Shown: piece after piece, positions 1-64,000 of the stretch
How the letters are laid out: each line of letters opens with the position of its first letter
How positions within the stretch are numbered: position 1 is the first letter of the stretch
DNA from: Nitrospirota bacterium
GTDB lineage: Bacteria; Nitrospirota; UBA9217
NCBI GenBank assembly: GCA_021814615.1
Contig: JAKAHZ010000001.1
Coordinates: 31,178-95,177 of the forward strand
Length of the DNA stretch: 64,000 bases
Direction: 5' to 3'
Program-made: the position numbers and the translations under genes
Notes under the pieces: generated by a model
What the model saw: only the letters and a program-made list of their open reading frames with translations
What the model was told of the DNA's origin: nothing
The model's database searches: none

Positions 1-3
1 GCC

Positions 4-1302
4 ATGAGCGCCACGCTCAACCTGGACCGCCTGCTCCGGATCATCCTGACCGCCGCCACCATGGGCGGTACGGGCCTGGGATTCAACCGCGCGATCCTGC
101 TCCTGACGAACGAACGTACCAACGTGCTCCAGGGCATGATGGGCGTCGGCCCCTCGTCATGGGAGGACGCAAGCCGCGCCTGGACGGAGGTGGCCCGGAA
201 GCACAAGAGCCTGCTCGAGTGGATCCAGACCGGCGAGCTCTTCGAGCCTCGGGACACGGAGATCAACGCCATCGCCCGCACCATCCGCATCCCCCTCGAA
301 CCTGCGTCCGGCGTCCTTGCAATGACGGCTCTCGAAAAGCGGCCCTTCAACATCGTCGATGCTGCATCGGACCCGCTCGTGCGGCCGGGCCTTCGGGACA
401 TCCTCAAGGTGGATAGTTTCGCAACGGTGCCGCTCATGGCAAAGAGCCGCGCCATCGGCGTGATCCTCGTGGACAACATGTTTACGAAGAGGCCCATTAC
501 GGAACACGACATCCGGTTCCTGACCATGTTCGCCCAGCAGGCGGCGCTGGCCATCGACAACGCCATCAACCATTCCAACGCCGAGACCATGAACCGCGAC
601 ATCCGCGTCATGCACGAGCAGCTCGCCCAGTCCGAAAAAATGGCAGCCCTGGGCGTCATGATGGCCGAGATCACCCACGAGATCCGCAACCCTCTCGTCT
701 CCATCGGCGGGTTCACGCGGCGGCTTGCGCGGAAGCTCACTGACCCCGAGGCGATCCGGTACATCGACATCATCCTGGGCGAGGTCGCACGGCTCGAGGG
801 CATCATCCACGACAATCTGGCCTACGTTAAGAATGTGAGCCCCCTGTTCACCCGGCAGCGGCTCAACCCCCTGCTCGACGAGATGCTGGCGGTCTTCGAA
901 GAGGAGATGCGTCAACGGGGCATCCGCCTGGAGAAGAGCCTCGCCGACAACCTGCCGGATGTCGAGATGGACGCACAACAGATGAAGCAGGCCGCGGTCA
1001 ACCTGGTGACGAATGCCATGGAAGCCATGGAGCGCGGCGGATTGCTCACGGTGCGCACCTCCCTGAGCGCGGAAAAGAACGAGGTCGTTCTGGAGATCGG
1101 CGACACGGGACCCGGTGTTTCATCGGAAGCGATGCATAACCTGTTCAATCCCTACTACACGACCAAGGTCAAGGGCACCGGCCTGGGCCTGCCGATCACG
1201 CACCGGGTCATCAAGAGCCACAAGGGGACCATCGTCTTTCGCAACAAGGAAACGGGCGGCGCGCTGTTCATCGTCCGGCTGCCGCTGCCGAAGGAAGCCT
1301 AG
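4..1302 (+). CDS. Sensor histidine kinase with GAF-like N-terminal region (5' end truncated by window edge)
   Basis: H-box '[13 protein letters not shown]' and HATPase G2 box 'GTGLGLPI' in the translation; ORF runs from window start so true start is likely upstream. Confidence 0.8.
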
Positions 1303-1347
1303 CGGCTGCTTCCTGTGCTATACTTAGAGGCGTACGGAGGAGGAGAA

Positions 1348-1698
1348 ATGAAGAAGATCCTGGTCGTCGACGACGAAGAGAACATCTGCCGGCTCTACCG
1401 CGAAGAGCTCGAGGATATGGGCTATGAAGTGACCACGGTCTGCGACGGCACCTCGGCGCTCGATGCCATGGACAAGGCAGTGTATGACCTCGTGACCCTG
1501 GACATGCGCATGAAGGGCATCGACGGCATCGAAACGCTTCGCCGGATGAAGGAGAAGAACGCCAACCTCCCGGTCATCATTTCCTCCGCCTACGAGGAGT
1601 TCAAGAACGATTTCGGCAGCTGGTGCTCCGACGCCTACATCGTCAAATCCGCTGACACCACCGCACTCCGCGAAACCATCAAGAAGATCCTCGGATGA
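1348..1698 (+). CDS. Response regulator receiver domain protein (CheY-like, single domain)
   Basis: 'KILVVDDEENI...LVTLDMRMKGIDG' receiver motifs with phospho-acceptor Asp context; strong RBS GGAGGAG 6 nt upstream of ATG at 1348. Confidence 0.8.
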   Translation: MKKILVVDDEENICRLYREELEDMGYEVTTVCDGTSALDAMDKAVYDLVTLDMRMKGIDGIETLRRMKEKNANLPVIISSAYEEFKNDFGSWCSDAYIVKSADTTALRETIKKILG

Positions 1699-2984
1699 AC
1701 GAACAAGCGACCGTCCGCATCGAGAAGCTCGTCCACGGCGGCGAGGGCCTCGCCCATCTGGATGACGGGAGGGCCGTCTTTGTCTCCGGCGTCCTGCCCG
1801 GCGAGCTCGTCAGGATCGAGCTGCGCGGCAAGCGCAAGGGCTCCTTTGTGGCCCGGCTTTCCAAGGTGCTCGAACCGTCGGCGGACCGCGTCGCCCCGCC
1901 CTGCGGCGGGGAGAAGCAGTGCACCGGCGCCACCTGGACCCACATCGCCTACCCTGCCCAGCTCCGGCTGAAGCAGGAGATCCTGCTCGAGACCCTGCAG
2001 CGCACCGGCGGCATGTCGCCCCGCCGCCTCCAGCCCATCATTCCGTCTCCGCATCAGGACCACTACCGGCTGCGCACCCAGTTCAATGTGCGCATGAAGG
2101 ACGGCGTGCAAAGGCTCGGATTCTTCCGGCAGGGCTCCTACGACCTGGTCGAGGTCGAAGATTCCTTCCTGATCCATCCGGTCATCAACCGCACGCTCGC
2201 CGAAGTCCGGAAGCTCGTCGGCCTCCTGCCGCCGCTCGAGGAGGTGCACATCAACGCGAGTCCCGCGGGCGATGTCCATCTGCTCCTTTTCGGCACCGGG
2301 GCATCCTTCCCTCCGGCCCGGGAGTTCTTCGAGAAGCTGCGACAGGCTGTTCCGGGCGTCATCGGCGTGACCGGATTCGCCGGCAGGAAGAAGAGCTTCT
2401 CCCTCGGCGAGAGCCGCCTGGTCCTCGAAGTGGAAGGCCTGACGCTTCACGCCACGGAGGGAAACTTCTTCCAGGTGAACTGGGAGCAGAACCGCGCCAT
2501 GGTGCGGACCGTGCTCGATTTCGCCGGTCTTGCGGGCGGCGAGACCGTGCTGGACCTGTACTGCGGCATCGGGAACTTCGCCCTGCCGCTCGCCCGGAAG
2601 GCCGGCCGGGTCTTCGGGATCGAATCGGGCTTCTCTGCCATCGAGAATGCGAAAGCCAACGCGAAGCTGAACAATATCGCGAACGCGGAATTCTTCGCCG
2701 ACGATCTTCAGCGCGGACTCAAGCCCCTGCTGGAGCGGAAGCTTCGCGCCGAAGTGGTGGTGCTGGATCCGCCGCGCGCCGGCGCCACGCTCAAGACCCT
2801 GGAACGCATCCTCGCCTTCGTGCCGCGGAAGATCGTCTATGTCTCCTGCAATCCCGCGACCCTCGCCCGGGACCTCAAGTTCTTCCACCTCTTCGACTTC
2901 CGGCTCGACCGGCTGCAACCCGTGGACATGTTCCCCTGGACCTACCACATCGAGTGCGTCGCCGAAATGGTGCGGGAGGGCTGA
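1695..2984 (+). CDS. rlmD: 23S rRNA (uracil-5-)-methyltransferase RumA/RlmD family (TRAM + SAM-MTase)
   Basis: N-terminal TRAM-like region; SAM motif 'LDLYCGIGNFALPLA', 'VLDPPRAG', C-terminal catalytic Cys region; ATGA overlap with upstream regulator. Confidence 0.75.
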   Translation: MNEQATVRIEKLVHGGEGLAHLDDGRAVFVSGVLPGELVRIELRGKRKGSFVARLSKVLEPSADRVAPPCGGEKQCTGATWTHIAYPAQLRLKQEILLETLQRTGGMSPRRLQPIIPSPHQDHYRLRTQFNVRMKDGVQRLGFFRQGSYDLVEVEDSFLIHPVINRTLAEVRKLVGLLPPLEEVHINASPAGDVHLLLFGTGASFPPAREFFEKLRQAVPGVIGVTGFAGRKKSFSLGESRLVLEVEGLTLHATEGNFFQVNWEQNRAMVRTVLDFAGLAGGETVLDLYCGIGNFALPLARKAGRVFGIESGFSAIENAKANAKLNNIANAEFFADDLQRGLKPLLERKLRAEVVVLDPPRAGATLKTLERILAFVPRKIVYVSCNPATLARDLKFFHLFDFRLDRLQPVDMFPWTYHIECVAEMVREG

Positions 2985-3006
2985 TGCGGGAACCGTCAGG
3001 ATTCCG

Positions 3007-3035
3007 TTGACAGCCGTGCCCTGTCGGGATATCAT
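3007..3035 (+). promoter_or_regulatory. Sigma70-like promoter TTGACA-N17-TATCAT upstream of ferritin-like gene
   Basis: TTGACA at 3007-3012, 17-nt spacer, TATCAT at 3030-3035, about 60 nt upstream of ATG 3096. Confidence 0.4.
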
Positions 3036-3095
3036 CTTGGTACCGAAACCGCCCCGATGCGGTTCTGTTCACACTTCAGCATCAAGGGAGACCTC

Positions 3096-3560
3096 ATGAA
3101 CAAGTACAATATCGATGAAGTGCTCGAAATGGCAGTCCAGACCGAGCGTCTGGGTTATCAGTTCTACACGTCCATGGCGGAGAAGTTCAAGAACGACAAG
3201 GCGCTGGTGGACCTCTTCTCCACCCTGGCAAGCAAGGAGCGGAACCACGAGAAGGTCTTCACGGACCTGAAGAACATGGTGACCAAGTCGGGCACCGACC
3301 CGGTGGAGTGGCAGGAAGTGTCGAACTACATGCGCGCCTTCGTGGAGTCGGAGTTCTTCCTCGGCCGGGGAAAGTCCCTCCCCTCCATGGACCACATCAA
3401 GTCCGTGAAGGACGCGGTCAAGTTCGCCATGGGATTCGAAAAGGAAACGCTCCTCTACTTCCTGGCGCTGCGCGGCGTGGTGCGGGAAAAGGAGATGGTC
3501 GACGAGGTGGTGAACGAGGAAAAGAGCCACATCATGTGGCTTGCGGCGTTCAAGATCTAG
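3096..3560 (+). CDS. Ferritin-like diiron four-helix-bundle protein (rubrerythrin family)
   Basis: Two E...ExxH motif pairs ('QTERLG','KERNHEK','FEKETL','NEEKSHIM'); RBS GGGAGA upstream of ATG. Confidence 0.6.
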   Translation: MNKYNIDEVLEMAVQTERLGYQFYTSMAEKFKNDKALVDLFSTLASKERNHEKVFTDLKNMVTKSGTDPVEWQEVSNYMRAFVESEFFLGRGKSLPSMDHIKSVKDAVKFAMGFEKETLLYFLALRGVVREKEMVDEVVNEEKSHIMWLAAFKI

Positions 3561-3582
3561 CCTATCACCCCTGACGGAACAC

Positions 3583-3613
3583 AAAAGGCCCGGAGCAATC
3601 CGGGCCTTTTGTT
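3583..3613. terminator. Rho-independent terminator (bidirectional hairpin)
   Basis: Perfect 12-bp stem 'aaaaggcccgga'/'tccgggcctttt' with 4-nt loop and flanking T/A runs, between convergent genes. Confidence 0.7.
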
Positions 3614-3680
3614 GTCTCGCGTCATTGATTGCAGGTGAAGTTGTTTACACACAGCCCCCGCACAGCACTTTCACAGGACA

Positions 3681-4454
3681 TTACTTCTTGAGCAGGTCGC
3701 CGATCGTCACGAGCTCGTATCCTTTCGCGCGAAGCTGTTTCACGATCTCGGGCAGCACCTCCGCGGTGCGGACGCCGTTCCGGTTCATGTGGAAGACCAG
3801 GATGCTGCCGCCTTTGGCCTCTTCGAGAACGGAACGGATGATCCTCTTCGCGGAGAGCCCCGGATCGGGATCGCCTGACGCGACATCGTACTGGATCGTC
3901 ACCAGACCGGCCTTCTTCGCCAGATTCGCCACGCGTTCGTCCACTTCGCCGAAGGGCGGACGGAAGTACCGCGGCTTCTTCCCCGTGGCCTTCTTGATGA
4001 TGGCCTGCGTGCGCCGGAACTCGGCGAGCACGCGATCGTCGCTTTTCTCCATCAGGTGCGGGTGCCAGTAGGCATGGTTGCCGATCTCGAACTGGGGAAG
4101 TGCAGCGAGTTCCTTCGCCCGCTCCGCGTTCTTCTCCACCCACCGGCCGCTCATGAAGAGCGTTGCAGGCACCTTTTCCTTGAGCAGGAACTCGACCACC
4201 TTTGCGTCATATTCGTCTTCTTTGGTCGTGGGACAGGCGTCAAAGGTGAGCGCGATCTTCTTCGAATCCCGCGGACCATGCTCGATGATCGGAGCTGCGG
4301 AATCCTGGCCCGCCCGGACGACGGCGCGGCCTGACCCGAAGAGGATCATGAGCGTCACAGAAAGGACCAGAAGCCCGGCCGAGATTACTGTCCGGGAATG
4401 CGGTTGCAGAGGCAAGTGCGGGCGGGGAAGCATGTTCCAGCGTTGCTCACTCAT
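3681..4454 (-). CDS. Polysaccharide deacetylase (NodB homology domain) family protein
   Basis: 'LTFDACP...' and 'HAYWHPH' His motif typical of NodB-type deacetylases; N-terminal TM/signal segment. Confidence 0.7.
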   Translation of the reverse strand: MSEQRWNMLPRPHLPLQPHSRTVISAGLLVLSVTLMILFGSGRAVVRAGQDSAAPIIEHGPRDSKKIALTFDACPTTKEDEYDAKVVEFLLKEKVPATLFMSGRWVEKNAERAKELAALPQFEIGNHAYWHPHLMEKSDDRVLAEFRRTQAIIKKATGKKPRYFRPPFGEVDERVANLAKKAGLVTIQYDVASGDPDPGLSAKRIIRSVLEEAKGGSILVFHMNRNGVRTAEVLPEIVKQLRAKGYELVTIGDLLKK

Positions 4455-4527
4455 GACTTCGACACTATACCACGATCCTTCCGGGTTTTCTGTGTTTTCG
4501 CCCTCCCAAATCCCTTATAATGCATGG

Positions 4528-5520
4528 GTGAACATCGCCGAAACCCTGAAAGCGAATCCCCTCGTGCTCGCGCCCATGGCAGGCATCACGGACCTGCCCT
4601 TCCGCGTGATCTGCCGCGAGCTGGGCGCCGGCATTGTCTACTCCGAGATGGTGAGCGCTGAGGCACTGATCCGCAATCAGCCGCGCACCCGGGAAATGCT
4701 CGTGACCGTTCCTTCGGAGCGGCCCGTGGCGTTCCAGATCTTCGGCTGCCGGCCCGCATCCATGGCGGGCGCTGCCCGGATCCTTTCCGAGCTCCCGATT
4801 GACATCATCGACATCAACATGGGCTGTCCCGTGCCGAAGGTGCTCCGGAGCGGCGCGGGATCGGCGCTATTGCGGGACCTGGGACTGGCGCGGGAGATCA
4901 TGGCAGCGGTGGTCGAAGCGTCGGCCAAGCCCGTGACCGTCAAGATCCGGCTCGGATGGGACGCAAAGAGCATCATCGCGCCGGAACTCGCGCGCATGGC
5001 GCAGGATGCGGGCATTGCCGCGGTCACGGTGCACGGCCGCACCAAGGCGCAGGGTTTCTCGGGATCCGCGGACTGGACCATGATCCGGAAGGTGAAAGAA
5101 GCGGTTGCACTTCCCGTCATCGGGAACGGCGATGTCCGCTCAGCGCAGGACGCATGCCGCATGCTCGACGAAACAGGTTGCGACGGCGTGATGATCGGCA
5201 GGGCCATCGAGGGCAATCCCTGGATCTTTCGCGAGGCGAAGTCCCTGCTTTCCACCGGCGCGGTTCCGCCCCATCCCACGCTGGAGGAACGGCAGCAGGT
5301 CATGCTCCGCCACCTGGACGATGTGGTCGCCATGCTCGGCGAGAACGTCGGCATACGCGAGATGCGCAAGCACCTCTGCTGGTACACCAAGGGTCTCCAG
5401 GGCGGAGCGGAATTCCGGGAGCAGGTGAATCACATCGAAAGCAGGGAAGCGGTCATCAATGCCATCCGCTCCTATTTCAGCCATCTCAGCCGGGAAGTTC
5501 AAGGACATGTTGTGTGGTAA
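4528..5520 (+). CDS. dusB: tRNA-dihydrouridine synthase B
   Basis: 'LAPMAGITDLPFRVICRELGAG', 'INMGCP', 'IGRAIEGNPWIFRE' align with E. coli DusB throughout; probable GTG start near 4528; upstream part of listed ORF overlaps deacetylase antisense. Confidence 0.85.
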   Translation: MNIAETLKANPLVLAPMAGITDLPFRVICRELGAGIVYSEMVSAEALIRNQPRTREMLVTVPSERPVAFQIFGCRPASMAGAARILSELPIDIIDINMGCPVPKVLRSGAGSALLRDLGLAREIMAAVVEASAKPVTVKIRLGWDAKSIIAPELARMAQDAGIAAVTVHGRTKAQGFSGSADWTMIRKVKEAVALPVIGNGDVRSAQDACRMLDETGCDGVMIGRAIEGNPWIFREAKSLLSTGAVPPHPTLEERQQVMLRHLDDVVAMLGENVGIREMRKHLCWYTKGLQGGAEFREQVNHIESREAVINAIRSYFSHLSREVQGHVVW

Positions 5521-5529
5521 AAACCCCGT

Positions 5530-5702
5530 GCGAAAATCCAGGCATGTGACCGAGTCCGAGTGTTAAACATTTCGGATGTCCGAAGCCCGCAGGGCAAGTT
5601 TCCGAAATGTCCCGAGGACGACCGAACATGCCGTGAAGGATTTTCGCGGGGTGCCGTTCTTTGGCGCCACCTTTCTTCGGGCAAGCAAGAAAGGTGGCTG
5701 GA
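5530..5702. repeat. Copy 1 of ~150-170 bp structured intergenic repeat family (MITE/REP-like)
   Basis: Near-identical to 23197-23375 and 30348-30520 (reverse orientation) and partial 34085-34135; internal stems 'catttcgga...tccgaaatg' and 'gccacctttctt...aagaaaggtggc'. Confidence 0.7.
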
Positions 5703-5871
5703 GTTTTTCTCAGGCTAGCTAATACAGCATAATGTGGTTATAGAGAGATACGCACAGAAAGTCAAAAAAGCCCCTTTATTTCTACCACGAACAATTCACC
5801 CTGCGAAACCACACCAGAATGAGTCTTGCCGGAGCGCTGCAAATAACGCACCCCTTGGAGTATAATGTCCC

Positions 5872-6693
5872 ATGTCCCGGATCGCAAAACCGCTGGAACT
5901 TTTCAAACACCTTCCCCGCACGAACTGCGGCGACTGCAGGATCTCCACCTGTCTCGCCTTTGCCGCGGCGGTCATCAAGGAAGAGAAGCGGCTCGCCGAC
6001 TGCCCGCACCTGGACCGGGATCTCGTCACGAAGCTGGATGGTTCGATCGAGCGGCAGGTTAACCTGGAAACGATCCAGGAGGACCAGCTGCGGGAATTGC
6101 AGGGAAGGATCGCCGGGATCCCGCTCTCCGGTCGTGCTGCAGCCATCGGCGCAACGATGGGCAGCGGGACGCTCGTCGTCAATTGTTTAGGCAGGAACTT
6201 CGAGGTCGATGCGGCGGGAAACGTGCGGTCCCATTGCCACACCCACCCCTGGTTCTCCCTTCCCCTGCTCGACTATATCCTCACGAGCACGGGAGGCGCG
6301 GCCTCGAACCGGTGGGTTCCCTTCCGCGAGCTCACGCACGGCCGAACCTGGCAGCAGCTCTTCGAGCGGCGATGCGAGCGGCCGCTCAAAGAGCTCGCGG
6401 ACAGCCACAGCGAACTCTTCGACGAGCTGACGTCGCTCTTCAGCGCGGCCTCGTCGGACCGTATGTTCGATGCCGATATCTCCGTTCTGCTCCAGCCCCT
6501 TCCCCGCGTGCCCCTGCTGCTTTGCTACTGGAAGCCCGAGGACGGCATGGAATCGAAGCTCCACCTCTTCTTCGACGCTTCCGCCGAGGAGCACCTGCAT
6601 ATCGAGTCGCTCTTCACGCTCGGCACCGGCATGGTGCGCATGTTCGAGAAGATCATGCTGAAGCATACGGACAAGCGCCTGGAGATCCTGTAG
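5872..6693 (+). CDS. Fe-S cluster domain protein (CFeSP/RnfB-type N-terminal Cx2Cx4Cx16C motif; DUF3786-like remainder)
   Basis: 'NCGDCRISTCLAFAAAVIKEEKRLADCPH' matches the 4Fe-4S motif of corrinoid Fe-S protein large subunit / PF04060-type domains. Confidence 0.55.
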   Translation: MSRIAKPLELFKHLPRTNCGDCRISTCLAFAAAVIKEEKRLADCPHLDRDLVTKLDGSIERQVNLETIQEDQLRELQGRIAGIPLSGRAAAIGATMGSGTLVVNCLGRNFEVDAAGNVRSHCHTHPWFSLPLLDYILTSTGGAASNRWVPFRELTHGRTWQQLFERRCERPLKELADSHSELFDELTSLFSAASSDRMFDADISVLLQPLPRVPLLLCYWKPEDGMESKLHLFFDASAEEHLHIESLFTLGTGMVRMFEKIMLKHTDKRLEIL

Positions 6694-6707
6694 AAGTTCC
6701 TGCGGCC

Positions 6708-7217
6708 CTACCACGCGTTCCGGTGAATGCGGCCCGCATCGAACCGGTCGGCGCGCCCGGGATTTTGCGCAGGGTAGCCGAGCGGAACGAGCGAAAGCGG
6801 AACGACCTCGTCGGGCAGATTGAGGAGTTTTCGGATTCCCGCGATGCGCTCGTCGAAGGGATAGATGGCCGTCCAGACCGAGCCCAACCCTTTCGCCGTG
6901 GCCGCGAGCAGCAGGTTCTCCGTCGCCGCGGAACAATCCTGGACCCAGCAGCCCTTGTATTTTTCGAGCCGCAGGTCCCCGCAGACGAGCACCGCCACGG
7001 AAGCGTGCTTCAGCATGGCGGAATAGGGATGGAACGCCGGGATCGCGTCCAGGATCGTGCGTTCCGTGATCACGACGAAGTGCCAGGGCTGCTCATTCCC
7101 CGCCGACGGAGCAGCCATGGCGGCCTTGAGCAGCTCCGCGACCATACTCTCCGACACGGGTTTGGATGTATACAACCGCACGCTCCGCCTGCCCAGGATC
7201 GCGTCAAAGGTATCCAT
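6708..7217 (-). CDS. Nitroreductase family protein
   Basis: 'RRSVRLYTSKPV...APSAGNEQPWHFVVI' FMN-nitroreductase fold motifs. Confidence 0.75.
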   Translation of the reverse strand: MDTFDAILGRRSVRLYTSKPVSESMVAELLKAAMAAPSAGNEQPWHFVVITERTILDAIPAFHPYSAMLKHASVAVLVCGDLRLEKYKGCWVQDCSAATENLLLAATAKGLGSVWTAIYPFDERIAGIRKLLNLPDEVVPLSLVPLGYPAQNPGRADRFDAGRIHRNAW

Positions 7218-7305
7218 GACTCACCGTCCTTTCCATCTTTCTCGACCAAGACATGACTGTTTCCCTTCGTGATCTTCGTGTCCTTCGTGGTAAATCCGTC
7301 CAGAC

Positions 7306-8376
7306 TCACCGGTCCACAAAACACTGCGGGTCGTCGCTCAGAAAATCGCCTGATCCGCGCGCCAGCGCATCGGCATACGCGATCGCCCTGCAGCCCCTGC
7401 ATTCCTCCCAGTGGCCGCAGGAACCGCATTTCCCCGAATATCTGCTTTTGTCGCGCAGTGCCTCGAGCACCGGCGAGGCCGCCCAGAGTTCGCGCAGCGA
7501 ATGGGTCCGCACATTCCCGATCGGCAGGGGCATGCGGCGGCAGGGAACGACCGTTCCGTCGGCAAGCAGCGTGAGACCCGAAACGCCGGCCGAACATCCT
7601 CCCGAGGGAACCCCGCCCGTCCGGTCGCGTTTGCGCCTGCCGGGATGCTTCATCGACCGTTCCCGCCGGTGCGCGGCTGCAACGGGGTCTCCGGTCACAA
7701 TCTCCAGCCCCGGGATGTCGGTGGCGAACAATTCTTCGTACAAGCTCCTGACCTCCGCGGCGGACAGCATCGCCTGTCCCAGGCCCGCCGCTTTTCCCGC
7801 GGGAACAAGCCGGGAGAATCCCAGGCGCTGGGCGCCGATGTGGGAGGCGAAGCGCACGACCTTCTTCATGCTCTTCGCGTTCAGCCGGGACAATGTAACG
7901 TTCAGGGTCACGGGCACACCCGCGTCGAGCAGATGTTCGATGCCGTCCGACGCCCGTTCGAAACTGCCCGGCCCGCGCACCGATTCATGGATCTCCTCGC
8001 ACCCCTCGATGCTCACCTGCGCGCCTTTCACGCCCAGCTCGGCGATCCGGCGGGCGCGTGTGCGGTCGATGAGCGTTCCGTTCGTCAGGAGAAAGGTCTC
8101 GTAGCTCCGCGCATGCAGCAGGCCCAGCACCTGCTCCAGATCCGGCCGCAGGAGCGGTTCGCCGCCGGTGATGTTGAAGCTCGGCTTGATCGAAACGTCA
8201 TAGGCGCGCCGCCAGGCCCCGAACATCTCGTCGATCTCTTCCAAGGTCTCGTTGATTTCCTCAAGGGAAAGCTCGCTTCCCGGCGTGCCGGTCTGATAGC
8301 AATGCGAGCAGGCAAGGTTGCATCGTTCCGTCAGATGCCACTGGATCAGGAAATCATGGGTTTCGGTCACGGACAT
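7306..8376 (-). CDS. Radical SAM enzyme with C-terminal SPASM domain (peptide/protein-modifying maturase family)
   Basis: Radical SAM 'CNLACSHC' (Cx3Cx2C) near N-terminus; SPASM Cys cluster 'GGCSAG...PC...CGSCGHWEECRGC'; likely start MSVTE with GAGGA RBS (alt ATG at 8415). Confidence 0.75.
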   Translation of the reverse strand: MSVTETHDFLIQWHLTERCNLACSHCYQTGTPGSELSLEEINETLEEIDEMFGAWRRAYDVSIKPSFNITGGEPLLRPDLEQVLGLLHARSYETFLLTNGTLIDRTRARRIAELGVKGAQVSIEGCEEIHESVRGPGSFERASDGIEHLLDAGVPVTLNVTLSRLNAKSMKKVVRFASHIGAQRLGFSRLVPAGKAAGLGQAMLSAAEVRSLYEELFATDIPGLEIVTGDPVAAAHRRERSMKHPGRRKRDRTGGVPSGGCSAGVSGLTLLADGTVVPCRRMPLPIGNVRTHSLRELWAASPVLEALRDKSRYSGKCGSCGHWEECRGCRAIAYADALARGSGDFLSDDPQCFVDR

Positions 8377-8476
8377 GTATCTGTTCCTCGTGTGGGCCAT
8401 CGGAAACGCGTGCATGGCTGTCCGCGTCTTACCGGGAAGATATCCTCCGCTGAGAGACTGCGGAATGTTGATGGAC

Positions 8477-8578
8477 TAAACCTATCACGGAGACAGGGAG
8501 ACCCAGAGAAAAGCAATTTGCATATATGATGATTTATTCAGTGTCCTCAGTGTCTCCGTGGTGATAATCGACTTTTCG
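8477..8578. repeat. ~95-nt hairpin element (copy 1 of 2); inverted repeat cacggagacag.../...ctcagtgtctccgtg
   Basis: Near-identical copy at 59603-59705; long imperfect stem flanking an ~60-nt AT-richer loop containing 'gcaatttgcatatatgatgat'. Confidence 0.7.
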
Positions 8579-8685
8579 ACTTCACCCAGGTTGGACGGAA
8601 AAGAAGAGCAGGGTCCCGCGTTTCCGGCCCCTGCTCCTGATGGTGTTGCCGACCGGCAACAAGAGCGTCAGCTCTTTCAACCCTT

Positions 8686-8784
8686 TCATTTCCTGCAGGC
8701 AGACCCTGCGGGCGCGGCTTTCTTGAGGTTTTCCCAGAGCGCCGCCTCCTTGGCAAGGTCCTTCAGGCTCATCGCCTTCTTCAT
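8686..8784 (-). CDS. Candidate 32-aa peptide MKKAMSLKDLAKEAALWENLKKAAPAGSACRK (possible radical-SAM substrate precursor)
   Basis: Unlisted small ORF found by reading the - strand; strong SD GGAGGTGA 6-7 nt upstream of ATG; same strand and upstream of the rSAM/SPASM gene; not in the >=60 aa ORF track. Confidence 0.35.
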   Translation of the reverse strand: MKKAMSLKDLAKEAALWENLKKAAPAGSACRK

Positions 8785-8903
8785 CCTGTCTCACCTCCCG
8801 TCATCGTCGATATGCATCAATGATAACACAAAACGTAAGGCCGTTGCGTCCTCCGGGAAAGCAGTGATTCACCGGCATCTGCATGGTATAGTGCAGGAGC
8901 GGA

Positions 8904-11333
8904 ATGCGATTCCCCTGTCGGAAGCAGCCGCAGGCCATGACCAAAGAACTGAAGCTCATTACCATCGCGCTCCGCGACTTTGCGCTGCCAGTCCCGCGCT
9001 TTGGAAGCATCGAAGCCCTCTCCGGGTACGGCCCTGCTGCGCGCGAAGGACAGGAGATCCACAGCCGCGTTCAGCGGAAGCGCCGGAAAGCCGATCCAGC
9101 CTACGAATCCGAGGTTGCCGTCAGCCACACCTTCGATCGCGGCGGGTACGGATTCCGGATCACGGGCCGCATGGACGGCATCTTTCATCACGACCCCGCG
9201 AAGATCGAGGAGATCAAGACGGGCTTCGCCATCCGTGAGCTGGCGGCGAGGCTTGCAGCAGACCCTTTCAGCCATCCCTACGGCCTTCAGCTCCTCACCT
9301 ACGGCTATATCCACGGGAAGGAGCAGGGACGCATTCCCCTCCTCTCCTTCCATCTCGTCTCGAGCAGGAGCAAAGACGCGCTCGATCTCCCGATCGCCTT
9401 CGATCTTGCCGCCTACGAACGATGGCTCGACGCCAGGCTGAACGAACTGGTTGAGGAGGCGCGGGCAGCGGAAAAGCGGGCGGCCCGGCGCAGAAAGATC
9501 GCGGCGAGTTTCCCCTTTCCCTTCCCGGAATCCCGTCCCGGACAGCGGGAGATGATCGCAACGATCGAAGAAGGGATCCGGCAATCCCAGCCGATGCTCC
9601 TCCAGGCCCCCACCGGCCTGGGCAAGACCGTGGGTGTGCTCTTTCCGGTGCTGCAGGACGCGCTCGACCGGGGCCAGCGCACGGTCTACGTCACCCCGAA
9701 GAACAGCCAGCACGCTGTTGCCGAGGACGCCGTCAACCGGTTCCACGAAGCGGGAGCGAAGATCAAGTCCCTCACCATCACGGCAAAGAGCAAGATCTGC
9801 TTCCAGAACGAACCGCTCTGCGACCCCGCGTACTGTGAATTCGCAGAGGATTACTACGGGAAGGTCCAGCGCGGGAATCTCCTTGGCCTCCTGGCGCGGA
9901 AGCGGCGTCTCACCGCCCGTGCCTTCCGCAGCCTGGGAGAGGAATACGAGGTCTGCCCTTTCGAACTCCAGCTCGACGCAGCCGTCGAGGCCGATCTCAT
10001 CATCTGCGATTACAACTACGTCTTCGCGCCCCGATCCGCCTTCCGCAGAATCGCGGGCATCGGCGTGGATCAGGAGGGCAGGCCGAACCTGGTGATCGAC
10101 GAGTGCCACAACCTCCCATCCCGGGCCATGGACTACTACTCCCCGTCGCTCTCCACCGTCTCGCTCGAACAGCTCCGGCCGGAGCTCCGCGCCCTGGCCG
10201 CTCCCTTCTGCGCGGAAGCGCAATCCCTGCTTAACGAGTGCATCGGCGTGATCGTTGCCTGCAGGCCGGAAAACACAAAAGCTCCGGCGCGGATCGAACC
10301 TCCTGTCGAAGCGTTCCTCGAACAGGACCTTCGGCTGCGCTCTTTCCTTTCCCGGTATCTGGACCGGAAGGAAGAAATCGAGCGGGGCGATCCGGTCCTG
10401 CGGCTGTGCTTTTCCTGGTCCGAGTTCAGCGAAGCGCTCGCCCTTGCCGCCGATGCCGAGTGGAACGAATTCTTTTTCACCTTTCATCCCTCGGACAACG
10501 GAGGGATCGTCAAGATCACCTGCTGCGACGCATCGGCCATGATAGCGGACCGCTACGACGACTACGAGCAGACCGTCGGGTTCTCGGCCACGTTAAAGCC
10601 CTTCGAATACTATGCCCGGCTCTCGGGACTCGATCCCGGCGGGATCAGGACCGCCGAGTTCGCGAGCCCCTTTGACCGGGAGAACCGCAAGCTCCTGATC
10701 ATCCCGCAGGTCTCGACAAAGTACGCGGACCGGGAGCGGAATTACGGGAAAATTGCGGAAGCTGTCGGCAGGATCGCGGCGATCAGGCCGGGCAATTACT
10801 TTGTCTTCTTCCCGAGCTTCGAATTTCTCGACCGGGTATGCGACGCCTTTCCTGCGCCGGAGGGTTTTCGGATCGTCAGGCAGCACCGGGAGATGAAAGC
10901 CGCGGCGGTCGAAGAGGTCCTGGAGACGCTCCGGGAAGGAAAAGGGCCGACCATCGTCTTCGCGGTCCAGGGCGGGAGTTTCGCCGAAGGAGTGGACTAT
11001 CCCGGCCACATGGCCATCGGCGCCTTCGTGATCGGTCCGCCGCTCCCGGTCTTCGACCTCGAGCGCGAGCTCATGCGCGAGTACTACCAGCGGCAGTACC
11101 GGGCGGGATTTGACTATGCCTACGCTATTCCCGCCATGGCCAAGGCGGTCCAGGCAGCGGGCAGGGTGATCCGGTCGGAAACGGACCGCGGACTGATCGT
11201 GCTCATGGACTCCCGGTTCATCGAGCCGGGCTATGCCCGGTCCATGCCGCGCGACTGGTTCGAATCGCACGCTGGCGAGCTGGTGTCGGAGAGCATTTTA
11301 CAGGAAGTGAAGGAGTTCTGGGAGAGAGGATAA
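8904..11333 (+). CDS. RecB-family PD-(D/E)xK nuclease domain fused to Rad3/XPD/DinG-type Fe-S helicase
   Basis: N-terminal 'GRMDGIF...IEEIKTG' (D...ExK) and 'QLLTY' (QhxxY) nuclease motifs; Walker A 'APTGLGKT', DEAH 'VIDECHNL', four Cys 'CFQNEPLCDPAYCEF...CPF' Fe-S insertion; start may be ATG 8937. Confidence 0.75.
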   Translation: MRFPCRKQPQAMTKELKLITIALRDFALPVPRFGSIEALSGYGPAAREGQEIHSRVQRKRRKADPAYESEVAVSHTFDRGGYGFRITGRMDGIFHHDPAKIEEIKTGFAIRELAARLAADPFSHPYGLQLLTYGYIHGKEQGRIPLLSFHLVSSRSKDALDLPIAFDLAAYERWLDARLNELVEEARAAEKRAARRRKIAASFPFPFPESRPGQREMIATIEEGIRQSQPMLLQAPTGLGKTVGVLFPVLQDALDRGQRTVYVTPKNSQHAVAEDAVNRFHEAGAKIKSLTITAKSKICFQNEPLCDPAYCEFAEDYYGKVQRGNLLGLLARKRRLTARAFRSLGEEYEVCPFELQLDAAVEADLIICDYNYVFAPRSAFRRIAGIGVDQEGRPNLVIDECHNLPSRAMDYYSPSLSTVSLEQLRPELRALAAPFCAEAQSLLNECIGVIVACRPENTKAPARIEPPVEAFLEQDLRLRSFLSRYLDRKEEIERGDPVLRLCFSWSEFSEALALAADAEWNEFFFTFHPSDNGGIVKITCCDASAMIADRYDDYEQTVGFSATLKPFEYYARLSGLDPGGIRTAEFASPFDRENRKLLIIPQVSTKYADRERNYGKIAEAVGRIAAIRPGNYFVFFPSFEFLDRVCDAFPAPEGFRIVRQHREMKAAAVEEVLETLREGKGPTIVFAVQGGSFAEGVDYPGHMAIGAFVIGPPLPVFDLERELMREYYQRQYRAGFDYAYAIPAMAKAVQAAGRVIRSETDRGLIVLMDSRFIEPGYARSMPRDWFESHAGELVSESILQEVKEFWERG

Positions 11334-11682
11334 TGCGAACTATTTGACAGGGATAATACGGATTGACGCAGATTGGCAAAAGTTTGGGTAGGTGCGGCTT
11401 TAGCCGCTCAAACACAGATCGAAACGAAACGAACGGCGAACTGGACACGGATGAACACGGATAAACACAGATTAAAGTGCTGAATAGGCCCTGGATATAG
11501 TAACGCCCTGGGCAGGGGCGGCTTCTGCCGCCCATGGAAAGCTGAAGCCTCCCGGTGTCAGAGCGATCACCCGCTAGTGTATCTGTCCCCGCTCTCTTCG
11601 CGAGAAGAGGTTCTCCGCGGAAGTGGTCCGCCTTTCTCTGCGCCCTGCGGCACTGCAAGAGATGCCTTTGCTTCCGACTGAA

Positions 11683-12687
11683 TCAATGCTCCAGCGTGCC
11701 GACCATGGGGATCAGCCGCTGGTACTGCTCGTAGGGGATCTGGGAATGCCAGTGCCCCGTCGCTACGCCGATGCCGATGACGGCATAGAACAGCGCGACG
11801 AGCAGCACCGCGTACAGCACCGGCTTGAGCACCCGGACGGTCTTCCCGGCCTTCAGGGTGATGTCGAGTGCGCCTTCGGCGGGGCAGCGGCTCACGCAGG
11901 TCATGCAGCCGAAGCATTCCGCGGACGAAACGACCTCCTGCTTCTCCACGTCGATCAAGGTGGGACAGTGCTTGGTGCAGGCATGGCAATGCACGCACTT
12001 CGCGTCGTTCCGCCGCACCTTGACCGGGCTCAGTTTCGACAGGAGGCCCAGGAGCGCGCCGTAGGGACAGAGGTAGCGGCACCAGACATTCTTGTACAGG
12101 AGCGACAGACCGGCCAGGATGCCGATGACCCACATGCTCAAGCTGGACATGTCGGTGAAGAACTTGAGCATCTTCACGTCGGCGACCATGTAATAATCGC
12201 TCATGAAGAACATGACGATCATCGTCGTTCCCATGGCCACGACGATGACCCAGAAGAACGCCGACAGCAGGAGATACTTGATCGCCCGCAAGCCGATGTC
12301 GGTGTACCGCTCGACCCGGAAGTTCCTGCCGAAGATCTTCTCGCCTGCCATCCAGACGTACTGCGAGATCGTGCCGATGGGGCAGATCCAGCCGCAAAAG
12401 CCCTTCTTGAGCAGGAGCGAGACGCCGCAGATCGCGATGAACATGATAAGGCCCGAGGGGTGGAGCGGCTCCACCTGGAAGCTCGCCACAAAATACTTGA
12501 AGGCCATGAGTCCGCCGATGGGCAGGTAGGCGTCCACCGACGGCGGCCGTTCGACAAAGGGCTTGCCGGGCTGCTCGAAATGCTGCACAAAGTGATAGAA
12601 TTGCCATCCCGCGACGAGCGTGATCACCAGGAACAGCGCCTGGACGCCGTAGCGGAGATACCGGAGGGAAGTGCGTGGATAAGTCAT
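11683..12687 (-). CDS. NapH/MauN-type membrane-bound polyferredoxin (4Fe-4S binding protein)
   Basis: TM helices with 'FCGWICPIG' and 'CRYLCPYG' plus two ferredoxin CxxCxxCxxxCP motifs. Confidence 0.75.
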   Translation of the reverse strand: MTYPRTSLRYLRYGVQALFLVITLVAGWQFYHFVQHFEQPGKPFVERPPSVDAYLPIGGLMAFKYFVASFQVEPLHPSGLIMFIAICGVSLLLKKGFCGWICPIGTISQYVWMAGEKIFGRNFRVERYTDIGLRAIKYLLLSAFFWVIVVAMGTTMIVMFFMSDYYMVADVKMLKFFTDMSSLSMWVIGILAGLSLLYKNVWCRYLCPYGALLGLLSKLSPVKVRRNDAKCVHCHACTKHCPTLIDVEKQEVVSSAECFGCMTCVSRCPAEGALDITLKAGKTVRVLKPVLYAVLLVALFYAVIGIGVATGHWHSQIPYEQYQRLIPMVGTLEH

Positions 12688-12956
12688 GATGGATTATACC
12701 TGCAGGGCAGCCTGCTCCCTATGACCCAGGTCATAGTTCCCGCCTCGGGCAATGGGGCGTGTGTTTTTCGGGAAACCGGCATACCGGCAACGGATCAAAG
12801 AGTCGCGAATACGGGCAACAAACTGATATCTCATAATAAACACGAACGCCGCTTCTGTCAAAGGACTTCGGCCGGCGTCGCGGGCAAAATTATATTGACA
12901 TCAACAAGATATAATGTGAAAATGTTTGTCACATCGGCCTGTGGGGGAGGTTTGAA

Positions 12957-13871
12957 ATGGTCCGGTTCTTTATACGCGCCCTGCCGCGGATGATCCTCGT
13001 GTTCCTTGCATCGGTCCTGGTTTGCATTCCCTCGACGTCCTTTTCCGAACCCGCCCAGAAGAAGCTTCTCATCGGCCTCATCCCGGAGATGAACATTTTC
13101 AGGCAGAAGGAGCGGTTCCGGCTGCTGGGAGATTATCTGTCGCGCAAAACCGGCATCCCCGTGGAATTCACGATCCTGAGTCGGTACGGAAATATCCTCG
13201 AAAGCTTCAATGCGGAGAACATGGACGGCGCGTTCTTCGGATCCTTCACCGGCGCCCTGGCGATCCGGAAGCTCGGCGTCGTACCGATCGCCCGCCCCGT
13301 GAACCTGGATAAAACCGCCACCTACCAGGGCTACATTTTCGTGCGCAAGGACAGCGGCATCACGACCGCCCGGGCCATGCGCGGAAAACGCATGGCCTTC
13401 GTGGACAAGGCGACCACGGCCGGCTACCTCTTCCCCCTCGCCTGGCTCCACGAGAACGGAATCCGGGACACTGCCGGATTCTTCAGCGAACGGATCTTCG
13501 CCGGGAGCCACGACGCCGCCATGCAGGCGGTGCTTGACGGAAAGGCGGATGTCGGCGCGGCAAAGCACAGCGTGTACGACCGCATACGGAAGGAAAACCC
13601 CCGCATCGACCGCGAGCTGACGATCCTGGCCCGGTCGCCCTGGGTCCCGTCCAACGGCCTCTGTGTGCGGAAGAACCTCGACCCGGGGCTGAAGCAGCGT
13701 CTGCTGGACGCGCTGCTCAGCCTGGAAATGGAAACCGAGGGCAAGGCCGTGCTCGAGAAGATCGGCGCGCTCCGGTTCATCGAAACCTCGGTCAAGGATT
13801 ACGACCCGGTCTTCGACCTGGCGAAGAAGGCGGGCATCGACATCAAACACTATAACTATGTGAATAAGTAG
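12957..13871 (+). CDS. PhnD/SsuA-family periplasmic substrate-binding protein (phosphonate-type SBP)
   Basis: Signal peptide; PhnD-like fold signatures along the length; RBS GGGGGAGG; immediately upstream of GGDEF-EAL sensor. Confidence 0.65.
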   Translation: MVRFFIRALPRMILVFLASVLVCIPSTSFSEPAQKKLLIGLIPEMNIFRQKERFRLLGDYLSRKTGIPVEFTILSRYGNILESFNAENMDGAFFGSFTGALAIRKLGVVPIARPVNLDKTATYQGYIFVRKDSGITTARAMRGKRMAFVDKATTAGYLFPLAWLHENGIRDTAGFFSERIFAGSHDAAMQAVLDGKADVGAAKHSVYDRIRKENPRIDRELTILARSPWVPSNGLCVRKNLDPGLKQRLLDALLSLEMETEGKAVLEKIGALRFIETSVKDYDPVFDLAKKAGIDIKHYNYVNK

Positions 13872-13907
13872 CGGTCGCCTTACGGGCGGCCGGCCGATCT
13901 GCATTGC

Positions 13908-16403
13908 ATGAAACGAAAGATCATCATATCCCTGCTCCTCCTGTTCCTGCTGTCCGCTTCCGGCGGGGTGCTGGCAACATACTACATTGCTGATACCACC
14001 ACGACGCTCAGCCGCCTCATCACCCTCCATCAGATCGAAGACCTGCGCCAGAACCTGATCATGTCCATCCAGACGGTTCAGTCCGATCTGTACACGATCC
14101 ATACGCGCATGGGCCACAAACTCGACACCATCGTTGACAACGTGAACAAGCTGGATGCCGACGCGATGACCTGCAGCGGCTGCCATCATGTGCCGGAGGT
14201 CGCGGCGGACATCAAGCAGGTCCAGGACCTCGTCGACGAGTATCAGAATTCGCTCAGCTACTATATCACCGTTTCTGCGAACAAGCGCCTGATCGACCGG
14301 TACCAGTTCGACGCCGCGAATATCGGCAACCAGCTTCTGGAGGAAACAGGAGCCATGTCCGCCAGGGCAAGCAAACGCCTGGAGCGAACGACCAAAGAGG
14401 TTATGGTGAGGATCCGCCAGGCCCAGTTCATCCTTGGTTTCACGATCATCGCCACCCTCCTCCTGGGCGCGGTCGTCGCGTTCCATCTCATCCGTTCGGT
14501 CAGCCGGCCCATTCAGGCCCTGGTGAACGCCACCCGCGTCATCGCCATGGGAGACCTGGGCCACACGGTCCAGACCGACGACCGAACGGAGTTCGGCGAG
14601 CTGGTGAACCACTTCAACCACATGAGCGGCGCGCTCAAGGAGAACTACGAGGAGCTGACCGAGGAGATCAAGGAGCGCAGGCAGGCGGAAAAAGCGCTCC
14701 GGGAGAGCGAAGAACGGTATGCCCTCGCCGCGCAGGGCGCCAACGACGGCCTGTGGGACTGGGACATCTCGAAGAACGACATTCACTACTCGTCGCGGTG
14801 GAAGACCATGCTGGGGTACGGCGAGACCGAGCTCGGCAACCAGCTCGATGACTGGTTTGATCTCATTCACGATGACGACCGGGAAACGGTGAAAACGAAG
14901 CTGCTTGCCCATATCGACGGCCATTCCGCCCAGTTCGAGGCAGAATACCGCATACGGCACAAGAGCGGCGCCTACCGGTGGGTGCTGGCCCGGGGCGTGG
15001 CCGTTCGCGACGAGTCAGCGAAAGCCTACCGCATGGCCGGCTCCCAGACCGACATCACGCCCCGCAAGGACGCCGAGGCCCAGCTCATCCACGACGCCTT
15101 CCACGATTCGCTCACGCAGCTGCCTAACCGGGCGCTCTTCATGGACCGCCTGGAGCATGTCATCGATACGACCCGGCGTCATACCGGGCATCTCTACGCC
15201 GTCCTGTTCATCGATCTCGACCGCTTCAAGGTCGTGAACGACAGCATGGGTCACCCCGTGGGCGACGCCCTCCTGATCGAGGTGAGCCGACGCCTGAAGG
15301 AAACCCTCCGCCCCGGCGATACCGTCGCCCGGCTGGGCGGCGACGAGTTCTCGGTCCTGCTCGAGGATCTTCTGAGCCCCGAGGATATCCGCGAGGTCGC
15401 CGAACGGATCCTGCACATGCTCTCCGATCCCTATATCATCCAGAAGCAGGAGCTGATCATCACGCCCAGCATCGGCATTGCGGTCAAATCGCCGAACTAC
15501 GACAAGCCCGAGCAGATCCTGCGCGACGCCGACATCGCCATGTACCAGGCAAAGACCAAGGGCCGGGCGCGCTACGAATTTTTCGACGCCGACATGCTGG
15601 CCACGATCCTGGACCGCCTCCAGCTCGAGGGCGACCTCCGCATCGCCGTCGAGCATCACGCCGGCATGATGCTGCACTACCAGCCCATCATGGCCCCCCG
15701 GAACAGCCGCCTCATCGGCTTCGAAGCGCTCGTCCGGTGGAACCATCCCAAGCGAGGCATGATCTATCCGCTGGAGTTCATCCCGCTGGCAGAGGAAACC
15801 GGCATCATCATGCCCTTGAGCGACTGGATCCTCGAGGAGGCCGTCAAACAGCTCGAGGCATGGCAGCGCCTCTTCCCGGCGGACCCGCCGCTCACCATGA
15901 GCATGAACATCTCGAGCCGCCAGTTCCTGCAGCCCGGCTTCGTCGACAAGGTGCGCAAGGTGCTGAAGCGTCACTCGATCCCGGACGGATCGTTCGCCAT
16001 CGAGATCACGGAGAGCGTGCTCATGGAGCAGTCGGAAGCGGCCGTTCAGACCATCGAGCAGCTCCGGGACATGCACGTGCAGATCCACATCGACGATTTC
16101 GGCACCGGCTACTCGTCGCTCAGCTATCTGCACAATTTCCCGGTGAACGCCCTCAAGATCGACCGGTCCTTCATCGAAAAGATCTCCGGCAACAACGACA
16201 ACCTGGAGATCATCCGTGCAATCATGGCTCTCGCCCAGAGCCTCAATCTCGAAGTGATCGCCGAGGGCGTGGAGAAGGACCACCAGCTGTCGGTCATCAC
16301 GGACATGGACTGCAAATACTGCCAGGGCTTCTTCTTTTCCAAACCCCTCTCCCCGGAAGCGCTGGAGCAGTGGATCCGGTCCGACACAAAGTATCTCTCC
16401 TGA
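13908..16403 (+). CDS. Membrane signalling protein: HAMP-PAS-GGDEF-EAL (diguanylate cyclase/phosphodiesterase)
   Basis: TM + HAMP, PAS ('NDGLWDWDI'), 'RLGGDEFSVLL' GGDEF, 'FEALVRW' EAL and 'QGFFFSKP' motifs. Confidence 0.85.
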   Translation: MKRKIIISLLLLFLLSASGGVLATYYIADTTTTLSRLITLHQIEDLRQNLIMSIQTVQSDLYTIHTRMGHKLDTIVDNVNKLDADAMTCSGCHHVPEVAADIKQVQDLVDEYQNSLSYYITVSANKRLIDRYQFDAANIGNQLLEETGAMSARASKRLERTTKEVMVRIRQAQFILGFTIIATLLLGAVVAFHLIRSVSRPIQALVNATRVIAMGDLGHTVQTDDRTEFGELVNHFNHMSGALKENYEELTEEIKERRQAEKALRESEERYALAAQGANDGLWDWDISKNDIHYSSRWKTMLGYGETELGNQLDDWFDLIHDDDRETVKTKLLAHIDGHSAQFEAEYRIRHKSGAYRWVLARGVAVRDESAKAYRMAGSQTDITPRKDAEAQLIHDAFHDSLTQLPNRALFMDRLEHVIDTTRRHTGHLYAVLFIDLDRFKVVNDSMGHPVGDALLIEVSRRLKETLRPGDTVARLGGDEFSVLLEDLLSPEDIREVAERILHMLSDPYIIQKQELIITPSIGIAVKSPNYDKPEQILRDADIAMYQAKTKGRARYEFFDADMLATILDRLQLEGDLRIAVEHHAGMMLHYQPIMAPRNSRLIGFEALVRWNHPKRGMIYPLEFIPLAEETGIIMPLSDWILEEAVKQLEAWQRLFPADPPLTMSMNISSRQFLQPGFVDKVRKVLKRHSIPDGSFAIEITESVLMEQSEAAVQTIEQLRDMHVQIHIDDFGTGYSSLSYLHNFPVNALKIDRSFIEKISGNNDNLEIIRAIMALAQSLNLEVIAEGVEKDHQLSVITDMDCKYCQGFFFSKPLSPEALEQWIRSDTKYLS

Positions 16404-16613
16404 CCCATCGACGTTCATCCCCTTCCGTTCGCCTGGCGCCCGATCTTTCCCATCCCCACCCCGGCCCTCCCCTTGCAACCGGCTTCTCCCCCTTCCGCAG
16501 GCAGCTGAAAAAGCCTGGTTTCCTCTCTGCTGTTGATCCTGTTGTGCGACCGTTCACACGGTGGGACGCCGAGCGCTGAAACGTCTTCTTGTGAGGATCG
16601 TCGAAGGGAGACG

Positions 16614-17363
16614 CTACGCAGGATGGTTCGGAAGCGGCACCAGATGCTCGCGAATAAACTCCCGGATGAGTTCCCGGTCCTCCGGCGAGATGGCGACGAA
16701 TTTCATGCCCATGCCGGGTTCCTTATGGGGCCCCTCGCCGAATCCGTAGATATAGAGCACTTGTGCCTGAGCCTTCACGATGTGCTTGGCTATGACGAAG
16801 GTGACGGTATGGCGGGAACCCACAGGTCGGGGATTCAGGGTCTTGATGAAGAGGCCGCTGTCCGAGAGCGCGGTGACAATCTCGGAAGCTCCCTGGCCCG
16901 AGCCGTCCACGGATGCCTTGAGAAAGGCGGTAACGCGCAGGGCCGTGCGGGGCGTCGGTTCCACGGCAGCCTGCACGGCCCGGAACAGCTCCTCGGCAGC
17001 CACGGGTTTGCGCAGGTACCCCGCGCACCCGATCCGGCGGCAGTGGCTCTCGCTGTCGATGTCGCCGAGCCGGGTTTGGATGACCACGGGGATCGAGGCA
17101 AGTTTCTGGTCTTTTCGCATGCGTTCGATCAGTTCGAACCCGCTCTTGCCGGGCAGCTGCAGTTCAGTCACGATGAAATGCGGAATCGCGACGGCAAAAA
17201 ATTCGAGCGCCTCTTCGGCGCTCTTTACCGTCGTGACGGTGTACCCGAAATTCTGCAGCAGCATGCCCGTTTCGTGCACATCCCGGACGTCGCTGTCGAT
17301 GACGAGCACCAGCCGTTTTTTCCGGAGCTCTTCCTCTGATGCATGAGCCTGCTGTTCCGTCAT
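16614..17363 (-). CDS. Response regulator receiver fused to C-terminal PilZ (c-di-GMP-binding) domain
   Basis: Receiver 'LVLVIDSDV...IVTELQLPGKSG'; C-terminal PilZ-like 'GMGMKFVAISPEDRELIREFI'; start chosen at MTEQQ (listed ORF start is GC-rich read-through). Confidence 0.65.
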   Translation of the reverse strand: MTEQQAHASEEELRKKRLVLVIDSDVRDVHETGMLLQNFGYTVTTVKSAEEALEFFAVAIPHFIVTELQLPGKSGFELIERMRKDQKLASIPVVIQTRLGDIDSESHCRRIGCAGYLRKPVAAEELFRAVQAAVEPTPRTALRVTAFLKASVDGSGQGASEIVTALSDSGLFIKTLNPRPVGSRHTVTFVIAKHIVKAQAQVLYIYGFGEGPHKEPGMGMKFVAISPEDRELIREFIREHLVPLPNHPA

Positions 17364-17458
17364 GGTCCCGCTCTCATCCCCTTCGACGCCTCGTTGGCCG
17401 GAGAACGAGCTGCATTCACGGCTTGTTTCGATTATACCAAAGGAAGGGCGGTGCGGCA

Positions 17459-19087
17459 TCAGCGCGGGGAAGGAAGGCCGGTGAACGAGATCCTGTCGCC
17501 CGGCGCAAGGCCGCTGCCGGCCGCGGTCTCGATGACCCATCCGACCGGCCCGCCCGAAGGATAGATCTCGGCGCCGCCCGGCCGGCAATGATCCGCCACC
17601 CCGATCACCATGCCCTGCTGATCCACGAATACGATGTCGATGGGATAGGAAACGCTCGCCATCCAGAACGTTACCTGCTGGGGCGGCCGGAAGAAGAACA
17701 GCGCCGCCTCGTTCTCCCTGAGCCTGCGGAAACCCTGGAGGCCCTGCGCCTTCTCCTCATCGGTCTCGCGCAACAGGACCACGGAGAAGGAGCGCGCGGC
17801 TGCTCCTGCCTTTGCCGGCATCACGGAGATCGCCGGCCGGTCTGCCGCTGCTTCGGCAAGCCTGATCTCTGCGGCAAGCACGAGGATGCCCGCGCCGATG
17901 GTGATCACCGTGACCAGGGCTCCCACGCGGAGGTATTCCAGGAAGCCGATCTCGACCCGCTTCCTGGCCTGCTGCGCCACGATCAAGTTCGCCACGGACC
18001 CGATGAGGGTCAGGTTCCCGGCCAGGGTGCTGCTCATGGCAAGGGTAAGCCACAGGACCCGCTCCCCTCCCAGGGATTCGATGAAGGACTTGAGCAGCAT
18101 GACCGCCGGCACGTTGCTCACCACGTTCGAGAGCGCCGCCGAGAGCACGGAGAGCCCCGCGATCCGGGCAAGGGGCGGCACTCCGGACAGATCGCCTGCC
18201 CAGGCAATGATCTTCCCCGCAAGACCCGACGCCTCCACGCCGCGCATGACGATGAACAGCCCGGCAAAGAACAGCAGCAGGGTCCAGTCCACCCCTTCGA
18301 GCACGCGCTCCGTGCGCACCCCGCCCAAAAGCATCAGCGCGACCCCGCCCGCGGCTGCCGACAGCGAGTACGGAAAGCCCGCCGAAAAGGCGACGAGGAC
18401 CCCGGCGCATACGAGCAGGGAGAGGATGAGCAGCCTGCGGTCGACTACGGGCGCCGGAACAGTCGGCTGGTGGTCGAACCGGGTCTTGGCCAGGTCACCG
18501 CGATAGATGAGCCGGATCACGGCGATGCTGACCACGAGCCCGATCGCGGCCACCGGAACAAGGGCGGCGAAAAACGGGAGGTAGGGCACGCGGGAATAGA
18601 TCCCGATCAGCATGTTCTGCGGATTGCCGGTTATGGTCATGACGCTCCCGATGTTCGACGACGTGGCGAGCGCAAGCAGGTAGGGCATCGGATTGACCCG
18701 CAGCTGCAGCGCAACCTCGAGCACAATGGGCGTGAAAAGCAGGCAGATGGTGTCGTTCACGAAGAGCGCCGAGAGCACCGCCGAGGAAAGCGAGACGAGG
18801 GTGAGCAGCTGCAGCGGCGTGCGGGAATGGGTGATGATCCTGCCTGCCATGAGCTCGAAGAACCCGGCGATCCGGAGATAGACCGTGATGACCATCATGC
18901 CGAAGAGGAGCAGGAGGGTGTGCAGGTCCACGGCGGCAAACGCCTCGTCCAGCGTCAGGACGCCGGTAACGACCATCAGCACCGCGCCGACGAGCGCGCC
19001 CGCCGGGCGGTCGATGTGCACCCGCGGGATCTGGCGGAGGCCGATGAACAGGTAGGTGATGAGGAAGATGACGGTCGCAGTCAGCAC
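17459..19087 (-). CDS. ArsB/NhaD-superfamily anion permease fused to C-terminal DUF192 domain
   Basis: ~12 TM helices with permease motifs; C-terminal 'LFFFRPPQQVTFWMASVSYPIDIVFVDQQGMVIGV' is canonical DUF192/COG1430; GTG start. Confidence 0.65.
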   Translation of the reverse strand: MLTATVIFLITYLFIGLRQIPRVHIDRPAGALVGAVLMVVTGVLTLDEAFAAVDLHTLLLLFGMMVITVYLRIAGFFELMAGRIITHSRTPLQLLTLVSLSSAVLSALFVNDTICLLFTPIVLEVALQLRVNPMPYLLALATSSNIGSVMTITGNPQNMLIGIYSRVPYLPFFAALVPVAAIGLVVSIAVIRLIYRGDLAKTRFDHQPTVPAPVVDRRLLILSLLVCAGVLVAFSAGFPYSLSAAAGGVALMLLGGVRTERVLEGVDWTLLLFFAGLFIVMRGVEASGLAGKIIAWAGDLSGVPPLARIAGLSVLSAALSNVVSNVPAVMLLKSFIESLGGERVLWLTLAMSSTLAGNLTLIGSVANLIVAQQARKRVEIGFLEYLRVGALVTVITIGAGILVLAAEIRLAEAAADRPAISVMPAKAGAAARSFSVVLLRETDEEKAQGLQGFRRLRENEAALFFFRPPQQVTFWMASVSYPIDIVFVDQQGMVIGVADHCRPGGAEIYPSGGPVGWVIETAAGSGLAPGDRISFTGLPSPR

Positions 19088-19211
19088 AGGGGCAGTCTAC
19101 CATGGCCGGAACCGGGAGTCCAGCGCGAGCAAGGCCGCATTCCCTGTTTCCTTCTTCGGCCCGGCATGCTATACTTTGGGTGCGTTGCCATCCCCTTCGA
19201 GGAGCGTATCG

Positions 19212-19577
19212 ATGATCGAACGCAGGGGTGAAAAGATCGGCTGGACCGGCGGCTTTCTCGGCGGCTTCCTCTGGGTGCTGGTCCTCTCCCTCATCGCCCT
19301 TGCCCAGGGGAGACTCCTTTCGGGAACGATCGGACTTCTGCTCTTCCTCGTGGCGGTCGCATCGGTCATCATTTTCGCTCCCTGGCGCCATCCCGACGCA
19401 CGCTATCACCTCCTGATGACACCGATCTTCCTGGTCCTGGTTCTCTCCGTCCTCTGGGCATACTCGCTCTTCGCCGGCGGGCTCGGACCGTGGTGGTCCC
19501 TGCCCCTCGTAATCCTTGTATTCGCCATATTCTGCCAGATGCGCGGCAAGAGGTGGAGCGACTCCGGAGCGCGCTGA
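19212..19577 (+). CDS. Small integral membrane protein (3-4 TM), hypothetical
   Basis: RBS GGAG before ATG 19212; hydrophobic helices; stop 4 nt before next gene. Confidence 0.45.
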   Translation: MIERRGEKIGWTGGFLGGFLWVLVLSLIALAQGRLLSGTIGLLLFLVAVASVIIFAPWRHPDARYHLLMTPIFLVLVLSVLWAYSLFAGGLGPWWSLPLVILVFAIFCQMRGKRWSDSGAR

Positions 19578-19580
19578 TCT

Positions 19581-20063
19581 ATGCGATCCTTGACGCTCCT
19601 GCATGCATTGGTCCTTCCCCTGCTGTTCCTTTCGGCTGTTGATGCGGATCAGAAGGCGGCTGGTACGGTCCTTCGCGATTTCACAAGCGACGGATGCAGC
19701 CTCTTCCCCGACGGCACGCTCAGGGACCGGGCGAAGTGGTGCAGCTGCTGCCTGGAGCATGATATCGCCTACTGGCGCGGGGGAACCGGGAAAGAACGGA
19801 AGCAGGCGGATGAGGCGCTCCGCGACTGCGTGCGCGAACGGACCGGCGACCAAGCGCTCGCGGAAACCATGTACGTCGGCGTGCGCGCCGGCGGCCATCC
19901 CGCCTTTCCCACGTGGTACCGCTGGGGCTACGGCTGGGACTACGGGAGAGGCTACAAACCGCTGACGGAAAGCGAGCGGCAGTCAGGGGAAGCGAAGATC
20001 AGGGAATACTACGAAAAACATCCTGCCGGGTATTGCGCGGAAAAACATACACAACAGGAATAG
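19581..20063 (+). CDS. Secreted protein with phospholipase A2-like CC-x2-HD-x2-Y motif
   Basis: Signal peptide; 'CSLFPDG...WCSCCLEHDIAYW' resembles PLA2 catalytic His-Asp network motif (CCxxHDxxY). Confidence 0.4.
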   Translation: MRSLTLLHALVLPLLFLSAVDADQKAAGTVLRDFTSDGCSLFPDGTLRDRAKWCSCCLEHDIAYWRGGTGKERKQADEALRDCVRERTGDQALAETMYVGVRAGGHPAFPTWYRWGYGWDYGRGYKPLTESERQSGEAKIREYYEKHPAGYCAEKHTQQE

Positions 20064-20256
20064 ATCATTGGACACGGGTTTGCGCGGATCAGATCTGATG
20101 AAAGCTTCGATCTATTACTGATCTATCCGCTTTTATCAAAGCCTTATCCGCCTTGATCCGTGTCAAAAGTCTTTCGTCAATTCCTTTGAGCTCGGATTTA
20201 CACCGATAATATCTGGTGAAAGCCATAACGTCCAAGTGGGTGAAAGGAGCCTGACC

Positions 20257-20823
20257 ATGAGAAAGCTCGGTTCCCTGGCACTGCTCTTCGTCATGTTCTG
20301 GGTGTTCCCGTCAGTTGCTGCGGAAAAGAAGGAACGGCCGGAAAAGTGGGCGCGGCCGGTGAAGGCGGAATTCCTGCGGAACTGTTTTCAGCTGGACAAC
20401 AAGGTCTACCGTGCGGCGCAGCCCGCAAAGAAAGGGTTCCTGGAACTGCGTCAGCTGGGCGTGACGGACGTGCTGAACCTGAGGGACTTTCATTCCGACG
20501 ACGAGGACGCGAACGGGGCGGGGCTGAACCTCCATCGCGTCAAGATGGAGGCCGGCGATATCGAGACCGCGAGCGTGGTCAAGGCGCTCCGGGTCATCAG
20601 GAATGCGGAAGGCCCGGTGGTGATCCACTGCTGGCATGGCGCCGACCGCACCGGCATGGTCGCCGCGTTCTACCGCATCCTGTTCCAGAGCTGGTCCAAG
20701 GAAGATGCCATCGACGAGCTCGTGAACGGAGGGTACGGATATCACGCGATCTACAAGAACATCCCCGAATTCATCAGGAGCGCGGATATCGAGGAATTAC
20801 GAAGACAGATTTCGACGCCGTAA
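20257..20823 (+). CDS. Secreted dual-specificity/tyrosine protein phosphatase
   Basis: Signal peptide; P-loop 'VIHCWHGADRTG' (HCx5R); RBS AAAGGAG. Confidence 0.75.
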   Translation: MRKLGSLALLFVMFWVFPSVAAEKKERPEKWARPVKAEFLRNCFQLDNKVYRAAQPAKKGFLELRQLGVTDVLNLRDFHSDDEDANGAGLNLHRVKMEAGDIETASVVKALRVIRNAEGPVVIHCWHGADRTGMVAAFYRILFQSWSKEDAIDELVNGGYGYHAIYKNIPEFIRSADIEELRRQISTP

Positions 20824-20878
20824 CACCGGGGTGGCGCGTTGCCGCCCCTCGCGAGGTAGGGCCCGTCGGGTTTCAGTT

Positions 20879-21244
20879 CTACTGGCTGCCTGTCTTGAGC
20901 TTGATGACTTCCTTGGTCTTCAGATCCAAGGAATAATATTCATCCTTTTCGGTGGTGATAATAAGCTTCTCATTCTTTATCGTCAGATTCGTTATAAAAA
21001 CATCTTGAACGTCCTTCTCGAGCAACGGATTGATCCGCGCCTCATAGATCCTCTTTTCCCATAGTTTCTTTCCTGTAGTATTATCGAAGGCAACAACGTG
21101 CCCCATCTGCGACACAGGCGCCTCGTACCGTACGCCGCTATACACAACAGGATCAACATCTCGCGGCGCAGCACGTTTTGCCGAAGCGGGAAGAGCCGCA
21201 ATAAGAACGATGAGGATTGAAACTTTAAGTATTCTTGCGCTCAT
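20879..21244 (-). CDS. Small secreted hypothetical protein (low-GC insert)
   Basis: Signal peptide 'ILIVLIAALPASA'; local GC ~42% versus ~65% surroundings. Confidence 0.45.
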   Translation of the reverse strand: MSARILKVSILIVLIAALPASAKRAAPRDVDPVVYSGVRYEAPVSQMGHVVAFDNTTGKKLWEKRIYEARINPLLEKDVQDVFITNLTIKNEKLIITTEKDEYYSLDLKTKEVIKLKTGSQ

Positions 21245-21265
21245 GTTTTAGCATCCTGTCGGGTT

Positions 21266-21667
21266 TCACTTCGTTCTCCCCGACCTACGACCTGAGGTTA
21301 ATAGCGTTATTCTAGCTTTGCTCGAAACAATCCTTATCTTATTAGCGCAGGCTCTGTCATGGCCATAAAGTCTGAACGTATATTCATGAAATCGACGCCC
21401 GGAAACGATTACTTCTTTGTGTAGTATCCGATCAATTGAACCTGCCCAGAGATTGTCTTTGACCCCATTAAAATCGATCTGCTTGTTAACATTTTGCACA
21501 TTGTCAAATTCGGCTCTGACTTTTCTTCTCTTAGCACCCCAAACGAGACCGGGATATATTTCTGCTTCTATAGATATTTTTGTCTTATCTTTCTTCGTAA
21601 GTGGGTAAACATAGCTAACCCTAATGATATTACCATCGTGCCAATATGGCGTTGATATCAATTCCAT
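21266..21667 (-). CDS. Hypothetical protein (low-GC insert)
   Basis: ORF in AT-rich segment tandem with 20879-21244; start taken at MELISTPYW. Confidence 0.4.
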   Translation of the reverse strand: MELISTPYWHDGNIIRVSYVYPLTKKDKTKISIEAEIYPGLVWGAKRRKVRAEFDNVQNVNKQIDFNGVKDNLWAGSIDRILHKEVIVSGRRFHEYTFRLYGHDRACANKIRIVSSKARITLLTSGRRSGRTK

Positions 21668-21689
21668 GATCGCGAGCAGTCGCTCCCTT

Positions 21690-22751
21690 CTATTTTTTAC
21701 TTTCTTCCATCCTCTCCAGCAGCTTGAACTGCACCCGCGCCCGATGCAGGTTGTGGCCGGGGTAGCGGATGCGGAAATAGGTGTCCCCGCGGAGATAATC
21801 AGCAAGGAACCGGATGCCGAGCTCGAAGGTGATCACCTGGATGGAGAGCGGCAGCAGCTCGATCTCGCGCTTTGTCAGGAACGATCCGGCGGTTTCGAGA
21901 TATCCCGCTTTGATCGTTTCATACAATCCGGCGTCGAAGCGGACCGCGTCCAGATCCGGCGCATCCTCTCCTTCCGGATTGGCCGCCGACCGCACGCAGT
22001 CGCCGAAATCGAAATGCACGATCCCTGGCTTGACCGTGTCCAGGTCGACCATGCAGATCGCCTTGCCGGTTCCCTTGTGCACCATCACGTTGTTCACCTT
22101 GGGATCGTTGTGCACCACGCGCAGCGGGATTTCTCCGGTTGCGATGTGGTCGGTCAACGCTGTTGCCAGTGATCGGCGGCGGTAGACGAATTCGCGTTCC
22201 GCCATGATTTCGCGCGAACGGTTCTTCGGATCGGTTCGGAGCGCCTGGTCGAATTCGTCAAGATACCGGCCGGTGTAATGGAACCCGGGCAAGGTGTCGT
22301 GCAATTGGTCAGGATGGAGATCGGAAAGGAGTTCCTGGAAGGACCCCAGCGCCCGTCCGATCTCGAAGGCGTGTTGCTCTCCCTGCACCGTGTCGAAGAC
22401 CTCGCCGGATTCGATGAAATGGAACATGCGCCAGTAATCGCCCTTCCCGTCGACAAGATAGGTCTTGCCGTCCCTTGTCCGGAGCAAGGCAGGCGTTGTA
22501 TTCTCGGGATCGGGGATGCCCGCCCTGCGCAGCCGCTCCTGCACATGGGTGGTCACGGTCTCCACATTCGCCATCACCTGCTTGGGATGCAGGAACACGT
22601 GCTGATTGATCCGCTGGAGAATGTATTTCCTGACGCCGGCGTCGGACGCGATCTCGCAGAGATAGGTTTCGTTGATCAGGCCTGAGCCGAACCGCTCGGC
22701 GCGCTGGAGCGTGCCGGGAAGGGAGAAGTGCCTGATGATCCGCTCTTGCAT
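21690..22751 (-). CDS. Phosphotransferase (APH/choline-kinase fold; possibly sugar 1-kinase)
   Basis: Catalytic loop 'VVHNDPKVNNVM' (HxDxxxxN) and 'MVDLD' metal-binding motif. Confidence 0.6.
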   Translation of the reverse strand: MQERIIRHFSLPGTLQRAERFGSGLINETYLCEIASDAGVRKYILQRINQHVFLHPKQVMANVETVTTHVQERLRRAGIPDPENTTPALLRTRDGKTYLVDGKGDYWRMFHFIESGEVFDTVQGEQHAFEIGRALGSFQELLSDLHPDQLHDTLPGFHYTGRYLDEFDQALRTDPKNRSREIMAEREFVYRRRSLATALTDHIATGEIPLRVVHNDPKVNNVMVHKGTGKAICMVDLDTVKPGIVHFDFGDCVRSAANPEGEDAPDLDAVRFDAGLYETIKAGYLETAGSFLTKREIELLPLSIQVITFELGIRFLADYLRGDTYFRIRYPGHNLHRARVQFKLLERMEESKK

Positions 22752-23196
22752 GATGGGAGCATTGTACTGATTCGCGAGTGGATTAGCAAGGCGGGCGATG
22801 GGGCTTGAACCGCGAAGAAAATGAAGGAGCGGATCAACAGCCTCTTACCGCGAAGGCGCAAAGGACGCGAAGAACTGCAGGTCTTCCGCCGTTTTTTCCG
22901 GTTTTACTCGCGTTCATCCGTGTTCATCCGCGTCCTATTGCTTTCTTCTGACGTTTATTCCGGTTTTTATCCGTGTCCATCCGTGTGCGTCCGTGTCCAA
23001 ATGATTTTAGTTTTATCCGCTCTTATCCGCGTTCATCCGCGTCCAAACTAATGGGATCTGTGTTTCGGCTTTTGCGCTCTCTCTGTGCTCTCTGTGTCCT
23101 CTGTGGCAAATTCCGTAGTTGTTTGTTTTGATCCGCGTTCATCGGCGTCCCAAGCCGACTTTGAGTCCTCGCGTCTTCGTGGTAAAGGAGTTGGTT

Positions 23197-23375
23197 CCTC
23201 ACCTTTCTTGCGTGCCCAAGAAAGGTTGAGCCAAAGAAGGGCACCCGGCGATCATTCTGATCCGTCATGCTCGGTCGTCCTCAGGGCATTTCGGAAACTC
23301 GCCCTGCGGGCTTCGGACATCCGAAATGCTTTTCCTTCGGACTCTGTCGCCTGACGGGAATAATCGCATGGGAAC
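23197..23375. repeat. Copy 2 of ~150-170 bp structured intergenic repeat family
   Basis: Aligns with 30348-30520 and reverse complement of 5530-5702. Confidence 0.7.
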
Positions 23376-23593
23376 GGTAGTCAACGGCAAAGGCTCGTCG
23401 TTGGCTGGATTGATCCGCCGTTATCCGCATTCATCCGCGTCCAAAAATCTTCCTGTTTTTTCGTATCTCTGTTTTGTTTTCCCTCTGTGCTCTCTGTGTC
23501 CTCTGTGGCAAATTCCGTAGTTGTTTGTTTTGATCCGCGTTCATCCGCGGCCCAAGCCGACTTTGCGTCTTCGCGTCTTCGTGGCAACGTTCT

Positions 23594-24883
23594 TTACAAT
23601 CCCGTCGCCATGGTCTGGAAGAACGTGACGGCATCGACGGCAAAGGGCAGGGCGCAGTTGTCGTGCGTCGTGGGCTGCGAGCCTGCATTGCAGTTCACGA
23701 GCGTCACCGACGTCGATCCGTTGTTGGTCATGGCTGTCAAGGCAGTCGTTGCATTGGCATAGGGCACGATATCGTCCGCCTGCCCGTGGAAGAGCCGGGT
23801 GGGAACCTTGGGCGCCCAGTTGTAGATGTCGTTCCCAGCGACATGCGCTTTGAGCGCGGCCTCGCCCGAACCCAGGTAGCTCGACACGAATGCCGGGTTC
23901 AGCAGCGTCGTGGTCGCCACGCCCGGCCCGCCGAGGGCGCTGCTGATCTCGCTCCTCGTGTAGCTGCCGTTGAAGTAGGCATTGACCACAGCCGTGTAGG
24001 CGGAGGAAAAGTAGTAATCGATCGAGCTCGGGCTGTTGTACAGCGTGTCGTAGGCCTTGATAAAGAACGCGGTGAACGCGGGCTCCACCTGGCTCGGGAG
24101 CGCCACAACATAATGGGCCGTTCCCGTGAGATCGTAGGGCCCGTCGCCGGCCGCCGATGCGGTGATCGGGAATTCCGCGGACAGGCTTTGCTCCATCAGC
24201 TTCTGCGTGGCGATCGTCGCGTAGCCGCCTTCGGAATACCCGGTGAGAAAGAGCTGGCCGTTCGTGGAGGCGTTCACGGACGGATCGGCGAAGAAGGTCC
24301 GCGCCGCACGGTTCATGTCGACCGTGGCCGAGGCAAGCGTTGCCGCATGCAGGTAGGGATGGACCATGCCGAGGGAATCGCCGAATCCCAGGTAGTCGGG
24401 CAGCACGGTAATGAATCCCATGCCCGCAAGAGCAGCGCCGATCAGACCTTCGGAAGCGGTCACCGAGCTTGCCGAAAGTCGCGACGGCGCATCGCTGTCC
24501 TTGAAGATCGTGCCGTGCTGATAGCTGATCACCGGCCGGTTCGCGCTCCCGGGCGACGGCAGGCAGACCAGGCCCGAGGCGTTGACCAGCGCGCCCGAGG
24601 GATCGGGCGTCCCATAGGTGAGCCGGTAGCAGGCGGCCCCGTTCTTTGCCGTAATACCGGTGATGCCCAGGGCCGAGATGCCGAGGTTCAACAGATCAGC
24701 GCTGAAGGACGCTGCCGGGGACCAGGACATGAGCTGCCCGGCCGTTGCGGGCTGCGGCGGCGCGCTGCTCTTGGAATGCCCGCAGCTCATGAGCATCGAG
24801 GCCGCGAGGAGGGCGACAAGGATGCCTGCCGGACGGTTCGCCCGCCCAAAAGATCGATAGATTATTCCTGCTGTGAATTTCAT
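23594..24883 (-). CDS. Secreted lipase/esterase lipoprotein (alpha/beta hydrolase, LIP-like)
   Basis: Lipobox 'LMSCG'; nucleophile elbow 'GYSEGG'; Ser/Thr-rich linker. Confidence 0.65.
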   Translation of the reverse strand: MKFTAGIIYRSFGRANRPAGILVALLAASMLMSCGHSKSSAPPQPATAGQLMSWSPAASFSADLLNLGISALGITGITAKNGAACYRLTYGTPDPSGALVNASGLVCLPSPGSANRPVISYQHGTIFKDSDAPSRLSASSVTASEGLIGAALAGMGFITVLPDYLGFGDSLGMVHPYLHAATLASATVDMNRAARTFFADPSVNASTNGQLFLTGYSEGGYATIATQKLMEQSLSAEFPITASAAGDGPYDLTGTAHYVVALPSQVEPAFTAFFIKAYDTLYNSPSSIDYYFSSAYTAVVNAYFNGSYTRSEISSALGGPGVATTTLLNPAFVSSYLGSGEAALKAHVAGNDIYNWAPKVPTRLFHGQADDIVPYANATTALTAMTNNGSTSVTLVNCNAGSQPTTHDNCALPFAVDAVTFFQTMATGL

Positions 24884-25153
24884 GATGAGAACCTCCTGAA
24901 ACGGTGCTTGGATATTTGATATAAGGGTAGCACCTGTTTACGGCTGATGCAATCGGCGGGATAAAGAGAGGAGAACAAGCGACGAGCGAGGACCCTTCCG
25001 TGTTCATCCGAGTCCAAAACGTATTTCTTCGAGTCTTTGTGCTTCTCTTCACGAATAAAGCCGGAGAGATCGTTCTCTCCGGCCTGGAAATTCACATCCC
25101 TGCAACGTCATTGACGCTCCCTCCCCCGCAAAGCGGAGCAGGGACTTTCGCAT

Positions 25154-26059
25154 CTATATGCCGAATTGCTTCGTTGCGACCCATTTCATGCTCAGGAGCG
25201 ACCAGAAATCCATTGCCATCCTGTTGAGAACATAGTCGTAAGGGAGCCATCCATAGCCGTTGTCGCCCCATGTCGTGCCCCAGGAATTGCGGATGAGCAA
25301 AGCTCCCGTGGCTTCCCTGTTACATTTCGTATTCCTGATCTTCTTGCTGTCATCGTAACCCACCGCGACGATGGCATGGCCCCATTGCGCCTGTTCTCCC
25401 GGGCACGGATAGGGAATGCCGCCCTTGACGTCGGTATTATTGAACGAAGGAAATCCCCAAAAACCGAACATGGACGGGACCCCCGCGGCAAGATACTGCT
25501 TGACCGACGCAAGCACCGTGGCGGGCGGCACGTTCGCAGCCTGTGGATCATGACAGAAATATCTGAGCGCTTCGTATGCATCCGCGATGGCGTACACAAA
25601 GGCAGTCGGTTCCTTGTCGAAATCAGGCACCGTATAGGGCCAGTATTTTTCTGCAGGGATGCCGCAGAGGCAGAGCGCGCCCATTACGTTTCTCAGCCAT
25701 GCCCCGGAATCGCCCGTCACTTTCATCAGGTTGCGGGTCGTCTTGTACAGGAACAGCCGGGAGCCGTCGATATACTGCCCGAAGGCCCTTCGTTCGAAAT
25801 ATTCCACGACCCCCATGCCCGCATGTGCCGAACAGGAACCGAGATTCAGCTGGTTCTCGATCGGGGAGCACCATTGCCTCAGATCGATGGTTGACGGCGC
25901 GGACAATGCCCGGCCGCCCAGACCGAGCCCTTTCGACAATTCCGCGATTACCGGGTGTTCCGCCGAATAGTCCCGCAGATCGGGCAGAGGCGGCAACCAC
26001 CCCGTTCCGACGACTTCTCCCGTGCCGGAAAGCTCCACTTTGCCGTAGAGGGAATACAT
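25154..26059 (-). CDS. Papain-like cysteine protease (C1 family)
   Basis: 'QLNLGSCSAHAG' (catalytic Cys), 'GHAIVAVGYDD' (His), 'NSWGTTWGDNGYGW' (Asn-Ser-Trp) triad context. Confidence 0.8.
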   Translation of the reverse strand: MYSLYGKVELSGTGEVVGTGWLPPLPDLRDYSAEHPVIAELSKGLGLGGRALSAPSTIDLRQWCSPIENQLNLGSCSAHAGMGVVEYFERRAFGQYIDGSRLFLYKTTRNLMKVTGDSGAWLRNVMGALCLCGIPAEKYWPYTVPDFDKEPTAFVYAIADAYEALRYFCHDPQAANVPPATVLASVKQYLAAGVPSMFGFWGFPSFNNTDVKGGIPYPCPGEQAQWGHAIVAVGYDDSKKIRNTKCNREATGALLIRNSWGTTWGDNGYGWLPYDYVLNRMAMDFWSLLSMKWVATKQFGI

Positions 26060-26096
26060 TTCACGTGCCTCCTTTCTTTGAGAAGCGGTTGGTCTC

Positions 26097-26435
26097 TTAG
26101 TCCATCAGCACCGTCGCCAGCGTCTGTCCCCTGTCCGTTCCCCGTTCGGCAGCGATCGCAAAAATATAAACGCCGGCTTTCCAGGTCTGCGTATTGATGG
26201 GAACGACATTGATGTGATAGAAGCCGGGCAGCCTTCCTGCCGTGACGCCGGTCATGTTTACCAGCGCTCCGCCGGGCCCGACGATCATGGGGTCCACCTT
26301 GAAGTTGGACATGCCGAGCCCCGTGACCGGTGCGCCGTTGACATCCGTTGCAGACACAATGATGTAGTTGGGTTGACGATTTCCCGGCGCCGCGATCGTG
26401 TCCTCAGAAAAAGCCGTCAGAACCAGTCGTGCCAT
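26097..26435 (-). CDS. Small hypothetical protein co-transcribed upstream of C1 protease
   Basis: RBS AGGAGG before ATG at 26435; 112 aa. Confidence 0.45.
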   Translation of the reverse strand: MARLVLTAFSEDTIAAPGNRQPNYIIVSATDVNGAPVTGLGMSNFKVDPMIVGPGGALVNMTGVTAGRLPGFYHINVVPINTQTWKAGVYIFAIAAERGTDRGQTLATVLMD

Positions 26436-26818
26436 AGTGACCTCCTTGTGTGAACTTGCCTCTTTCGGCTTCGCGGGCTGTGCCCGCGTTGTTGCCTGTT
26501 TCCGTGTGCAGGAAGCACGAAAGGAATGCCGATTACGCGATGGTGATCCATCGAAGGCGCGCCTCCTGTATCTCAGGAGGCTAAAGCTTATCACAGCGGG
26601 CAAGATTGAAAACTACTCGATCGGGTAGGAACGCGGAGTATTTTTCGGGGATGACCGAAGGTAGTAGGAAAAAAGAAACGGCAAATACGAGCTATCGCGA
26701 GATCAGGGGCATGAAAGGGAGGGCAAAAACCGGATGGTGATTATTCTTGTCCGTTCAATAACGAGACCGTTAAAAATCTCGATAACCGGCGGCGTTCATG
26801 GCGCCGGTGACCGGTTCC

Positions 26819-28309
26819 TTACTCAGCCGGTCCGGCCGCATCCACCTTGAAGAAGGCCATCGTGTTTCGGACCTGCATGGTCCGCGCGGAAAGCTGTTCG
26901 GAGGTCGCGGCCATCTCCTCGGCGATCCCGGCGTTCCGCTGGATCACCTGGTTCAGCTGCTGGATCGCCTCGCTCACCTGGCCCGTTCCCGCGGTCTGTT
27001 CGCGGTAGGCCGCGCTGATCTCCTGCACCAGTTCCGCCGTGCGCCGGATGTCCGGGATGAGCTTGCCGAGCAGGATCCCCGTCTGCTCCGCGACCTCGAC
27101 GCTGGACCGGGACAGGTTCGTGATCTCCTCGGACGCAATGCGGCTCCGCTCGGCGAGTTTCCGGACCTCGGCCGCCACGACCGAGAACCCCTTGCCGTGT
27201 TCGCCCGCGCGCGCAGCCTCGATCGCCGCATTCAGCGCCAGGAGGTTCGTCTGGCGGGCGATCTCCTCGACGATCGATATCTTTTCGGCGATCTCCTTCA
27301 TGGCGTCCACCGTGCGGGTGACGGCGGACCAGCTCGCGTTCGCGTCCTCCGACGACCTGGCGGCGATCGTCCCGATCTGGGCTGCGCTCTCCGCGTTCTG
27401 CCTGATCAGGGAAGTCATCTCCTCCATCGACGACGCCGCTTCCTGGATCGACGCCGCGTACCCTGCCGCGCCCTCGGAGACCTGCCGCGCGCCCGAGGAC
27501 AGCTCGGAGCTTCCGCGGGCCACATGGTCGGAAGCTTCCTTGACGTTCGCGACCACCTCCTGCAGGTTGCGGACCATGACCACCATCGCGGAGAACAGCT
27601 GACCGACCTCATCCTTCGATCCGGCCGTGACCGTCACAGTCAGGTCGCCGTTGCTTAGCGCGCCCAGCTTGGACCTGAGCGCGGACAGCCGCTGGAGACT
27701 CCTCCGGACCATGACGGTGACCGCCACGGCAACCGAGAAGATGCCCATGAGGCCCAGCATGATGTAAACGGTCTGCATCGCCCGTATCTTGGCCAGCGGC
27801 GCGGACAAGGGCACCGAAATGCTGATCGCGCCCAGGACCGTTCCGTTGGCAACATCGTGACAGCTGCCGAGACAGTTCTTGCCCATGAAATCGGCCGTCG
27901 CGGTGTAGGGATACACGCCCCGCATGCGGTCGCCGTCCACGACGACCCGTTCCCTGCCGGTTCCCAGGACCTCACGCTCCAGCGCGTCCTTAGCGTAGTC
28001 CTCCGCCGGCCCCCTGCCGTACTGCCGGTCGAGCACCTCGGCGCGCACGATCCGCACGTCGGCGATATGGGTCATCTGCTCCAGGAACGGCCGTTCGGAT
28101 TCCCGATAGCCGCCCGCGATCATCATGGTCGTCAGGGCGTTCTGCATCGTGTCCCGGTAGGCCGGAAGCGTGGAATTCCGCACCTCCTCCATGAGCATGC
28201 GCCGCGTGTTGATCGTGGTGACGAAGACGCTGATGATGATGCCCAGGATGACGAAAAGGATGATCGGGATTGCGATCTTCCAGCGCAAGGACAGGTCCTT
28301 CAACGGCAT
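26819..28309 (-). CDS. Methyl-accepting chemotaxis protein with periplasmic sensor domain bearing CX3CH motif
   Basis: Two TMs, HAMP, MCP signalling domain; periplasmic '[10 protein letters not shown]'; RBS GGGAGG. Confidence 0.8.
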
Positions 28310-28545
28310 TGCGGTTCCTCCCGGGCAGAACGGATTCGGGGCATATTAACTGAATAAGGATTTTGGGACAAGCCAATAAAAACCAGGCTGGCCTTCTCCC
28401 GGTTATTTTCCCGCGAGAGCGGAAGGAACACTGCCCCATCGGCAGATACCCATGTGAAACGTACGAAGTAAAGCACGACGCTGCAGGCTGAATGAGCCGG
28501 CATGTTTTGCCGTTTTCCGATCCTGCCCATCTCGGCTCTGGTCGC

Positions 28546-29100
28546 ATGCCTCCGCAGGTTTTCGTTGAATTCGGCCGGGTTCTATGCGAATATGCAGCTG
28601 TGAACGGGAAACGGGAAATCGTCGCTGCAGTCATCCTCATCGCGCTCGCAGCGGTCAGCTTTGCGCGCGATGCGGTCTACTCCGATCCGATCCGGCTCTA
28701 CACCGATGTGGTTGCAAAATCCCCCGACAAAGCCCGTCCCCATAACAACCTCGGCCATTACCTGAAGATCGCCGGCCGCCAGGCCGAGGCGCAGGCCCAA
28801 TTCGAGAGGGCGCTCGCCCTGATGCCGGAATATCCCGACGCGCTGAACAACCTCGCAACGATCTACACCAACATCGGCCGGCGGCAGGAGGGCATCGCCC
28901 TGCTCCAGAACTGCCTCCTCCTGAACCCGGCGCATATCCAGGCGCGGTACAACCTTGCCATGCAGTTCTATGAAGGGGGATTTCTGCCCGAGGCGGAGCG
29001 GGAATACTGGAACATCATCAAGATCGCGCCGCAGAGCGGCGAGGCCGCCTTTGCGCAGCGAATGATTCAGATGATCCAGAGCGGGAAAAGGATGCAGTGA
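28546..29100 (+). CDS. TPR-repeat protein
   Basis: Repeated 'AxxxLGxxxxxxGxxxEAxxxFxxAL' TPR units; start uncertain (ATG 28546 or GTG ~28603). Confidence 0.55.
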   Translation: MPPQVFVEFGRVLCEYAAVNGKREIVAAVILIALAAVSFARDAVYSDPIRLYTDVVAKSPDKARPHNNLGHYLKIAGRQAEAQAQFERALALMPEYPDALNNLATIYTNIGRRQEGIALLQNCLLLNPAHIQARYNLAMQFYEGGFLPEAEREYWNIIKIAPQSGEAAFAQRMIQMIQSGKRMQ

Positions 29101-29559
29101 AATCAGAGATGAGTAAGAGCAATAAAAGGCTTGTCTCGCGCAGAGCCGCGGAGACCGCAGAGAACGGCTAGAACCAGAGACGAGAGTCAAAAGATTCTGT
29201 TTAGCTACTATTTATCCGTGCCCTCCATGTTGATCCGTGTCCAATCTTTAATCCGAATTTATCCGCGTTCATCCGCGTCCCAATAGTACTTCTTCGAGTC
29301 TTAGCGTCTTCGCGGCAAAATCTTTTCCTCTCGCAGAGACGCAGAGGAGCAGCGAAAAGCTAAGGATTGGCTCTTGCAAAGACGCAAAGGCGCGAAGAAA
29401 AGCAGCGGCTAAATCCGGGACGACGATCTAAAGACCTCATCCGTGTTCATCTGTGTTGATCCGTGTCCGATCTCTAATCCGAATTTATCCGCGTTCATCC
29501 GCGTCCCACTGGCTCTTCTTCGCGTCTTTTGGTGTCTTTGTGGCAAAGGTTTTTGATTC

Positions 29560-30261
29560 TCACTCAAAATAATTGAACTTCACGATGGCCCAGAGGGCCG
29601 AGAACCCGTCCTTCCACCCGATCTTCTTTCCTTCTTTATAGGACCGCCCGCCGTAGGAGATGCCGATCTCATAGAGCCGGTACCGCCCCCGGGCAACACG
29701 CGCCGTGATCTCGGGTTCGATGGCGAATCTATTCGAGACGAGCTTGGGCGCGATTTCCTGCAGCGCCTTCTTCGTGAACATCTTGTAACACGTTTCCATG
29801 TCGGTAAGATAGAGGTTCGTGAAGGCGTTGGAAAAGGCGGTGAGGAACTTGTTCCCGAGATAGTGCCAGAACCGCAGAACCGCGTGCGGCCTGCCGCTCA
29901 TGAACCGCGACCCGTAGACCACTTCGGCCTTGCCGTCCAGGATCGGCTTGAGCAGGTCGGAAAACTCAGCCGGATCGTATTCCATGTCGGCGTCCTGGAT
30001 CACGATATAGTCGCCTGTCGCCGCCGCAAACCCCGTCCGTACCGCAGCGCCCTTCCCGCGGTTTTTCTCGTGAAAGATGACGCGGAGCGGCGGCTGGAGC
30101 TTGGCGAGATACTCCCGCGTGCCGTCCCGGGACCCGTCGTCCACCAGGATGATCTCCTTCTCGATGCCCGCCGGCAGCGGCGCATCGACCACGCGTTTCA
30201 GGCTCTGTTCGATGGTGCGGATCTCGTTGTACACCGGCATGACGACGGTCAGAACGGCCAT
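29560..30261 (-). CDS. Glycosyltransferase family 2 (polyprenyl-phosphate sugar synthase-like)
   Basis: 'VVMPVYNE', 'LVDDGSRDGT', 'IQDADMEYDP' GT-A DxD motifs. Confidence 0.8.
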   Translation of the reverse strand: MAVLTVVMPVYNEIRTIEQSLKRVVDAPLPAGIEKEIILVDDGSRDGTREYLAKLQPPLRVIFHEKNRGKGAAVRTGFAAATGDYIVIQDADMEYDPAEFSDLLKPILDGKAEVVYGSRFMSGRPHAVLRFWHYLGNKFLTAFSNAFTNLYLTDMETCYKMFTKKALQEIAPKLVSNRFAIEPEITARVARGRYRLYEIGISYGGRSYKEGKKIGWKDGFSALWAIVKFNYFE

Positions 30262-30347
30262 GGGATCTCCTTATATTGGTCTTCCGACTTTCGCGTGGGG
30301 GAGTATCTTGAGATTGTTATGCTGTTACCAGTCCTCAGACGACCCTC

Positions 30348-30520
30348 CGGCCACCTTTCTTGCTTGCCCGAAGAAAGGTGGCGCCCAAGAAGAACACCCC
30401 GCGACTATTCTGTTCCGTCTTGCTCTGTCGTCCTCGGTACATTATAGAAACTCGCCCTGCGGGCCCAGACAGTCTGAAATGTTTCACCCGCGGACTCGGT
30501 CGCATGACGGGAATGTTCGC
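30348..30520. repeat. Copy 3 of ~150-170 bp structured intergenic repeat family
   Basis: Reverse-complement match to 5530-5702. Confidence 0.7.
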
Positions 30521-30672
30521 AGGGGGGGCAGGCAAAACCTTAATAACTGTTACTCAGCATGTTCCCGGAACGTTTTCTACGCGCCTTTGCGTCGCTGCGA
30601 CAAAACAAGCTTTGCTTGTCTAGCTGTTCTCCGCGCCCTCTGCGGCTCTGCGGGAACATGCCCTGGCATTGC

Positions 30673-31260
30673 CTATTTCCAGCGCGGAATATTATACAGC
30701 TTCGTGCAGATCGCGTCGAACTGAATTTCCTCGCTCCGCAGGCGGTCCCGGTATCGCTCGATGTCGCCGTCCCGGCCCTGGAGCTCCGGCGAAACGAGGC
30801 AGAGTTTGAACCCCGCGTCCTTGAGCGTGCGGAAGGCAGCCTTGTCGATCGGGAGCTTCGTAAAGCAGTCCACCCAGACCCAGTCCACTCTTCCCCTGAG
30901 CGCCAGCACCGTGTCCAGCCCCTCATACTCCGAATAGCGGACCGCGATGTTTCGCTCTCCCTGCGACGAGAGCAGCATCATCATGGGAAAGGATGAGTCG
31001 AGGAAGAAGTAATCGCGCACGCCGGCTCGCCGGATCAGCTCCAGCACGCGATGCTCGATCCGTTCGCTCTTGATGTTCAGGATGAGCGTGCCGTGGCGAT
31101 ACCCTGCGAGGTATTCCTCGAAGTCTTCGCCGTCGGTGAACGGGTCGTGCTGCAGGATCAGCCGATCCCCCCGGTCGCGAAGATCAAGCTCCACGCCGTA
31201 TTCCACGGGTACCTTGGCCAGCTCGTCTTTCCTGTTGATGCGGTGGGCGATGAACTTCAT
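30673..31260 (-). CDS. Glycerophosphodiester phosphodiesterase-like (GDPD/PI-PLC superfamily) short protein
   Basis: 'FIAHRINRKDEL...VELDLRDRGDRLILQHD' resembles GDPD His/Glu/Asp catalytic motifs; ATGA overlap with upstream GT2. Confidence 0.4.
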   Translation of the reverse strand: MKFIAHRINRKDELAKVPVEYGVELDLRDRGDRLILQHDPFTDGEDFEEYLAGYRHGTLILNIKSERIEHRVLELIRRAGVRDYFFLDSSFPMMMLLSSQGERNIAVRYSEYEGLDTVLALRGRVDWVWVDCFTKLPIDKAAFRTLKDAGFKLCLVSPELQGRDGDIERYRDRLRSEEIQFDAICTKLYNIPRWK

Positions 31261-31961
31261 GACGACAACCCCTTCTTGAGCCGCACGCTGAAATCGAGCG
31301 TGCGCTTGATGAACTTCCATTTCGACCGGAGGCCCGTGTTCCAGCTCGACGCGCCGTGGATGCGCGGCGGAAACCGCACCGGGAACCGGACGATCTCGAA
31401 TCCCCGCTTCCGCGCGAGGTAGAGCGCGTAGAGATCGAGGGAAAAATCGTCGGGCGGGTTCGTCCAGCTCTCGAGGAACCGGCGCGGAAAGAGGTTCGGC
31501 TGGGCATTGATGTCCCAGAGCCGCTGCCCGAGGTACAGCGTCTCGAACAAGCTCATCCCCACGGTGAACACCTGGTCGAAGAGCGGCCGTCCCCGGCGGC
31601 TGCCCTTGACCAGAATGGCCCCCGGATTGCCGCGACGCTCGATAATCTCCAGCGCGCGCAGCGCATCGGAGGGGTCGGTCTGCAGGTCGGCGTGGGTCCA
31701 TCCCGCGTACTCGCCGCGGGCCGCCGCCAGTCCCTGCCGGATCCCGTAGCCGTATCCGCGGTTCACCGGCACGAGCACGGTGCGCGCGAAGGGATAGCCC
31801 GGCAGCAACTCGTCCAGCACCTTCTGGCTGCCGTCCCGCGATCCATTGTTGACCAGGATCGCCTCGACATCGGGCCGGGTGATCGCCGCCTTCAGCCGCT
31901 CCAGGATCAGCGGGATGTTTTTCGCTTCATCGTAGCAGGGGATGACGAGCGAGAGTTTCAT
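31257..31961 (-). CDS. Glycosyltransferase family 2
   Basis: 'LVIPCYDE', 'VNNGSRDGS' GT-A motifs; 4-bp overlaps on both sides. Confidence 0.75.
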   Translation of the reverse strand: MKLSLVIPCYDEAKNIPLILERLKAAITRPDVEAILVNNGSRDGSQKVLDELLPGYPFARTVLVPVNRGYGYGIRQGLAAARGEYAGWTHADLQTDPSDALRALEIIERRGNPGAILVKGSRRGRPLFDQVFTVGMSLFETLYLGQRLWDINAQPNLFPRRFLESWTNPPDDFSLDLYALYLARKRGFEIVRFPVRFPPRIHGASSWNTGLRSKWKFIKRTLDFSVRLKKGLSS

Positions 31962-33589
31962 GGCTTCTTCCGGTCCCGGTGTTCGTACACGGTCAGATAG
32001 AAGCCGTTCGATCCGTTCTTCGTCTTGTTGCTGAAATCGAGTTCCGTCTCCGACGGCGCCTCGCGCAGGCCCGTGGATTCGAAGCCATCCTCCGCGAGGA
32101 TCGACGCGATCTGCTGCGGGAGCGGCCCCCGGTGGCTCACGAAGACGATTGCCCCGTCGTGAGGAATGCGGCCGATCAGTTCCCGCTGCAACGACGGAGC
32201 GTAGTAATTGAAGTTCGTCACCACATTGTAGTTCCGCATGACCGACGGCATCAGTAGGAGGTTCATGGTCCAGTCGTACTCGATCGCCAGCGCTTTTTTA
32301 TGCGCGGCAAGCACGGAGACGATCTCGCGCTCGTCGAAGGGATCCCGGCGCGACGCGAAGACTCCCGGCGCCGACGCAAGGAAGAGGAGCGCCATGACCG
32401 CGGCAAGGCCGGGTGCAGACCAGGCGCGGAGCCGCGCGGCGATCCCTTCCCGCCTCACCTTGCCGATGAGATACGAAAGCCCCTCGCCGATGCCGATGGC
32501 GAAGAGCGGGAGCAGGATCAGCGTATGACGCGTGGGCCCGAAGGAAAGCCGCCGCATCACGATGAGGACCGCCCAGGTGAGGGCGGTCACGCCGGCGAAG
32601 AGGCCGAGCATCCGCCGATGGCGGTCCTTGGTATCGATGCAGCTCGCCGCACCGGCGATAAAGAGCGCCAGGAGCAGGTATTCCAGAGGCGCGGCGAGGG
32701 GATGGCCCGCCGGAAGCAAAGCCACCGTGTTCCGGAAAACGGCGATACCGTTCTCCCCGAAGAACCGGACCGAGTACCACGCCGCTTCGAGGATCCCGGA
32801 AGGCAGCGAGAAGGCATACTCGCCGTTCACGCCCCCGTTCCAGCTGATATAGGCCGCCTTCTGCGGCACGGTCCTGATGAAGAAATAGTAGAGCGGCGCA
32901 ATGAAGAGAAGCACGACCGCGAGGGTAACGGCAAGGTTCGCTGCGGCATCTCGCATAGCCTCCCGCGATCCGCCCCGGCTCACAAAAAGCGCAATGAAGA
33001 CGCCCGGCAGAAAGAACAGGATCTGGTACTGGGCCGTGCAGAGCACACCCAGGCCCAGGCCCAGGAGCAGCATTCGCGGATAGGTCCAGGCGCCGGGCTT
33101 CAGCATTCCCTGGAGCAGGAGCAATACGGCAACAGCAGCCGGAATGCCGATCGCGTAACTCGACATCTGCTTCGCATAGATGATGTTCTCCCAGGAGAAA
33201 GCGGCTACGGCGACGGCAAGGAGCATCGACGGGAAACCTTCGCTCCCCCGGAAGCGCCAGTACCAGACGGCCAGCAGCGCGAGCCCGAGAGCGCCGGCAA
33301 GGAAAGACGGAAACCGTCCCCACCAGAGCACATCACGGTACGGCTGGTCGGAAGAGATGAGCAGCGCCGTGAGAAGGTACTGGAGCGGCGCATAGGTCGT
33401 CCTGTTCGCCACCGCATAAACCTTGTCAAGATATCCCGCTTCGCGCGGCCCGTCCTGGGCGTTGTTGATCGCCACCGCCACGTTCAGATCGTCGATATGG
33501 CTGAAGTGCGATCCCAGGCCGGCAAGACGGACGGCGATTCCCAGGAACAGCAGGCAGCACAACGCGATGATCCAGGTTCGTTTATTCAT
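31958..33589 (-). CDS. GT-C fold membrane glycosyltransferase (ArnT/PMT-like, family 39/83)
   Basis: Multi-TM with first-loop 'SHIDDLNV' acidic motif and large loops typical of polyprenyl-P-sugar-dependent GT-C enzymes. Confidence 0.65.
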   Translation of the reverse strand: MNKRTWIIALCCLLFLGIAVRLAGLGSHFSHIDDLNVAVAINNAQDGPREAGYLDKVYAVANRTTYAPLQYLLTALLISSDQPYRDVLWWGRFPSFLAGALGLALLAVWYWRFRGSEGFPSMLLAVAVAAFSWENIIYAKQMSSYAIGIPAAVAVLLLLQGMLKPGAWTYPRMLLLGLGLGVLCTAQYQILFFLPGVFIALFVSRGGSREAMRDAAANLAVTLAVVLLFIAPLYYFFIRTVPQKAAYISWNGGVNGEYAFSLPSGILEAAWYSVRFFGENGIAVFRNTVALLPAGHPLAAPLEYLLLALFIAGAASCIDTKDRHRRMLGLFAGVTALTWAVLIVMRRLSFGPTRHTLILLPLFAIGIGEGLSYLIGKVRREGIAARLRAWSAPGLAAVMALLFLASAPGVFASRRDPFDEREIVSVLAAHKKALAIEYDWTMNLLLMPSVMRNYNVVTNFNYYAPSLQRELIGRIPHDGAIVFVSHRGPLPQQIASILAEDGFESTGLREAPSETELDFSNKTKNGSNGFYLTVYEHRDRKKP

Positions 33590-33974
33590 AGGACAAGGCG
33601 CTCCTCCGGAAAACCAGCCATTTCATGCCGATGAAATTCAGCACCGTGCTCGTACCCGTGGCGGCGAGCACGGCGAAAAAAACCGCGCCGGGCAGAAGCA
33701 GCAGGCAAAGTTTGTTGACCAGCACGTTGGCGCCGAGCGTCGTTGCGTAGACCGCGGCGAACCGAACCGCCTCGGCCAGGGACCGGCGCTTCTGTTCGAA
33801 GGTCCAGTGCTTGTTCAGGAAATAGGACACCACGGTGCCGCAGACGAAGGAAACCGCCTTGGCGGGCGAGTGGCTTGTCACGTTCAGGAGCAGATAGTAG
33901 GTCCCCCAGTCCGTTCCGACGGCAAGGGAACCGACAACAAGGAACCGCTTGATCTCTTTCGTCAGTCGATGCAT
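33582..33974 (-). CDS. GtrA-family membrane protein (polyprenyl-P-sugar flippase-like)
   Basis: 4-TM ~130 aa 'FLVVGSLAVGTDWGTYYLLL...KHWTF' GtrA signature; overlaps GT-C gene. Confidence 0.7.
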   Translation of the reverse strand: MHRLTKEIKRFLVVGSLAVGTDWGTYYLLLNVTSHSPAKAVSFVCGTVVSYFLNKHWTFEQKRRSLAEAVRFAAVYATTLGANVLVNKLCLLLLPGAVFFAVLAATGTSTVLNFIGMKWLVFRRSALSYE

Positions 33975-34287
33975 GGTAAAATCACCTTTGCCGCGAGGGC
34001 ACGAAGACACAAAGGAACGGCAGACAACCAAGATGCTATGACCTCAAAAAACGCTGCGCTTGAACTCGCCTTCCCCATGCGGAAAGGATTTTCGCGGGGT
34101 GCCCTTCTTTGGGTCACCTCTTCGTGTCATTGCGACTCGTGATAAACAGCATTTATATGATGAACTCGTAAAAAGGCTTTCGCCACAGAGGTCACCGAGG
34201 ACACAGAGAAAAATATCTTGTTTTATGAAGCATTATCTCTGTGATCTCTGTGTGCTCTGTGGCAGATTTTGACTTTCTACGATTCTG

Positions 34288-35934
34288 TCATATATGCTTC
34301 TGGCAGAACTCCCGGTACTTCCTGTCGAGCTGTCCTACCCTCTCCGGATTCATGGTCACGTCCTTGTCCAGGCGATAGGGATGCCAGGCGCATTTATGAA
34401 AGAAACTCTGCCAGTACTCGTAGGTCCGGAGGTCGTTCGGCGTTCCCCAGCACAGGTAGCTGTCCACCGGGAAGACCTTGACCCGGAGCCCCATGCCGAT
34501 AAGCTCGTTCACCGTGCTGTCCACGTAGAACTCGTTGTTCACCCGCACGTTCCTGTCCGTCATGCGCCGGAGCGCCTCGGTGAAATGCCGAACCTTCCGG
34601 AACCAGAAAGTGCCCACGATCGCGTGATCGTTGTAGGGGTCCATCGAGACGGGCACCTTGACCGAAACGGCTTGCACGTCGTTTTCCCCCGTCGTCCTGA
34701 GCCAGCCGTACATGTGCGGATTCCGCTCAGCCGACGGATGCCTGCGGAAGCTCCAGACCACGGCATCGACCGCAGGGGCCTCCACGAGCCTGCGAAAGGC
34801 CTCACCGTCCCAAAGCATGCCGTTATCGCAGGCGCCGATCAGGAGCTCCGCCTCGGGATCGGCCTTCCGGAGGCCGATGGCGCAGGTGACAGCCTGGCCT
34901 TCCGTCACCGCATCGAGGCGCACCACGTTGGCCTCGGGATAGGCCGCGCGGATCGCCTGCTCCAGCGGATAGGCGCGGGCATGCTCGTCCAGGCAGACGA
35001 AGGTCTGCCGCTCCGCCTTCGGGAGATAGGCCGCGGCCTGCACGATCATGGGCTTCCCGCTCACTTCGATCAGGGGCTTGGGAACGGTGTAGCCCTCTCT
35101 GCGGAACCGCTCCCCTTTGCCTGCCAGCGGGATCAGCAGGATGCTGTTCCTTCGCGCGGCACCGTCGGGCAGCGGCCCGATGATCCTGCGGAAGTAGTCG
35201 GACCAGGCCTGGTACTCCTCCAGATCGCGCGGCGTGCCCCACTGGAGCATGTGCTGGATCTCGTAGATCGAGACCGTAAGTTTGTCGGCAACGAGCAGGT
35301 TATAGACCATGCTCACGTAGTACTCGCCCTTCACGTGAATGTCGGCGTCCATGAGCTTCCGGAAATACTTTTTCACCAGGTCGCCGCGCCGGAAATAGTA
35401 GGTCCCGTCGGAGGCGTACTCCTGCGTCCGGTCCTTGGTGAAGGGCTCCTTCTCGCGGATCTCGAGCATCCACTGTTCGCGATCGCGCATGAAGGCGTAG
35501 TTCGTGCTGCCGAGCATGTGGGGATGGAAGCCTTTATACGCCGGGATCGCGCCGTCGGCCTTCCGGCCCCGCGTGTGGCGAAGGAAACCGGCGTAGTCCC
35601 AGTACTTGGCGAAGTCGCAGTAGTTGACGATCACTTCCTCGTCGTCGGCGATGCGGTCGAAGATCCGGGCCACCGCGTAGACCGGCCCCTTCTTGTGCGG
35701 CGCGATCTCGACGATCTCGCCCGCCGGCGCGGCGCGCAGCAGGATCTCGCGCATCTTCGTGGTCCGCAGGTGGTCGCTGTTGCAGATGAAGGTGAACTTC
35801 GTCTCGCCGGGAAAGAGCGCGATCACGCGCTCGATGATCGTCTTGCCGTCCGCCTCGATCAACGGCTTGGGCAGCGTGTACCCCGCGTCAAGGAAGCGCT
35901 TGCCCGTGCCGGACATGGGAATGATGATGTGCAT
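34288..35934 (-). CDS. Tandem double nucleotidyltransferase (two NTP_transferase/GT-A-like domains)
   Basis: Two G-x-G-x-R-F loops 'IIPMSGTGKRF' and 'LIPLAGKGERF' ~270 aa apart. Confidence 0.6.
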   Translation of the reverse strand: MHIIIPMSGTGKRFLDAGYTLPKPLIEADGKTIIERVIALFPGETKFTFICNSDHLRTTKMREILLRAAPAGEIVEIAPHKKGPVYAVARIFDRIADDEEVIVNYCDFAKYWDYAGFLRHTRGRKADGAIPAYKGFHPHMLGSTNYAFMRDREQWMLEIREKEPFTKDRTQEYASDGTYYFRRGDLVKKYFRKLMDADIHVKGEYYVSMVYNLLVADKLTVSIYEIQHMLQWGTPRDLEEYQAWSDYFRRIIGPLPDGAARRNSILLIPLAGKGERFRREGYTVPKPLIEVSGKPMIVQAAAYLPKAERQTFVCLDEHARAYPLEQAIRAAYPEANVVRLDAVTEGQAVTCAIGLRKADPEAELLIGACDNGMLWDGEAFRRLVEAPAVDAVVWSFRRHPSAERNPHMYGWLRTTGENDVQAVSVKVPVSMDPYNDHAIVGTFWFRKVRHFTEALRRMTDRNVRVNNEFYVDSTVNELIGMGLRVKVFPVDSYLCWGTPNDLRTYEYWQSFFHKCAWHPYRLDKDVTMNPERVGQLDRKYREFCQKHI

Positions 35935-36102
35935 GGTATGGTTAGACCAGGATCATGTTCTCACGAAGCCGCAGAGACACGAAGATAGCCCTATACCCCT
36001 TTCGTCCTTCGTGCCACCCCGTGGACCCGATTTTACAGTGTGCCTTCCACGAAAGCTTAAGCTGCCTCGCCGTGTCTTCCAGTCGCCCGGTTGCCTTGTC
36101 GG

Positions 36103-37197
36103 TCACTTCTTCCTCCGGTACTGCTCCGCCTCCCAGTTGCCGAGATAGCGGAGCTCCTCCGCGTTCAGGGAGCAGGCGCTGCTCCCCGCCGCGGCAAGCG
36201 TCATGAGCTGAAACTTGCAGACTTCCTCCGCCTCCCGTGCCTTGCGCACGCTCGCACCGGTGAAAAAAAGCTTCTCTCCAAACAACACGACGCGAGGAAG
36301 CTCGCCGTACTGTTCCACATAGCGTGTCACGGGATCGCGGTCGTCGAGACTCATGATCTCCACTGCCGTGGGGCCGCAGTACACCATGCCGTCGGGGCAG
36401 AAGGGAGCCGTGAACAAAAGCTGCCGATGGTCCTTGACGAGCGCGGCAAGGTCCGCGTCGCAGGAGAGATAGCTGACCACGCCGGAGCCGCCGTCATTCA
36501 CGAGCAACGAGATCCTGTTCGTCAGTTTGAATCGCTCCAGGTCAAGGCCGAAGGCCTTTTCGAGCGCAGCACAGACACGCTCAGTCGCATCCCCTGCCTC
36601 GTCCGCATCGTCGCCGCTTGTGATCAGGCCGTGGTTCTGGAGAAAGAGGACCTGCGGCTTTCGTCCCCGCTCACGGACCGCATCATCGACCGCCCGCTTG
36701 AGCAGAAGCGCAAGTTCGAGACCCGGCGTGCCGTAGGGCACGAACACAGCGTCCCCGCCAACCGCTTTCGCCAGCGTTTCCTTCCAGTCGCTCCGGCAGG
36801 CAGCGATGTTCACGACCAGCGGATGGGTGTGGAGCGTGAACCGGTCCAGCACCGCGTGCAAGAACGTCTCGATTGAGGGACGGGACCCCTGGTCCGTCGC
36901 GCAGGCCAGAAGCCTCTTCGTCGCCACGGCATCGCGCTCCCGCTTGTCCGGGATCGCCGCGAGCGTTGGATCGTCCAGGAGCGCCAGAACCGCAGCGAGA
37001 TCGACGCGGCTGTAGCCGCTGTTTTCCGTTACCTCGCTCAGCTGCACGCCCGACGCCTTGATGAGCATCGTGCCGTCGCCGTGCTTGACCGACGTGTTCC
37101 CGCCTCCGGCCTGGATCAGGTCGAACCGCTCGCCGGCCCTGCGGGACATGCGGACGAATGACGCCGTTGCTTCAGGAAAGGTGGCTGAGGATCTCAC
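36103..37197 (-). CDS. Class II aldolase/adducin-domain protein with C-terminal extension
   Basis: 'LIQAGGGNTS' and 'HTHP' class II aldolase zinc-site motifs. Confidence 0.6.
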   Translation of the reverse strand: MRSSATFPEATASFVRMSRRAGERFDLIQAGGGNTSVKHGDGTMLIKASGVQLSEVTENSGYSRVDLAAVLALLDDPTLAAIPDKRERDAVATKRLLACATDQGSRPSIETFLHAVLDRFTLHTHPLVVNIAACRSDWKETLAKAVGGDAVFVPYGTPGLELALLLKRAVDDAVRERGRKPQVLFLQNHGLITSGDDADEAGDATERVCAALEKAFGLDLERFKLTNRISLLVNDGGSGVVSYLSCDADLAALVKDHRQLLFTAPFCPDGMVYCGPTAVEIMSLDDRDPVTRYVEQYGELPRVVLFGEKLFFTGASVRKAREAEEVCKFQLMTLAAAGSSACSLNAEELRYLGNWEAEQYRRKK

Positions 37198-37855
37198 GAA
37201 GGTCCTTTACTTCCGTTGCGTTCGCCGGGAGCGGATGGGTCTCCCCCGACCGGTTGAGCCAGAATGACGGGATGCCGAGGCCCGACGCGCCCAGGATATC
37301 CCGGGCGAAACTGTCGCCGACCATGCAGACCCGGCCCGCGTCCATGCCGAGCTTCCGGAGCGCAAGCAGGAAGATCCAGGGATGGGGCTTCTCCCTTCCC
37401 GCCTCCTCGCTCGTGACCACGTGGCGGATGCGTCCGGCAAGCCCGAGCCTCTCGATCTTCCGGTACTGGATATGGGCCGTAAGATCGCTCACCAGGCAGA
37501 TCGGCCGGTTCCCTACACTGTCCAGGAACGACCGGGCGGCGGCGTCCATGATCATGTGCTCCAGAAACACGTCCCAGTACCGGGTGTAGAGCGCGAGGGC
37601 GTGCGCAAGAGGATCGGCGTCCAGGAGCTCGAGCATGCGCTGGAAATAGAGCAGCCGGTTGTGCGATGCCGCGGTCTCGGCGAGTTCGCGGTGCACCTGG
37701 CGGCGGCCGGCGGAAAAGGCCTCCCGGCAAGCGGCAGCGGAAACGCCGCAGCGCTCATGGGCAAGGCGGATCGCCGCTTCGAGCGCGGGCCGGTGCGCGG
37801 CCTCATAGTCGTAGAGCGTGTTGTCCAGGTCCAGGAGGATGCCGTCACACTTCAC
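37172..37855 (-). CDS. HAD-superfamily hydrolase (subfamily IA)
   Basis: Motif I 'LLDLDNTL', motif III/IV 'MVGDSFARD'. Confidence 0.75.
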   Translation of the reverse strand: MKCDGILLDLDNTLYDYEAAHRPALEAAIRLAHERCGVSAAACREAFSAGRRQVHRELAETAASHNRLLYFQRMLELLDADPLAHALALYTRYWDVFLEHMIMDAAARSFLDSVGNRPICLVSDLTAHIQYRKIERLGLAGRIRHVVTSEEAGREKPHPWIFLLALRKLGMDAGRVCMVGDSFARDILGASGLGIPSFWLNRSGETHPLPANATEVKDLREILSHLS

Positions 37856-39887
37856 GTTCCCGGCCCTCCTCGCGGATCTTTTCGCTCAGCACGAGCAGCA
37901 CCACGAGCTGCACGAACCCGCGATAACCGTCCTGCCACGAGACCCCGGCAGGAATGAGCTCCTGGATGTTCGGGATCACCTCGTAGGCCACGGACCGGAT
38001 CGTCTCGACGCGCGGGGGCGTGGCAAGCGTCACATACTGGTTCTTCAGGTCGTCGGAATAGTCCCAGGCGGCGGCGACCGACGCGGCTTCGAGCCGCTTC
38101 AGAAGCTCCTCGATATGCACGTTCGAGCTCAGCGTGACCTTGAGCGTCAGGCGCTGCTCCGCGTTCTCCCTGCCGTCCCCGGCGCCGTAGCAGACCGTCA
38201 CATCGGCGTGCTCCCGCTGGGGATGGATGTACTTCCGGGCGTCGTCCATGCGGCGCTCGATCTGCTCCAGCACCTTCCGCTCGTCGTAGCCCCGGTTCTG
38301 CATGTCCCGGGAGATCTTCCAGCGCCGCCGCAGCGCTTCCTCGGTGTCGAGGTAGATCTTGAGATCGATGACCTTGCGCGAGATGGGAAGATAAAAGGGA
38401 TGGAGGCCCGACAGCACGATGAAGTCCCGCGGCTCGATCTTCCGCTCTTCCGTGAACCGGCCGGTGTCGTGGTCGTACTCGGTCCTGCTGATCCGCCTGC
38501 CGTACTTGAGCTCCAGGAGGTCTTCGGCCTGCTTGTGCAGATAGTTCGCCTTGGGATCGAGATGGGTCAGGCTCTGCCAGTGCTCGTCGCCCCGCTCCCA
38601 GCGGTGGTCCGCGTCGCCTTCGAGCTCGAGCAGCCGTGTGCCCAGGAGGAGTTTCAGGTCCGTCAGGAGCGTGGACTTGCCCGAGGCGCTGTCTCCGCCG
38701 ATGCCGATGATCAGGTTGTGCGTCCGGCGGTAGACGGCGTTGCTTTTGACGCCGAACTTGTACATGGAATAGATCGTCGCGAAGAGCACGACCTCGAGCA
38801 CCGAATAGGCCATGTTCCTGAGCTTCTCGTCGCGCACCTTGAGATCGATGGGGCCGCCGAGGAAGGAAAGGTCCTGGTAGTCGGGAAGATGGAACACGAT
38901 GAAGTAGACAAGGTACATGGCGCAGAGCGCAGCATAGAGCGCCACGATGGACTCGTGCTTCGCCGAATACTGGATGAAGAAGATGCTCAGGAAAGGAATC
39001 ATCCACAAATACCACGCCGGCGAGGGAAGGATCAGGAGCACGAAAGCGGCGAAGAGCATGCCCAGGAAGGAATGGAAGAGATCGCTGTTGATCTTGGGAT
39101 AGGCGGCGAACCGCGCGTAGAGCGCCGCCACGGCGAAGACGGGCAGATAGATCTTCACGTCCCCCATGGAGAAGACGGCATCGAACAGCTTCATCTGTTT
39201 CGGGTTCCGGAGGACCATGACCGAGTACCCCTCGCTTGCCAGGAAGGGGGAGCTGATCGCCAGGTACACCGCGGCGGGAATGAGCGCAAGGGGAATCAGG
39301 AACGCCTTCTTGCCTGTCCGGAACTGGTAGATCAGCATGAGCGGCAGCGCGGCGACTACATGGAACTTGATGCTCATCGCCAGGCCAAGGAGCAGGGCGG
39401 ACAGGACAACCCGTTCGACCGACAGGCTGACGACCGCAAGCATCAGCACGGCCATGGGGAGCAGGTCGAGCTGGGAGTGCATGTACGACGCATAGAGCAC
39501 AATCGGCGAGGCGAAGTAGAAGAGCATGACCTCGCGAAACCGCGACGGGAAGAGCCTGAGCAGCACAACGGCGATCGCGAGGTCGGCCGCCAGGGTCGGC
39601 AGCTTGAAGAAGAAGTTCTGGGCCGCCACGCTCCCGATGCCCAGGAGATGCACCGGAAGATACGCAAGCGATTCTATATAGAGCATCAGCGGCGGATAGG
39701 GGAACATATCCGGCTGCAGGTTCTGGAAATGCTGCCAGGGATTGCCGCCGTGGGTCAGGAAGTACTGGACGAAAGGCAGGAACAGCTTGTCCTGATACTC
39801 CGAGGAAAAGAGCGCAAGGACGACGATTTTGCACGCGATAATCAGCAGGATAACGCGTTTCTGCGCGGCGCTGAGGCGACGGAACAA
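37845..39887 (-). CDS. Fusion protein: N-terminal GT-C/mannosyltransferase-like polytopic membrane domain + C-terminal uridine kinase/phosphoribulokinase-like P-loop domain
   Basis: ~9 TM helices over residues 1-380; then 'IIGIGGDSASGKSTL' (uridine kinase/PRK Walker A) and a soluble C-terminal domain. Confidence 0.6.
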   Translation of the reverse strand: MFRRLSAAQKRVILLIIACKIVVLALFSSEYQDKLFLPFVQYFLTHGGNPWQHFQNLQPDMFPYPPLMLYIESLAYLPVHLLGIGSVAAQNFFFKLPTLAADLAIAVVLLRLFPSRFREVMLFYFASPIVLYASYMHSQLDLLPMAVLMLAVVSLSVERVVLSALLLGLAMSIKFHVVAALPLMLIYQFRTGKKAFLIPLALIPAAVYLAISSPFLASEGYSVMVLRNPKQMKLFDAVFSMGDVKIYLPVFAVAALYARFAAYPKINSDLFHSFLGMLFAAFVLLILPSPAWYLWMIPFLSIFFIQYSAKHESIVALYAALCAMYLVYFIVFHLPDYQDLSFLGGPIDLKVRDEKLRNMAYSVLEVVLFATIYSMYKFGVKSNAVYRRTHNLIIGIGGDSASGKSTLLTDLKLLLGTRLLELEGDADHRWERGDEHWQSLTHLDPKANYLHKQAEDLLELKYGRRISRTEYDHDTGRFTEERKIEPRDFIVLSGLHPFYLPISRKVIDLKIYLDTEEALRRRWKISRDMQNRGYDERKVLEQIERRMDDARKYIHPQREHADVTVCYGAGDGRENAEQRLTLKVTLSSNVHIEELLKRLEAASVAAAWDYSDDLKNQYVTLATPPRVETIRSVAYEVIPNIQELIPAGVSWQDGYRGFVQLVVLLVLSEKIREEGREREV

Positions 39888-40113
39888 GCTTAACCACCTT
39901 TATGCAGGAAGGCGATTCTCCGACAAACGGACTCACGAAATCTTATAGTATCCGGCCCGGCCAAGTCAACTGAATTCTCCGGGGCAGACGAATGAACCTG
40001 TTGATTTGGCGGATAATTTCTGCTATCGTACCGCTGATTTCGTTTTCCCCCGGTGTAAGCCGATCCGGAGCCTTCCTCCGGGAAAGCTCTCATTGCCCAA
40101 GGCGGTGTGACAC

Positions 40114-40542
40114 ATGAGCCTGAAATCCCGCGTCATTCCCCCGGCTGTCGCCCTTGCCGTCATCATCCTCACCGTCATCCTCTATCCTCAGCCGCTCAAC
40201 ACGCTTCAGGCGCTGGGGCAGGCGGGCGAAACGCTCTTCTCCCCCGATCTGTTCCTGCAGCTCGCGCGCCAGGCGGGAACGCCGCGGGCCGGTGAACAGG
40301 TGCTCCCGCCCCAGGTCCAGGCCATGCTCTTTCTGCTGCGGACGAATAACGTGACATCCTACTGCTATTCCGCGTCCATCGGAAAAAACGAAGAGATCAG
40401 GCAGCGCCTGATCGAGGGCGCCCTTCCCGCCCGTTTCAGGGAAACGGCGCCTTATGTGCTGATGATCGAAAGCGAACAGGCGCCGCGTCCCTGCAGATCC
40501 CTGGCGTCGCGCGAAGGAGTGCTCCTTGTCTATTGCCCTTAG
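40114..40542 (+). CDS. Hypothetical protein with N-terminal TM/signal anchor
   Basis: ORF with hydrophobic N-terminus; overlaps downstream membrane gene by 17 bp. Confidence 0.4.
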   Translation: MSLKSRVIPPAVALAVIILTVILYPQPLNTLQALGQAGETLFSPDLFLQLARQAGTPRAGEQVLPPQVQAMLFLLRTNNVTSYCYSASIGKNEEIRQRLIEGALPARFRETAPYVLMIESEQAPRPCRSLASREGVLLVYCP

Positions 40543-41902
40543 TCTTTTTCTGCCGGTCCTCTTCGGAATCGGGTGGCTCGTCATTCAGCTGGCCCCTTCC
40601 GTGGCGGAGGGAGCGCACACGAGACAGGATGCGGCGCGCCTGCTGTCCCTTGCGCTCATGCTCGGCCTCCTGGTCAACTACGCCGTTGTGCTTATTGCCG
40701 GCAGCCTCGTCATTGCCTTCCTGATCGCGGCCGCATTGGCGGCCGGGGGCTGGTTCTTCGCCCTTCGAAAGACCGGGACGCTGCGGGCCGTCCTCGGCCT
40801 CGGACGGCTGGCCTGGGTCGTCCTCCTTGTTCTGGCGGTGCTCTTCGCACTGTTGATGCTTTTCCTTCCCGCCGCCGAATGGGATGCCAGGTCGATCTGG
40901 CTCTTTCACGGGAAAATGATCTTTTTCAACGACCGTGCACTGAACCTCGCGGGGGGATGGGACCAGCCCTTTGCCAGTTTTTCCCACACCGGCTATCCCG
41001 AGCTGGGACCGATCCTGTTCGCGCAATTCGCGACACTTGCCGGATTCTGGAACGAATATTTCCCGAAAGCCGGTTTGCTGGCGCTCCTGCTGCCCGCGGT
41101 GATCGGCCTTTTCGCCTTCGTCCGCAAACCCGGAACCAGCGGCGTCTACCTGTTGATCATGACGGTCTTCTTTCTGGGGGGATGGCTCTGGAACGGATAT
41201 ATGGACGGGTATCTGGCGCTCTATGCCGCCGTGGCCTGCCTGTTCCTCGGACGGTGGATCACGGGCAATGATCGCCGCGACGGGATCGCGGGAATCGCCG
41301 GCCTGGCCGTTACCGCCTCGCTCAAGAACGAAGGCGACCTCGTGATCCTTGTCGCGCTGATCAGCCTGGCGGTGATCGTTCTTCTCCGCGATCGATCGCT
41401 GCGCCCGCTCGCGAACCTGATCTCCGGCAGAACCTGGTCCCTCGCCGCATCCGCCTTCCTCGGCCCGATCGCCTGGATGGCGATCAAGAAGCTGTGGCAC
41501 CTTCCCGGGGACATGCCTTCTTCACCCACCGATCTTCATCTGATCGCGGAAAGGCTGGGCCAGGGAGCTGCGGGCGCCATCGCCACGGCGCTGTTCGTCA
41601 AAGCAGAGGGGGCAAAGGCAGCCGGGATCGCTGCCGTCTCGATCGTCGCGGCATTGACCGTGAAGCGGCGGGTTCCCGTCGCGGCATGGTTCCTGCTCCT
41701 TACCGCCGCCCTCTACGGGACCGCGATGTTCTGGATCTACCTGACGACGAACGCCGACCTGAACTGGCATCTCGGCACGAGCGCCGGCCGTACCACGCTG
41801 CCGGTGATCGAGCTCCTGGCCGCCGCGGCTTTTGCATGTTTGTTCGATTTGGAAGATCCCGGGGGGCCGGCGCCCCGCGCCGGTCGCCGGCCCTCTCGCT
41901 AG
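40526..41902 (+). CDS. Polytopic membrane protein, hypothetical (possibly GT-C-like)
   Basis: ~12 hydrophobic helices; no catalytic motif recognised. Confidence 0.45.
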   Translation: MSIALSLFLPVLFGIGWLVIQLAPSVAEGAHTRQDAARLLSLALMLGLLVNYAVVLIAGSLVIAFLIAAALAAGGWFFALRKTGTLRAVLGLGRLAWVVLLVLAVLFALLMLFLPAAEWDARSIWLFHGKMIFFNDRALNLAGGWDQPFASFSHTGYPELGPILFAQFATLAGFWNEYFPKAGLLALLLPAVIGLFAFVRKPGTSGVYLLIMTVFFLGGWLWNGYMDGYLALYAAVACLFLGRWITGNDRRDGIAGIAGLAVTASLKNEGDLVILVALISLAVIVLLRDRSLRPLANLISGRTWSLAASAFLGPIAWMAIKKLWHLPGDMPSSPTDLHLIAERLGQGAAGAIATALFVKAEGAKAAGIAAVSIVAALTVKRRVPVAAWFLLLTAALYGTAMFWIYLTTNADLNWHLGTSAGRTTLPVIELLAAAAFACLFDLEDPGGPAPRAGRRPSR

Positions 41903-42345
41903 GCCGAGTCCGCCTTGCGGTACCGGGTCACGGCCCAGAAGAAAAGGAAATACGAAGCCAGGCCGGCAACAAGGCCGGCGACGAGCGATCCGGCCACAAA
42001 GGGCCAGAGGAAGGGCTTCAGGATCGTGAAGAGCTCGCGGAACCCAATCTCCCTCCAGGAGATCTCGGGGATCACCATGTCCGAGCCCGTGAGCTTGACG
42101 CCGAGCCAGAGATTGAAGGCGTACATGGGCACCATGGTCCAGGGATTGTTGACGAAGGTTGCGGTCAGGACCACGACCTTGCTCACCCTGAATATCCAGG
42201 CGAAGAAAATGCAGGAAACGATATGCAGCCCCAGCCAGGGGCTGAAGGCGATGAACACGCCGATGGCCGCGGCAAGCGCCAGCTTGTGCGGTGGATCATT
42301 GAGCTTCAGGATCCCGTGAAAGCGGTCCCGTATATACTTCCTCAC
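41899..42345 (-). CDS. DUF2062-family membrane protein
   Basis: 'AAAIGVFIAFSPWLGLH...LWLG' DUF2062 signature. Confidence 0.5.
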   Translation of the reverse strand: MRKYIRDRFHGILKLNDPPHKLALAAAIGVFIAFSPWLGLHIVSCIFFAWIFRVSKVVVLTATFVNNPWTMVPMYAFNLWLGVKLTGSDMVIPEISWREIGFRELFTILKPFLWPFVAGSLVAGLVAGLASYFLFFWAVTRYRKADSA

Positions 42346-43373
42346 CTGCCCCGTCTCCTTGCATAGCGCGATGTCGCGCCAAAATGATCGTACCCTGACG
42401 GACGGAGAACTGTTCTCTTGCCATCGATTCCGGAAAGGATTATTGTCCTTCTCCTGGTCAGGAACCCTATCGCCGTTGCATCGATTGGAAGCTTTTTAAC
42501 CCTTCTCCATTTCTCACGCGGAACAGTAAAAAGAAGCTCGTAATCCTCTCCTCCCGACAGGGCATATTCCAGCGGCGATCGTCGCAAAGTAGACACAGAA
42601 CATAAACTTCGTGAAAGCGGCACATTCTTGGCGAGAACAAGCGCGCCTACACCGCTTTCTTCGCAAATATGCTCCAAGTCGGAGGAGAGACCATCGCTTA
42701 CATCGATCATCGCCGACGCTATACCTGCAAGTGCGAGTTTCCGCCCTTCGTCAACTCGCGGCCTTGGCCGCAAATGTTTCTCGATCAGTTTTTTGAAAGT
42801 ACTCGTGCGATGCGCTACTTGTCCTTTAGCCTCTGCTTTCAAGAGCTCCAATCCGGCCGCAGAATCTCCTAATGTACCGGTCACGAAGATAATATCGCCC
42901 ATCTGAGCACCTGAACGTTTAAGTACTTGCCTTGCTGGAACCTCACCCAAAATAACTATGTTTACAATTAGATCCCGCAGAGAGCCACAGGTATCGCCAC
43001 CCACAAGCGACACTTTATGTCTCTTTAGCAGTGCATTAAGCCCTCGATAGAAAGCAGAGATGTTCTCGACAGTGACGTGACGTGGAATTGCCAATGTTGC
43101 CAAACAGAACCGCGGCGTGCCGCCCATGGCGGCGATGTCGCTCAGATTCACTGCAGCTGACTTCCACCCCAGCGATCGGAAGTCCGTCGTCCGTAGGTCA
43201 AAGTGTACACCTTCGAGCAACATATCCGTCGTGGCAAGCAGCTCTGCGCCGGGTGAACATCGCAACACCGCTGCGTCATCGCCGATACCGATCTGGACAC
43301 CTTTTCTTATGCGACCCGCTGTTTTCCTGATGCGTTTGATGAGACCGAACTCACCGATATCGGATATCTTCAT
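42342..43373 (-). CDS. thiL: Thiamine-monophosphate kinase
   Basis: 'GIGDDAAVL', AIR-synthase-related fold motifs; 4-bp overlap with downstream gene. Confidence 0.75.
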   Translation of the reverse strand: MKISDIGEFGLIKRIRKTAGRIRKGVQIGIGDDAAVLRCSPGAELLATTDMLLEGVHFDLRTTDFRSLGWKSAAVNLSDIAAMGGTPRFCLATLAIPRHVTVENISAFYRGLNALLKRHKVSLVGGDTCGSLRDLIVNIVILGEVPARQVLKRSGAQMGDIIFVTGTLGDSAAGLELLKAEAKGQVAHRTSTFKKLIEKHLRPRPRVDEGRKLALAGIASAMIDVSDGLSSDLEHICEESGVGALVLAKNVPLSRSLCSVSTLRRSPLEYALSGGEDYELLFTVPREKWRRVKKLPIDATAIGFLTRRRTIILSGIDGKRTVLRPSGYDHFGATSRYARRRGR

Positions 43374-43514
43374 AGTATCGTCGCGACCGCAAAGACACAA
43401 AGGCACTAAGCGTTCGAAGTATTCCTTCGTGTCTTAGTGCCTTGGCGGCCGGTCTTAATTGTGCAGCTTTCTTACTCCTGTCTACTGACTTCTGTCTCCT
43501 GTGTTCTGTGCTTC

Positions 43515-45929
43515 TTAATGCGTCGCCCGCGACCGGCCGGGTTTCCTGGTCTTGCGCACCACGTTCCCGGCCCTCTTTTTCCCGAAAGCCGTCCCGAGCA
43601 CGTCGTCCATGGTCTCGGCAAAGACGAAGTGCATGCCTTTCTTGATCTCCTTCGGGATCTCCTCCAGGTCCTTCTCGTTCTGCTTCGGCACAATGACGGT
43701 GGTGATGCCTGCGCGCCGGGCGGCCAGGGTCTTCTCCTTCAGGCCGCCGATGGGCAACACCCGGCCGCGAAGCGTCACTTCGCCGGTCATGGCCAAGTCC
43801 TTGCGCACCGGCGCTTTCGTGAAGACCGACGCCAGAGCCGTGGCCATGGTCACGCCGGCAGATGGTCCGTCCTTGGGGATGGCGCCCGCCGGCACATGGA
43901 TATGCACATCGGTCTTGGCGAACTGCTCCGTGTTGATGCCCAGGGAGGAGGCGCGTGACCGGATGTAGGTCAACGCCGCGTGGGCCGACTCCTTCATCAC
44001 GTCGCCCAACTGGCCGGTCAAGGTCAGCGTGCCCTTGCCCTTCATGGTCGTGGCCTCGATGTACAGCACGTCGCCGCCCGTTTCCGTCCAGGCAAGCCCG
44101 GTGACCACGCCCACTTCGTCCTTCTTCCGCTCCTCCTCGGGCAGGAACTTGGGCGCGCCCAGGTAGGTATGCACGTTGGCGGTGGTGATCGTGAAGAGGC
44201 CCGTTTCTCCCTCGGCGATCTTGCGCGCAACCTTGCGGCAGAGGTGCCCGATCTCGCGCTCCAGGTTCCGGACGCCTGCCTCGCGCGTATACTCCCCGAT
44301 GATCTTGAGGAGCGTCTTGTCCGGGATGGCGATCTGCTTTTCCGTGATGCCGTGCTCCTTCAGCTGGCGCGGCACCAGGTAGTGCGTGGCGATGCCCAGC
44401 TTCTCGTGCTCCGCATACCCCGACAGCCGGAGGATCTCCATGCGGTCCTTGAGCGGCCCGGGAATCGGATCGGTCATGTTCGCCGTGGTGATGAACATGA
44501 CGTTCGACAGGTCGAAGGGCAGCCCGATGTAGTGGTCGCTGAAGGAATTGTTCTGCTCCGGGTCCAGCACCTCCAGAAGCGCCGCCGACGGGTCGCCGCG
44601 GAAATCCGCGCCGATCTTGTCGATCTCGTCGAGCATGAACACGGGGTTGTTCGAGCCGGCGCTTTTGATGCCCTGGATGATCCTGCCGGGGAGCGCGCCC
44701 ACGTAGGTCCTGCGGTGGCCGCGGATCTCCGCTTCGTCGCGCACGCCGCCCAGGGAGATGCGCACGAACTCGCGGCCCAGGCTGCGCGCGATGGACTTGC
44801 CGAGCGAGGTCTTGCCCACGCCCGGAGGGCCGACGAAACAGAGGATCGGGCCCTTCATCTTATCTTTGAGCTTGCGGACCGCAAGGTACTCGAGAATGCG
44901 CTCCTTCACCTTTTCCAGGTCGTAGTGGTCTTCTTCGAGGATCTTCTGCGCCGCTTTCAGGTCCAGGTTGTCCTTCGTCGCTTTGCTCCAGGGCAGCTCG
45001 GACAGCCATTCGATGTAGGTGCGCGTCATCGACGCCTCGGCGGCGTCGGGATGCATCCGCTCCAGCCGGCGCAGCTGCTTTTCCGCCTCTTTGTCGGCCT
45101 TGTCGGGCATCTTGGCGGCCTTGATCTTGTCCTTGAGCTCGCGCATTTCCTCGCCGCGGTCGTCGGTCTCGCCCAGCTCGCGCTGAATGGCCTTAAGCTG
45201 TTCGCGCAGGAAGTACTCGCGCTGCGTCTTGTCGATCTCGCCCCGCACGTCCTGCTGGATCTTCTGCTGCATGGACAGAAGCTCGATCTCCTTGCCCAGA
45301 AGCTCGTTGATCCGCTTGATGCGGCTGATGGGGTCGGTGATCTCGAGCACTTCCTGCGCCTGCTCGACCTTCAGGCCCATGTTGGCCACGGCCAGGTCGG
45401 CCAGTTTGCCCGGATCGTCCACGTTCTCGATCACGACCATGATGTCCGGCAGGATCACCTTGCCGAAGGAGACAAGCTTCTCGATCTGCTCCTTCACGTT
45501 CCGCATGAGCGCTTCGAGCTCCAGCGTTACGGCGATCGGCGCGTCGGGATGGGTCTTGATCTCGACGAGATAGTACGGTTCCTTCTGGAGGAACTTGACG
45601 GTCTTGGCCCGCGACACGCCCTGGACCAGGATCTTGATCCTGCCGTCGGGGAGCTTCAGCATGCGCATGATCACGCCGACGGTGCCCATGGAATAGAGGT
45701 CCGACGGCGCCGGGTTCTCGACGCTGATGTCCTTCTGGGAGGACAGGAAAATCATGCGGTTCCCTTCCAGGGCGACCTCGATCGCCTTGATCGACATGTC
45801 CCTGCCCACGAAAAGGGGAAGGACCATGCTCGGGAACACGACGATGTCGCGGATGGGAAGCAGCGGGATCTTCTTCGGGATCTCGATGGTCTGCTCGACC
45901 TCGGCGGTTTTGACCTCTGATTTTGCCAC
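43515..45929 (-). CDS. lon: ATP-dependent Lon protease
   Basis: LON N-domain, Walker A 'GPPGVGKTS', protease Ser '[15 protein letters not shown]'; GTG start with AAAGGAG RBS. Confidence 0.95.
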
Positions 45930-46153
45930 TCAGGACTCCTTTTGCCGCTCTCGGCGCGGCCGGGGATCATACAGGGAGAACGAACTGCTCGATAATAGAC
46001 TCGCAAAAAAAATCTATTTAGCCACAGAGGTCACAGAGAACTCAGAGAAACAATTTCAATCTCTAAAGATCTACCTCTGTGCTCTCTGTGCGCTCTGTGG
46101 CAGCTCTTGACGTATTACGATTTTCATCAATCGATGAAACCACTCCACTGCCG

Positions 46154-47023
46154 TCAAACCTTCAATTTCCGGAGATACTCGCGGAACTCGCCGCCGAACT
46201 CGGGATTCTTGAGCCCGAACTCCACCGTGGCCTTGAGAAAGCCGAGTTTGTCGCCGGCGTCGTACCGCGTTCCCTGGAACTCGTAGGCGTAGATCGGCTG
46301 GTCTTCCATCAGGATCCGGAGACCGTCGGTCAGCTGGATTTCGCCGCCCTTGCCCGGCCGCGTGCGCTCCAAGGCATCGAAGATCTCCGGCGTCAGGATG
46401 TACCGGCCGATGATGGCCAGGTTTGACGGCGCTTCGTCGGGAGCGGGCTTCTCCACCATGTCCTTCACGAGATAGACGCCCTTCTCGATCTTCTTGCCGT
46501 CGATGATTCCGTAATGCTGGGTTTGGGACCGCGGCACCTTCTGGATCGCCAGGATCGTGGCGGGATACCGCTTGTACACGTCCATCATCTGACGGAGCGC
46601 GGGGACCTTGCCGTCGATGATGTCGTCGCCCAGGAGCACGGCAAAGGGATCGTTGCCCACCACGCGCTTGGTCGTGAGCACCGCGTGGCCCAGGCCGAGC
46701 GCCTTCTTCTGGCGGATGTAGCAAAAGGTCACCATGTCGGCGATGCGCTGGACCTCGGAGAGCATCTTGTGCTTGCCCTTCGCCTTCAGCTCTTCTTCGA
46801 GTTCGAAGGCCACATCGAAATGGTCCTCGATCGCCCGCTTGCCGCGGCCCGTGACCAGCACCACCTCGCCAATGCCCGACGAGACCGCCTCCTCCACCAC
46901 GTACTGGATCAGCGGCTTGTCCACCAGGGGCAGCATCTCCTTGGGCGATGCCTTGGTCGCCGGCAGGAACCGCGTGCCAAGGCCCGCTGCGGGAAAGACC
47001 GCTTTCGTGATTTCCTTCTTCAA
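46154..47023 (-). CDS. galU: UTP--glucose-1-phosphate uridylyltransferase
   Basis: 'KAVFPAAGLGTRFLPATKASPKEMLP' canonical GalU N-terminus. Confidence 0.9.
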   Translation of the reverse strand: MKKEITKAVFPAAGLGTRFLPATKASPKEMLPLVDKPLIQYVVEEAVSSGIGEVVLVTGRGKRAIEDHFDVAFELEEELKAKGKHKMLSEVQRIADMVTFCYIRQKKALGLGHAVLTTKRVVGNDPFAVLLGDDIIDGKVPALRQMMDVYKRYPATILAIQKVPRSQTQHYGIIDGKKIEKGVYLVKDMVEKPAPDEAPSNLAIIGRYILTPEIFDALERTRPGKGGEIQLTDGLRILMEDQPIYAYEFQGTRYDAGDKLGFLKATVEFGLKNPEFGGEFREYLRKLKV

Positions 47024-47175
47024 AGGCCGTTCCTCCGGATGCGTATTCTAGGGAAACAGGTGGTAAAAGTCAATGATCAGAACAAAACCTGCCACGAGGG
47101 CGCTAAGGCACGAAGGGATGCCTGCATTCCATGTCTTCACGCCTTCGAGTCTTTGCGGCAAAAAAGCCGCGGCGA

Positions 47176-48597
47176 TTACTTCGGCATCGGCACGCTGCCG
47201 AGCAGGTACTTCAGGTCGTCGTCGTCGAACTTGAGGCCCGCGCCGATAAAGGCCGCGCGCCGGTCCACGTTCAGGATGTTATCGTAGCCCGCGTTCACGA
47301 AGAACAGCTTGTTGATGCTCCACGTCGCCGTGGCCTTCGCGTGGGCGTGCTCGTTCCTCGGCTCCTTGCTGTTGAAGTTCCAGGCGTCGACGCTGAACTT
47401 CACCCGGTCGTCGAAGGCATAGAAGTCGGTGCCGACGCCGCCCTGGGACTCGATCAGGCCCATGCGGAGCGCCAGGTTGCCCCAGCGCTTGGCGAATTCG
47501 AGGCTGAAGAGCAGCTTGTCCTCGTAGGACTCGGTCACGACCGTTCCGCCCGGCGGCGTGGTCACCGTCTCGACGCGCTTGTACTTGGCGAAGGGATCGG
47601 AGACGATCTCCGCGATGTAGTACTGGTCGGGCCGGGGCTTCAACTCCAGCGTGAAGTAGCTCTTCGAGTCGGGGAACATATATTCGCTCCGGAAGGCAAT
47701 GGTCGTCTTCAGCCGCTCCACCCGGCCGACATAGTCGCTCAGGCCCTTGGCCGCGGAATCGATGTTGTTGTACATGCTGTCGTCGGATACGAGCTTGCCG
47801 ATCGTGCCCTCGCCGCGATCGATCCGCTTCGTCACGTTCTCGATGGACGCCAGCGCCAGCTCGGCGTTCTTCGACGCCTCGCGCACGTTCTCCAGCGTCA
47901 TCTTCAGGTTGTCCCGGTTGTCCTCCACCACGGCATTCAGGTTCAGCGCCAGCTCGTTCAGCCGCGTAACGAGCTCGCTGCCGTCGCCGCGCAGCGCGTA
48001 GGAGAACTCCCGGATGTTCGACGTGGTCTGGCGCAGGTCAGCCAGGATGTCCTCGAGCGAGCGTTCGCCCTTCTGGCTGCCGAAAACGTTCCGGAGCGAC
48101 GTGGTCACCTGCTTGATGTCGTCGGCGATCGACGAGAGCTTGCTGATCAGCTGGTCCGCGTCGCTGGCAGCCAGGGTCTGCTCCATGCGGTCGCCGTCTC
48201 GGTAGAATCCCTGTTTTCCCGCTGCCGCCGGAGCGCCTTCGCGGGTCGTGAGCTGCGTTGCCGGGACGATGTCCACGTACTTGTCGCCCAGAAGGCCCAT
48301 GGTCTTGACCGCGGCCTCGGACCCGCGCAGGATCTTCACGTCGGGATTGATCCGGAGCACGAGTTTCGCCCGGCTGTCGTCGAGCGTCACCGCCTCCACC
48401 GTGCCGATCTGCACGCCCGCCATACGCACCGCGGCCTTGGCATCGAGGCCGGCGACGGAATCGAAGACCGCGGTCAAGCGGTATCCCTTCGCCTGCCCGA
48501 ACTCGAACTTGCCTACCACCATGGTCATCCAGAGCAGGATGACGGAACTGCCCAGGACCAGCAGGCCGACCTTTGCTTCCGCAGTTAGCTTCGCCAT
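47176..48597 (-). CDS. mlaD: MlaD/MCE-domain protein (long form)
   Basis: N-terminal TM + MCE domain; last gene of mlaFED-like operon. Confidence 0.75.
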   Translation of the reverse strand: MAKLTAEAKVGLLVLGSSVILLWMTMVVGKFEFGQAKGYRLTAVFDSVAGLDAKAAVRMAGVQIGTVEAVTLDDSRAKLVLRINPDVKILRGSEAAVKTMGLLGDKYVDIVPATQLTTREGAPAAAGKQGFYRDGDRMEQTLAASDADQLISKLSSIADDIKQVTTSLRNVFGSQKGERSLEDILADLRQTTSNIREFSYALRGDGSELVTRLNELALNLNAVVEDNRDNLKMTLENVREASKNAELALASIENVTKRIDRGEGTIGKLVSDDSMYNNIDSAAKGLSDYVGRVERLKTTIAFRSEYMFPDSKSYFTLELKPRPDQYYIAEIVSDPFAKYKRVETVTTPPGGTVVTESYEDKLLFSLEFAKRWGNLALRMGLIESQGGVGTDFYAFDDRVKFSVDAWNFNSKEPRNEHAHAKATATWSINKLFFVNAGYDNILNVDRRAAFIGAGLKFDDDDLKYLLGSVPMPK

Positions 48598-48658
48598 GAA
48601 CTCTCCGTCAACTAAGACTGGTTCTTTGTACTCGGTACGTTGTACTCAGTACTGTTCT

Positions 48659-49417
48659 TCATTCCGCCGTAATCGGCCCCACCGCGCTGCCGGTGATGAA
48701 CTGCTTCACAATCGGGTTCGTCGTATTCTTTATATCGTCGGGCGTCCCCGTCTCGAGGATCTCGCCCTTGTACAGCATGGCGATCCGGTCCGAGATCTTG
48801 TAGGCGCTGTGCATGTCGTGGGTGATGGCAACGGACGTGACGCCCAGTTTCTTCCGGAGATCGACGATCAGATCGTTGATCGCGTCGGCCGTGATCGGGT
48901 CCAGGCCCGTGGTGGGCTCGTCGTAGAGGATAATCTCCGCATCCATGGCGATGGCCCGCGCCAGGCCCACGCGCTTCCGCATGCCGCCCGACAGGTCCAC
49001 GGGCATCTTGTCCTCAACGTTCTTCAGGCCCACGAGCGCCAGTTTCTCGGTCGCGATCTTCCGTATCTCCCGGTCCGACAGCTTCGTATGCTGCTTCAGT
49101 CCGAAGCCCACATTCTCCCAGACCGGGAGCGAATCGAAGAGCGCGGCCATCTGGAAGAGCATGCCGAACTTCTTCCGCACCTCGTTCAACTGCTGGGCGT
49201 CCAGGTTGTTCAGCACCTGGCCGGCGACCTTCACCTGGCCCCGGTCGGGAAAGAGCAGCCCGATGATGTGCTTGATCAGCACGCTCTTGCCGCTGCCGCT
49301 ACCGCCGATCACGGTCACGCTCTCGCCCTTGCTGACCGCGAGATTCACGCCGCGCAGCACCTGCAGGCTCCCGAAGCTCTTGAAGAGGTCCGTTATCTCG
49401 ATCATCGTCTCGGGCAT
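48659..49417 (-). CDS. mlaF: ABC transporter ATP-binding protein MlaF
   Basis: Walker A 'GGSGSGKS', ABC signature 'LSGGMRKRV', Walker B 'ILYDEPT'. Confidence 0.85.
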   Translation of the reverse strand: MPETMIEITDLFKSFGSLQVLRGVNLAVSKGESVTVIGGSGSGKSVLIKHIIGLLFPDRGQVKVAGQVLNNLDAQQLNEVRKKFGMLFQMAALFDSLPVWENVGFGLKQHTKLSDREIRKIATEKLALVGLKNVEDKMPVDLSGGMRKRVGLARAIAMDAEIILYDEPTTGLDPITADAINDLIVDLRKKLGVTSVAITHDMHSAYKISDRIAMLYKGEILETGTPDDIKNTTNPIVKQFITGSAVGPITAE

Positions 49418-49421
49418 GGCC

Positions 49422-50194
49422 TCACCACAGGAGCGCGGACAGGAAATAGTCCAGGATCAGGATCAGCATGCACGAAACGACGACCGCGCCCGTCGTGGCC
49501 TTGCCCACGCCCTCGGCGCCGCCTTCGGTGTTGAACCCCTTGTAGCAGCCGATCAGGCCGACCACGGCGCCGAAGACCAGGGACTTGATCAGGCCGTACC
49601 AGATGTCCTGCACTTCGGTATTGTTGATGCTCTGGTTCATGTAGGTGACGGGATTCGTGCCCAGCACCTTGACGCCCACGAAGTAGCCGCCCGCGATGCC
49701 GACGAACATGCCCGTGGCCGACAGAAAGAACATCATGATCGTGCTCGCCAGGAACCGCGGGACCACGAGGTACTTCATGGGATTCGTGGCCAGCGTATAG
49801 AGCGCGTCGATCTGCTCGGTCACGCGCATGGTGCCCAGCTCGGCGGCCATGGCCGCTCCCGCCCTGCCCGCCACCATAAGGCCCGTGAGCACCGGCCCGA
49901 GTTCCCGGGTCATGGAGAGCGACACCACCGCGCCGATCAGGGACTGGGCGCCGAAACGCTTGAATCCCGTGTAGCTCTGGAGCGCGAGCACCATGCCCGT
50001 GGAGATGGCGGTGGTGAGCACCACGGGGACGGAGTTCACGCCGATCTGCTCCATCTGCTTCAGCAGGTTCTTGAGATAGAAGGGACTGCTGACGGTCCAG
50101 CGGAGCGTCTGGCCGAAAAAAAGGAGGACAGCCCCCATCTCCCGGATGAAGTTCCCCGCCTTCCGACCGATCAGTTCAAGCCAGGTAGTCATAA
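49422..50194 (-). CDS. mlaE: ABC transporter permease MlaE
   Basis: Aligns to E. coli MlaE from N-terminus; ATG 50194 preferred over TTG 50213. Confidence 0.8.
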
Positions 50195-50264
50195 AGATCA
50201 GTACTGAGTACAAAGTACAGAGTACAGAGTGTAATCAAAATCATATCTCCTAGTCCGGGTTTTT

Positions 50265-50327
50265 GGTACTTGGTACTTGGTACTTGGTACTTGGTACTTG
50301 GTACTTGGTACTTGGTACTTGGTACTT
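50265..50327. repeat. Perfect heptanucleotide microsatellite (GGTACTT)x9
   Basis: Nine uninterrupted 7-mers directly upstream of mla operon and overlapping alr stop codon. Confidence 0.95.
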
Positions 50328-51498
50328 AATTTACGATCCTCGGCACCCTCGCCGAGATGGCGCAGAGCACTTCGTAGGGGATCGTGCCGGTTGTTTCGGC
50401 GATGTCCTGCGCGGTGATGCGTTCCGCGCCCTGGCTCCCGATCAGCACGACGTCGTCGCCTGCTGAAACGCCCGGCACGTCCGTCACATCGAGCATGGTC
50501 ATGTCCATGCAGACCCTGCCGGCAACAGAAACGCGCCTGCCCCGTACCAGGGCACGGCCTGTGTTCGAGAGCAGCCGGTTGAACCCGTCGGCATAACCGA
50601 TGGGGATCGTGGCGATCAGGCTCTCCCGCCTCGTTACGAAGGTCCTGCCGTAGCTGATCGGCACCCCCGCCGGTACGCGTTTCACATGCGCGATCCGTGT
50701 TGCCAGCGAAAGCACGGGCCGGAGCTCGGCTGCGCTTCCGCCTTCCAGGGGATTATACCCGTACAACATAAGGCCGGGCCGCACCATGGTCAGGTGCGCC
50801 CGGTCGTAATCGAGCACTGCCGCGCTGTTGGCCGCGTGCCGAAGCGGCACGGCGATCCCCCGGCGTTCGAGGGCGGCGATCAGGGACGAGAACCGCTCGA
50901 GTTGCCGTCCGGCGAACTCCTTGTCCCGGAGATCGGCATCGGCAAAATGGGTCATCAGCCCTTCGACGGCGATGCCGGGGAGATTCGCAAGCCCGCTTAT
51001 GAACTCCACCGCTTCCTCGGGAACGAGCCCGATCCTGCCCATGCCCGTATCGATTTTTACATGGACCGCGATCTTCTTGCCCGCGTCCTGGGCTGCTTCG
51101 GATAACGCCCGCGCAACGGGCAGGGAGAAGACCACAGGCGTCAGGCCCGTGTCCACAACCGCGGGCGCCTGCTCCGGGAAGATCGGCCCCATGATCAGCA
51201 CCGGCGCGGGTATGCCGCTCGCGCGGAGCTCACGCCCTTCCTCCACGAGCGCAACGCCAAGCATCGGAACACCCAGTTCCACCAACCGCTTCGCCACGGG
51301 AACGGCGCCGTGGCCGTAGGCCTGCGCCTTTACCACCGCCAGCACCTTCCTGCCTCCGATACGCGAAACGACCTGACCGAGGTTGTGAGCCAGGGCGGTC
51401 AGGTCGATCCTCGCGGCCGTGGGCCGGCCGGCCGGCGATGAGGAAGCGCCGGCTGGGGACGAACAGGCGTCCGTTCCCTCAGTGGATGGTGCTCTCAT
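50326..51498 (-). CDS. alr: Alanine racemase
   Basis: PLP Lys 'VLAVVKAQAYGHGA' and C-terminal Alr motifs; N-terminal low-complexity extension so start uncertain. Confidence 0.85.
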   Translation of the reverse strand: MRAPSTEGTDACSSPAGASSSPAGRPTAARIDLTALAHNLGQVVSRIGGRKVLAVVKAQAYGHGAVPVAKRLVELGVPMLGVALVEEGRELRASGIPAPVLIMGPIFPEQAPAVVDTGLTPVVFSLPVARALSEAAQDAGKKIAVHVKIDTGMGRIGLVPEEAVEFISGLANLPGIAVEGLMTHFADADLRDKEFAGRQLERFSSLIAALERRGIAVPLRHAANSAAVLDYDRAHLTMVRPGLMLYGYNPLEGGSAAELRPVLSLATRIAHVKRVPAGVPISYGRTFVTRRESLIATIPIGYADGFNRLLSNTGRALVRGRRVSVAGRVCMDMTMLDVTDVPGVSAGDDVVLIGSQGAERITAQDIAETTGTIPYEVLCAISARVPRIVN

Positions 51499-51673
51499 TC
51501 ATTTCCTCAAACGTGTCCGTGGCAGGCAGGACATCGATCTTGTCGAACGACTGGGCGCAGTCCATGCATTCCCAGTGGTGAATGGTCCAGTACTCGGTCT
51601 CCAGTTCGAGCCCGAAATCATCGTCCTGGAAGAGGTTCGTTCCTCCGCAGAACGGGCACATGATCGGTTCCAT
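51479..51673 (-). CDS. Small zinc-ribbon protein (CxxC...CxxC)
   Basis: 'CPFCGG' and 'CMDCAQ' pairs; RBS GGAGG 6 nt upstream; overlaps alr start by 20 nt. Confidence 0.5.
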   Translation of the reverse strand: MEPIMCPFCGGTNLFQDDDFGLELETEYWTIHHWECMDCAQSFDKIDVLPATDTFEEMNESTIH

Positions 51674-51875
51674 AACAGCCTCCGCTGTTCATCCGGAACA
51701 CTGCCATCCAAGATGAAAATGCGCGGATAAACAGATAGTTCTCAGGTGGGATAAATCTATCACAGAGGGGTGCTTTTTGCAAAACTATTTTGGTCCTCGT
51801 TCAAGCGGAAGAGAGCTGTCTGAGCGGATACAATTGTTTTGACAGCCTTTCCCGTTCTCTTTATAATCAACACCT

Positions 51876-52877
51876 ATGACCGAACCTATTGGCGTGATCG
51901 GCGCGGGCGCCTGGGGCACCGCCCTGGCGCTCCTGCTCGCGGACAAGGGCCATCCCGTTACACTCTGGATGTACGAAAAGGACCTTGCCGAAGAGGCGAA
52001 CCGGACCCGGGAGAACCGCGTCTATCTTCCCGGCGTCGCCCTCCCCCCGAACCTCACCGTCACCTCGTCCCTGGAAGAGGCCGTCAGCGGTAGAAAATAT
52101 CTTCTCGCTGTCGCACCGTCCCATACGGTGCGCGCGGTTTCCACGGCCTTCGCTCCCTTCCTTTCCCCCGGCGCCGTGATCATCAACGCCTCGAAGGGCA
52201 TCGAGATCGACACGCTCAAGCCCCTGGCCGAGGTGTTCAAAGACACATTGCCGAAGGAATTCCACCGAAACCTCTGCTTCCTTTCCGGCCCGAGCTTTGC
52301 CAAGGAGGTGGCGCAGAAGATGCCCACCGCCGTGGCCCTGGCTGCCTATGACGCAAGGGCGGGCAAGGCGGCGCAACAGCTCCTGAGCACCTCCTATTTC
52401 CGCGTCTACACCAACCAGGATGTGATCGGCGTGGAACTCGGCGGCTCGATCAAGAACGTGATCGCCATTGCCGCGGGCGTGCTCGAAGGCCTGGGGTTCG
52501 GCCATAACACCATGGCAGCCCTGATCACGCGGGGCCTCGCAGAGATGTCCCGCCTGGGCGCGGCAATGGGCGCGGACCAGCGGACCTTCGCAGGCTTGGC
52601 CGGCATGGGAGACCTGGTGCTCACCTGCACCGGCGGCCTCTCGCGCAACCGCACCCTGGGCGTGCGCCTCGGCAAAGGCGAGAAGTTCGATGACATCATG
52701 AAAGGTATGAAGACCGTTGCCGAAGGCGTAAAAACCGCCAAGGCTGCGAAGGAGCTGGCGAAAAAGCACCGCGTTGACATGCCGGTGGTGGATGAGGTCT
52801 ACCGCATCCTCTATGAAGGCAAGGATCCGCGCCTCGCCCTCCGGGACCTGATGAGCAGAACGCTGAAGGAAGAATAA
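51876..52877 (+). CDS. gpsA: NAD(P)H-dependent glycerol-3-phosphate dehydrogenase
   Basis: 'IGVIGAGAWGTALA' Rossmann and full-length GpsA similarity. Confidence 0.9.
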   Translation: MTEPIGVIGAGAWGTALALLLADKGHPVTLWMYEKDLAEEANRTRENRVYLPGVALPPNLTVTSSLEEAVSGRKYLLAVAPSHTVRAVSTAFAPFLSPGAVIINASKGIEIDTLKPLAEVFKDTLPKEFHRNLCFLSGPSFAKEVAQKMPTAVALAAYDARAGKAAQQLLSTSYFRVYTNQDVIGVELGGSIKNVIAIAAGVLEGLGFGHNTMAALITRGLAEMSRLGAAMGADQRTFAGLAGMGDLVLTCTGGLSRNRTLGVRLGKGEKFDDIMKGMKTVAEGVKTAKAAKELAKKHRVDMPVVDEVYRILYEGKDPRLALRDLMSRTLKEE

Positions 52878-52882
52878 TAACG

Positions 52883-54022
52883 ATGAAGTTCAAAGTTCAA
52901 AGTTCAGAGTTCAAGAGTCCTCTCTCCTGGACTGCCCTCTGCATCTCCGCTTGCCTCCTATTGTTCGCGACAGCCGCCCGTGCCGAGATCAAGGTCATCG
53001 AGGCGGATGCTGCCTATGCCATGGGCGACAACGACAGCAAGGTGGATGCCCGGAGGATCGCGACGCAGGAGGCGAAGCGCAAGGCCCTGGAGCAGGCGGG
53101 AACTTACGTTGCCAGCCTCACCCAGGTGAAGGAATACCGGCTCACGAAGGATGAGGTGACGGCTTATACCGCGGGCATTCTGGAAACAGACATTATTGCC
53201 GACGAGTCGCGGGGATCAGCGTCAAAGCCCGAGCTCTATATTAAGGTACGCTGCAAGATCGACACTGCCGTGCTCCTGGCGCAGATCGATCAATACCGGG
53301 AAAACGAGGAGCTCCGGGACCAGATCGAGGATGCCGCGAAACAGCAGGCTGAGCTCAAGAAGGAGCGGGACGAACTGGTACGGCAGCTTGCAGCGGAAAA
53401 AGACAAGGCCAAGGCAGCTGAGACGCAGAAGAAACTTGCGAACGTCCTCACGAGTGAAGAAACGGGCGAACAGACGAACCGCGCCTGGGCACGAACCGCC
53501 AGCCAGGTTGACCTCTACAGCGGGAGCGAAGTGAACCGCGGCGTCAAGCTCGCCGACCTGGAAGATTCCGCCGATGCGCTCGAACAGACAGTGCAGACGA
53601 ACCCGGGGAACGTGCAGTCAGCGGTGCTGCTTTCCGCCCTTTATGAACAGAAGGACGACCGGAAGCGTGCCGAAGAAGTCCTGCGCTCGGCAATCAGCCG
53701 CAACCCCGGCAATCCCTTTCTGCATCTCCGGCTCGGCATCGTGCTGCGGGAGCAGGGAAGAAATACCGAGGCCTTGAAGGAATTCCGGGTCATGGAACAG
53801 AAGCGGCCCAACCAGCCGAACCTGCTCTTCCAGCTGGGGCTCACGCACAAGGCGAACGGCAACTGCCGCCTGGCGTCGGGATACATGAAACGGTTCCTGA
53901 TGTACACCAAACGGATCGACAAGCCGCGCATCAACGCGCTCAAGCCCAAGGCCCGGGAGATCGTGGAGAAGTGCGGCGATTTCCCGCCCGAGCGGAGGGC
54001 CCGAAAACATTCCCGGCCGTAA
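52883..54022 (+). CDS. Secreted coiled-coil/TPR-repeat protein; 5' coding region contains (AGTTCAA)x4 heptamer repeat
   Basis: Signal peptide 'ALCISACLLLFATAARA'; coiled-coil K/E-rich middle; TPR-like C-terminus; tandem 7-mers at 52887-52914. Confidence 0.6.
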   Translation: MKFKVQSSEFKSPLSWTALCISACLLLFATAARAEIKVIEADAAYAMGDNDSKVDARRIATQEAKRKALEQAGTYVASLTQVKEYRLTKDEVTAYTAGILETDIIADESRGSASKPELYIKVRCKIDTAVLLAQIDQYRENEELRDQIEDAAKQQAELKKERDELVRQLAAEKDKAKAAETQKKLANVLTSEETGEQTNRAWARTASQVDLYSGSEVNRGVKLADLEDSADALEQTVQTNPGNVQSAVLLSALYEQKDDRKRAEEVLRSAISRNPGNPFLHLRLGIVLREQGRNTEALKEFRVMEQKRPNQPNLLFQLGLTHKANGNCRLASGYMKRFLMYTKRIDKPRINALKPKAREIVEKCGDFPPERRARKHSRP

Positions 54023-54226
54023 GAAAGGCCTTGCTCACCACGAAGAACACGACGGAATGAGATATTCCTCGCTTGCGGGATTTTCTTCGTGCCCTTCGCG
54101 TCCTTCGTGGTTCAAAGATCGTAATTCCGGCGATATTATGTTTTATCCAAGATGTGCTTCGTGCGCTTCGTGTCCTTCGTGGTTAATGGTTTTGCTTCAG
54201 TCCGAGATATTACTTAGGATGACCAC

Positions 54227-54982
54227 ATGAATTCCTCAGACCTCGCCCGGCTCCTCGAAAGCGTCCAGTCCGGCAAGACCAGCGTCAAGGCCGCGCTCGA
54301 TCGCCTCAAGCACCTGCCCTTCGAGGACGTGGTCTACGCGCACATCGATCATCACCGCAGCCTGCGCCACGGCGCTCCCGAGGTGATCTACTGCGAAGGC
54401 AAGACGACCGCACAGATCACGGGCATCGTGAAACGCATGCTCAAGGCAGACTCGGACATCCTCGCCACGCGGGCGAACGTTAAAGTCTTCCAGGCGGTGA
54501 AGAAACTCGACAAGCGGGCGGTCTGGCACGAGGCATCGCGGGCCATCGTGATCACCCAGAAGGCAAAGAAGCCGACAACAGGCATCGTCCTGGTGCTGAC
54601 CGCAGGCACGTCGGACATCCCCGTTGCCGAGGAAGCGGCCGTCACGGCGGCAACGCTGGGCAGCACGGTCCGAACGGTCTATGACGTGGGCGTTGCCGGG
54701 ATCCACCGCATCTTAAGCAAGCGGCAGATGCTGGACGAAGCGCGAGTGATCGTGGTCGTCGCCGGCATGGACGGCGCCTTGCCGTCGGTCGTGGGAGGGC
54801 TTGTGGACAAACCGGTGATCGCCGTGCCGACCAGCGTTGGCTACGGCGCGGGGTTCCAGGGCCTGGCCCCGCTCCTGACCATGCTAAATTCCTGCGCCTC
54901 CGGCGTCGCGGTCATGAACATCGACAACGGCTTCGGCGCGGGCATGCTGGCGCACAAGATCAATATGCTGGGGGAGACGTGA
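54227..54982 (+). CDS. larB: Nickel-pincer cofactor biosynthesis protein LarB (NaAD carboxylase/hydrolase, PurE-like)
   Basis: N-terminal LarB-specific region plus PurE-like 'GIVLVLTAGTSD...VVAGMDGALP'. Confidence 0.75.
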   Translation: MNSSDLARLLESVQSGKTSVKAALDRLKHLPFEDVVYAHIDHHRSLRHGAPEVIYCEGKTTAQITGIVKRMLKADSDILATRANVKVFQAVKKLDKRAVWHEASRAIVITQKAKKPTTGIVLVLTAGTSDIPVAEEAAVTAATLGSTVRTVYDVGVAGIHRILSKRQMLDEARVIVVVAGMDGALPSVVGGLVDKPVIAVPTSVGYGAGFQGLAPLLTMLNSCASGVAVMNIDNGFGAGMLAHKINMLGET

Positions 54983-54987
54983 GATTG

Positions 54988-55036
54988 GCTGTCATTGCGA
55001 GGAGCGTAAGCGACGAAGCAATCTCGTAGTTGATTA
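54988..55036. repeat. Left inverted repeat of GIY-YIG mini-element
   Basis: 'ggctgtcattgcgag...gcgacgaagcaatctcgtagttgatt' is the reverse complement of 55320-55360; third direct copy at 55401-55452. Confidence 0.75.
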
Positions 55037-55323
55037 TGGAAAGACACTATTACGTTTACATCATGACGAATCCGACGCGAACTGTTCTGTACACGGGTGT
55101 GACAAATGATCTTCAGAAACGCGTTTTCCAGCATAAAGAAAAAACGGTCCCGGGATTTACCGAAAGATATAATCTCAACAAACTTGTTTTCTTTGAAACA
55201 ACTCCGGACGTGAAAAGCGCCATCCTACGCGAGAAGCAAATCAAAGGCGGTTCCCGAGCGAAGAAGATCGCACTCGTCGAGGCGATGAATCCCAAGTGGA
55301 ACGACCTCTACGAAACACTCTAA
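55036..55323 (+). CDS. GIY-YIG nuclease family protein (small stand-alone type)
   Basis: 'YYVYIMTN...VLYTGVTNDLQKRVFQH' GIY-YIG motif with catalytic Arg/Glu context. Confidence 0.8.
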   Translation: MERHYYVYIMTNPTRTVLYTGVTNDLQKRVFQHKEKTVPGFTERYNLNKLVFFETTPDVKSAILREKQIKGGSRAKKIALVEAMNPKWNDLYETL

Positions 55324-55360
55324 CTACGAGATTGCTTCGCTTCGCTCGCAATGACAGCCT
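55320..55360. repeat. Right inverted repeat of GIY-YIG mini-element
   Basis: Reverse complement of 54988-55036. Confidence 0.75.
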
Positions 55361-55466
55361 TTTGTTCACGCCGAATCGCCTGATTTGTCATCTTTTATTT
55401 GTCATTGCGAGGAGTGTTCTTTGCGACGAAGCAATCTCGTAGTTGATTTTCGATTCTGACTTTTGA

Positions 55467-56642
55467 ATGACCATGCCTCTCGCCTACTTCGACATATTCT
55501 CCGGCATCTCCGGCGACATGACCCTGGGAGCCCTGGTGGACGCGGGCGTTCCCTTCGACCATCTGCGCTCGGAGCTGGAAAAGCTCGGGCTCTCCGGCTA
55601 CCGCATCACGGCCGAGAAGGTCCGCCGCTCCGGGCTTGCCGCGACCAAGGTGAATGTGCAGTTGGACGACCAAAAGCAGCCGGCCCGCAGGCTCGGCGAC
55701 ATCCGCAAGATCATCGACTCTTCCGGCCTTGCTTCTGCAGTCAAGGAGAAGAGCCTCCGCATCTTCCAGCGCCTCGCTGAAGTGGAGGCGAAGGTGCATG
55801 GTTCCACGATCGAGGCTGTCCATTTCCACGAGATCGGCGCCGTGGACGCCATGATCGATATCGTCGGATCCGTGATCGGCATGGAGCGCCTCGGCATCAC
55901 CGAGATCGTCGCGTCGCCGTTAAACGTGGGCTCGGGCAGCGTCAAGACCGCACACGGCATCCTGCCGGTGCCCGCTCCCGCCACCGCCGAACTCCTGAAG
56001 GGCATCCCCTTCTATTCCTCGTCCACGAATTTCGAATTGACCACGCCCACGGGCGCGGCGATCATCAGCACCCTGGCAACGTCCTTCGGCCAACTGCCGC
56101 AGATGCGGACCGACACGATCGCCTACGGCGCGGGAGACTCGGATTTTCCCGGCCATCCGAACGTGCTCCGCCTGTTCATCGGCGAGCATGCGGCCACCTA
56201 TGAAGAGGACAGGTCGGTCCTGATCGAAACGAACATCGACGACATGAATCCCCAGATCTACGACCACGTGATCAGCAGGCTGCTCGCCGCCGGAGCGCAT
56301 GACGCCTATCTCAGCCCGGTGATCATGAAAAAAGGCCGGCCCGGCATCCTCCTGTCGGTGCTCACGGACACCAGGAAAGAGGACGCGCTTCTGGACATCC
56401 TCTTCCGGGAAACCACCAGCATCGGCGTGCGCATCAGCGAGGTGGGCAGGAAAAAGCTCTCGCGCGAGATCACGACCGTGGAAACGCCCTATGGTCCGGT
56501 CCGGGTCAAGATCAGCAGGAAAGGCAGCGAGGTCCTGACCATAACACCGGAGTACGAGGACTGCAAAAAGATCGCAGAGGAGAAACAGATACCACTCAAG
56601 CAAGTCATCGACAACGTAAAGCGCATTGCCAATGGCATTTAA
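55467..56642 (+). CDS. larC: Nickel insertion protein LarC (DUF111)
   Basis: 'YFDIFSGISGDMTLGALVDAG' canonical LarC N-terminus and full DUF111 length. Confidence 0.8.
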   Translation: MTMPLAYFDIFSGISGDMTLGALVDAGVPFDHLRSELEKLGLSGYRITAEKVRRSGLAATKVNVQLDDQKQPARRLGDIRKIIDSSGLASAVKEKSLRIFQRLAEVEAKVHGSTIEAVHFHEIGAVDAMIDIVGSVIGMERLGITEIVASPLNVGSGSVKTAHGILPVPAPATAELLKGIPFYSSSTNFELTTPTGAAIISTLATSFGQLPQMRTDTIAYGAGDSDFPGHPNVLRLFIGEHAATYEEDRSVLIETNIDDMNPQIYDHVISRLLAAGAHDAYLSPVIMKKGRPGILLSVLTDTRKEDALLDILFRETTSIGVRISEVGRKKLSREITTVETPYGPVRVKISRKGSEVLTITPEYEDCKKIAEEKQIPLKQVIDNVKRIANGI

Positions 56643-56737
56643 CTCTGGGCTCTCTGCGGCTCTGCGAGAGACAGGAATTGTCTTTTCTTTTCATCTTTGC
56701 GAGAAACCGCTTTGTACCTTGGTCATATATTGAGAGA

Positions 56738-58450
56738 ATGACTATGAGAACGCTCCGCATTTCCAAGGCCCAGATCAACCCAACCGTGGGCGATCTGGCA
56801 GGCAACCGCGACAAGATCATCGACGGCATCCGCAAAGCGAAGAAGCTCGGAGCGGACATCGTCGCCTTCCCCGAGATGGCGGTGACCGGGTATCCGTCCG
56901 AGGACCTGCTGCTCAAGCCGCAGTTCGTGAAGGACAACCTCCGGACGCTGCGCGAGATCCAGAAGGCCACGCCGGACATCGTCGCCGTCGTCGGCTTCGT
57001 GGACCGGCAGGAATTCCTGTACAACGCCGCGGCGGTCCTGTACAAGGGAACGAAAGCATACGTCTATCACAAGATCATGCTGCCGAACTACGGCGTCTTC
57101 GACGAATACCGCTATTTCCGTCCCGGCGGCCGCTACCCGCTCGTAACGGTGCGGGGAGTGGTCGTCGGTGTGAATATCTGCGAGGACATCTGGTTCCGGG
57201 AGGGGCCAACGCGTTCCCAGGCGCTGGCAGGCGCGGAAGTGATCGTGAACATCAACGCGTCGCCGTACCACAAGTCCAAGGGCATGGAGCGCCACCTGAT
57301 GCTGACCGAGCGGGCGCGCGAGAACGACGTGGTCATCTCGTACACCAATACGGTCGGCGGCCAGGACGAGCTAGTCTTCGACGGCCAGAGCATGGTGATC
57401 GACCGCACCGGCAGGCTCATGGCCATGGCAAAGCAGTTCGAGGAAGAACTCCTGACTGTTGACCTCAGGCTGCCGGACCGGGTGAAGACAGTGGCCGAAG
57501 AAAGCCGGTTTGTATCCGTCGATCGCGTCGTGCTGTCCGACAGCCCGGGGCCGAAAAAGAAACCCCTGCCCCCGCTCCGGAAGATCGAGAAACCCTTGAG
57601 CCAGTGCGAGGAGGTTTACCGCGCGCTGGTGCTCGGCACGCGGGATTACCTGCGCAAGACCGGATTCTCCACCGCCGTGATCGGGCTCTCCGGCGGCGTG
57701 GATTCGGCCCTCGTCGCGGCCATCGCAACCGAAGCGCTCGGCAAAGAACACGTAGTCGGCGTGTTCATGCCTTCCCAGTTCAGCTCCCGCGAAAGCCGCG
57801 AAGACGCCTTCGGCCTGGCAAAGAACCTCGGCATCAGGATCCACGAGATCCCGATCAAGGACACCTTCGAATCCTACCTCAGGACGCTCCGCGGGATCTT
57901 CGCCAAGACTCGTCAGGACGTGACCGAGGAGAACCTCCAGGCGAGGATCCGCGGAAACCTGCTCATGGCGCTCTCGAACAAGTTCGGCTGGCTCGTCCTG
58001 ACCACGGGGAACAAGAGCGAGATGTCCGCGGGCTACGCGACGCTCTACGGCGACATGGCCGGCGGCTTCGCCGTGATCAAGGATGTGCCCAAGACCATGG
58101 TCTATGACATCTGCCGGTGCGTGAACCGGCTGGCGGGAAGGACGATCGTCCCGAGGCGCGTCATGACCAAGGCGCCGACCGCCGAGCTCCGGCCGAATCA
58201 GAAGGACAGCGATTCCCTGCCGATTTATCCGGTGCTTGACCCGATCCTGAAGGCCTACGTGGAGGATGACCGGGAGTTCGGCGAGATGCTCAAGATGGGC
58301 TTCGACCGGAAGACCGTGGAGCGCGTGATCCGGCTCGTGGACACGAGCGAATACAAGCGCCGCCAGGCCCCTCCGGGCGTCAAGATCACGCCGCGCGGCC
58401 TGGGCAAGGATCGGCGCTTCCCGATCACGAACAGGTACAGAAGCTACTAA
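56738..58450 (+). CDS. nadE: Glutamine-dependent NAD+ synthetase (CN-hydrolase + NAD synthase domains)
   Basis: Nitrilase-like N-domain ('FPEMAVTGYP', 'NICEDIW'); PP-loop 'GLSGGVDSAL' in C-domain. Confidence 0.85.
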   Translation: MTMRTLRISKAQINPTVGDLAGNRDKIIDGIRKAKKLGADIVAFPEMAVTGYPSEDLLLKPQFVKDNLRTLREIQKATPDIVAVVGFVDRQEFLYNAAAVLYKGTKAYVYHKIMLPNYGVFDEYRYFRPGGRYPLVTVRGVVVGVNICEDIWFREGPTRSQALAGAEVIVNINASPYHKSKGMERHLMLTERARENDVVISYTNTVGGQDELVFDGQSMVIDRTGRLMAMAKQFEEELLTVDLRLPDRVKTVAEESRFVSVDRVVLSDSPGPKKKPLPPLRKIEKPLSQCEEVYRALVLGTRDYLRKTGFSTAVIGLSGGVDSALVAAIATEALGKEHVVGVFMPSQFSSRESREDAFGLAKNLGIRIHEIPIKDTFESYLRTLRGIFAKTRQDVTEENLQARIRGNLLMALSNKFGWLVLTTGNKSEMSAGYATLYGDMAGGFAVIKDVPKTMVYDICRCVNRLAGRTIVPRRVMTKAPTAELRPNQKDSDSLPIYPVLDPILKAYVEDDREFGEMLKMGFDRKTVERVIRLVDTSEYKRRQAPPGVKITPRGLGKDRRFPITNRYRSY

Positions 58451-58726
58451 GTCAACGTTCTCACCGCGAAAGCGCCAAGAACGCGGAGAAATAGATTCAA
58501 TACGGGAATCATTCTCGCACAGAGACGCAGAGAAAGACAATTCTAAAGCAATGTGATTTCGCGCAAAGCACGCTAAGAGCGCAAAGGACAGAAGGATACA
58601 ATTAAACGCTGAAAAAGCTATGAGCAGATCTATGCTGTTCGCCGATAAATCAATATTAGGATTCTTCATAAGTCCTCGGCGTCGATCAGCGTTGAATTAA
58701 CCTGATTTCTTGGCGTCCTTCGCGTC

Positions 58727-59578
58727 TTGGCGGTAATGGGTTATTCTCCTATGACTCCCGGTACTCTCTACATCGTCTCCACGCCCATCGGCAACCTCGA
58801 GGACATCACCCTCCGGGCGCTGCGGATATTGAAGGAAGCGGACGTGATCGCTGCCGAGGACACGCGCCACACCCAGAAGCTCCTGTCCAAATACGACATC
58901 CATACGCCGCTCACGAGCTACCACGATCACAACAAGGAAGAAAAAGGGCCGGTCCTCGTCAGCCGCCTGCTCGAAGGCAAGAACGTTGCGCTCGTGTCCG
59001 ATGCCGGCACGCCCGGCATCTCGGACCCCGGCTACTTCCTGATCAATCTCGCCGTGGATCAGCAGATTCCCGTGGTCCCCATCCCCGGTGCCACAGCAGC
59101 AATTGCCGCGCTCTCCGTCTCCGGCCTGCCAACGGACAGCTTCGTGTTCGAAGGATTCCTGCCGGGCAAGCATCAGGCCAGGCTGAAGCGGCTGGAGCTG
59201 CTCAAACCGGAAACACGCACGCTGGTCCTGTACGAGGCGCCGCACCGGATCCACCAGGCGCTTGAGGACATGCTCTCGGTCCTGGGTGACCGGAAAGCGG
59301 TTGTCATGCGCGAACTGACCAAGATCCATGAACAGGCGCTCCGCGGAACGCTTTCTTCCATCAGGGAACAGCTCCGGACCGGTTCGGATAAAGGCGAGTT
59401 CACCCTCGTGGTGCATGGCAAAACCGACGAGCCGGCACAGCAGGATATCGACATCGCGGAACACTTGAAGAACCTGATGCTCCACCGGGGAATGACCAAG
59501 AAAGAGGCCATTGCAGCTGCAACCGAGGAGCTGGGGCTGCCGAAGAAGGAGATATACAAGGAAAGTTTAAAGCTATAA
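58727..59578 (+). CDS. rsmI: 16S rRNA (cytidine1402-2'-O)-methyltransferase
   Basis: 'LYIVSTPIGNLEDIT', 'AAEDTRHT', 'SDAGTPGISDPG' match RsmI; start 58727 or 58751. Confidence 0.85.
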   Translation: MAVMGYSPMTPGTLYIVSTPIGNLEDITLRALRILKEADVIAAEDTRHTQKLLSKYDIHTPLTSYHDHNKEEKGPVLVSRLLEGKNVALVSDAGTPGISDPGYFLINLAVDQQIPVVPIPGATAAIAALSVSGLPTDSFVFEGFLPGKHQARLKRLELLKPETRTLVLYEAPHRIHQALEDMLSVLGDRKAVVMRELTKIHEQALRGTLSSIREQLRTGSDKGEFTLVVHGKTDEPAQQDIDIAEHLKNLMLHRGMTKKEAIAAATEELGLPKKEIYKESLKL

Positions 59579-59602
59579 ACGTGATGGACTCGTAAGAATT
59601 CA

Positions 59603-59705
59603 AAACCTACTACTGAGACACGGAGACACAGAGAAAAGCAATTTGCATACATGATGATGTTTCAGTGTCCTCAGTGTCTCCGTGGTGATAATCGACTTTT
59701 TTACG
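59603..59705. repeat. ~95-nt hairpin element (copy 2 of 2)
   Basis: Matches 8477-8578; inverted repeat 'cacggagacacagag...ctcagtgtctccgtg'. Confidence 0.7.
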
Positions 59706-59814
59706 ATATCATCAACATTCAGCGATCTTTTTTCTGTCCGAATACACCCAAACAGGGTACTATTCCTGTTGCCGCATACTGATGCAGCATTTCTTTTCAT
59801 GAATGGAGACGAAT

Positions 59815-60303
59815 ATGTCGGGACACATCAAATCGAGCATGGGCGTTGAGCTGAAGGTCAAGGACGTGATGACCAAGGGTGTCATCACGATCACGAAATT
59901 CGAGAGCATCGTCACGGTCGCGGACATCCTGCAGGAAAGGAACATCAGCGGCCTGCCGGTGGTGGACAAGGACAACAAGGTCGTGGGGATCATCACCCAG
60001 GCGGACATCCTGTCCATGGTGGGCGTGGGCAGGGATCATACGTTCAAGGACCTGCTCAAGTACATGCTCGGCGAACCGCTGCCGGGCAAGAAGCTGGGCG
60101 ATACGGTCGGCGACATCATGACCACGCCGGCGGTGACGATCAAGGCGGATGCGAACATCGCCGAAGCGATCCAGCTCATGGACGACAAGAAGATCCGGCG
60201 GCTGACCGTGGTGGACGACAAACAGAAGCTCCTGGGCATCATTACCCGCGCCGACATCCTGAAGGCAGTGCTGAACAAGGTCAAGGAACTCCGCAAAGGA
60301 TAG
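59815..60303 (+). CDS. CBS-domain pair protein
   Basis: Two CBS motifs ('VMTKGVITI', 'GLPVVDKDNKVVGIIT'; 'IMTTPAVTI','RLTVVDDKQKLLGIIT'); RBS GGAG. Confidence 0.75.
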   Translation: MSGHIKSSMGVELKVKDVMTKGVITITKFESIVTVADILQERNISGLPVVDKDNKVVGIITQADILSMVGVGRDHTFKDLLKYMLGEPLPGKKLGDTVGDIMTTPAVTIKADANIAEAIQLMDDKKIRRLTVVDDKQKLLGIITRADILKAVLNKVKELRKG

Positions 60304-60305
60304 CG

Positions 60306-61430
60306 ATGGCAACGGTCTATTTCTCCTCAGCCCGCACGCTCAGGTGGAACTACCTGCACAGCGTCCCGGGCAAGCTGGAAGCGCTCCTGGAGAAGCTGGA
60401 TCTCGCGAAGCGCTTCGCCAAGGACGACTGGGTCGCGGTCAAGACCCATTGGGGGTCCCCCGGCGCCTTCCGCATCATTCCCGCCGCCATGCTCCGGAAG
60501 GTCGTTGACGCCGTGGGAAAAACCGGAGCCAAGCCCTTCGTGACCGACACGGTCAGGATCAAGGGCCTGGACTATCTCGAAGTGGCGAACCAAAACGGCC
60601 TGAATCACCTTTCCTGCGGCGCACCCCTCGTGCTTGCCGACGGACTCTACGGCAAGGACAGCATTCTCGTCAAGGCAGGTCCGCTGCTGGGCGCCATCGC
60701 CGTGGCTTCGGTGATCCACGACGCTCCGGCCATGATCGTCTGTTCGCACACCAAGGGCCACATCAATTCCGGCTATGCCGGCGCGATCAAGAACCTGGCG
60801 ATGGGCTGCGTGAGCGGACGCCACCGCGACCACGGCTGGCAGAAGGGCCGCGGCTCCATGCATTGCCACGGAGAGAAGGGCCTGCAGTGGGACCCCGAGG
60901 TCTGCACCTTCTGCGGCCAGTGCGCGGAGATCTGCCCGCTCGATTCCATCGAATTCAAGGACGGCAGGTTCGCCTACGACGCGGACACTTGCTGGCACTG
61001 CGGCAGGTGCAGCAGGGTCTGCCAGGAGGGCGCGCTCACCCTGCCCCAGGACGACGAGACCTTCATGAAAACCATGGCTGAATCCGCGGCAGCGGTGCTC
61101 TCCACCTTCCGGCCCGGCAAGGTTGTCTATGTCAATTTCCTCTTCCAGATCCAGCCGGAATGCGACTGCATGCCCGTGGCAGACGTGCCGGTGATCCAGG
61201 ACCAGGGCATCATGGTCTCCGACGACCTCGTGGCTATCGAGCAGGCGTCGGTCGACATGCTGCGAAAGGCATCTCCCCTCCCCCAGTCCGCCGCAGCGGA
61301 CGCAAAAGTCCCACCCGGAAATGATATACTCTCCTCATTGAATCCCCGGCCCCTGCAGCTCCAGATCGACGCGTGCGAGCGGCTGGGCCTGGGCTCGAAG
61401 CAGTACGAGCTGATTACCATAGAACCATAA
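60306..61430 (+). CDS. DUF362-domain protein with inserted 2x[4Fe-4S] ferredoxin domain
   Basis: 'CTFCGQCAEICP' and 'CWHCGRCSRVCQ' ferredoxin motifs inside DUF362 scaffold. Confidence 0.6.
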   Translation: MATVYFSSARTLRWNYLHSVPGKLEALLEKLDLAKRFAKDDWVAVKTHWGSPGAFRIIPAAMLRKVVDAVGKTGAKPFVTDTVRIKGLDYLEVANQNGLNHLSCGAPLVLADGLYGKDSILVKAGPLLGAIAVASVIHDAPAMIVCSHTKGHINSGYAGAIKNLAMGCVSGRHRDHGWQKGRGSMHCHGEKGLQWDPEVCTFCGQCAEICPLDSIEFKDGRFAYDADTCWHCGRCSRVCQEGALTLPQDDETFMKTMAESAAAVLSTFRPGKVVYVNFLFQIQPECDCMPVADVPVIQDQGIMVSDDLVAIEQASVDMLRKASPLPQSAAADAKVPPGNDILSSLNPRPLQLQIDACERLGLGSKQYELITIEP

Positions 61431-61471
61431 TGTGATCTTGCAAGCTTGTCGCCTTGTCAGCGGAGGCATTC

Positions 61472-62902
61472 GTGAAACGCACCAAGATCCTCGCCACCAT
61501 CGGCCCGGCTTCCAGTTCCCCGGAAATCATCAGACGCCTCATAAGGGCCGGCATGGACCTCGCGCGCCTGAACTTCTCCCACGGCGAACGAAAGGACCAT
61601 GTCGAACGCCTTCGGATGATCCGCAGGGAATCGGCACGCGCGGGAAAGCATGTCGCCGTGGTCCAGGACCTCCAGGGGCCGAAGCTCCGGGTCGGGAGCA
61701 TGCAGAACGACGGCGTGACCCTGCGAAAGGGCGATACGGTAACGCTCACGGCGAAGAAAGCCGCCGGCACGGCCAGTCTGATCTCGATCACCTATCCCCG
61801 CCTTCTGCAGGACCTCGCGGCCGGCGATGCCGTCCTGTTCGACGACGGCAGGCTATCGGTCGTGGTCACCGGCAGGAAAGGCGGCAACCTCACGGCCAAG
61901 GTCGTGCGCGGCGGCGTGCTCAAGAGCCACAAGGGTGTGAACCTGCCGGGCGCGAAGCTCTCCCTCCCGTCCCTCTCCGTCAAGGACCGGCAGGACCTGC
62001 TCTTCGGCATCGACCAGGGCGTGGATTACATCGCCCTCTCCTTCGTCAGGACGGCACGGGACATCGAAACAACGCGGTCCTTCGTCGCGAAAGCGGGCGC
62101 GAAGATCCCGATCATCGCCAAGATCGAAAAGCCCGAGGCCATCGAGAACCTCGACGAGATCATCGCGGCTGCCGACGGCATCATGGTCGCCCGCGGCGAC
62201 CTGGGCGTGGAGATGTCGCCGGAGCAGGTCCCCCTGCTCCAGAAGCGGATCATCAGGGCCTGCAACGAGGCGGAGAAGCCCGTGATCACGGCGACGCAGA
62301 TGCTCGAGAGCATGATCGAGAATCCGCAGCCCACGCGGGCCGAGGCGTCGGACGTGGCGAACGCGATCCTGGACGGCACGGACTGCGTCATGCTCTCGGG
62401 CGAGACCGCGGTCGGCAAGTTCCCGGTGCAGGCCGTGGAGGTGATGGCGCGCATCGCCGCGAGCGCCGAAACCCAGCTGGCGCCGCGCCCGCCGGACCAG
62501 CACATCGGCGGCATCGACGAGAGCATCGCCCACGCCGCCTGCCGCGCGGCCCAGGAGCAGCAGGTCCGGGCCATCGTCACCTTCACCCAATCGGGCAGTA
62601 CCGCGCTCCTCGTGTCCAAGCACCGGCCGTCGGCGGACATCATCGCGCCCACGCCCTTCGAGCGCGTGGCCCGCAGGGTCTCGCTCTACTGGGGTGTGAT
62701 CCCCGTGATCCTGAAGCCCCGGCGGACGACGGACGACATGCTTGCGGGCATCGAGGCCATCATGCTCCGCAAAGGGCTCGTGCGAAAGCACGACCTGATC
62801 GTGCTGACCGCCGGCGTTCCCATCGGCGTGGCAGGCAGCACGAATATGATGAAGGTGCACAAGGTGGGAGAGACGAAGGGACTGGAACGGAAGAACCGAT
62901 AG
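61472..62902 (+). CDS. pyk: Pyruvate kinase
   Basis: 'KILATIGPAS', 'MVARGDLGVE', 'TQMLESM' PK motifs; GTG start with GGAGG RBS. Confidence 0.9.
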   Translation: MKRTKILATIGPASSSPEIIRRLIRAGMDLARLNFSHGERKDHVERLRMIRRESARAGKHVAVVQDLQGPKLRVGSMQNDGVTLRKGDTVTLTAKKAAGTASLISITYPRLLQDLAAGDAVLFDDGRLSVVVTGRKGGNLTAKVVRGGVLKSHKGVNLPGAKLSLPSLSVKDRQDLLFGIDQGVDYIALSFVRTARDIETTRSFVAKAGAKIPIIAKIEKPEAIENLDEIIAAADGIMVARGDLGVEMSPEQVPLLQKRIIRACNEAEKPVITATQMLESMIENPQPTRAEASDVANAILDGTDCVMLSGETAVGKFPVQAVEVMARIAASAETQLAPRPPDQHIGGIDESIAHAACRAAQEQQVRAIVTFTQSGSTALLVSKHRPSADIIAPTPFERVARRVSLYWGVIPVILKPRRTTDDMLAGIEAIMLRKGLVRKHDLIVLTAGVPIGVAGSTNMMKVHKVGETKGLERKNR

Positions 62903-62933
62903 CGGCAAGGGGAACAGGAACGGATGAGAATAT

Positions 62934-62962
62934 GGGCGCCCGAGAGGGCGCCTTTTTTAGTT
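62934..62962. terminator. Rho-independent terminator (bidirectional) after pyk
   Basis: 'gggcgcccgagagggcgcc' hairpin followed by tttttt. Confidence 0.65.
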
Positions 62963-63010
62963 GCCCCGCAGGAAGAGCGCGGCAACGGAGTGCATGCCGT
63001 TACGGGGATC

Positions 63011-64000
63011 TCACTCCCTGCTGGCGGCGACGAGATAGCGGAAAAAGAGCGACGGCTTGTCTTGGCCGTAGAGCTGCGAACGGTAGCGTCCCCAGAGATC
63101 GGACGCGGCCTGCTTCTTTCCCTGCATCAGCCTGCCCGTCATACCCGCCGCGACAACATAGCTCAAGGGTTCCTTCGGAAGATCGCGGTCCTCCTCAAGG
63201 ATCGCAAGAGCCGATTCCTCCATCCCGCGGCCGTCACGGTTCCCGATCGCCTTCAACAGGCGAATCCAGCCGCGCTCTTTCGGCGAGAGGACCGGGAAAC
63301 AGGCGCCGGCCTCCAGCCTGCGCCAGACATCCGCCATCTCCCTGCTCGTCAGAAAGGGCGTCATTCCGATGCCGACCGTGTGATAGGAAGCGAGAATTCG
63401 ATCGTCAGCGCCGCTCCGGCAGTCCTGCCGGAAACGGCGGACAAGCTCCTCGGCATCCGCTTTCATTCCTTCCGGCAGCATCTCCTCATCGTCCCGGAGC
63501 GCCCCCCCCATCACGAAGCCGCGCACGACTTCGGCGGCATAGGCTTCATAGGAGATATTGTAATCCTCGGCCGGACTGACCGTTCCGCGCTCTTCCGGCC
63601 GGCGGGAGCCGAAGAGCAGTTCGGCAAGCGGCAAGGGGCGCTTGCCGAACGTGATCAGCTCAGTTGCCGAGGAGCCGAGAAACCGCGTGCGTGCGGCGTT
63701 CTGATCTACCACCGGATCGTAGTCCCTGTTCTCCCGTCCCGTGAAGGAATCCAGCAACGGACGGAAGAAGGCTTTGTTCCCGATCCTGCGAAGCGCCAGG
63801 TCACGGGGGCCATTGACATCGATCCGGCTCAGGAGGGGGCGCAGGGCTGGCGATTCGAGGAACTCGCGATCGGGCCCCGCGAGCGGAGCGTGGTTCCGGG
63901 CGATGATGATCACGTCGTTCATGGTGGCTGCGTAAATCTCGAAGTCGTCGAAAGACGCCGAAAGCGCCTTCAGCACCGACAGCACCTGGTTCGTGTCGAT
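63011..64000 (-). CDS. Hypothetical protein (5' end beyond window)
   Basis: ORF continues without stop to window edge in frame; no recognisable motif. Confidence 0.4.
   Translation of the reverse strand: MDTNQVLSVLKALSASFDDFEIYAATMNDVIIIARNHAPLAGPDREFLESPALRPLLSRIDVNGPRDLALRRIGNKAFFRPLLDSFTGRENRDYDPVVDQNAARTRFLGSSATELITFGKRPLPLAELLFGSRRPEERGTVSPAEDYNISYEAYAAEVVRGFVMGGALRDDEEMLPEGMKADAEELVRRFRQDCRSGADDRILASYHTVGIGMTPFLTSREMADVWRRLEAGACFPVLSPKERGWIRLLKAIGNRDGRGMEESALAILEEDRDLPKEPLSYVVAAGMTGRLMQGKKQAASDLWGRYRSQLYGQDKPSLFFRYLVAASRE

Follow-up and report, generated by a model that had tools for sequence, protein, structure and literature searches.

A stretch of 64,000 nt from a Nitrospirota bacterium, analysed as a whole and called the window here, carries copies of an undescribed repeat family that is so far confined to uncultured Nitrospirota. 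The family is real and not a chance resemblance, since a 27-nt motif common to two of the copies has 0.00 expected occurrences in shuffled sequence, and the fold of the first copy (−82.6 kcal/mol) has a z-score of −5.3 against dinucleotide shuffles. Its predicted secondary structure is supported by abundant compensatory change, and it behaves like a dispersed REP/ERIC-like repeat family, not like a gene regulator. Our best explanation, to which we give about an even chance as a whole, is that of a dispersed, non-autonomous repeat whose RNA fold would form a stable 3′ structure on neighbouring mRNAs.

Copies in the window and in related genomes

Four copies were located in the window with cmsearch, using a covariance model (R1) built from 25 copies.

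5523..5704, + strand: copy c1, complete (191.4 bits for 5523-5701, E 2e-44)
23195..23374, − strand: copy c2, complete (182.2 bits)
30347..30527, − strand: copy c3, complete, the most degenerate (159.9 bits)
34072..34146, + strand: copy c4, a 5′-truncated remnant (31.2 bits, E 1e-5)

The initial annotation had already placed homologous copies here, and its coordinates prove good to about 7 nt when compared with the bounds of the covariance model. A repeat search recovered the same homologous pairs independently (D4, I1-I3, I7), and the homology of c4 is also seen in alignment A1 and in an exact 27-mer match. This remnant is the 3′ third of the element only: of the basal helix it retains the 3′ strand, of the 3′ domain the beginning (GGAUUUUCGCGGGGUGCCCUUCUUUGGGUCACC), and its hairpin has decayed. 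In the comparison with the family, window copies are 78-87% identical to any other copy; c3, which has mismatches in its upper helix, reaches at most 79%. Given these identities, the broken pairs of c3 and the stump that is c4, the source genome seems to carry old, decaying copies.

The neighbouring genes were assigned with Pfam. Copy c1 starts 3 nt past the stop codon of dusB (4528-5520, +) and is followed 164 nt downstream by a DUF3786/Fe-S gene (5872-6693, +). The neighbours of c2 are a lipase-like gene (23594-24883, −) and an APH kinase gene (21690-22751, −), and two 116-nt direct repeats flank it (23070-23185 and 23472-23587, direct-repeat family D7). Copy c3 lies upstream of a GT2 gene (29560-30261, −), its other neighbour being a gene without family assignment (30673-31320, −), and c4 has gtrA (33582-33974, −) and a gene at 34288-35934 (−) as neighbours. 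The contexts named before, dusB, GT2 and gtrA, are thus the right ones; they are without regulatory meaning, because the neighbours across the whole family are unrelated.

Beyond the window, a scan of one genome per species with a 33-nt pattern from the rod tip found 28 loci in ~13 metagenome-assembled genomes (MAGs), nearly all of them labelled Nitrospirota or Nitrospirae. A bin labelled Betaproteobacteria is the source of two short contigs among these loci. When metagenomes were scanned, a pattern taken at the opposite (3′) end of the element matched at least 120 contigs, and model searches of metagenome contigs added ~90 further copies; the metagenome copies come from sediment, wetland and groundwater. 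In total, we collected 103 uninterrupted full copies with a mean identity to the consensus of 90%. Local duplication, which would have confined the copies to the window, is at odds with this distribution over many other genomes with differing flanks.

The first search pattern matches just 9 of the 73 full metagenome copies found by the 3′ pattern, so true copy numbers would be ~8 times the pattern-match counts; with 3-6 pattern matches per MAG, there are probably tens of copies per genome. The representative genomes that were scanned exclude the window's own genome, which belongs to the same Nitrospirota group, as the window is syntenic with loci L001, L009 and L012 at 68-76% nucleotide identity.

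The view that the element stands outside the described families holds, as neither Rfam nor the literature matches it and many copies exist beyond the window. Rfam 15 gave 0 matches over the whole window at the gathering score, only a chance snoRNA match for c1 at E values up to 10, and nothing relevant to the window element in 30 related loci at the gathering score. In a set of 19 related loci, Rfam found tmRNA only, elsewhere in the locus. Literature searches returned no described Nitrospirota repeat or RNA motif that matches the element. BLAST of c1 and of a second element, found at locus L066 (see below), against 72,556 plasmids gave no match, and the element was absent from three scans of viral contigs.

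Fold of the sense strand

The conserved unit runs from YCCCAUGCGAAAAU to AAGAAAGGUGAC over 177 nt, with six purines behind it (consensus AAARAR). In c1, it can be divided as follows.

5524..5650, + strand: rod domain (RNAalifold and covariation)
5530-5539/5638-5647, + strand: basal helix, GCGAAAAUCC/GGAUUUUCGC
5541-5547/5625-5631, + strand: middle helix, GGCAUGU/ACAUGCC
5548-5554 and 5612-5626, + strand: conserved unpaired motifs, GACCGAG and CCGAGGACGACCGAA
5568-5576/5601-5609, + strand: upper helix, catttcgga/tccgaaatg
5585-5595, + strand: tip hairpin, GCCC-GCA-GGGC
5651..5698, + strand: 3′ domain (hairpin covariation)
5651-5655, + strand: candidate pseudoknot strand, GUGCC
5656-5662, + strand: candidate third strand, (G)UUCUUU
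5666-5677/5687-5698, + strand: 12-bp polypyrimidine/polypurine hairpin, gccacctttctt/aagaaaggtggc (covariation, helix 8)
5678-5686, + strand: hairpin loop CGGGCAAGC, with the candidate pseudoknot partner GGGCA at 5679-5683
5699..5704, + strand: tail UGGAGU, where the family consensus is AAARAR

The initial annotation had named two stems, the upper helix and the 12-bp hairpin; both are present and have compensatory changes on their side. It had overlooked the basal helix, which closes the 5′ part of c1 into a single 125-nt rod. The covarying pairs that it had proposed to look for are plentiful. In 95 distinct sequences aligned to the model, a model-fitted alignment that favours the structure, standard pairs occupy 97.1% of the cells, whereas controls with the 3′ partners shifted by 1-3 columns reach 30-54%, and 34 of the 47 pairs have two-sided changes. 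Covariation scores 0.133 versus a maximum of 0.035 in these controls, and compensatory pairs occur in every helix, the 4-bp tip included (CG 66, GC 7). A MAFFT alignment of the 25 genome-derived copies agrees, with 13 pairs changed on both sides.

The strand that folds is the sense strand, since G.U/U.G cells far outnumber A.C/C.A cells (179 vs 32). The reverse strand of c1 also folds well (z = −6.1), as expected of hairpin-rich sequence. In copies ascertained only by the 3′ pattern, the unpaired positions of the rod are conserved like the paired ones (at least 97%); the family tip reads GCCC-GNA-GGGC, the internal loops are invariant and CCGAG motifs are repeated. The two arms of the rod carry one motif that reads in a single direction (5′ arm, GACCGAG; 3′ arm, CCGAGGACGACCGAG), an arrangement not expected of a decayed inverted repeat. 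The purine tail is a family property, with A61, A55, A47, R74, A54 and R64 at positions +1 to +6 of 77 copies. A small ORF of the type I toxin or Sib kind was considered and rejected, the short frames on either strand being broken by indels between copies (GGAUGUC vs GGACUGUC) and not hydrophobic by eye.

The 3′ domain has a sequence symmetry of its own. In all instances of the module that is shared between elements, GGGCA is present in the hairpin loop and complements a UGCCC upstream of the hairpin, and a pyrimidine run lies between UGCCC and the hairpin. Three variants exist in which the run and the hairpin's pyrimidine strand mirror each other exactly, over 6, 8 and 8 positions.

Type 1: TTCTTT with CCTTTCTT/AAGAAAGG
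Type 2: TTCTCTTT with CTTTCTCTT/AAGAGAAAG (11 occurrences, outside the selection by the search pattern)
Type 3: TTTTTCTT with CTTCTTTTT/AAAAAGAAG (one occurrence, outside the selection by the search pattern)

A linker with this symmetry would line up in parallel with the purine strand and form Hoogsteen pairs with it, in the register of an H-type pseudoknot. The order of the segments is that of the classic H-type pseudoknot, with loop 1 parallel to the purine strand of stem 2, and this topology gives a predicted register that fits U.A-U and C.G-C triples. Neither duplication nor inversion generates mirror symmetry, and the run is a poor antiparallel Watson-Crick match to the purine strand, which makes a triple helix the simplest reading. 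The 3′ domain could therefore form an H-type pseudoknot with a major-groove triple helix, a fold that is unproven.

The pseudoknot stem (GUGCCC/GGGCAC) is paired in 91% of the cells; five of its pairs vary on one side, all to a wobble, and none on both sides. It has a possible competitor in a small hairpin, GGUGCC(C)...GG(G)CACC, behind which a U-rich run lies. This alternative hairpin with ACCUUUCUU was flagged as terminator-like in c1 and c3, a frequency that chance would also give, while the terminal hairpin itself is followed by purines, not by a U tract. In the L003/L007 sub-family, a ~95-nt structured insertion interrupts the proposed third strand.

The metagenome scan also brought up a second element, which matches the window element in the last ~60 nt and nowhere else. 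At 3640-4335 of L066 it forms a ~700-nt inverted doublet that has perfect 22-nt termini and hairpin loops reading AUGGAU; one of its arms scores 43.1 bits against the Rfam family TwoAYGGAY (RF01731; gathering score 43). The window element has neither AYGGAY loops nor an RF01731 match, and only the 3′ module is common to it and the L066 element. Viral matches to words of the 3′ module are mostly chance and apparently lie in coding sequence. Viral contig L150 carries a truncated 3′ module.

The order of pseudoknot strand, U-rich run, pyrimidine strand, loop partner and purine strand is shared with telomerase RNA and with the SAM-II, SAM-V and preQ1-II riboswitches; it sets the U-rich strand parallel to an A-rich one, so that 6-8 U.A-U/C.G-C triples would be possible. 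As in an ENE with its A-tract, the purine strand is the 3′-most. Bacterial riboswitch triplexes generally have two canonical U.A-U and 1-4 non-canonical triples and bind a ligand, group II introns have a catalytic triplex, and the stability triplexes described are those of viral and human (MALAT1) RNAs (PMC7583470). In comparison with the riboswitch triplexes, that of the window element is only predicted, would be much longer and lies in a dispersed repeat. We tentatively propose, as a possibility that we consider rather less probable than its denial, that the 3′ module is an RNA pseudoknot locked by a helix of 6-8 triples, a portable 3′-end protector that was captured by at least two unrelated repeat families, the Nitrospirota rod element and the TwoAYGGAY-like element.

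Probable mobility and resemblance to known elements

Related genomes have gained and lost copies. Between L009 and L012, which share synteny along several kb (~80% identity), the element differs in spacer and orientation, and L019 has it together with an upstream module in a spacer whose orthologue in L005 is occupied by unrelated sequence. The closest copies come from the same or a sister genome, a clustering that points to amplification or homogenisation within lineages. Other copies are truncated at the 3′ end (L023 and the second copy of L025) or, like c4, at the 5′ end (L114 775-847). In L014 and L025, the rod tip contains a nested hairpin of ~45 nt (module C), the ~95-nt insertion mentioned above sits in the 3′ domain of L003 and L007, and one terminal hairpin is common to the two convergent copies of L026. 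The element also forms mosaics: a ~230-nt rod-like module A is joined to 35 of 80 copies, and other upstream modules as well as heptamer arrays are found. The element is probably mobile.

Single copies are not consistently constrained. Among five orthologous pairs, the element is not consistently more conserved than its flanks, one pair standing out with 96% identity in the element and 86% in the flanks; it is thus the family that is conserved and not each single copy. Together with the decay of c3 and c4, this inconsistency makes a benefit to the host doubtful.

The usual hallmarks of transposition were looked for. The ends, YCCCAUGCGAAAAU and AAGAAAGGUGAC-AAARAR, are not reverse complements, so there are no terminal inverted repeats, and the palindrome is internal (the rod). 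No target-site duplication was detected in 77 copies, the longest word shared by the two flanks averaging 3.1 nt versus 2.4 ± 0.3 for mismatched flanks; only one flank pair reaches 8 shared nt, which is a run of T. There is no fixed target word 5′ of the element, positions −8 to −2 being mixed and only a pyrimidine at −1 constant, and an all-against-all BLAST of 149 sources returned no pair of filled and empty sites. The 150 ORFs nearest to the copies match 195 Pfam families with at most 4 ORFs per family, without enrichment of any protein family, and no transposase, TnpB, RAYT or reverse transcriptase is among the 25 commonest of these families. This survey argues that the element does not travel with its own protein, and that it is not a cis-regulator of the regulon type. 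Two other mobile systems were rejected: an integron attC site, as the copies lie 7-18 kb apart and point both ways, and the template/variable repeat pair of a diversity-generating retroelement, as the differences between copies are not limited to adenines.

The initial annotation had offered a REP/MITE-like element or a repeated ncRNA. This broad alternative survives, whereas the two labels in it do not: the element fails the defining tests of MITEs, of classical REPs and REPINs, and of IS200/IS605-derived elements. MITEs such as ERIC/IRU, Correia (NEMIS) and bcr1 have terminal inverted repeats and short target-site duplications. The window family resembles these three as an intergenic, imperfect palindrome of 100-200 nt that would be co-transcribed with its neighbours and fold stably as RNA, and lacks their ends, their duplications and any transposase among the commonest flanking families. 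With the REP/BIME/REPIN elements of Proteobacteria, it shares an extragenic, multi-copy, hairpin-forming and strand-specific nature, a location mostly 3′ of genes or in convergent spacers and rarely between divergent genes, mosaics with short repeats, and the lack of terminal inverted repeats and target-site duplications. Its size and architecture are nevertheless wrong for a classical REP, as REPs measure 20-40 nt and REPINs ~100 nt of two symmetric inverted units, whereas the window element is asymmetric over 177 nt, with conserved unpaired loops, a separate 3′ domain and no GTAG-type foot motif; unlike in the REPIN-RAYT system, RAYT is not among the 25 commonest flanking families.

The IS200/IS605-derived PATEs also have strand-specific hairpins and lack terminal inverted repeats and target-site duplications. 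The TnpB omega-RNA is a pseudoknotted scaffold of ~120-180 nt that ends at a variable flank, to which the window element with its candidate pseudoknot is similar. In contrast to IS200/IS605 elements, no tnpA or tnpB was seen beside ~100 copies, and the fixed 4-5-nt target at the 5′ end is missing.

A selfish element that acts as DNA only, a single-stranded fold moved by a trans-encoded HUH/Y1 transposase in the manner of REPINs with RAYT or of IS200/IS605-derived PATEs, with any RNA being irrelevant, would account for much of this: the missing terminal repeats and duplications, the strand-specific fold, the extragenic copies and mosaics, the convergent L026 pair with its common hairpin, the gains and losses, and covariation of sub-families without consistent constraint on single copies. 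All 177 nt are conserved, though, including the long internal loops, which is far beyond what a hairpin site for a transposase needs and favours a role at the RNA level. The absence of a fixed 5′ target motif beyond the pyrimidine at −1, and of tnpA, tnpB and RAYT from the commonest flanking families, also speaks against it; we regard this explanation as unlikely, yet of appreciable probability.

A SINE-like retro-element, in which an RNA with a telomerase-RNA-like pseudoknot/triplex is the mobility intermediate and a host or mobile reverse transcriptase copies it, would fit the sense-strand fold with its G.U pairs, the 5′-truncated remnants that retain the 3′ end (c4 and that of L114), the purine- and A-rich 3′ tail and the lack of terminal inverted repeats. 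Target-primed reverse transcription usually leaves target-site duplications, which are absent here, and copies truncated at the 3′ end exist too. With no reverse transcriptase among the commonest flanking families, and no SINE-like retro-element system of this sort known in bacteria to our knowledge, we judge this origin to be very improbable.

Gene context and a possible role on mRNAs

None of the 103 full copies lies inside a gene, the genes of the family being called by our own codon-score method, which was checked against the Pfam-supported genes of the window. The upstream gene is on the same strand as the element in 54 cases and on the opposite strand in 24, and between tandem genes 28 copies are sense and 13 antisense (binomial p = 0.03), counts that include some orthologous loci and so overstate independence. 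A further 18 copies lie between convergent genes and 5 between divergent ones.

The sense bias, about 2:1 or ~68%, is also compatible with the replication-linked insertion of a single-stranded-DNA transposon, being roughly that of insertion into the lagging-strand template. Of 15 overlapping 8-kb windows, 14 have a negative GC skew, and the cumulative skew shows no clear reversal, which places the window within one replichore; yet c1 (+) points opposite to c2 and c3 (−), each of the three being oriented like both of its neighbouring genes. These three copies slightly favour an orientation that is tied to transcription rather than to replication, which the DNA-only explanation would not predict.

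Cis-regulation of the adjacent genes by a riboswitch, leader or attenuator RNA might be suspected from the two mutually exclusive folds of the 3′ domain, one of them terminator-like, and from the existence of riboswitches with H-type pseudoknot triplexes (PMC7583470). The unrelated neighbours, the position mostly downstream of genes and the missing Rfam match bring this reading close to refuted.

Independently transcribed genes for a trans-acting sRNA, for instance a protein sponge that acts through the loops containing CCGAG and GGA, would explain the strong covariation and the invariant unpaired loops, have the size and shape of known sRNAs, and match the orthologous pair in which the element exceeds its flanks. 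The 13 copies antisense to both neighbours and the 5 between divergent genes also speak for it, as they would need a promoter of their own. No conserved promoter-like sequence was seen at a fixed distance upstream, where the flanks are unrelated or other repeat modules, and a purine-rich tail takes the place of a U-tract terminator. The closeness of c1 to a stop codon, the gain, loss, truncation and interruption of copies, and the other orthologous pairs, which have no extra constraint, also weigh against sRNA genes, which we hold to be unlikely.

We return to the dispersed repeat that would act within mRNAs. A clade of uncultured Nitrospirota would carry copies of a non-autonomous repeat, and what is conserved at the level of the family is the fold of one strand, made of the rod, the 12-bp hairpin and the purine tail. 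The hairpin could be locked by the pseudoknot between the upstream GUGCCC and the GGGCAC of its loop, and a U-rich third strand in its major groove might add a second lock. RNA is the most likely nature of the folded molecule, but the fold does not prove it, because DNA too forms G.T wobbles and T.A-T triples. Copies in transcribed spacers, mostly downstream of genes and in sense, would be read within the neighbouring mRNAs; we infer this sense-strand transcription from position, and its start right behind the dusB stop codon would put c1 on the dusB mRNA. REPs stabilise the mRNA upstream of them, and ERIC elements, like REPs, provide a stable 3′ RNA structure that serves as an exonuclease barrier or a processing site. 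In the same way, the rod and the knotted hairpin would form a very stable 3′ structure, probably acting as a barrier to 3′ exonucleases or as a processing site, and the element would then stabilise mRNA.

If the family is simply a new repeat, an uncultured phylum joins the lineages with REP/ERIC-like elements, and the family explains assembly breaks and odd intergenic structure in these MAGs. An element that is conserved over its full 177 nt and lacks the usual hallmarks of a transposon makes its route of spread a question of interest. The symmetry of the 3′ domain sequence is that of a long pseudoknot-triplex, where the reviewed bacterial cases are the short triplexes of riboswitches and those of group II introns (PMC7583470). 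The predicted pseudoknot-triplex module, common to an unrelated element, is the part most worth testing. If the portable 3′-end protector is real, the repeats would spread a ready-made RNA-stability module across intergenic regions, the bacterial equivalent of the ENE/MALAT1 triple helices found in viruses and eukaryotes.

Short-unit arrays and direct repeats in the window

A ~10-nt unit, (T)ATCCGCGTTC/ATCCGTGTTC, occupies several intergenic gaps of the window, partly as arrays and partly as scattered copies; the repeat search of the window found a 75-nt block that recurs at 226-nt spacing with 91% identity. The copy c2 of the element (the ~177-nt dispersed intergenic repeat) is bracketed by two 116-nt direct repeats that are 92% identical and spaced 402 nt apart. 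Each begins with CTCTGTG-type heptamers followed by GGCAAATTCCGTAG, and shorter relatives lie at 34234-34284, adjoining the remnant copy c4, and at 46072-46122 (46 kb). The 116-nt pair looks like a tandem duplication around c2 rather than a target-site duplication.

Repeats in the window spacers (repeat search)
22891-23045, 23408-23443, 24997-25037, 29228-29302 and 29454-29528: ~10-nt unit (T)ATCCGCGTTC/ATCCGTGTTC, direct repeat families D1, D2 and D10
23070-23185 and 23472-23587: 116-nt direct repeats around c2 (together with their shorter relatives, families D6 and D7)

About ten tandem units of the heptamer GGTACTT stand at 50244-50334 (family D3), and a 39-nt inverted partner, 87% complementary, was found ~1.5 kb away at 48620-48662 (inverted repeat family I6), so that the array and its partner enclose the gene or genes between 48662 and 50244. 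A comparable array, made of 17 GGGGTCA units, immediately precedes an element copy on another contig (L025, 2674-2790). Such heptamer arrays resemble the STRR heptamer repeats of cyanobacteria. The repeat search also returned a 56-nt direct repeat, AAACCTAYYACKGAGACASGGAGACMCAGAGAAAAGCAATTTGCATAYATGATGAT, whose two copies at 8478-8533 and 59603-59658 are 89% identical and 51 kb apart (family D12); the two copies may represent a common leader or promoter, or else belong to a further repeat family.

Modules associated with the element

In 35 of 80 copies the element is immediately preceded by a second conserved rod-like module of ~230 nt, module A (TTTTTTGCACATCCCCTTCGCGGCC...GGGCCGCTCCGGGGACGTGCGGGGTTGGGG), which points the same way; beyond some copies, module A is found again ~30 nt downstream. 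Module A has no match in Rfam and is not present in the window. Module C, a ~45-nt hairpin (CCTGCACCCAGCG..ACGAGTGC....GCGAGTGCAGGG), is a small repeat that nests within larger ones; its hosts differ, being either the tip of the element or the interior of module A.

Occurrences of the two modules at related loci on other contigs (alignment)
L006 4125-4330, L019 4706-4894, L002 669-870 and others: module A
L014 3665-3887, L025 ~3190-3235 and ~3350-3400, and L016/L005: module C

Rearranged copies and host range

At L026 (3360-3678), two convergent element copies overlap by 38 nt and have one terminal hairpin in common, the loop of which is in the correct reading for only one of them. Two loci from different MAGs, L003 (143-417) and L007 (3695-3964), represent a sub-family with a ~95-nt insertion that bears covarying hairpins and separates CCCUUC from UUUGGG in the 3′ domain; the entire 276-nt version has a fold z of -5.6.

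Two short element-bearing contigs of 4-5 kb, L011 and L023, belong to a bin labelled Betaproteobacteria. All other genome matches in the genome scan were to Nitrospirota, and mis-binning seems more likely than a genuine second host.

A TwoAYGGAY-like doublet

A ~700-nt inverted doublet was observed at L066 (3640-4335); its 22-nt termini (ACCGGACTGGTAAGTTTGTGTG) are perfect and its hairpin loops read AUGGAU. Such doublets also occur in L107, L083, L064 and ~10 other metagenome contigs. One arm of the L066 doublet barely attains the Rfam gathering score for TwoAYGGAY, and both arms terminate in the same module, of the predicted pseudoknot/triplex type, as the window element. This suggests that a MITE-like element is the source of some of the sequences now assigned to TwoAYGGAY, which would be pieces of it.

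Follow-up and report, generated by a model that had tools for sequence, protein, structure and literature searches.

We report a Nitrospirota locus that is best read, with a probability of about 65%, as a two-gene module: a ribosomally made peptide predicted from sequence to contain selenocysteine (Sec, U) and, next to it, a radical SAM (rSAM)/SPASM enzyme that most likely modifies this peptide. On our best reading, the pair is akin to SbtA/SbtM but forms a distinct, undescribed family. The window denotes the whole stretch of 64,000 nucleotides that was analyzed, and counts over 65 loci refer to 64 orthologous loci plus the window. Features of the locus are listed in Table 1.

Table 1. Features of the predicted selenopeptide/rSAM locus in the window, in 5'-to-3' order on the minus strand
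Feature	Position	Strand	Remarks
Shine-Dalgarno sequence GGGAGGTGA	8791..8799	-	6 nt 5' of peptide ATG; seen in sequence
Predicted selenopeptide gene	8668..8784	-	38 codons plus stop; MKKAMSLKDLAKEAALWENLKKAAPAGSACRK-U-KG-U-KS-stop
Ends of the predicted selenopeptide gene	ATG 8784..8782; TGA 8670..8668	-	Start codon and predicted true stop
First in-frame UGA	8686..8688	-	Predicted Sec codon, residue 33; TGA in 65/65 loci
Second in-frame UGA	8677..8679	-	Predicted Sec codon, residue 36; TGA in 65/65 loci
SECIS-like hairpin GUUGCC-GGUC-GGCAAC	8645..8660	-	3' UTR, just past the predicted true stop
Terminator-like hairpin GGAGCAGGGGCC...GGACCCUGCUCU, then UCUUUU	8599..8637	-	Stem 8637..8605; -21.7 kcal/mol
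Repeated element of ~100 nt, terminal inverted repeats CACGGAGACAC...GTCTCCGTG	8476..8578	-	Spacer insertion
Radical SAM/SPASM enzyme	7306..8376	-	356 aa from Met at 8376; longest ORF from 8415
Nitroreductase-family gene	6708..7217	-	Directly downstream; Pfam Nitroreductase E 3.4e-27

The small ORF and its conservation

The ATG-initiated ORF (8784..8686, minus strand) comprises 32 codons up to the first TGA and translates as MKKAMSLKDLAKEAALWENLKKAAPAGSACRK. Its ribosome-binding site, GGAGGTGA, is present in the window, and a Shine-Dalgarno motif, AAAGGAGGTGA, stands 5 to 7 nt 5' of the start codon at essentially all 65 loci. The 32-codon ORF, the ideal Shine-Dalgarno sequence, and the co-oriented rSAM/SPASM gene described in the initial annotation are all in the sequence. 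That annotation had staked its proposal on a small ORF upstream of orthologous rSAM genes; in 64 of the 69 evaluable genomes, a peptide homologue immediately precedes the rSAM orthologue on the same strand. Since it does so with AAAGGAGGTGA before it, the small ORF is, by this comparison, a real, conserved gene, far beyond chance.

The peptide homologues amounted to 62 distinct sequences. Pairwise differences at codon positions 1, 2, and 3 were 0.30, 0.27, and 0.48, respectively, the third position varying most, and by these patterns of conservation the 34-aa N-terminal part of the peptide is under purifying selection across its whole length. E13, Cys, and Lys were invariant among homologues and Trp was near-invariant (several lineages); no variation was found in the Cys, in either Sec codon, or in the flanking Lys, whereas Trp is replaced by Phe in one locus (L046). 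The Lys-Trp cross-link suggested earlier is without support: invariant Cys, Sec, and Lys together with a replaceable Trp point to chalcogen chemistry at the C-terminus.

Public gene calls cut the peptide at 34 aa, i.e., at the first TGA. The only longer database forms are frameshifts or translations with TGA read as Trp, among them two public copies ending in ...CHKWKSWKS. No family was matched when the peptide, either truncated or extended with U replaced by C, was compared with Pfam and NCBIfam, and term searches did not find the family in a 2026 table of prokaryotic selenoprotein families.

Two in-frame UGA codons and a SECIS-like hairpin

The first TGA (8688..8686) is very probably not the end of the peptide and is predicted to be read through as Sec. 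The product probably continues through two UGAs to ...CRK-U-KG-U-KS, so that the 32-aa peptide ending in ...CRK, as first annotated, is probably not the true product; the predicted consensus is MKK…KEAAFW…PGKxC-x-K-U-x-x-U-K-S, of about 38 residues. At all 65 loci, the second TGA stands in frame and two codons past the first, while the terminal stop, 2 to 4 codons farther on, varies (TGA in 36, TAA in 20, and TAG in 9). The 3-nt periodicity of per-base entropy in the alignment of loci persists across both TGAs. Differences in the codons that separate and follow the TGAs fall mainly at third or synonymous positions (GGC/GGT, AGC/AGT, AAG/AAA), and indels nearby comprise whole codons (TCA before the stop; GGA AGC in Geobacteraceae). 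This coding-type conservation spans only 4 to 6 codons past the first UGA, a short stretch that limits statistical power.

A homologue with Cys in place of Sec was found neither among 189 clusters (90% identity; profile with C at the Sec positions) nor among 123 representatives (50% identity; exhaustive profile search), so the usual Sec/Cys-pair criterion is inapplicable. This criterion is common for selenoproteins but not defining.

The SECIS-like hairpin was found in 64/64 aligned loci. In its 6-bp stem, 99% of cells were paired and 39 cells carried compensatory double changes, affecting four of the six pairs; none of 500 shuffles reached the observed level of covariation. Loops were GGUC, GGUCA, GGUUC, or GGUCC, with a GGUC type in 62/64 loci. 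The hairpin nearly matches the minimal SECIS of E. coli (GGUUGCAGGUCUGCACC), given in the literature as ggttgcaggtctgcacc (PMC3834832). Because the two UGAs are 9 nt apart and there is a single SECIS, their spacing to the stem differs: from the second UGA it is 16 nt in the window, 10 nt in 41/64 loci, and 11 nt in 11/64, and from the first it is 25 nt in the window and 19 to 20 nt in most loci. The latter spacing (19 to 20 nt) exceeds the E. coli optimum. Rfam searches, at the gathering threshold over the whole window and at relaxed E-values over 8300..9000 and 8590..8700, gave no credible family, SECIS and riboswitches included.

Neither the 64-kb window nor the orthologous loci examined yielded a gene for Sec machinery, a tRNA-Sec, or a further selenoprotein gene; the 26 ORFs scanned in the window gave no SelA/B/D-like Pfam match, and the window contains no tRNA. 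A scan of the window and ~1 Mb of loci for another selenoprotein gene, which could have supplied an in-genome SECIS for reference, returned nothing beyond the peptide genes and chance hairpins (e.g., antisense to pyruvate kinase at ~62,150). The Sec trait of the peptide-bearing genomes is taken from the literature, in which reviews describe Nitrospirae as carrying selB with nested selC.

The spacer between the two genes

Compared with shuffled sequence, the gap between peptide and enzyme genes has a far stronger fold (z = -4.3), and it holds three separate hairpins: the SECIS-like one (8660..8645), the terminator-like one (8637..8605), and the repeat (~8578..8476). Of the "conserved hairpin" that the initial annotation placed in this ~300-bp gap, the SECIS-like and terminator-like stems stand, while the ~100-nt repeat falls outside the conserved module. 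A second copy of this element, ~90% identical, lies at about 59,600..59,700 (near 59,650); it was considered as part of the peptide/rSAM module and rejected as a dispersed repeat. Its insertion accounts for the longer gap in the window (309 nt, versus ~110 to 170 nt in most loci).

In nearly all loci, a strong hairpin recurs at an equal offset of ~40 to 55 nt past the first UGA. A hairpin-plus-T-rich-tail rule was satisfied in 44/65 loci (the tail in the window being UCUUUUCC), and a stem core of the CAGATATG/CATATCTG type was found in 24/65, some with compensatory variants. A generic promoter/terminator scan of 7000..9200 flagged nothing, the second hairpin included. Upstream of the peptide gene, a sigma-70-like promoter (at least 10 of 12 consensus positions) was present in 33/65 loci, with ~1.5 expected from shuffles; none was obvious in the window.

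The radical SAM/SPASM enzyme

The ORF at 8415..7306 (minus strand) matched Pfam Radical_SAM (E 3.7e-23) and SPASM (E 3.9e-10). Translation probably starts at Met14 of this longest ORF, since an identical database protein (P0001) has 356 aa and homologues have 347 to 351 aa. The CX3CX2C motif (C19, C23, C26) and seven Cys of the SPASM region (C261, C279, C317, C320, C326, C329, C352) were invariant or at least 97% conserved; with only seven SPASM Cys, two auxiliary clusters would be left with one open or non-Cys ligand site.

No NCBIfam model reached its cut-off. The best score was for AhbD (182 [181.9] of 500 bits), and the cut-offs of ACGX (TIGR04340; 156/400 bits) and GeoRSP (TIGR04303; 139/400 bits) were missed as well. 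With the enzyme under every cut-off and the peptide unmatched in Pfam and NCBIfam, the initial description of a RiPP-like pair that fits no described family holds. An AF2 model of the enzyme (pLDDT 89) resembles SkfB, SuiB, PqqE, and anSME, and CteB (5why) was also among the structural matches; these structural neighbors are SPASM enzymes that modify peptides. By Pfam and the AF2 model, the enzyme has no RRE/PqqD domain; it starts directly with the rSAM core and is of anSME size. Nor was a PqqD-like neighbor conserved across the loci examined. An RRE domain is not universal in rSAM/SPASM RiPP maturases, anSME being without one.

Distribution and neighborhood of the pair

The pair was found mainly in Nitrospirota and also in Geobacteraceae, Desulfuromonadales, and Syntrophorhabdaceae, and the enzymes from peptide-bearing loci form one clade. 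Look-ups started from the peptide led to a Radical_SAM plus SPASM gene next door at 9/9 places examined. Five orthologous loci lack the peptide upstream of the enzyme. Gaps of 1.4 kb between peptide and enzyme in two loci (L047, L062) were considered as uncoupling and rejected, as they are transposase insertions. Peptide-enzyme adjacency alone is no proof of an enzyme-substrate relationship.

Besides peptide and enzyme, no neighbor, and specifically no protease or exporter, was conserved across the orthologous loci. The nitroreductase gene recurs near the rSAM gene in seven loci (L003 to L006 and L087 to L089) and is absent from most; it was rejected as a core partner because it is confined to one subclade, where it is possibly an accessory gene. 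Variable neighbors have a redox flavor (DUF255 thioredoxin-like protein, thioredoxin-reductase-like flavoprotein, DJ-1, nitroreductase, pentose-phosphate genes, MqnC/E-like enzymes, YceI).

Comparison with known systems

To our knowledge, SbtA/SbtM is the only described rSAM-modified selenocysteine RiPP family. This "selenobiotic" system pairs a TIGR04081 peptide ("Selenobacteriocin") with a TIGR04082 rSAM maturase; SbtM acts on a Sec peptide (PMC9204691), and its chemistry has been compared to that of anSME. Both systems have a short precursor with UGA(s) followed by a SECIS and an adjoining rSAM/SPASM gene, with probably two Sec residues, in Geobacter-type anaerobes (PMC9204691, PMC13188914). 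In contrast to SbtM, the enzyme described here scored 133.2 bits against TIGR04082 (cut-off, 350), aligning to 194-505 of 516 positions without the N-terminal part, and the peptide was unmatched by TIGR04081 or any other NCBIfam model. The Sec context also differs (K-U-K-G/S-U-K-S after Cys, versus GGUG/SGUG in SbtA), as does the distribution, which is mainly in Nitrospirota.

In anSME, eight Cys ligate two auxiliary clusters, whereas only seven are conserved in the enzyme family described here. Size, the combination of rSAM core and SPASM, and the lack of an RRE are shared with anSME (anSMEcpe, PDB 4K36-4K39), with a TM score of 0.70 to 0.71 in both directions over the full length; identity is only ~18%, and no sulfatase with a C/S-x-P-x-R motif lies nearby. 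anSME acts directly on Cys in a short peptide motif via C-beta hydrogen abstraction.

An rSAM/SPASM gene adjoining a small conserved Cys peptide is also found in SCIFF/CteB/Tte1186 and in PapB ranthipeptides. These enzymes carry an N-terminal RRE and their natural substrates are Se-free, whereas the enzyme here lacks an RRE and its peptide is predicted to contain Se; scores against thioether maturases were low (PapB, 60/340 bits; StsB, 92/625 bits). In PapB and Tte1186, the auxiliary-cluster Fe is first ligated by the Cys of the substrate, or by an introduced Sec, and a C-S or C-Se bond then forms (PMC10177961).

AhbD/NirJ (TIGR04545, TIGR04055, TIGR04051) gave the best NCBIfam scores, aligned end to end, and share a similar length and the lack of an RRE. 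However, these scores were 182, 157, and 128 bits against cut-offs of 500 to 515, and AhbD/NirJ, unlike the enzyme here, act on tetrapyrroles without a paired peptide gene. No ahb or nir genes were found near the enzyme in the neighborhoods examined.

PqqA/PqqE and MftA/MftC likewise combine a tiny, strongly conserved precursor gene with an adjoining rSAM/SPASM gene, PqqE being a structural match; further likenesses, as proposed for the pair here, would be modified residues near the C-terminus and a product kept in the cell. Those systems are Se-free and need an RRE protein (PqqD/MftB) plus PqqBCF or MftDEF, none of which is conserved here, and the enzyme scored low against MftC (126/265 bits) and PqqE (87/381 bits).

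Two predicted Sec with two residues between them are shared with predicted "UxxU"/"UXX-star" selenoproteins (NF041115, FmdB family TIGR02605, NF041114, NF041211); a published table already includes such motifs in further predicted selenoproteins (PMC13188914). As in "UXX-star" selenoproteins (PMC13188914), the predicted Sec stands three residues from the C-terminus, which requires a SECIS in the 3' UTR. Models of these families did not match the U-to-C version of the peptide, however, and none of the families is reported to be paired with an rSAM enzyme.

Alternative explanations

It is unlikely, in our estimate, that the selenopeptide is real but not the substrate. It would then be a small redox-active or metal-, Se-, or Fe-S-binding selenoprotein (CxxUxxU) that acts as partner, reductant, or Se donor of the rSAM enzyme or is co-regulated with it, and the enzyme would have another substrate, for example a metabolite related to tetrapyrroles or quinones. 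CxxU and UxxU are typical redox/metal-binding selenoprotein motifs, the variable neighbors share this redox flavor, and the whole peptide is conserved in the manner of a small protein, not as a leader plus a variable core. The enzyme's top HMM matches, AhbD and NirJ2, are not peptide enzymes, but the AhbD score is far under its cut-off (182 versus 500 bits); the enzyme lacks an RRE domain, but RRE-less SPASM enzymes such as anSME act directly on short peptide motifs. Peptide and enzyme are, moreover, the only conserved unit amid very different neighborhoods, and the terminator-like hairpin between their genes fits a substrate made in excess over its catalyst, not a stoichiometric subunit.

Two further explanations dispense with a functional selenopeptide. 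A Se-free peptide stopping at the first TGA (32 to 34 aa, ...C-x-K), with control of the rSAM gene by an RNA element in the conserved 3' bases (an attenuator or hairpins bound by protein), is improbable: an ordinary stop would drift as the third one does (36/20/9), whereas both TGAs are fixed and in frame at 65/65 loci, with changes in the codons between and after them falling mainly at third positions and nearby insertions being whole codons. It is true that every public gene call ends at the first TGA, that no Cys variants exist to prove read-through, and that CTGAAAGAGCTGAAG is also a short direct repeat that could be an RNA or DNA motif. An Rfam SECIS match is absent, yet the hairpin matches a bacterial SECIS in sequence, GGUC loop, and spacing. 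More improbable still is that the small ORF is a Se-sensing regulatory leader whose peptide is itself functionless, the efficiency of UGA decoding altering the terminator hairpin and thereby setting rSAM expression. The order of elements ahead of the enzyme gene (leader ORF with two special codons, closely followed by hairpins, then a terminator-like stem) would suit it, as would the unusually conserved stem sequence of the second hairpin. Leader peptides, however, conserve regulatory codons only, while here the whole 34-aa N-terminal part is selected, and a strong Shine-Dalgarno sequence together with a promoter of its own speaks for high output of a product.

Proposed mechanism

Under the preferred reading, a selenopeptide with its modifying enzyme, the peptide gene would give a short transcript comprising a strong ribosome-binding site, the 38-codon ORF, the SECIS hairpin, and the terminator-like hairpin. 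As the sequence signatures suggest, both UGAs would be decoded as Sec by SelB that carries Sec-tRNA(Sec) and is bound to the 3'-UTR hairpin with its GGUC loop; only the third, variable stop would terminate translation. The hairpin past the peptide gene may keep the peptide transcript in excess, with limited read-through into the enzyme gene. An excess of precursor transcript over enzyme is usual for precursor genes.

The enzyme may bind the conserved amphipathic N-terminal helix of the peptide and act on the invariant Cys/Sec/Sec tail. The chemistry that we propose is drawn purely by analogy: a selenolate or thiolate would probably ligate an auxiliary cluster while the 5'-deoxyadenosyl radical abstracts a nearby hydrogen. 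Either C-beta would then be oxidized, in the manner of anSME and SbtM, or Se-C/S-C cross-links would form, in the manner of PapB and CteB. The lack of a conserved protease or exporter and the tight conservation of peptide and enzyme across lineages suggest an intracellular redox or metal-binding role and not a secreted antibiotic.

Significance

The peptide family is absent from NCBIfam and Pfam and matches no Rfam family. If our reading is true, it would be a second family of rSAM-modified Sec peptides, unrelated to SbtA/SbtM and apparently much more widespread (at least 64 genomes of several lineages; 123 to 189 peptide clusters). It illustrates the systematic truncation of small selenoproteins by gene callers and, if true, would show two UGAs naturally sharing a single 3'-UTR SECIS. 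As no Cys variant was found, the product by implication needs selenium itself. With a SECIS of almost E. coli sequence and only two genes, the system should be directly testable in E. coli.

As a tentative extension, with the odds against it, the product may be an obligately Se-containing, peptide-derived redox cofactor or metal-binding prosthetic peptide, i.e., a Se counterpart of PQQ/mycofactocin made by only two genes in anaerobes of the Nitrospirota, Geobacterales, and related lineages. An RRE-less, anSME-like enzyme would then perform new Se-C or selenoaldehyde chemistry on the C-x-x-U-x-x-U tail, with one 3'-UTR SECIS recoding both UGAs. Study of the system could uncover a new cofactor, or selenium-carbon enzymology of a new kind, in anaerobes of environmental importance.

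Results

Conservation across related loci shows that the small ORF upstream of the radical SAM (rSAM) gene is a translated gene, paired with one rSAM/SPASM clade. A locus scan with one genome per species gave 80 loci, 72 of which carry enzyme orthologues (50 to 65% identity) from Nitrospirota/Thermodesulfovibrionales, Ca. Sulfobium, Geobacteraceae, Desulfuromonadales, Syntrophorhabdaceae, Desulfobacca, and unclassified "delta proteobacteria." A peptide profile was searched against all six-frame stop-to-stop segments of the 69 loci with upstream sequence, and a same-strand homologue was found 5' of the enzyme gene in 64. The initial annotation, which had described a 32-codon ORF with a Shine-Dalgarno sequence 5' of a co-oriented rSAM gene and proposed checking its co-conservation, was borne out on both points. 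All peptide-bearing loci have AAAGGAGGTGA 5 to 7 nt ahead of an ATG or GTG start, and the 62 distinct peptide sequences differ pairwise by 0.30, 0.27, and 0.48 at codon positions 1, 2, and 3, as expected of a translated gene. The peptide-to-enzyme gap is 23 to 390 nt in 62 of the 64 loci; the only two large gaps (~1.4 kb, loci L047 and L062) arose because a transposase inserted between the selenopeptide and rSAM genes (L047, 4630..5934; L062, 1756..2715; IS4-like and integrase-core type). Reverse look-up from three database peptides found an adjoining Radical_SAM+SPASM gene at 9/9 places examined. On the enzyme tree, peptide-bearing loci form one clade, with five peptide-less orthologues scattered inside it; distant paralogues lack the peptide.

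The gene is real, but its supposed 32-amino-acid (aa) end at TGA very probably is not, since conservation runs on through two TGAs to a later stop. In the 64 peptide-bearing related loci plus the window (65 loci), the first stop codon is always TGA, and a second in-frame TGA always lies exactly two codons past it; the stop that follows after another two to four codons is TGA (36 loci), TAA (20), or TAG (9) and therefore acts like an ordinary stop. Bases 3' of the first "stop" are near-identical across several bacterial lineages (TGA AAG GGC TGA AAG AGC T(G/A)(A/G) .. GTTGCCGGTCGGCAAC); changes in the intervening codons are mostly third-position (GGC/GGT, AGC/AGT, AAG/AAA), indels are whole codons, and the three-base period of per-base entropy is maintained through both TGAs. 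Most economically, the product is read as a selenopeptide with the C terminus C-x-K-U-x-x-U-K-S, to whose selenocysteine (Sec) assignment we give a probability of about 0.85.

A hairpin 3' of the second TGA occurs in 64/64 aligned sequences (six pairs, 99% paired), with 39 compensatory double changes over four of the six pairs, a level reached by 0/500 shuffles; slid controls collapse. It is nearly the same in sequence as the E. coli minimal Sec insertion element (SECIS), ggttgcaggtctgcacc (PMC3834832), and matched no Rfam SECIS model. At three loci (L063, L067, L019) it reads GTTGCAGGT(C/TC)TGCAAC. The loop is GGUC (30 loci), GGUCA (12), GGUUC (9), or GGUCC (8), and the stem begins 10 nt (41 loci) or 11 nt (11 loci) past the second UGA and 19 to 20 nt past the first. 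In E. coli the optimum is ~11 nt from UGA to this mini-helix, and bacterial SECIS models permit ~16 to 37 nt between UGA and loop G; both peptide UGAs are within these limits. A SECIS 3' of the stop codon is functional for C-terminal Sec; the recombinant TrxR plasmid of the E. coli minimal SECIS paper reportedly has this arrangement by design. A 6-nt insertion, CGCTCT, 3' of the true stop and ahead of the SECIS stem is peculiar to the window (8661..8674, minus strand) and creates an extra small hairpin (AGAGC-UGAC-GCUCU); because of it, the SECIS is two codons farther from both UGAs than at most loci.

At almost all loci, another and stronger hairpin (the second) follows ~40 to 55 nt past the first UGA, with a T-rich tail in 44/65 loci. 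Its stem core is of the CAGATATG/CATATCTG type in 24/65 loci, some with compensatory variants (e.g., CAGACATG/CATGTCTG); this core hairpin stands about 40 to 110 nt past the first UGA (e.g., L051, L038, L002, L019, L046), with a loop of ~4 to 35 nt. We read the second hairpin as a terminator or mRNA-stabilizing stem, which would yield more peptide than enzyme transcript; the conservation of its stem sequence is unusual for a plain terminator. A sigma-70 promoter (at least 10/12 consensus positions) precedes the peptide gene in 33/65 loci versus ~1.5 expected from shuffles; the same scan gave no clear match in the window. The claim of a conserved hairpin element in the gap holds for the SECIS-like and second hairpins but not for a ~100-nt part, which resembles a dispersed repeat of the MITE or REP kind within intergenic DNA and which makes the window gap unusually long (309 nt). 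Degenerate tandem motifs (CACGAAGGACACGAAGATCACGAAGG; GGACACGGATGAACACGGATAAACACAGAT) form short intergenic runs at ~7262..7290, by the rSAM stop, and ~11440..11470, past the helicase gene, and may be related repeat debris.

The enzyme probably starts at Met14 (8376), because its identical counterpart in the database, a protein of a Nitrospiraceae MAG, has 356 aa and relatives have 347 to 351 aa. The rSAM ORF in L081-L083 (gene 6102..7205 and equivalents) is called at 367 aa, from the peptide's first TGA through the SECIS region, probably an over-extended start. Conserved cysteines among 110 relatives are C19/C23/C26 (CX3CX2C) and, in the SPASM region, C261, C279, C317, C320, C326, C329, and C352; seven for two auxiliary clusters would therefore leave one open or non-Cys site. 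The AlphaFold model (pLDDT, 89; pTM, 0.88) shows an rSAM core plus a SPASM domain, with no N-terminal peptide-recognition (RRE) domain. Its structural neighbors are SkfB, SuiB, PqqE, BlsE, anSMEcpe (full-length match; TM, 0.70 to 0.71), CteB, and TigE.

Features of the peptide/rSAM region in the window
Feature	Position	Strand	Remarks
Peptide ORF as first read, MKKAMSLKDLAKEAALWENLKKAAPAGSACRK, 32 codons	ATG at 8784, TGA 8688..8686	-	translation
Shine-Dalgarno GGGAGGTGA	6 nt 5' of peptide ATG	-	sequence
Predicted selenopeptide, MKKAMSLKDLAKEAALWENLKKAAPAGSACRK-U-KG-U-KS	true stop 8670..8668	-	translation
Second hairpin	8637..8605	-	then UCUUUU
~100-nt element, terminal inverted repeats CACGGAGACAC...GTCTCCGTG	~8476..8578 and ~59600..59700	both -	~90% identity between copies
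rSAM/SPASM ORF	8415..7306	-	Pfam Radical_SAM + SPASM; same strand as peptide, downstream
Nitroreductase	7217..6708	-	same strand as enzyme
DUF3786/Fe-S protein	5872..6693	+	opposite strand; N-terminal CODH/ACS-gamma-like Fe-S motif
DinG/Rad3-like helicase	8904..11333	divergent	neighbor of pair
NapH/MauN-type membrane polyferredoxin	11683..12687	-	flanks region

Among related loci, no neighbor is conserved other than the pair itself. The variable flanks include PEMT/ICMT-like membrane methyltransferase (14 loci), YceI (14 loci), DUF255 thioredoxin-like, DJ-1, thioredoxin-reductase-like flavoprotein, MqnC/E-like rSAM pairs, and nitroreductase; at some loci a full pentose-phosphate block (rpiB-gnd-tal-zwf-pgl) lies directly upstream. 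Examples of recurrent neighbors are L033 7043..7624, L032 7086..7625, L031 8218..9264, and L084-L089 1100..5900. Taken together, such recurrent, non-universal neighbors may point to redox or isoprenoid-quinone metabolism.

Discussion

Public gene calls indirectly back selenocysteine: almost all copies end at the first TGA as 34-aa "hypothetical proteins," and two calls (P0175, P0224), evidently made under an alternative genetic code setting, have tryptophan at the TGAs and read ...CHKWKSWKS. Weighing against selenocysteine, no Cys-for-Sec homologue was found among 189 clusters (90% identity) or 123 representatives (50% identity), no Rfam SECIS model matched, and neither the window nor ~1 Mb of loci yielded Sec machinery, a tRNA-Sec, or a gene for another selenoprotein. 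Sec use by these lineages rests on the literature, which describes selC nested within selB in Nitrospirae. Lists of predicted selenoproteins already contain two-Sec UxxU motifs as well as families with a C-terminal Sec ("UXX-star").

Under the selenocysteine reading, both UGAs would be decoded in a SelB-dependent manner. The peptide is likely a substrate of the adjoining enzyme, which may recognize it via a conserved amphipathic helix (E13 invariant; A14 and W17 near-invariant) and perform radical chemistry at the invariant Cys/Sec/Sec tail. SbtM converts Sec or Cys to seleno- or thio-oxazole by anSME-like oxidation (PMC9204691), and PapB and Tte1186 accept Sec, which binds auxiliary-cluster Fe and forms Se-C bonds (PMC10177961); either route may apply here, and any one specific chemistry would be a tenuous assignment.

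The locus works similarly to the Sec-peptide/rSAM system SbtA/SbtM (TIGR04081/TIGR04082), yet differs in enzyme score, peptide model, and motif. The enzyme scores below every NCBIfam cut-off (best, AhbD, 182/500 bits; NirJ2, 157/500; ACGX, 156/400; GeoRSP, 139/400; SbtM, 133/350), and AhbD, NirJ, ACGX, GeoRSP, PqqE, MftC, and PapB identities were rejected on NCBIfam membership. The peptide had been said to fit no recognized family, and it indeed gave zero matches to Pfam or NCBIfam models. In term searches of a 2026 review table of prokaryotic selenoprotein families, the sole rSAM-linked peptide was "Selenobacteriocin" (TIGR04081), and a CxxUxxU peptide did not appear. Full-text literature yielded no description of the family; many subscription papers lie outside that coverage, and an earlier mention may exist. 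Our verdict is a real, widespread, undescribed selenopeptide/rSAM pair. The lack of a conserved protease or exporter in related-loci neighborhoods, the redox-flavored variable neighbors, and the housekeeping-like conservation speak against an antibiotic and for a redox or metal-related function inside the cell.

Follow-up and report, generated by a model that had tools for sequence, protein, structure and literature searches.

Two copies of an intergenic hairpin in a Nitrospirota genome are probable gene-less relatives of GxxExxY cassettes

Two copies of an intergenic hairpin, here called A and B, are found in the window, by which we mean the whole 64,000-nt stretch of Nitrospirota DNA that was analysed. 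Sequence comparisons make it probable that both copies are gene-less (non-autonomous, MITE-like) members of a palindromic superfamily, the full-length members of which are cassettes with a GxxExxY gene. Each arm of such an element consists of three tandem 7-mers of the form C[A/G]C-N-N-A-[G/T], each with a spacer of 1-3 nt, inverted around a variable core, and the full-length members hold exactly one small gene in that core, namely GxxExxY (TIGR04256 / PF13366, predicted PD-(D/E)XK nuclease fold). Copying at the DNA level probably brought the gene-less unit itself to another site in this lineage, and effects on the neighbouring genes, for example through a hairpin in a polycistronic mRNA, would be a by-product. 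The main rival possibilities are a REP-like effect on mRNA, by-product or not, and a role of the hairpin as a landing pad for the cassettes. By themselves, the two copies represent a dispersed repeat of an ordinary kind, and their weight lies in what they lead to.

The Two Copies and Their Build

An earlier note on this DNA had described two hairpins, more than 85% identical, that share a long inverted repeat (cacggagaca/tgtctccgtg) around a common AT-richer core. The description holds in all these respects, with the homology beginning slightly further left than had been noted. In a global alignment of positions 8478-8576 with 59603-59700, 91 of 99 positions are identical (92%) with a single 1-nt indel, and the aligned stretch is bounded by AAACCTA and GACTTTT in both copies. 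To the left, the homology extends into TGATGGACT at 8469-8477 and 59582-59590, and to the right it ends with GACTTTT at 8576 and 59700. The left arm has five substitutions and the core two substitutions in addition to the indel; the right-hand 41 nt, comprising the right arm and TAATCGACTTTT, are without any change. Both the core 22-mer AGCAATTTGCATAYATGATGAT and the right-arm 25-mer occur exactly twice in the window, with none expected from 100 dinucleotide shuffles (all other shuffle controls were mononucleotide).

The arms are built from three tandem units of 8-9 nt, CACNGAG on the left and CTCNGTG on the right, with outer ends ..CAC/GTGGTGA, and the two inverted arms of a copy are separated by an AT-rich core of 26-27 nt (Table 1). 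Read as its reverse complement, the left arm of copy B is CTCTGTG-TCTCCGTG-TCTCAGTA. The inverted repeat is present in both copies and yet pairs in different registers, a consequence of the three tandem units in each arm. Owing to the imperfect arms, the element escaped both ungapped and gapped hairpin searches at strict thresholds, and a unit-based pattern was used instead. The predicted folding of the copies is only moderately above that of shuffled sequences (z = -1.6 to -2.8).

Since copies A and B share both the core and the outer flanks, the gene-less unit itself was probably duplicated, as opposed to two cassettes having decayed independently. Whether only these two copies exist, on which the earlier note had made its idea depend, became a moot point: two copies are known with this exact core, and members of the family to which the arms belong number dozens in the window and hundreds in metagenomes. 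An exact 20-mer spanning the right arm and outer flank had no matches in species-representative genomes or JGI metagenomes, two collections that do not include the source organism. The starts of two contigs (L003 and L004) inside a right arm were considered as a sign of further copies and set aside, being explained by the 41-nt stretch shared by A and B alone.

Table 1. Positions of the two copies, their parts and related arms in the window.
Feature	Position	Strand	Basis
Copy A, whole homologous unit, 108 nt	8469..8576	+	alignment
Copy A, left arm, three purine-rich units TCACGGAG/ACAGGGAG/ACCCAGAG(A), partly degenerate	8485..8509	+	
Copy A, AT-rich core, mini-palindrome GCAATTTGC + ATGATGA	8510..8536	+	
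Copy A, right arm TTCAGTG-TC-CTCAGTG-T-CTCCGTG-GTGA	8537..8564	+	
Copy B, whole unit, 119 nt, with 12-nt insert at 59591-59602	59582..59700	+	
Copy B, left arm CTACTGAG/ACACGGAG/ACACAGAG(A)	59610..59634	+	
Copy B, core	59635..59660	+	
Copy B, right arm, same sequence as in copy A	59661..59688	+	
Superfamily hairpin, CACAGAG/CTCTGTG units, 20-nt core	34182..34263	.	
Superfamily hairpin, CACAGAG/CTCTGTG units, 27-nt core	46021..46101	.	
Superfamily hairpin, CGCAAAG/CACTAAG versus CTTAGTG/CTTGGCG, 14-nt core	43384..43451	.	
One CACGAAG left arm, CTTCGTG right arms at 54085-54109 and 54157-54181	54037..54184	.	
Solo right arm CTCTGGG/CTCTGCG/CTCTGCGAGAGA, directly 3' of larC	56640..56684	+	
Solo right arm a short way 3' of the rSAM gene, three CTTCGTG units followed by GTAA	7265..7292	+	

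Arms and Hairpins Elsewhere

With a pattern of three units [CA]T[CT]NG[CT]G and spacers of 0-3 nt, devised after the data had been inspected, 36 three-unit arm arrays were identified in the 64-kb window, 33 of them intergenic, compared with 0-2 in each of ten shuffles. Short tandem arrays with periods of 7-10 crowd the intergenic DNA of the window, and no fewer than eight further hairpins are built like the two copies, consisting of a purine-rich arm, an AT-rich core of 14-30 nt and a pyrimidine-rich arm with outer ends CCAC...GTGG. Their units come in other flavours, which include CACAGAG, CACGAAG, CGCAAAG and a decamer version, CACGGATNNN. Solo arms are also present in the window. Nearly all members are intergenic, in many cases within 15-25 nt of a stop or start codon and with co-directional genes on either side.

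In a set of 80 related loci, arm arrays are confined to a clade with 73-88% identity in the DUF362 marker protein, and within this clade their density is patchy, ranging from 0 to 6.6 per 10 kb; the more distant Thermodesulfovibrionia among these loci have no arm arrays. The arm 17-mer CAGTGTCTCCGTGGTGA is very common in metagenomes, where at least 95 matches fall within a three-unit array, the context among the matches listed being TTCTCCGTG-N-CTCAGTG-T-CTCCGTGGTGAA. A partner arm, TTCACCAC(N)GAG..., lies within 200 nt in 46 of the 104 distinct instances among the matches listed. In this set, which was ascertained on a single arm, the cores of the paired arms are 6-159 nt long and unrelated in sequence, and about half of the arms are solo. 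In this genome, a large part of the spacer DNA is taken up by such repeats, which are also frequent in metagenomes from soil, sediment and freshwater.

Two segments of the window, 22849-23587 and 29137-29542, are dense nests of arms with several flavours (ATCCGCG decamers, CTCTGTG, CTTCGCG and CGCAGAG), which suggests that elements were inserted into or beside one another. Inside the first nest, a 116-nt segment is duplicated at a distance of 402 nt (23070-23185 and 23472-23587).

GxxExxY Genes Inside Arm Pairs

The spacing of inverted arm pairs is bimodal: in 39 pairs the arms are 0-140 nt apart, and in 9-11 pairs the distance is 391-429 nt. The pairs that are about 390-430 nt apart enclose one ORF of about 124 aa, which codes for a GxxExxY protein (TIGR04256, E = 8e-46; PF13366 PDDEXK_3, E = 4e-44). 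In 2.16 Mb of Nitrospirota and metagenome DNA, all ten of the ten GxxExxY genes are preceded by a purine-rich arm and followed by a pyrimidine-rich one, and the gene is always read from the former toward the latter. The innermost unit (..AAGGAA or ..GGAGAG) is placed 8-15 nt before the ATG, at the position of a ribosome-binding site. In locus L095, the right arm that follows a GxxExxY gene is identical to the right arm of the window copies at 25 of 28 positions.

The clade of the GxxExxY protein tracks the flavour of the arms. Clade I (protein identity 67-80%, or 62-69% for L014, the CGCAGAG member) has CGCAAAG / CGCAGAG arms, clade II (91%) has CGC[GT]AAT arms and clade III (63-88%) has C[AG]CNGAG arms. 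The CACNGAG flavour of the window copies is the one that accompanies clade III. Loci with a GxxExxY gene also hold more other arm arrays (one-sided p = 0.006, for loci that are not phylogenetically independent). The gene itself is absent from the window and the 7 kb beyond it, in total 71 kb of this genome.

Most of the GxxExxY genes sampled from other phyla have flanking arms of this type as well, among them those in contigs of Sedimentisphaerales, Acidobacteria and Ca. Tritonobacter. In Bacteroides finegoldii, the arms TTCACCACAGAGG...CTCTGTGGTGAA enclose a gene located between radA and the next gene, and in Bernardetia an arm-flanked gene is located between ade and the next gene. The Sphingomonas gene, between fabD and fabG, has a left arm only, and the Gemmatirosa gene has a gene-less hairpin directly downstream. 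Two distant GxxExxY genes are exceptions, one in Treponema with single-unit inverted repeats and one in Prevotella with direct repeats. Furthermore, annotated members of the family bear N- or C-terminal extensions (HHRDTESTE, TEGTEDTE, LCLCASVV and SPRLCGE) that are translated arms. The phyla and classes in which arms and GxxExxY genes occur together are Nitrospirota, Planctomycetota, Acidobacteriota, Bacteroidota, Gemmatimonadota, Alphaproteobacteria and Ca. Tritonobacter.

GxxExxY proteins from different phyla are 80-90% identical, and the family comprises 24,353 clusters at 50% identity (E <= 1e-3). In an alignment of 28 clade III homologues, all of them close relatives (76-90% identical to the query), the PD..ExK residues D68, E78 and K80 do not vary. 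Sequence and profile searches of the PDB identified no relatives of the protein, and an AlphaFold model built from a shallow alignment has a mean pLDDT of 55, which is too low for the model to be of use. We tentatively suggest that the predicted GxxExxY nuclease acts on the arms and may drive their spread, in cis for the loaded copies and in trans for the gene-less ones. It is also conceivable, and we propose it with some reserve, that three-unit inverted arms with a GxxExxY gene represent an unrecognised pan-bacterial class of selfish cassettes. Inserted between operon genes, such cassettes would make use of the host's transcript and leave behind many gene-less hairpins and solo arms, and the window copies as well as the "IHF sites" of Geobacter, discussed below, could be their derivatives.

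Two observations concern the organisation of the cassettes. In an acidobacterial contig (L216, JADJXM010000007.1, positions 480-1181), a GxxExxY gene has two left and three right arms separated by the repeated spacer atccttcagatatgcccgg, as if the ends were tandemly duplicated. Family representatives P0361-P0376, of 263-295 aa, have two GxxExxY domains and may be fused tandem cassettes or read-through gene calls.

Decay at the larC/NAD Synthase Site

The site between the genes for larC and NAD synthase is occupied by an intact cassette in six of the related loci (L009, L010, L014, L021, L026 and L036), by a pseudogene in L012, by a solo right arm in the window and in L008, and by nothing in L015 and L019. 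In the window, LarC ends with ..RIANGI* and the solo right arm follows at once; the GxxExxY proteins of the relatives end with GITRIANGI/L*. The likeness of the two ends indicates that the larC gene of the window was fused to the tail of the cassette gene, probably by an in-frame deletion, and the solo arm would be the remnant of the GxxExxY cassette that the relatives carry there. The series shows that gene-less remnants do arise from loaded cassettes. Since seven of the loaded examples represent one orthologous locus, about seven independent loaded loci are available overall, in addition to the evidence from the protein extensions.

One could also imagine that the gene-less hairpin is not a derivative at all, and that it instead serves as an uninvaded landing pad, or homing site, for the GxxExxY cassettes. 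The nuclease would then cut the empty palindrome and repair would copy the gene in. Small PD-(D/E)XK homing endonucleases, such as I-Ssp6803I, exist, and the bimodal spacing of the arm pairs, with nothing in between, would fit such a scheme. So would the gene-less cores of one flavour, CGCAAAG, which share a conserved mini-palindrome of their own that is unlike the gene ends and does not look like a simple deletion scar. However, a landing pad leaves unexplained the multiplication of empty sites and the sharing of core and outer flanks by copies A and B, and the series at larC/NAD synthase runs from loaded cassettes to gene-less remnants. We consider this alternative distinctly unlikely. As for the origin of the gene-less members by loss of the gene, a possible likeness, as of a deletion scar, between the ..ATGATGA.. 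of the core and the start/stop junctions of loaded cassettes was set aside because of its shortness.

Insertion Sites and Their State in Relatives

Copy A is located between a gene for a 32-aa peptide (8686-8784, minus strand) and a radical SAM/SPASM gene (7306-8376, minus strand), more precisely between the terminator-like hairpin of the peptide gene (8605-8640) and the rSAM start at 8376. Copy B begins 3 nt past the stop codon of rsmI and is upstream of a CBS gene, both genes being on the plus strand. The contexts given in the earlier note are borne out by the gene coordinates. Relative to the transcription of the flanking genes, the element has opposite orientations at the two sites.

Relatives with 65-67% identity in the rSAM protein keep the pair of peptide and rSAM genes and have no element at the site of copy A; the intergenic region is 157-210 nt long in these relatives versus 309 nt in the window. 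At the site of copy B, rsmI abuts the DUF362 gene in relatives and the element is absent. The spacer is 20 nt in L008, L010, L012 and L019; the window has copy B and the CBS gene there (59578-60306); L026 and L036 have a clade II GxxExxY cassette; and L009, L013 and L017 have other genes. The rsmI/DUF362 junction is an insertion hot spot.

No target-site duplication was seen for copies A and B, and in 46 complete CACNGAG elements the lengths of flanking direct repeats equal those of the shuffled control. Symmetry is also seen in the flanks of the elements, with A enriched at -8 to -6 and T at +6 to +9; the palindrome therefore reaches beyond the arms. A near-identical sister strain carries the element, and neither an empty-site allele nor any other presence/absence polymorphism was found between near-identical strains. 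With neither a target-site duplication nor such a polymorphism, mobility is inferred from the comparison of relatives, as is the manner in which the copies spread.

Copy A separates the gene for a precursor peptide from that for its radical SAM maturase, and it may affect the ratio at which the two are expressed. The relatives keep the peptide gene, a conserved GTTGCCGGTCGGCAAC hairpin and a terminator-like stem. A conserved TGAAAGGGYTGAAAGAGCTGA box, followed by the GTTGCCGGTCGGCAAC hairpin and by the stem with TTTTCC, is present in the window (8590-8690, minus strand) and in two relatives (L086, 2290-2400; L088, 2344-2440). Positioned between a gene for a 32/33-aa peptide and an rSAM/SPASM gene, the box, hairpin and stem look like an attenuator that sets the ratio of precursor to maturase in a RiPP-like pair.

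RNA-Level or DNA-Level Constraint

Neither a search of the whole window against Rfam at the gathering score nor one around copy A at a relaxed E-value gave anything relevant. Scans for sigma-70 promoters and intrinsic terminators gave one match that partly overlaps the right end of copy B, a number no higher than expected from shuffles, and no T-tract signature of a terminator was found. ORFs that cross the element do not keep the same frame in copies A and B. The changes between the two copies are non-compensatory, with an altered left arm facing an identical right arm, and the core is unconserved in any relative.

Across the family, mismatches between the arms are distributed as 25 G·T, 23 A·C and 94 others, which corresponds to the random ratio of 1:1:4, and the wobble pairs have no bias toward the sense strand (13 sense versus 9 antisense). 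Position 4 of the unit mismatches in 39% of the cases and is free to do so; positions 2, 5 and 7 switch together. The arms of one element nevertheless co-vary: 81.9% of the cells are paired as compared to 65.1% in shuffles, a value reached in none of 500 shuffles, the covariation score is 0.484 versus 0.212, and the pairing falls to about 40% when the partners are slid against each other. On the whole, the data favour a palindrome at the level of DNA over a selected RNA structure, because of the random mismatch spectrum, the freedom at position 4, the solo arms and the lack of Rfam, promoter and terminator matches. Such a palindrome would be explained by units recognised sequence-specifically in both orientations or by copying from arm to arm.

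These results bear on the proposals of the earlier note, which had seen in the conserved repeat and loop a sign of function rather than chance and had named a small RNA, an attenuator and a miniature mobile element as candidates. The repeat is indeed more than a chance occurrence, and the third candidate is supported in substance, given two unrelated loci, absence in relatives and a dispersed family with gene-bearing members; the dedicated small RNA did not hold up. An independently transcribed regulatory RNA, or a dedicated attenuator or riboswitch, would agree with a hairpin and loop sequence that are conserved between the two copies. It is opposed by the missing Rfam, promoter and terminator signals, the opposite orientations relative to the flanking genes, the absence of the element at both loci in relatives with a core that none of them conserves, the non-compensatory changes between the copies and the lack of any G·U excess among the arm mismatches of the family, so that its probability seems to us close to negligible.

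A host-serving cis element of the REP/BIME type is another matter. The imperfect stem of about 25 bp could be an mRNA stabiliser, a site for RNase III or a partial barrier between cistrons, and the elements would then be kept for their effect on mRNA, which is compatible with a selfish origin. The positions of nearly all members between genes, often co-directional and near stop or start codons, are as such a function would have them, and a palindrome gives the same RNA shape either way round. A comparison of L010 with L012 at the NAD synthase/rsmI site gives arms conserved to about 85% around a core that is nearly unalignable; the covariation of the arms points in the same direction, as does the location of copy A right after the conserved attenuator-like hairpin between the precursor peptide and rSAM genes. 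Nonetheless, a selected stem is difficult to reconcile with the lack of G·U enrichment and sense-strand bias, with about half of the arms being solo and unable to form a hairpin, with the free mismatches at position 4 and the modest folding z-scores, and with the missing T-tract terminators and the patchy distribution among close relatives. We regard it as unlikely that the elements are kept for this purpose, and retain the descent from GxxExxY cassettes as the preferred explanation.

Comparison With Known Systems

The closest published counterpart is a set of intergenic, multicopy "class 2 predicted global regulator binding sites" in G. metallireducens (Aklujkar 2009, PMC2700814). As described there, these sites consist of three tandem repeats with the consensus TCTCCGTS[Y], are arranged as opposite-strand pairs at variable distance, are annotated as putative IHF sites and are not present in G. 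sulfurreducens; in Table S4 of that paper, the A and B sites of each pair are in one intergenic region. The arms in the window fit the consensus of three tandem repeats, a match that is to the published consensus and description and not base by base, and the window copies are likewise inverted intergenic pairs, with a spacing of 6-159 nt in the family. The Geobacter sites belong to another phylum and are presented in that description as sequence families only, without a link to a gene. Repeats from the supplementary data for G. bemidjiensis were considered as relatives and turned out to be different families. The literature searched contained no match to the arm sequences and no description of a link between the repeats and GxxExxY/PDDEXK_3, in a search that covered some of the papers that name GxxExxY. 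The repeat family is known already, in descriptive terms, from Geobacter, and the present comparisons show how widely it occurs and that it forms the envelope around GxxExxY genes.

Should the arms instead be binding sites for a nucleoid-associated protein (IHF/HU), as proposed for the class 2 sites, the shared consensus and paired arrangement would be expected; the core is AT-rich, and a DNA-binding protein could recognise three units at a spacing of 8-10 bp. The E. coli-type consensus WATCAANNNNTTR is, however, in neither copy; its single match in the window is at 20134, outside both, for a consensus that is that of E. coli only. Unrelated cores of 6 to 159 nt and at least six unit flavours in one genome also argue against a common ligand of this kind, and the original proposal for Geobacter was itself a hypothesis. 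We judge such a role to be very improbable.

Among other dispersed repeats, the REP/BIME/REPIN elements, which are reportedly associated with RAYT transposases, resemble the window family in being high-copy and extragenic, in occurring as singlets and inverted doublets that form a long hairpin, and in lacking target-site duplications. They are similar also in having a repeat-flanked single-copy gene thought to move the repeats and species-specific flavours. A REP singlet, however, is a short palindrome after GTAG (GT[A/G]G), whereas the arms in the window are three direct repeats, and no internal palindrome of the REP type was found in the arm units. The REP/REPIN-flanked gene is a RAYT, an IS200-like Y1 transposase, as opposed to the PD-(D/E)XK GxxExxY gene found here, in the relatives.

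Like the window element, the Correia MITEs of Neisseria are intergenic, measure about 100-150 nt and have an AT-rich centre between terminal inverted repeats of about 26 nt; they are co-transcribed into hairpin RNAs and are related to a longer element without having its gene. With MITEs in general, the window copies share the terminal inverted repeats, the small size and the absence of coding capacity. In contrast to MITEs, the window family has no duplication of TA or of another target, its arms are internally repetitive, and the longer relative with the same ends has a gene for a 124-aa protein with a predicted nuclease fold, which is not a known transposase, in place of the DDE transposase of a MITE parent.

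Homing endonuclease genes, free-standing or intron-borne and including that of the PD-(D/E)XK enzyme I-Ssp6803I, are small selfish inserts with a nuclease fold, as GxxExxY is predicted to be. The series of invasion, decay and loss at one locus and the near-identical proteins across phyla are further points of likeness, but homing endonuclease genes normally lack borders of long inverted repeats and high-copy gene-less derivatives. Finally, the intervening sequences of 23S rRNA, with an ORF for a four-helix bundle, also have a stem of inverted ends and a variable core with or without a small ORF, inside a host transcript; they differ from the window family in location, ORF family and stem sequences.

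Implications

The Geobacter repeats were noted in 2009 and left unexplained in that description (PMC2700814). The arm-flanked GxxExxY genes offer a testable hypothesis both for such repeats and for PF13366/TIGR04256, a large family listed as "function unknown," and this hypothesis is supported by the correspondence between protein clade and arm flavour and by the decay series at a single locus. If the cassettes are indeed selfish, a role would be given to a family of more than 24,000 clusters at 50% identity, and a common intergenic repeat would be explained. There are also practical consequences for annotation, since the arms yield spurious N- and C-terminal protein extensions (HRDTE.., LCLCASVV..), break short-read assemblies and could pass for regulatory RNAs or binding sites.

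Further Observations in the Window

A repeat of about 170 nt has full copies at 5537-5703 (reverse complement), 23200-23372 and 30345-30525 and a fragment at 34085-34126. It contains the internal hairpins CACCTTTCTTGC..AAGAAAGGTG and CATTTCGGAAAC..CCGAAATG and has no match in Rfam even at E <= 1. An ABC-transporter operon is flanked by heptamer arrays, (GGTACTT) x 9 and inverted AGTACAG/GTACTGA (48620-48662 and 50200-50334), which have the general build of the arms, with units of 7 nt and more copies.

A gene for a 97-aa GIY-YIG protein (55030-55323, region 54983-55467) is located within perfect inverted repeats of 18 nt and 15 nt (CGAAGCAATCTCGTAGTT and GGCTGTCATTGCGAG), and the left repeat has an extra copy 410 nt downstream. 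It is a further type of small nuclease gene enclosed by inverted repeats, in this case within the window. Lastly, the G+C content at third codon positions is low in two stretches, 20824-21690 and 42346-43515, as compared to the rest of the window, and these could be foreign or decaying genes.

Follow-up and report, generated by a model that had tools for sequence, protein, structure and literature searches.

Two AT-rich genes outside a recognisable integron in a Nitrospirota bacterium, probably acquired from an integron cassette pool

Background

Fragment-sized propeller proteins can assemble into closed rings, as the two-blade trimeric lectin RSL does. In the field of interbacterial defence, Ross et al. 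reportedly described in 2019 the acquired interbacterial defence (AID) systems of Bacteroidales. The immunity protein PIM7 plugs the active site of the DNase toxin PT7 (PDB 8owu chain E; bioRxiv 10.1101/2021.10.19.465003). Integron cassettes also occur outside integrons, as lone cassettes, single-attC elements or CALIN as defined by IntegronFinder (PMC9024848), and CALIN elements have already been reported in Nitrospira.

Here we describe two small genes, A and B, in a 64-kb stretch of DNA from an uncultured Nitrospirota bacterium (the window), and compare them with these systems. An original prediction had read the two genes as a low-GC insert, recently acquired by horizontal transfer and possibly coding for a toxin/immunity or effector pair.

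Results

The AT-rich segment and its two genes

In a sliding GC analysis the segment at 20830-21700 has a GC content of 0.452, compared with 0.608 for the whole window. This is the lowest value of all 871-bp windows in the 64 kb (z = -4.2), and the 0.16% of 871-bp windows that are as low all overlap the segment. The fall at the edges is abrupt, with a GC content of 0.597 in the kinase flank and 0.599 in the phosphatase flank. The predicted AT-rich drop is therefore real at 45% GC, and as sharp as had been claimed, but the background lies at about 61% and not at the ~65% originally given. Since the 55 bp between gene A and the phosphatase gene (20824-20878) are 73% GC, the AT-rich part proper runs from about 20879 to 21705.

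The segment is filled by genes A and B, which are found in tandem on the minus strand. They code for proteins of 121 aa (with a signal peptide) and 133 aa and agree with the two small tandem ORFs, one with a signal peptide, that had been noticed before. Both are real genes, because each has conserved homologues. Their GC3 is 0.53 (A) and 0.38 (B) against 0.81 (sd 0.08) in 49 host ORFs, a deficit of 3.6 and 5.5 sd respectively, so that the codon usage deviates along with the GC content.

Low GC could also be a property of genes that are native and old, caused by their amino-acid composition or by a local mutational bias. K, N, I and Y are indeed abundant in both proteins, and two further public assemblies of the same organism carry the identical arrangement. 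But with 99.96-99.99% identity to the window these assemblies represent the same population and not independent cases, while the deviant GC3 means that there is a bias in codon choice and not in amino-acid content alone. Moreover, A and B are missing from all related loci sampled, and their families are extremely sparse and cross phyla. We consider a native origin highly improbable.

Flanking host genes and transcription

Upstream of B, at a distance of 22 nt and in the same direction, lies a gene for an APH-family phosphotransferase (21690..22751, minus strand; PF01636, E 1.6e-19). About 55 Nitrospirota MAGs have an orthologue of it, with identities of 55-67%. On the other side, A is convergent with a gene whose Pfam matches indicate a secreted DSP/PTP-type phosphatase (20236..20823, plus strand). 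The phosphatase is part of an ArsB/CitMHS - p160 - phosphatase block that is conserved in the relatives L069-L079 and L100. In about 55 Nitrospirota species no copy of A or B lies less than 6 kb from the kinase orthologue, and in about 10 relatives there is none next to the phosphatase. This absence near the flank orthologues in about 65 related loci is what the predicted acquisition would lead one to expect. The kinase and phosphatase blocks are never adjacent elsewhere in the sampled relatives. We infer an insertion of A and B at this junction from comparison with the closest sampled relatives, which reach at most 67% identity by the kinase and 63% by the phosphatase and whose synteny with the window is already broken.

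A promoter-like site is found upstream of the kinase (22761-22789, minus strand), and none was found between the kinase and B. The gap from the kinase stop to B is 22 nt and that from the B stop to A is 21 nt, and going by the sequence B and A probably depend on the kinase promoter. Between the convergent A and phosphatase genes there is an imperfect hairpin of 74% GC (20818..20860, minus strand), which is predicted to be, and likely is, a bidirectional terminator.

Gene A codes for a secreted two-blade propeller protein

Gene A (20879-21244, minus strand) codes for a secreted protein with an N-terminal signal peptide (MSARILKVSILIVLIAALPASA, followed by KRAAP) and a mature domain of about 95 aa. 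The mature protein consists of two four-stranded blades of the PQQ/BamB-type beta-propeller, and these carry the motif G-x-V-x-A-x-D-x-x-T-G-K-x-L-W, so that both the PQQ-type repeat fold and its motif are present. With two blades only, it falls short of a closed 6-8-blade propeller. Searches of Pfam, NCBIfam, PADLOC and PHROGs gave sub-threshold PQQ/BamB matches only (PQQ_2, 21 bits against a cut-off of 27.6; BamB NF008351, 26 bits against 423), and no toxin or enzyme signature. A would be periplasmic, and with two blades it would need oligomerisation or docking onto a partner to form a closed propeller. Such a protein probably serves for binding, and not as an enzyme or toxin.

The family is small, with 18 relatives among 5.8 billion proteins. 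Part of it is host-like in composition and sits in VWA/rhodanese operons, and the A family is therefore not exclusively cassette-borne.

Gene B resembles the immunity protein PIM7

Gene B (21266..21667, minus strand) codes for a cytoplasmic, basic (pI 10.2) and beta-rich protein of the unannotated 'WHDGNI' family. Its length of 133 aa follows from the ATG that lines up with the starts of the homologues. Residues 1-123 (21299-21667, minus strand) form the conserved core, and residues 124-133 (21269-21298, minus strand) are a read-through tail that is missing from the homologues. We found 3 close homologues, 5 matches in 1.84 billion representatives, and 34 relatives by profile in 5.8 billion proteins. 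The A and B families are sparse and span phyla, and one member comes from the gammaproteobacterium Arenicella.

Neither the single sequence nor profiles of 9 and 32 members gave a Pfam, NCBIfam or PDB-sequence match, which places B outside the immunity families described there. The original prediction that A and B belong to no recognisable family thus holds for their sequences, but not for their folds, which are a two-blade propeller and a PIM7-like fold. The predicted model of B, built on a 9-sequence alignment, is of moderate confidence (pLDDT 76.5), and in a fold search it resembles the solved immunity protein PIM7. The only other strong match is an uncharacterised Neisseria protein. A literature search on PDB 5v77 found nothing of use.

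The mechanism that we prefer, tentatively, is that B might be an orphan immunity-type binder which neutralises an incoming toxin domain. In favour of it are the strong fold matches, limited as they are to PIM7 and the Neisseria protein, and a conserved Asp that falls between the N-terminal helix and strand 1, in the loop where the key Asp17 of PIM7 has been described, although this correspondence is by secondary-structure order only. It is also quite conceivable, if short of probable, that B came from a cassette but has another role than immunity: it could be an anti-phage factor, of which integron cassettes have lately yielded examples, a small enzyme, or a protein that binds a ligand or nucleic acid. 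Every one of the 32 family members carries the polar motifs WHDGNI and DN..AGS unchanged, despite a flip in net charge between a pI of about 10 and about 4.8, and an invariant WHDGNI is unlike a fast-evolving interface. The fold match to PIM7 is at a mere 10% sequence identity. In addition, no toxin domain adjoins the B homologues in any locus examined (L001, L003, L107, L108, L109 and L110), and the gene upstream of B in the window is a conserved housekeeping-type APH-family kinase without a toxin domain. Against a role other than immunity stand, besides the fold matches and the Asp, the PADLOC and PHROGs searches, which gave no match for B.

A and B are unlikely to be a functional pair

The two genes adjoin and are co-directional, one product is secreted and the other cytoplasmic, and B has a fold like an immunity protein. 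These features agree with the predicted toxin/immunity or effector/immunity pair that was acquired together. However, A is a two-blade BamB/PQQ fragment that shows no sign of a toxin, and the gene order is wrong, as a polymorphic-toxin module has the toxin gene first and then the immunity gene, while here B is upstream of A and the kinase upstream of both. Nor would a toxin acting outside the cytoplasm call for an immunity protein inside it. Members of the two families are never found together: by tblastn on all fetched loci, 0 of the 12 B loci hold A and 0 of the 10 A loci hold B, the organism's own loci apart. The spacer between the genes is GC-richer and contains an R''-like box, which suggests separate cassettes. 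Taken together this suggests that A and B are independent cassettes and not a functional pair. We regard the pair as very unlikely, and the immunity-like fold of B is the one part of that prediction to survive.

Some relatives of both genes lie in integron cassette arrays

Homologues of both A and B occur as cassettes in attC arrays. The B homologue P0029 is found in an array of a Nitrospiraceae MAG (L107) with at least 12 attC sites, which form 58-nt hairpins with AAC...GTT ends and show compensatory changes at 8 pairs. A covariance model (R1) was built from 8 of the L107 sites and covers this one attC type only. With R1, 12 sites are recovered in L107, a single one in L003 and the two strongest of those in L066, and on 710 kb of control loci it finds only the duplicates L067/L068 and one further site (L072).

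In L003/L004 the neighbours of the B homologue are HigB/HTH and MazE/PemK modules, and an attC of the L107 type is present there. Sites read by eye as canonical R''/R' flank the B homologues of L110 and L109. In L108 the homologue is a lone gene of 37% GC in a host of 57% GC, followed by half an attC. Thus attC sites are seen in 5 lineages of the B family with usable flanks (L107, L003/L004, L110/L111, L109 and L108), and L001 alone is without one. For the A family attC arrays are found in L066/L067/L068, and the homologue P0008, from the subgroup nearest to the A of the window (62-69% identity), is in an array with attC sites of the L107 type (E 1e-10 and 2e-9). The site in L072, a related genome, follows a different, lone low-GC cassette that lies directly downstream of the same phosphatase gene. 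An integron integrase was seen in none of the loci, which cover 64 kb here and 12-kb pieces of the homologue contigs.

Possible remnants of recombination sites in the window

Directly after the last conserved codon of B lies the box TTAACCT (21295..21301, minus strand). It matches TAACCT, the R''-proximal consensus of the attC sites behind B homologues (compared with L107, L108 and L072). The homologues have their stop codon within this box, while in the window the TAA has become TTA, and B therefore reads through into the tail of 10 aa. On sequence grounds the box is a lead towards an R''-like attC remnant, and it gives no significant hit with R1.

An 18-nt direct repeat (GAASTGAAACCCGACRGG) brackets gene A with a period of 393 bp. 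Copy 1 (GAAGTGAAACCCGACAGG; 21255..21272, minus strand) contains the TGA stop codon of B, and copy 2 (GAACTGAAACCCGACGGG; 20862..20879, minus strand) begins at the last base of the A stop and is in the same frame as copy 1. There are just two copies in the 64 kb, and their local alignment has a z of 6-7, with 0 of 300 shuffles doing as well.

Over the whole window the best R1 hit with filters off has an E of 0.3, and R1 found no intact attC at the 3' end of the window ORFs. The hairpin at 20818..20860 aligns with R1 from end to end, but not significantly (4.9 bits, E 1.7 in 941 nt). The spacers around A and B and this hairpin fold no better than shuffles, and the spacers have no sequence similarity to the attC sites of the homologues. 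A scan by R''/R' regular expressions and folding gave dozens of matches in coding DNA and was dropped as unspecific. Near the segment no tRNA, Rfam family, integrase or transposase was found. Searches for mobile vehicles also came back empty: neither A nor B had a tblastn match in plasmids, B had none in phages, and both were missing from the viral contigs scanned.

Could the genes have come from an AT-rich donor unrelated to integrons, by illegitimate or microhomology-mediated recombination? The 18-nt repeat, which brackets A exactly, would then be a scar, and the cassette context of the relatives incidental. The lack of hits to attC, integrase, tRNA and transposase in or near the segment favours this route, as do the A-family members that are ordinary operon genes. 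But five lineages of the B family show attC and only L001 does not, the A subgroup nearest to the window is in an attC array, B ends exactly at a TAACCT box as its cassette-borne homologues do, and in the L072 relative a lone cassette with an attC adjoins the gene for the same phosphatase. This makes a route outside integrons unlikely, though less so than a native origin.

Discussion

Horizontal acquisition of A and B, as originally predicted, is well supported by their deviant codons, the rarity of their families, their absence near the flank orthologues and the presence of relatives in cassette arrays. As to the source, we think it probable that they are accessory genes from a Nitrospirota-type integron cassette pool, now found outside a recognisable integron. 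Two cassette-derived genes would have settled where two conserved blocks of host genes meet. Their attC sites would then have decayed, leaving the 18-nt repeat around A and the box TTAACCT where the core of B ends, and the loss of the stop in the box may have given B its tail. Transcription would most likely start from the kinase promoter and end at the GC-rich hairpin, which would serve the convergent phosphatase gene as well. B, with its PIM7-like fold, might neutralise an incoming toxin, and A would probably act as a binding module in the periplasm.

A bolder proposal, which we offer as a long shot, is that the 'WHDGNI' family might be an undescribed orphan immunity family on integron cassettes with a PIM7-like fold. 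Nitrospirota-type pools would then be stores of interbacterial-defence genes, and single cassettes out of them would become fixed at ordinary chromosomal sites, and the 18-nt repeat would mark an insertion route independent of attC.

The locus indicates that a small compositional island can be traced to an integron cassette pool even when its recombination sites have eroded. It also provides a first structural handle on two unannotated families, namely a PIM7-like fold (34 members in 5.8 billion proteins) and a natural two-blade propeller. If B is an immunity protein, environmental phyla would have in their integron cassettes a stock of defences against contact-dependent toxins. If it is not, A and B are a case of ordinary accessory-gene gain.

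When we compare A with BamB/PQQ propellers (PDB 2yms), the blade type and motif are the same, but A is a natural stand-alone secreted protein of 95 aa that scores far under the BamB threshold. PIM7 is the immunity protein of an LXG-associated DNase toxin, PT7, in Bacillus cereus, whereas the host of B belongs to another phylum. B also differs from PIM7 in having no profile match, in its low identity and in that no gene for PT7 or another toxin adjoins it. Furthermore, the B of the window is strongly basic, whereas the toxin-binding face of PIM7 is acidic. Like lone cassettes, single-attC elements and CALINs, A and B are small, promoterless, co-oriented ORFs that are AT-richer than their host. 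They differ from CALIN-type elements in lacking a detectable attC, in having almost no intergenic space and in having no integrase nearby. In comparison with the AID systems, B is a single gene and not an array, its vehicle appears to be a cassette pool and not an integrative element, and its protection is predicted. What B shares with AID systems and other orphan immunity genes is that it is an immunity-like gene without a cognate toxin, acquired and patchy in its distribution.

Composition and genomic position

The compositional island in this window is real. The segment 20830-21700 has 45.2% GC, the minimum among all 871-bp windows (z = -4.2), and its GC profile and GC3 values confirm the low-GC two-gene stretch of the original prediction; the background had been put at ~65% GC and is about 61% (window mean 60.8%). 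Two tandem ORFs fill the segment, gene A (20879-21244, 121 aa, with a clear signal peptide) and gene B (21266-21667, 133 aa from an ATG aligned with the start of its homologues). Two small tandem ORFs, one of them with a signal peptide, had been expected here, and only their strand had to be corrected to minus. GC3 is 0.53 in A and 0.38 in B versus 0.81 (sd 0.08) in 49 host ORFs, so the deviation is one of codon choice and not of amino-acid content alone. The neighbouring genes have a host-like composition: an APH-family phosphotransferase, here called the kinase (21690-22751, 59.7% GC), lies upstream of B and a DSP/PTP-type phosphatase (20236-20823, 59.9% GC) is convergent with A.

Two public contigs, GCA_027425635.1 DAIBVG010000376.1 and one ENA metagenome contig, share this arrangement and are 99.96-99.99% identical to window positions 15050-22557. 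In the gene calls of GCA_027425635.1 (888-1679 of the locus) B is uncalled and A is cut to a 75-aa fragment, which means that both proteins are effectively missing from the protein databases for this species. Kinase orthologues of 55-67% identity occur in about 55 uncultured Nitrospirota species, identifying the host as a Nitrospirota bacterium, and in the loci of these species neither A, B nor the phosphatase block was found within 6 kb of the kinase orthologue. About 10 metagenomic relatives conserve the pairing of the phosphatase with the preceding 160-aa gene, accompanied once by an ArsB/CitMHS transporter as in the window, and in none of these relatives is A, B or the kinase found beside the phosphatase. 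A and B occupy the exact junction of two conserved host blocks which are adjacent nowhere else. No available relative is close enough to offer a true empty site, so we can only infer that the two genes were inserted at this junction.

Other features of the flanks deserve mention. The transporter of the window (17459-19087, minus strand) is of CitMHS/ArsB type and fused to a C-terminal DUF192 domain, a fusion kept at 66% identity in one relative. A 172-nt spacer of 43% GC (20064-20235) separates the phosphatase from the 160-aa gene, whereas in relatives these two genes abut. Within the spacer are inverted repeats of 25-26 nt and a direct repeat of 38 nt whose copies (20068-20105 and 20186-20223) are 74% identical; it could be regulatory, or a small element that was inserted here. 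Upstream of the kinase, at 22890-23590, we observed a 116-nt repeat whose copies (23070-23185 and 23472-23587) are 92% identical, together with a ~53-nt unit rich in ATCCGCGTTCATCCGCGTCC that occurs five times; these look like a dispersed intergenic repeat family.

Cassette arrays around the relatives

The main new evidence comes from the genomic context of the relatives. The B homologue P0029 is found on contig CAYUSP010000003.1, of the same assembly as a Nitrospiraceae MAG that the kinase search recovered, among small co-oriented ORFs spaced by a ~58-nt repeat, TAACCTGGCGCTCGACAGCGACGCGCC...GGCGCGTCAGCGCCGCGTTA. Eight copies of the repeat align as a hairpin that ends in AAC...GTT and has compensatory changes in 8 pairs, and this anatomy is that of integron attC sites. 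A covariance model built from these eight copies, R1, recovers 12 sites in the same locus. In the array of the A homologue P0008 it finds two strong ones (E 1e-10 and 2e-9), and in that of the B homologue P0003, whose neighbours are HigB/HTH and MazE/PemK modules, one (E 6e-10). The P0029 locus (427938-440303 of the contig) has an integron-type array at about 800-9150, in which at least 12 attC sites share a single sequence type; no integrase was found within the 12 kb covered. Two further B homologues are flanked by R''/R' pairs read by eye, for example CACTAAC...GTTAAGTG, and another stands alone, at 37% GC where its genome has 57%, with half an attC behind it.

On 710 kb of control loci R1 found, apart from duplicates of the P0008 array, just a single site, which is in a relative with the pair of 160-aa gene and phosphatase. 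There, a ~850-nt segment of 43% GC directly follows the phosphatase stop (2346-3200) and gives way to GC-rich host sequence; it holds one 154-aa membrane ORF and an R1-type attC. A different lone cassette has thus landed beside the same phosphatase gene in a related organism, and the site could be a recurrent landing place for cassettes.

Across the window itself R1 gives nothing significant (best E 0.3, outside the A/B segment); in a local search its top match, of 4.9 bits, is a GC-rich hairpin at 20818-20860. The spacers of A and B fold no better than shuffles, so no attC, the defining feature of a cassette, is recognisable at the window copies. Two remnants are visible. The first is an apparent R''-like box after B: TTAACCT (21301-21295) directly follows the last conserved codon and matches the TAACCT that opens the attC behind B homologues, whose stop codon sits there. 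In the window that stop TAA is now TTA, and B is extended by 10 codons. The second is an 18-nt direct repeat, GAAsTGAAACCCGACrGG, with exactly two copies in the 64 kb. One copy lies at the 3' end of B and the other at that of A, both in one reading frame, so that they bracket A; their period is 393 bp. The two copies match each other better than shuffles do by 6-7 sd, and the repeat is not found at the loci of A or B homologues. It could be a duplication from the insertion of A, or the shared 3' flank of two cassettes.

Horizontal acquisition, as originally proposed, stands, and we regard it as fairly likely that A and B derive from Nitrospirota-type integron cassettes and were stranded without a functional attC.

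Rarity and expression

B homologues are rare: 3 in 5.8 billion clustered proteins, 5 when 1.84 billion representatives were scanned exhaustively with HMMER, and 34 when a profile was used. One member comes from a cultured gammaproteobacterium, Arenicella chitinivorans. The 18 A homologues are all small secreted metagenome proteins. Neither protein matched plasmids or viral contigs, B had no match in phage records, and nothing above threshold was found for either in Pfam, NCBIfam, PADLOC or PHROGs.

The gaps from kinase stop to B start and from B stop to A start are 22 and 21 nt. The sole promoter-like site in the right orientation is upstream of the kinase, and a GC-rich hairpin 3' of A is common to A and the convergent phosphatase gene. 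Co-transcription of A and B with the kinase would be the simplest reading.

Fold and possible function

The model of A (pLDDT 84.6) has eight strands forming two four-stranded blades. BamB chains rank top in Foldseek (E 1e-5), in agreement with weak PQQ_2/BamB sequence matches. As modelled, A corresponds to two blades of a PQQ/BamB-type propeller, secreted as a protein in its own right, and probably serves as a periplasmic binding module that needs to oligomerise. It groups with an AT-rich, cassette-borne subgroup (62-69% identity). Another subgroup has native GC and lies in VWA-A-rhodanese-VWA operons, where stop codons overlap the next start codons; cassettes are therefore not the only setting of the family. 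The operon layout (VWA protein, A, a 125-aa protein, rhodanese, VWA protein) is seen at L113 (1-3831), L114 and L116 (2-3399), and hints at a conserved envelope function of the two-blade domain. In the cassette array of L066 (661-1493) the A homologue and the next ORF, a 114-aa lipoprotein-like protein absent from the window, appear to be served by a single attC, as in a cassette of two genes.

The original prediction of a toxin/immunity pair does not hold up: the genes are unlinked elsewhere, nothing in A suggests a toxin, and no toxin is adjacent. What this analysis usefully yields is the likely origin from cassettes and a fold assignment for each of the two proteins.

B has a beta-rich predicted fold (pLDDT 76.5). 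An alignment of 32 family members splits in two: B of the window belongs to a basic subgroup (pI about 10, 117-123 aa), the rest form an acidic one (pI about 4.8, 106 aa), and both keep the invariant motifs WHDGNI and DN..AGS. The known protein with which we compare B is PIM7, the immunity protein cognate to PT7, which is a DNase toxin domain associated with LXG. In the crystal structure (bioRxiv 10.1101/2021.10.19.465003) PIM7 occludes the active site by means of an Asp, located in the loop that joins helix 1 to strand A. Three observations count against a simple PIM7-like role: PDB sequence and profile searches show no similarity at all between the two sequences, the strongly basic character of B (pI 10.2) contrasts with the acidic interface of PIM7, and in the B family two polar motifs stay invariant while net charge flips between subgroups. 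From the fold alone, B may be an orphan immunity-type protein, a tentative reading. One likeness to PIM7 is that the invariant WHDGNI of B lies at the place corresponding to the occluding loop, as judged by the order of secondary-structure elements.
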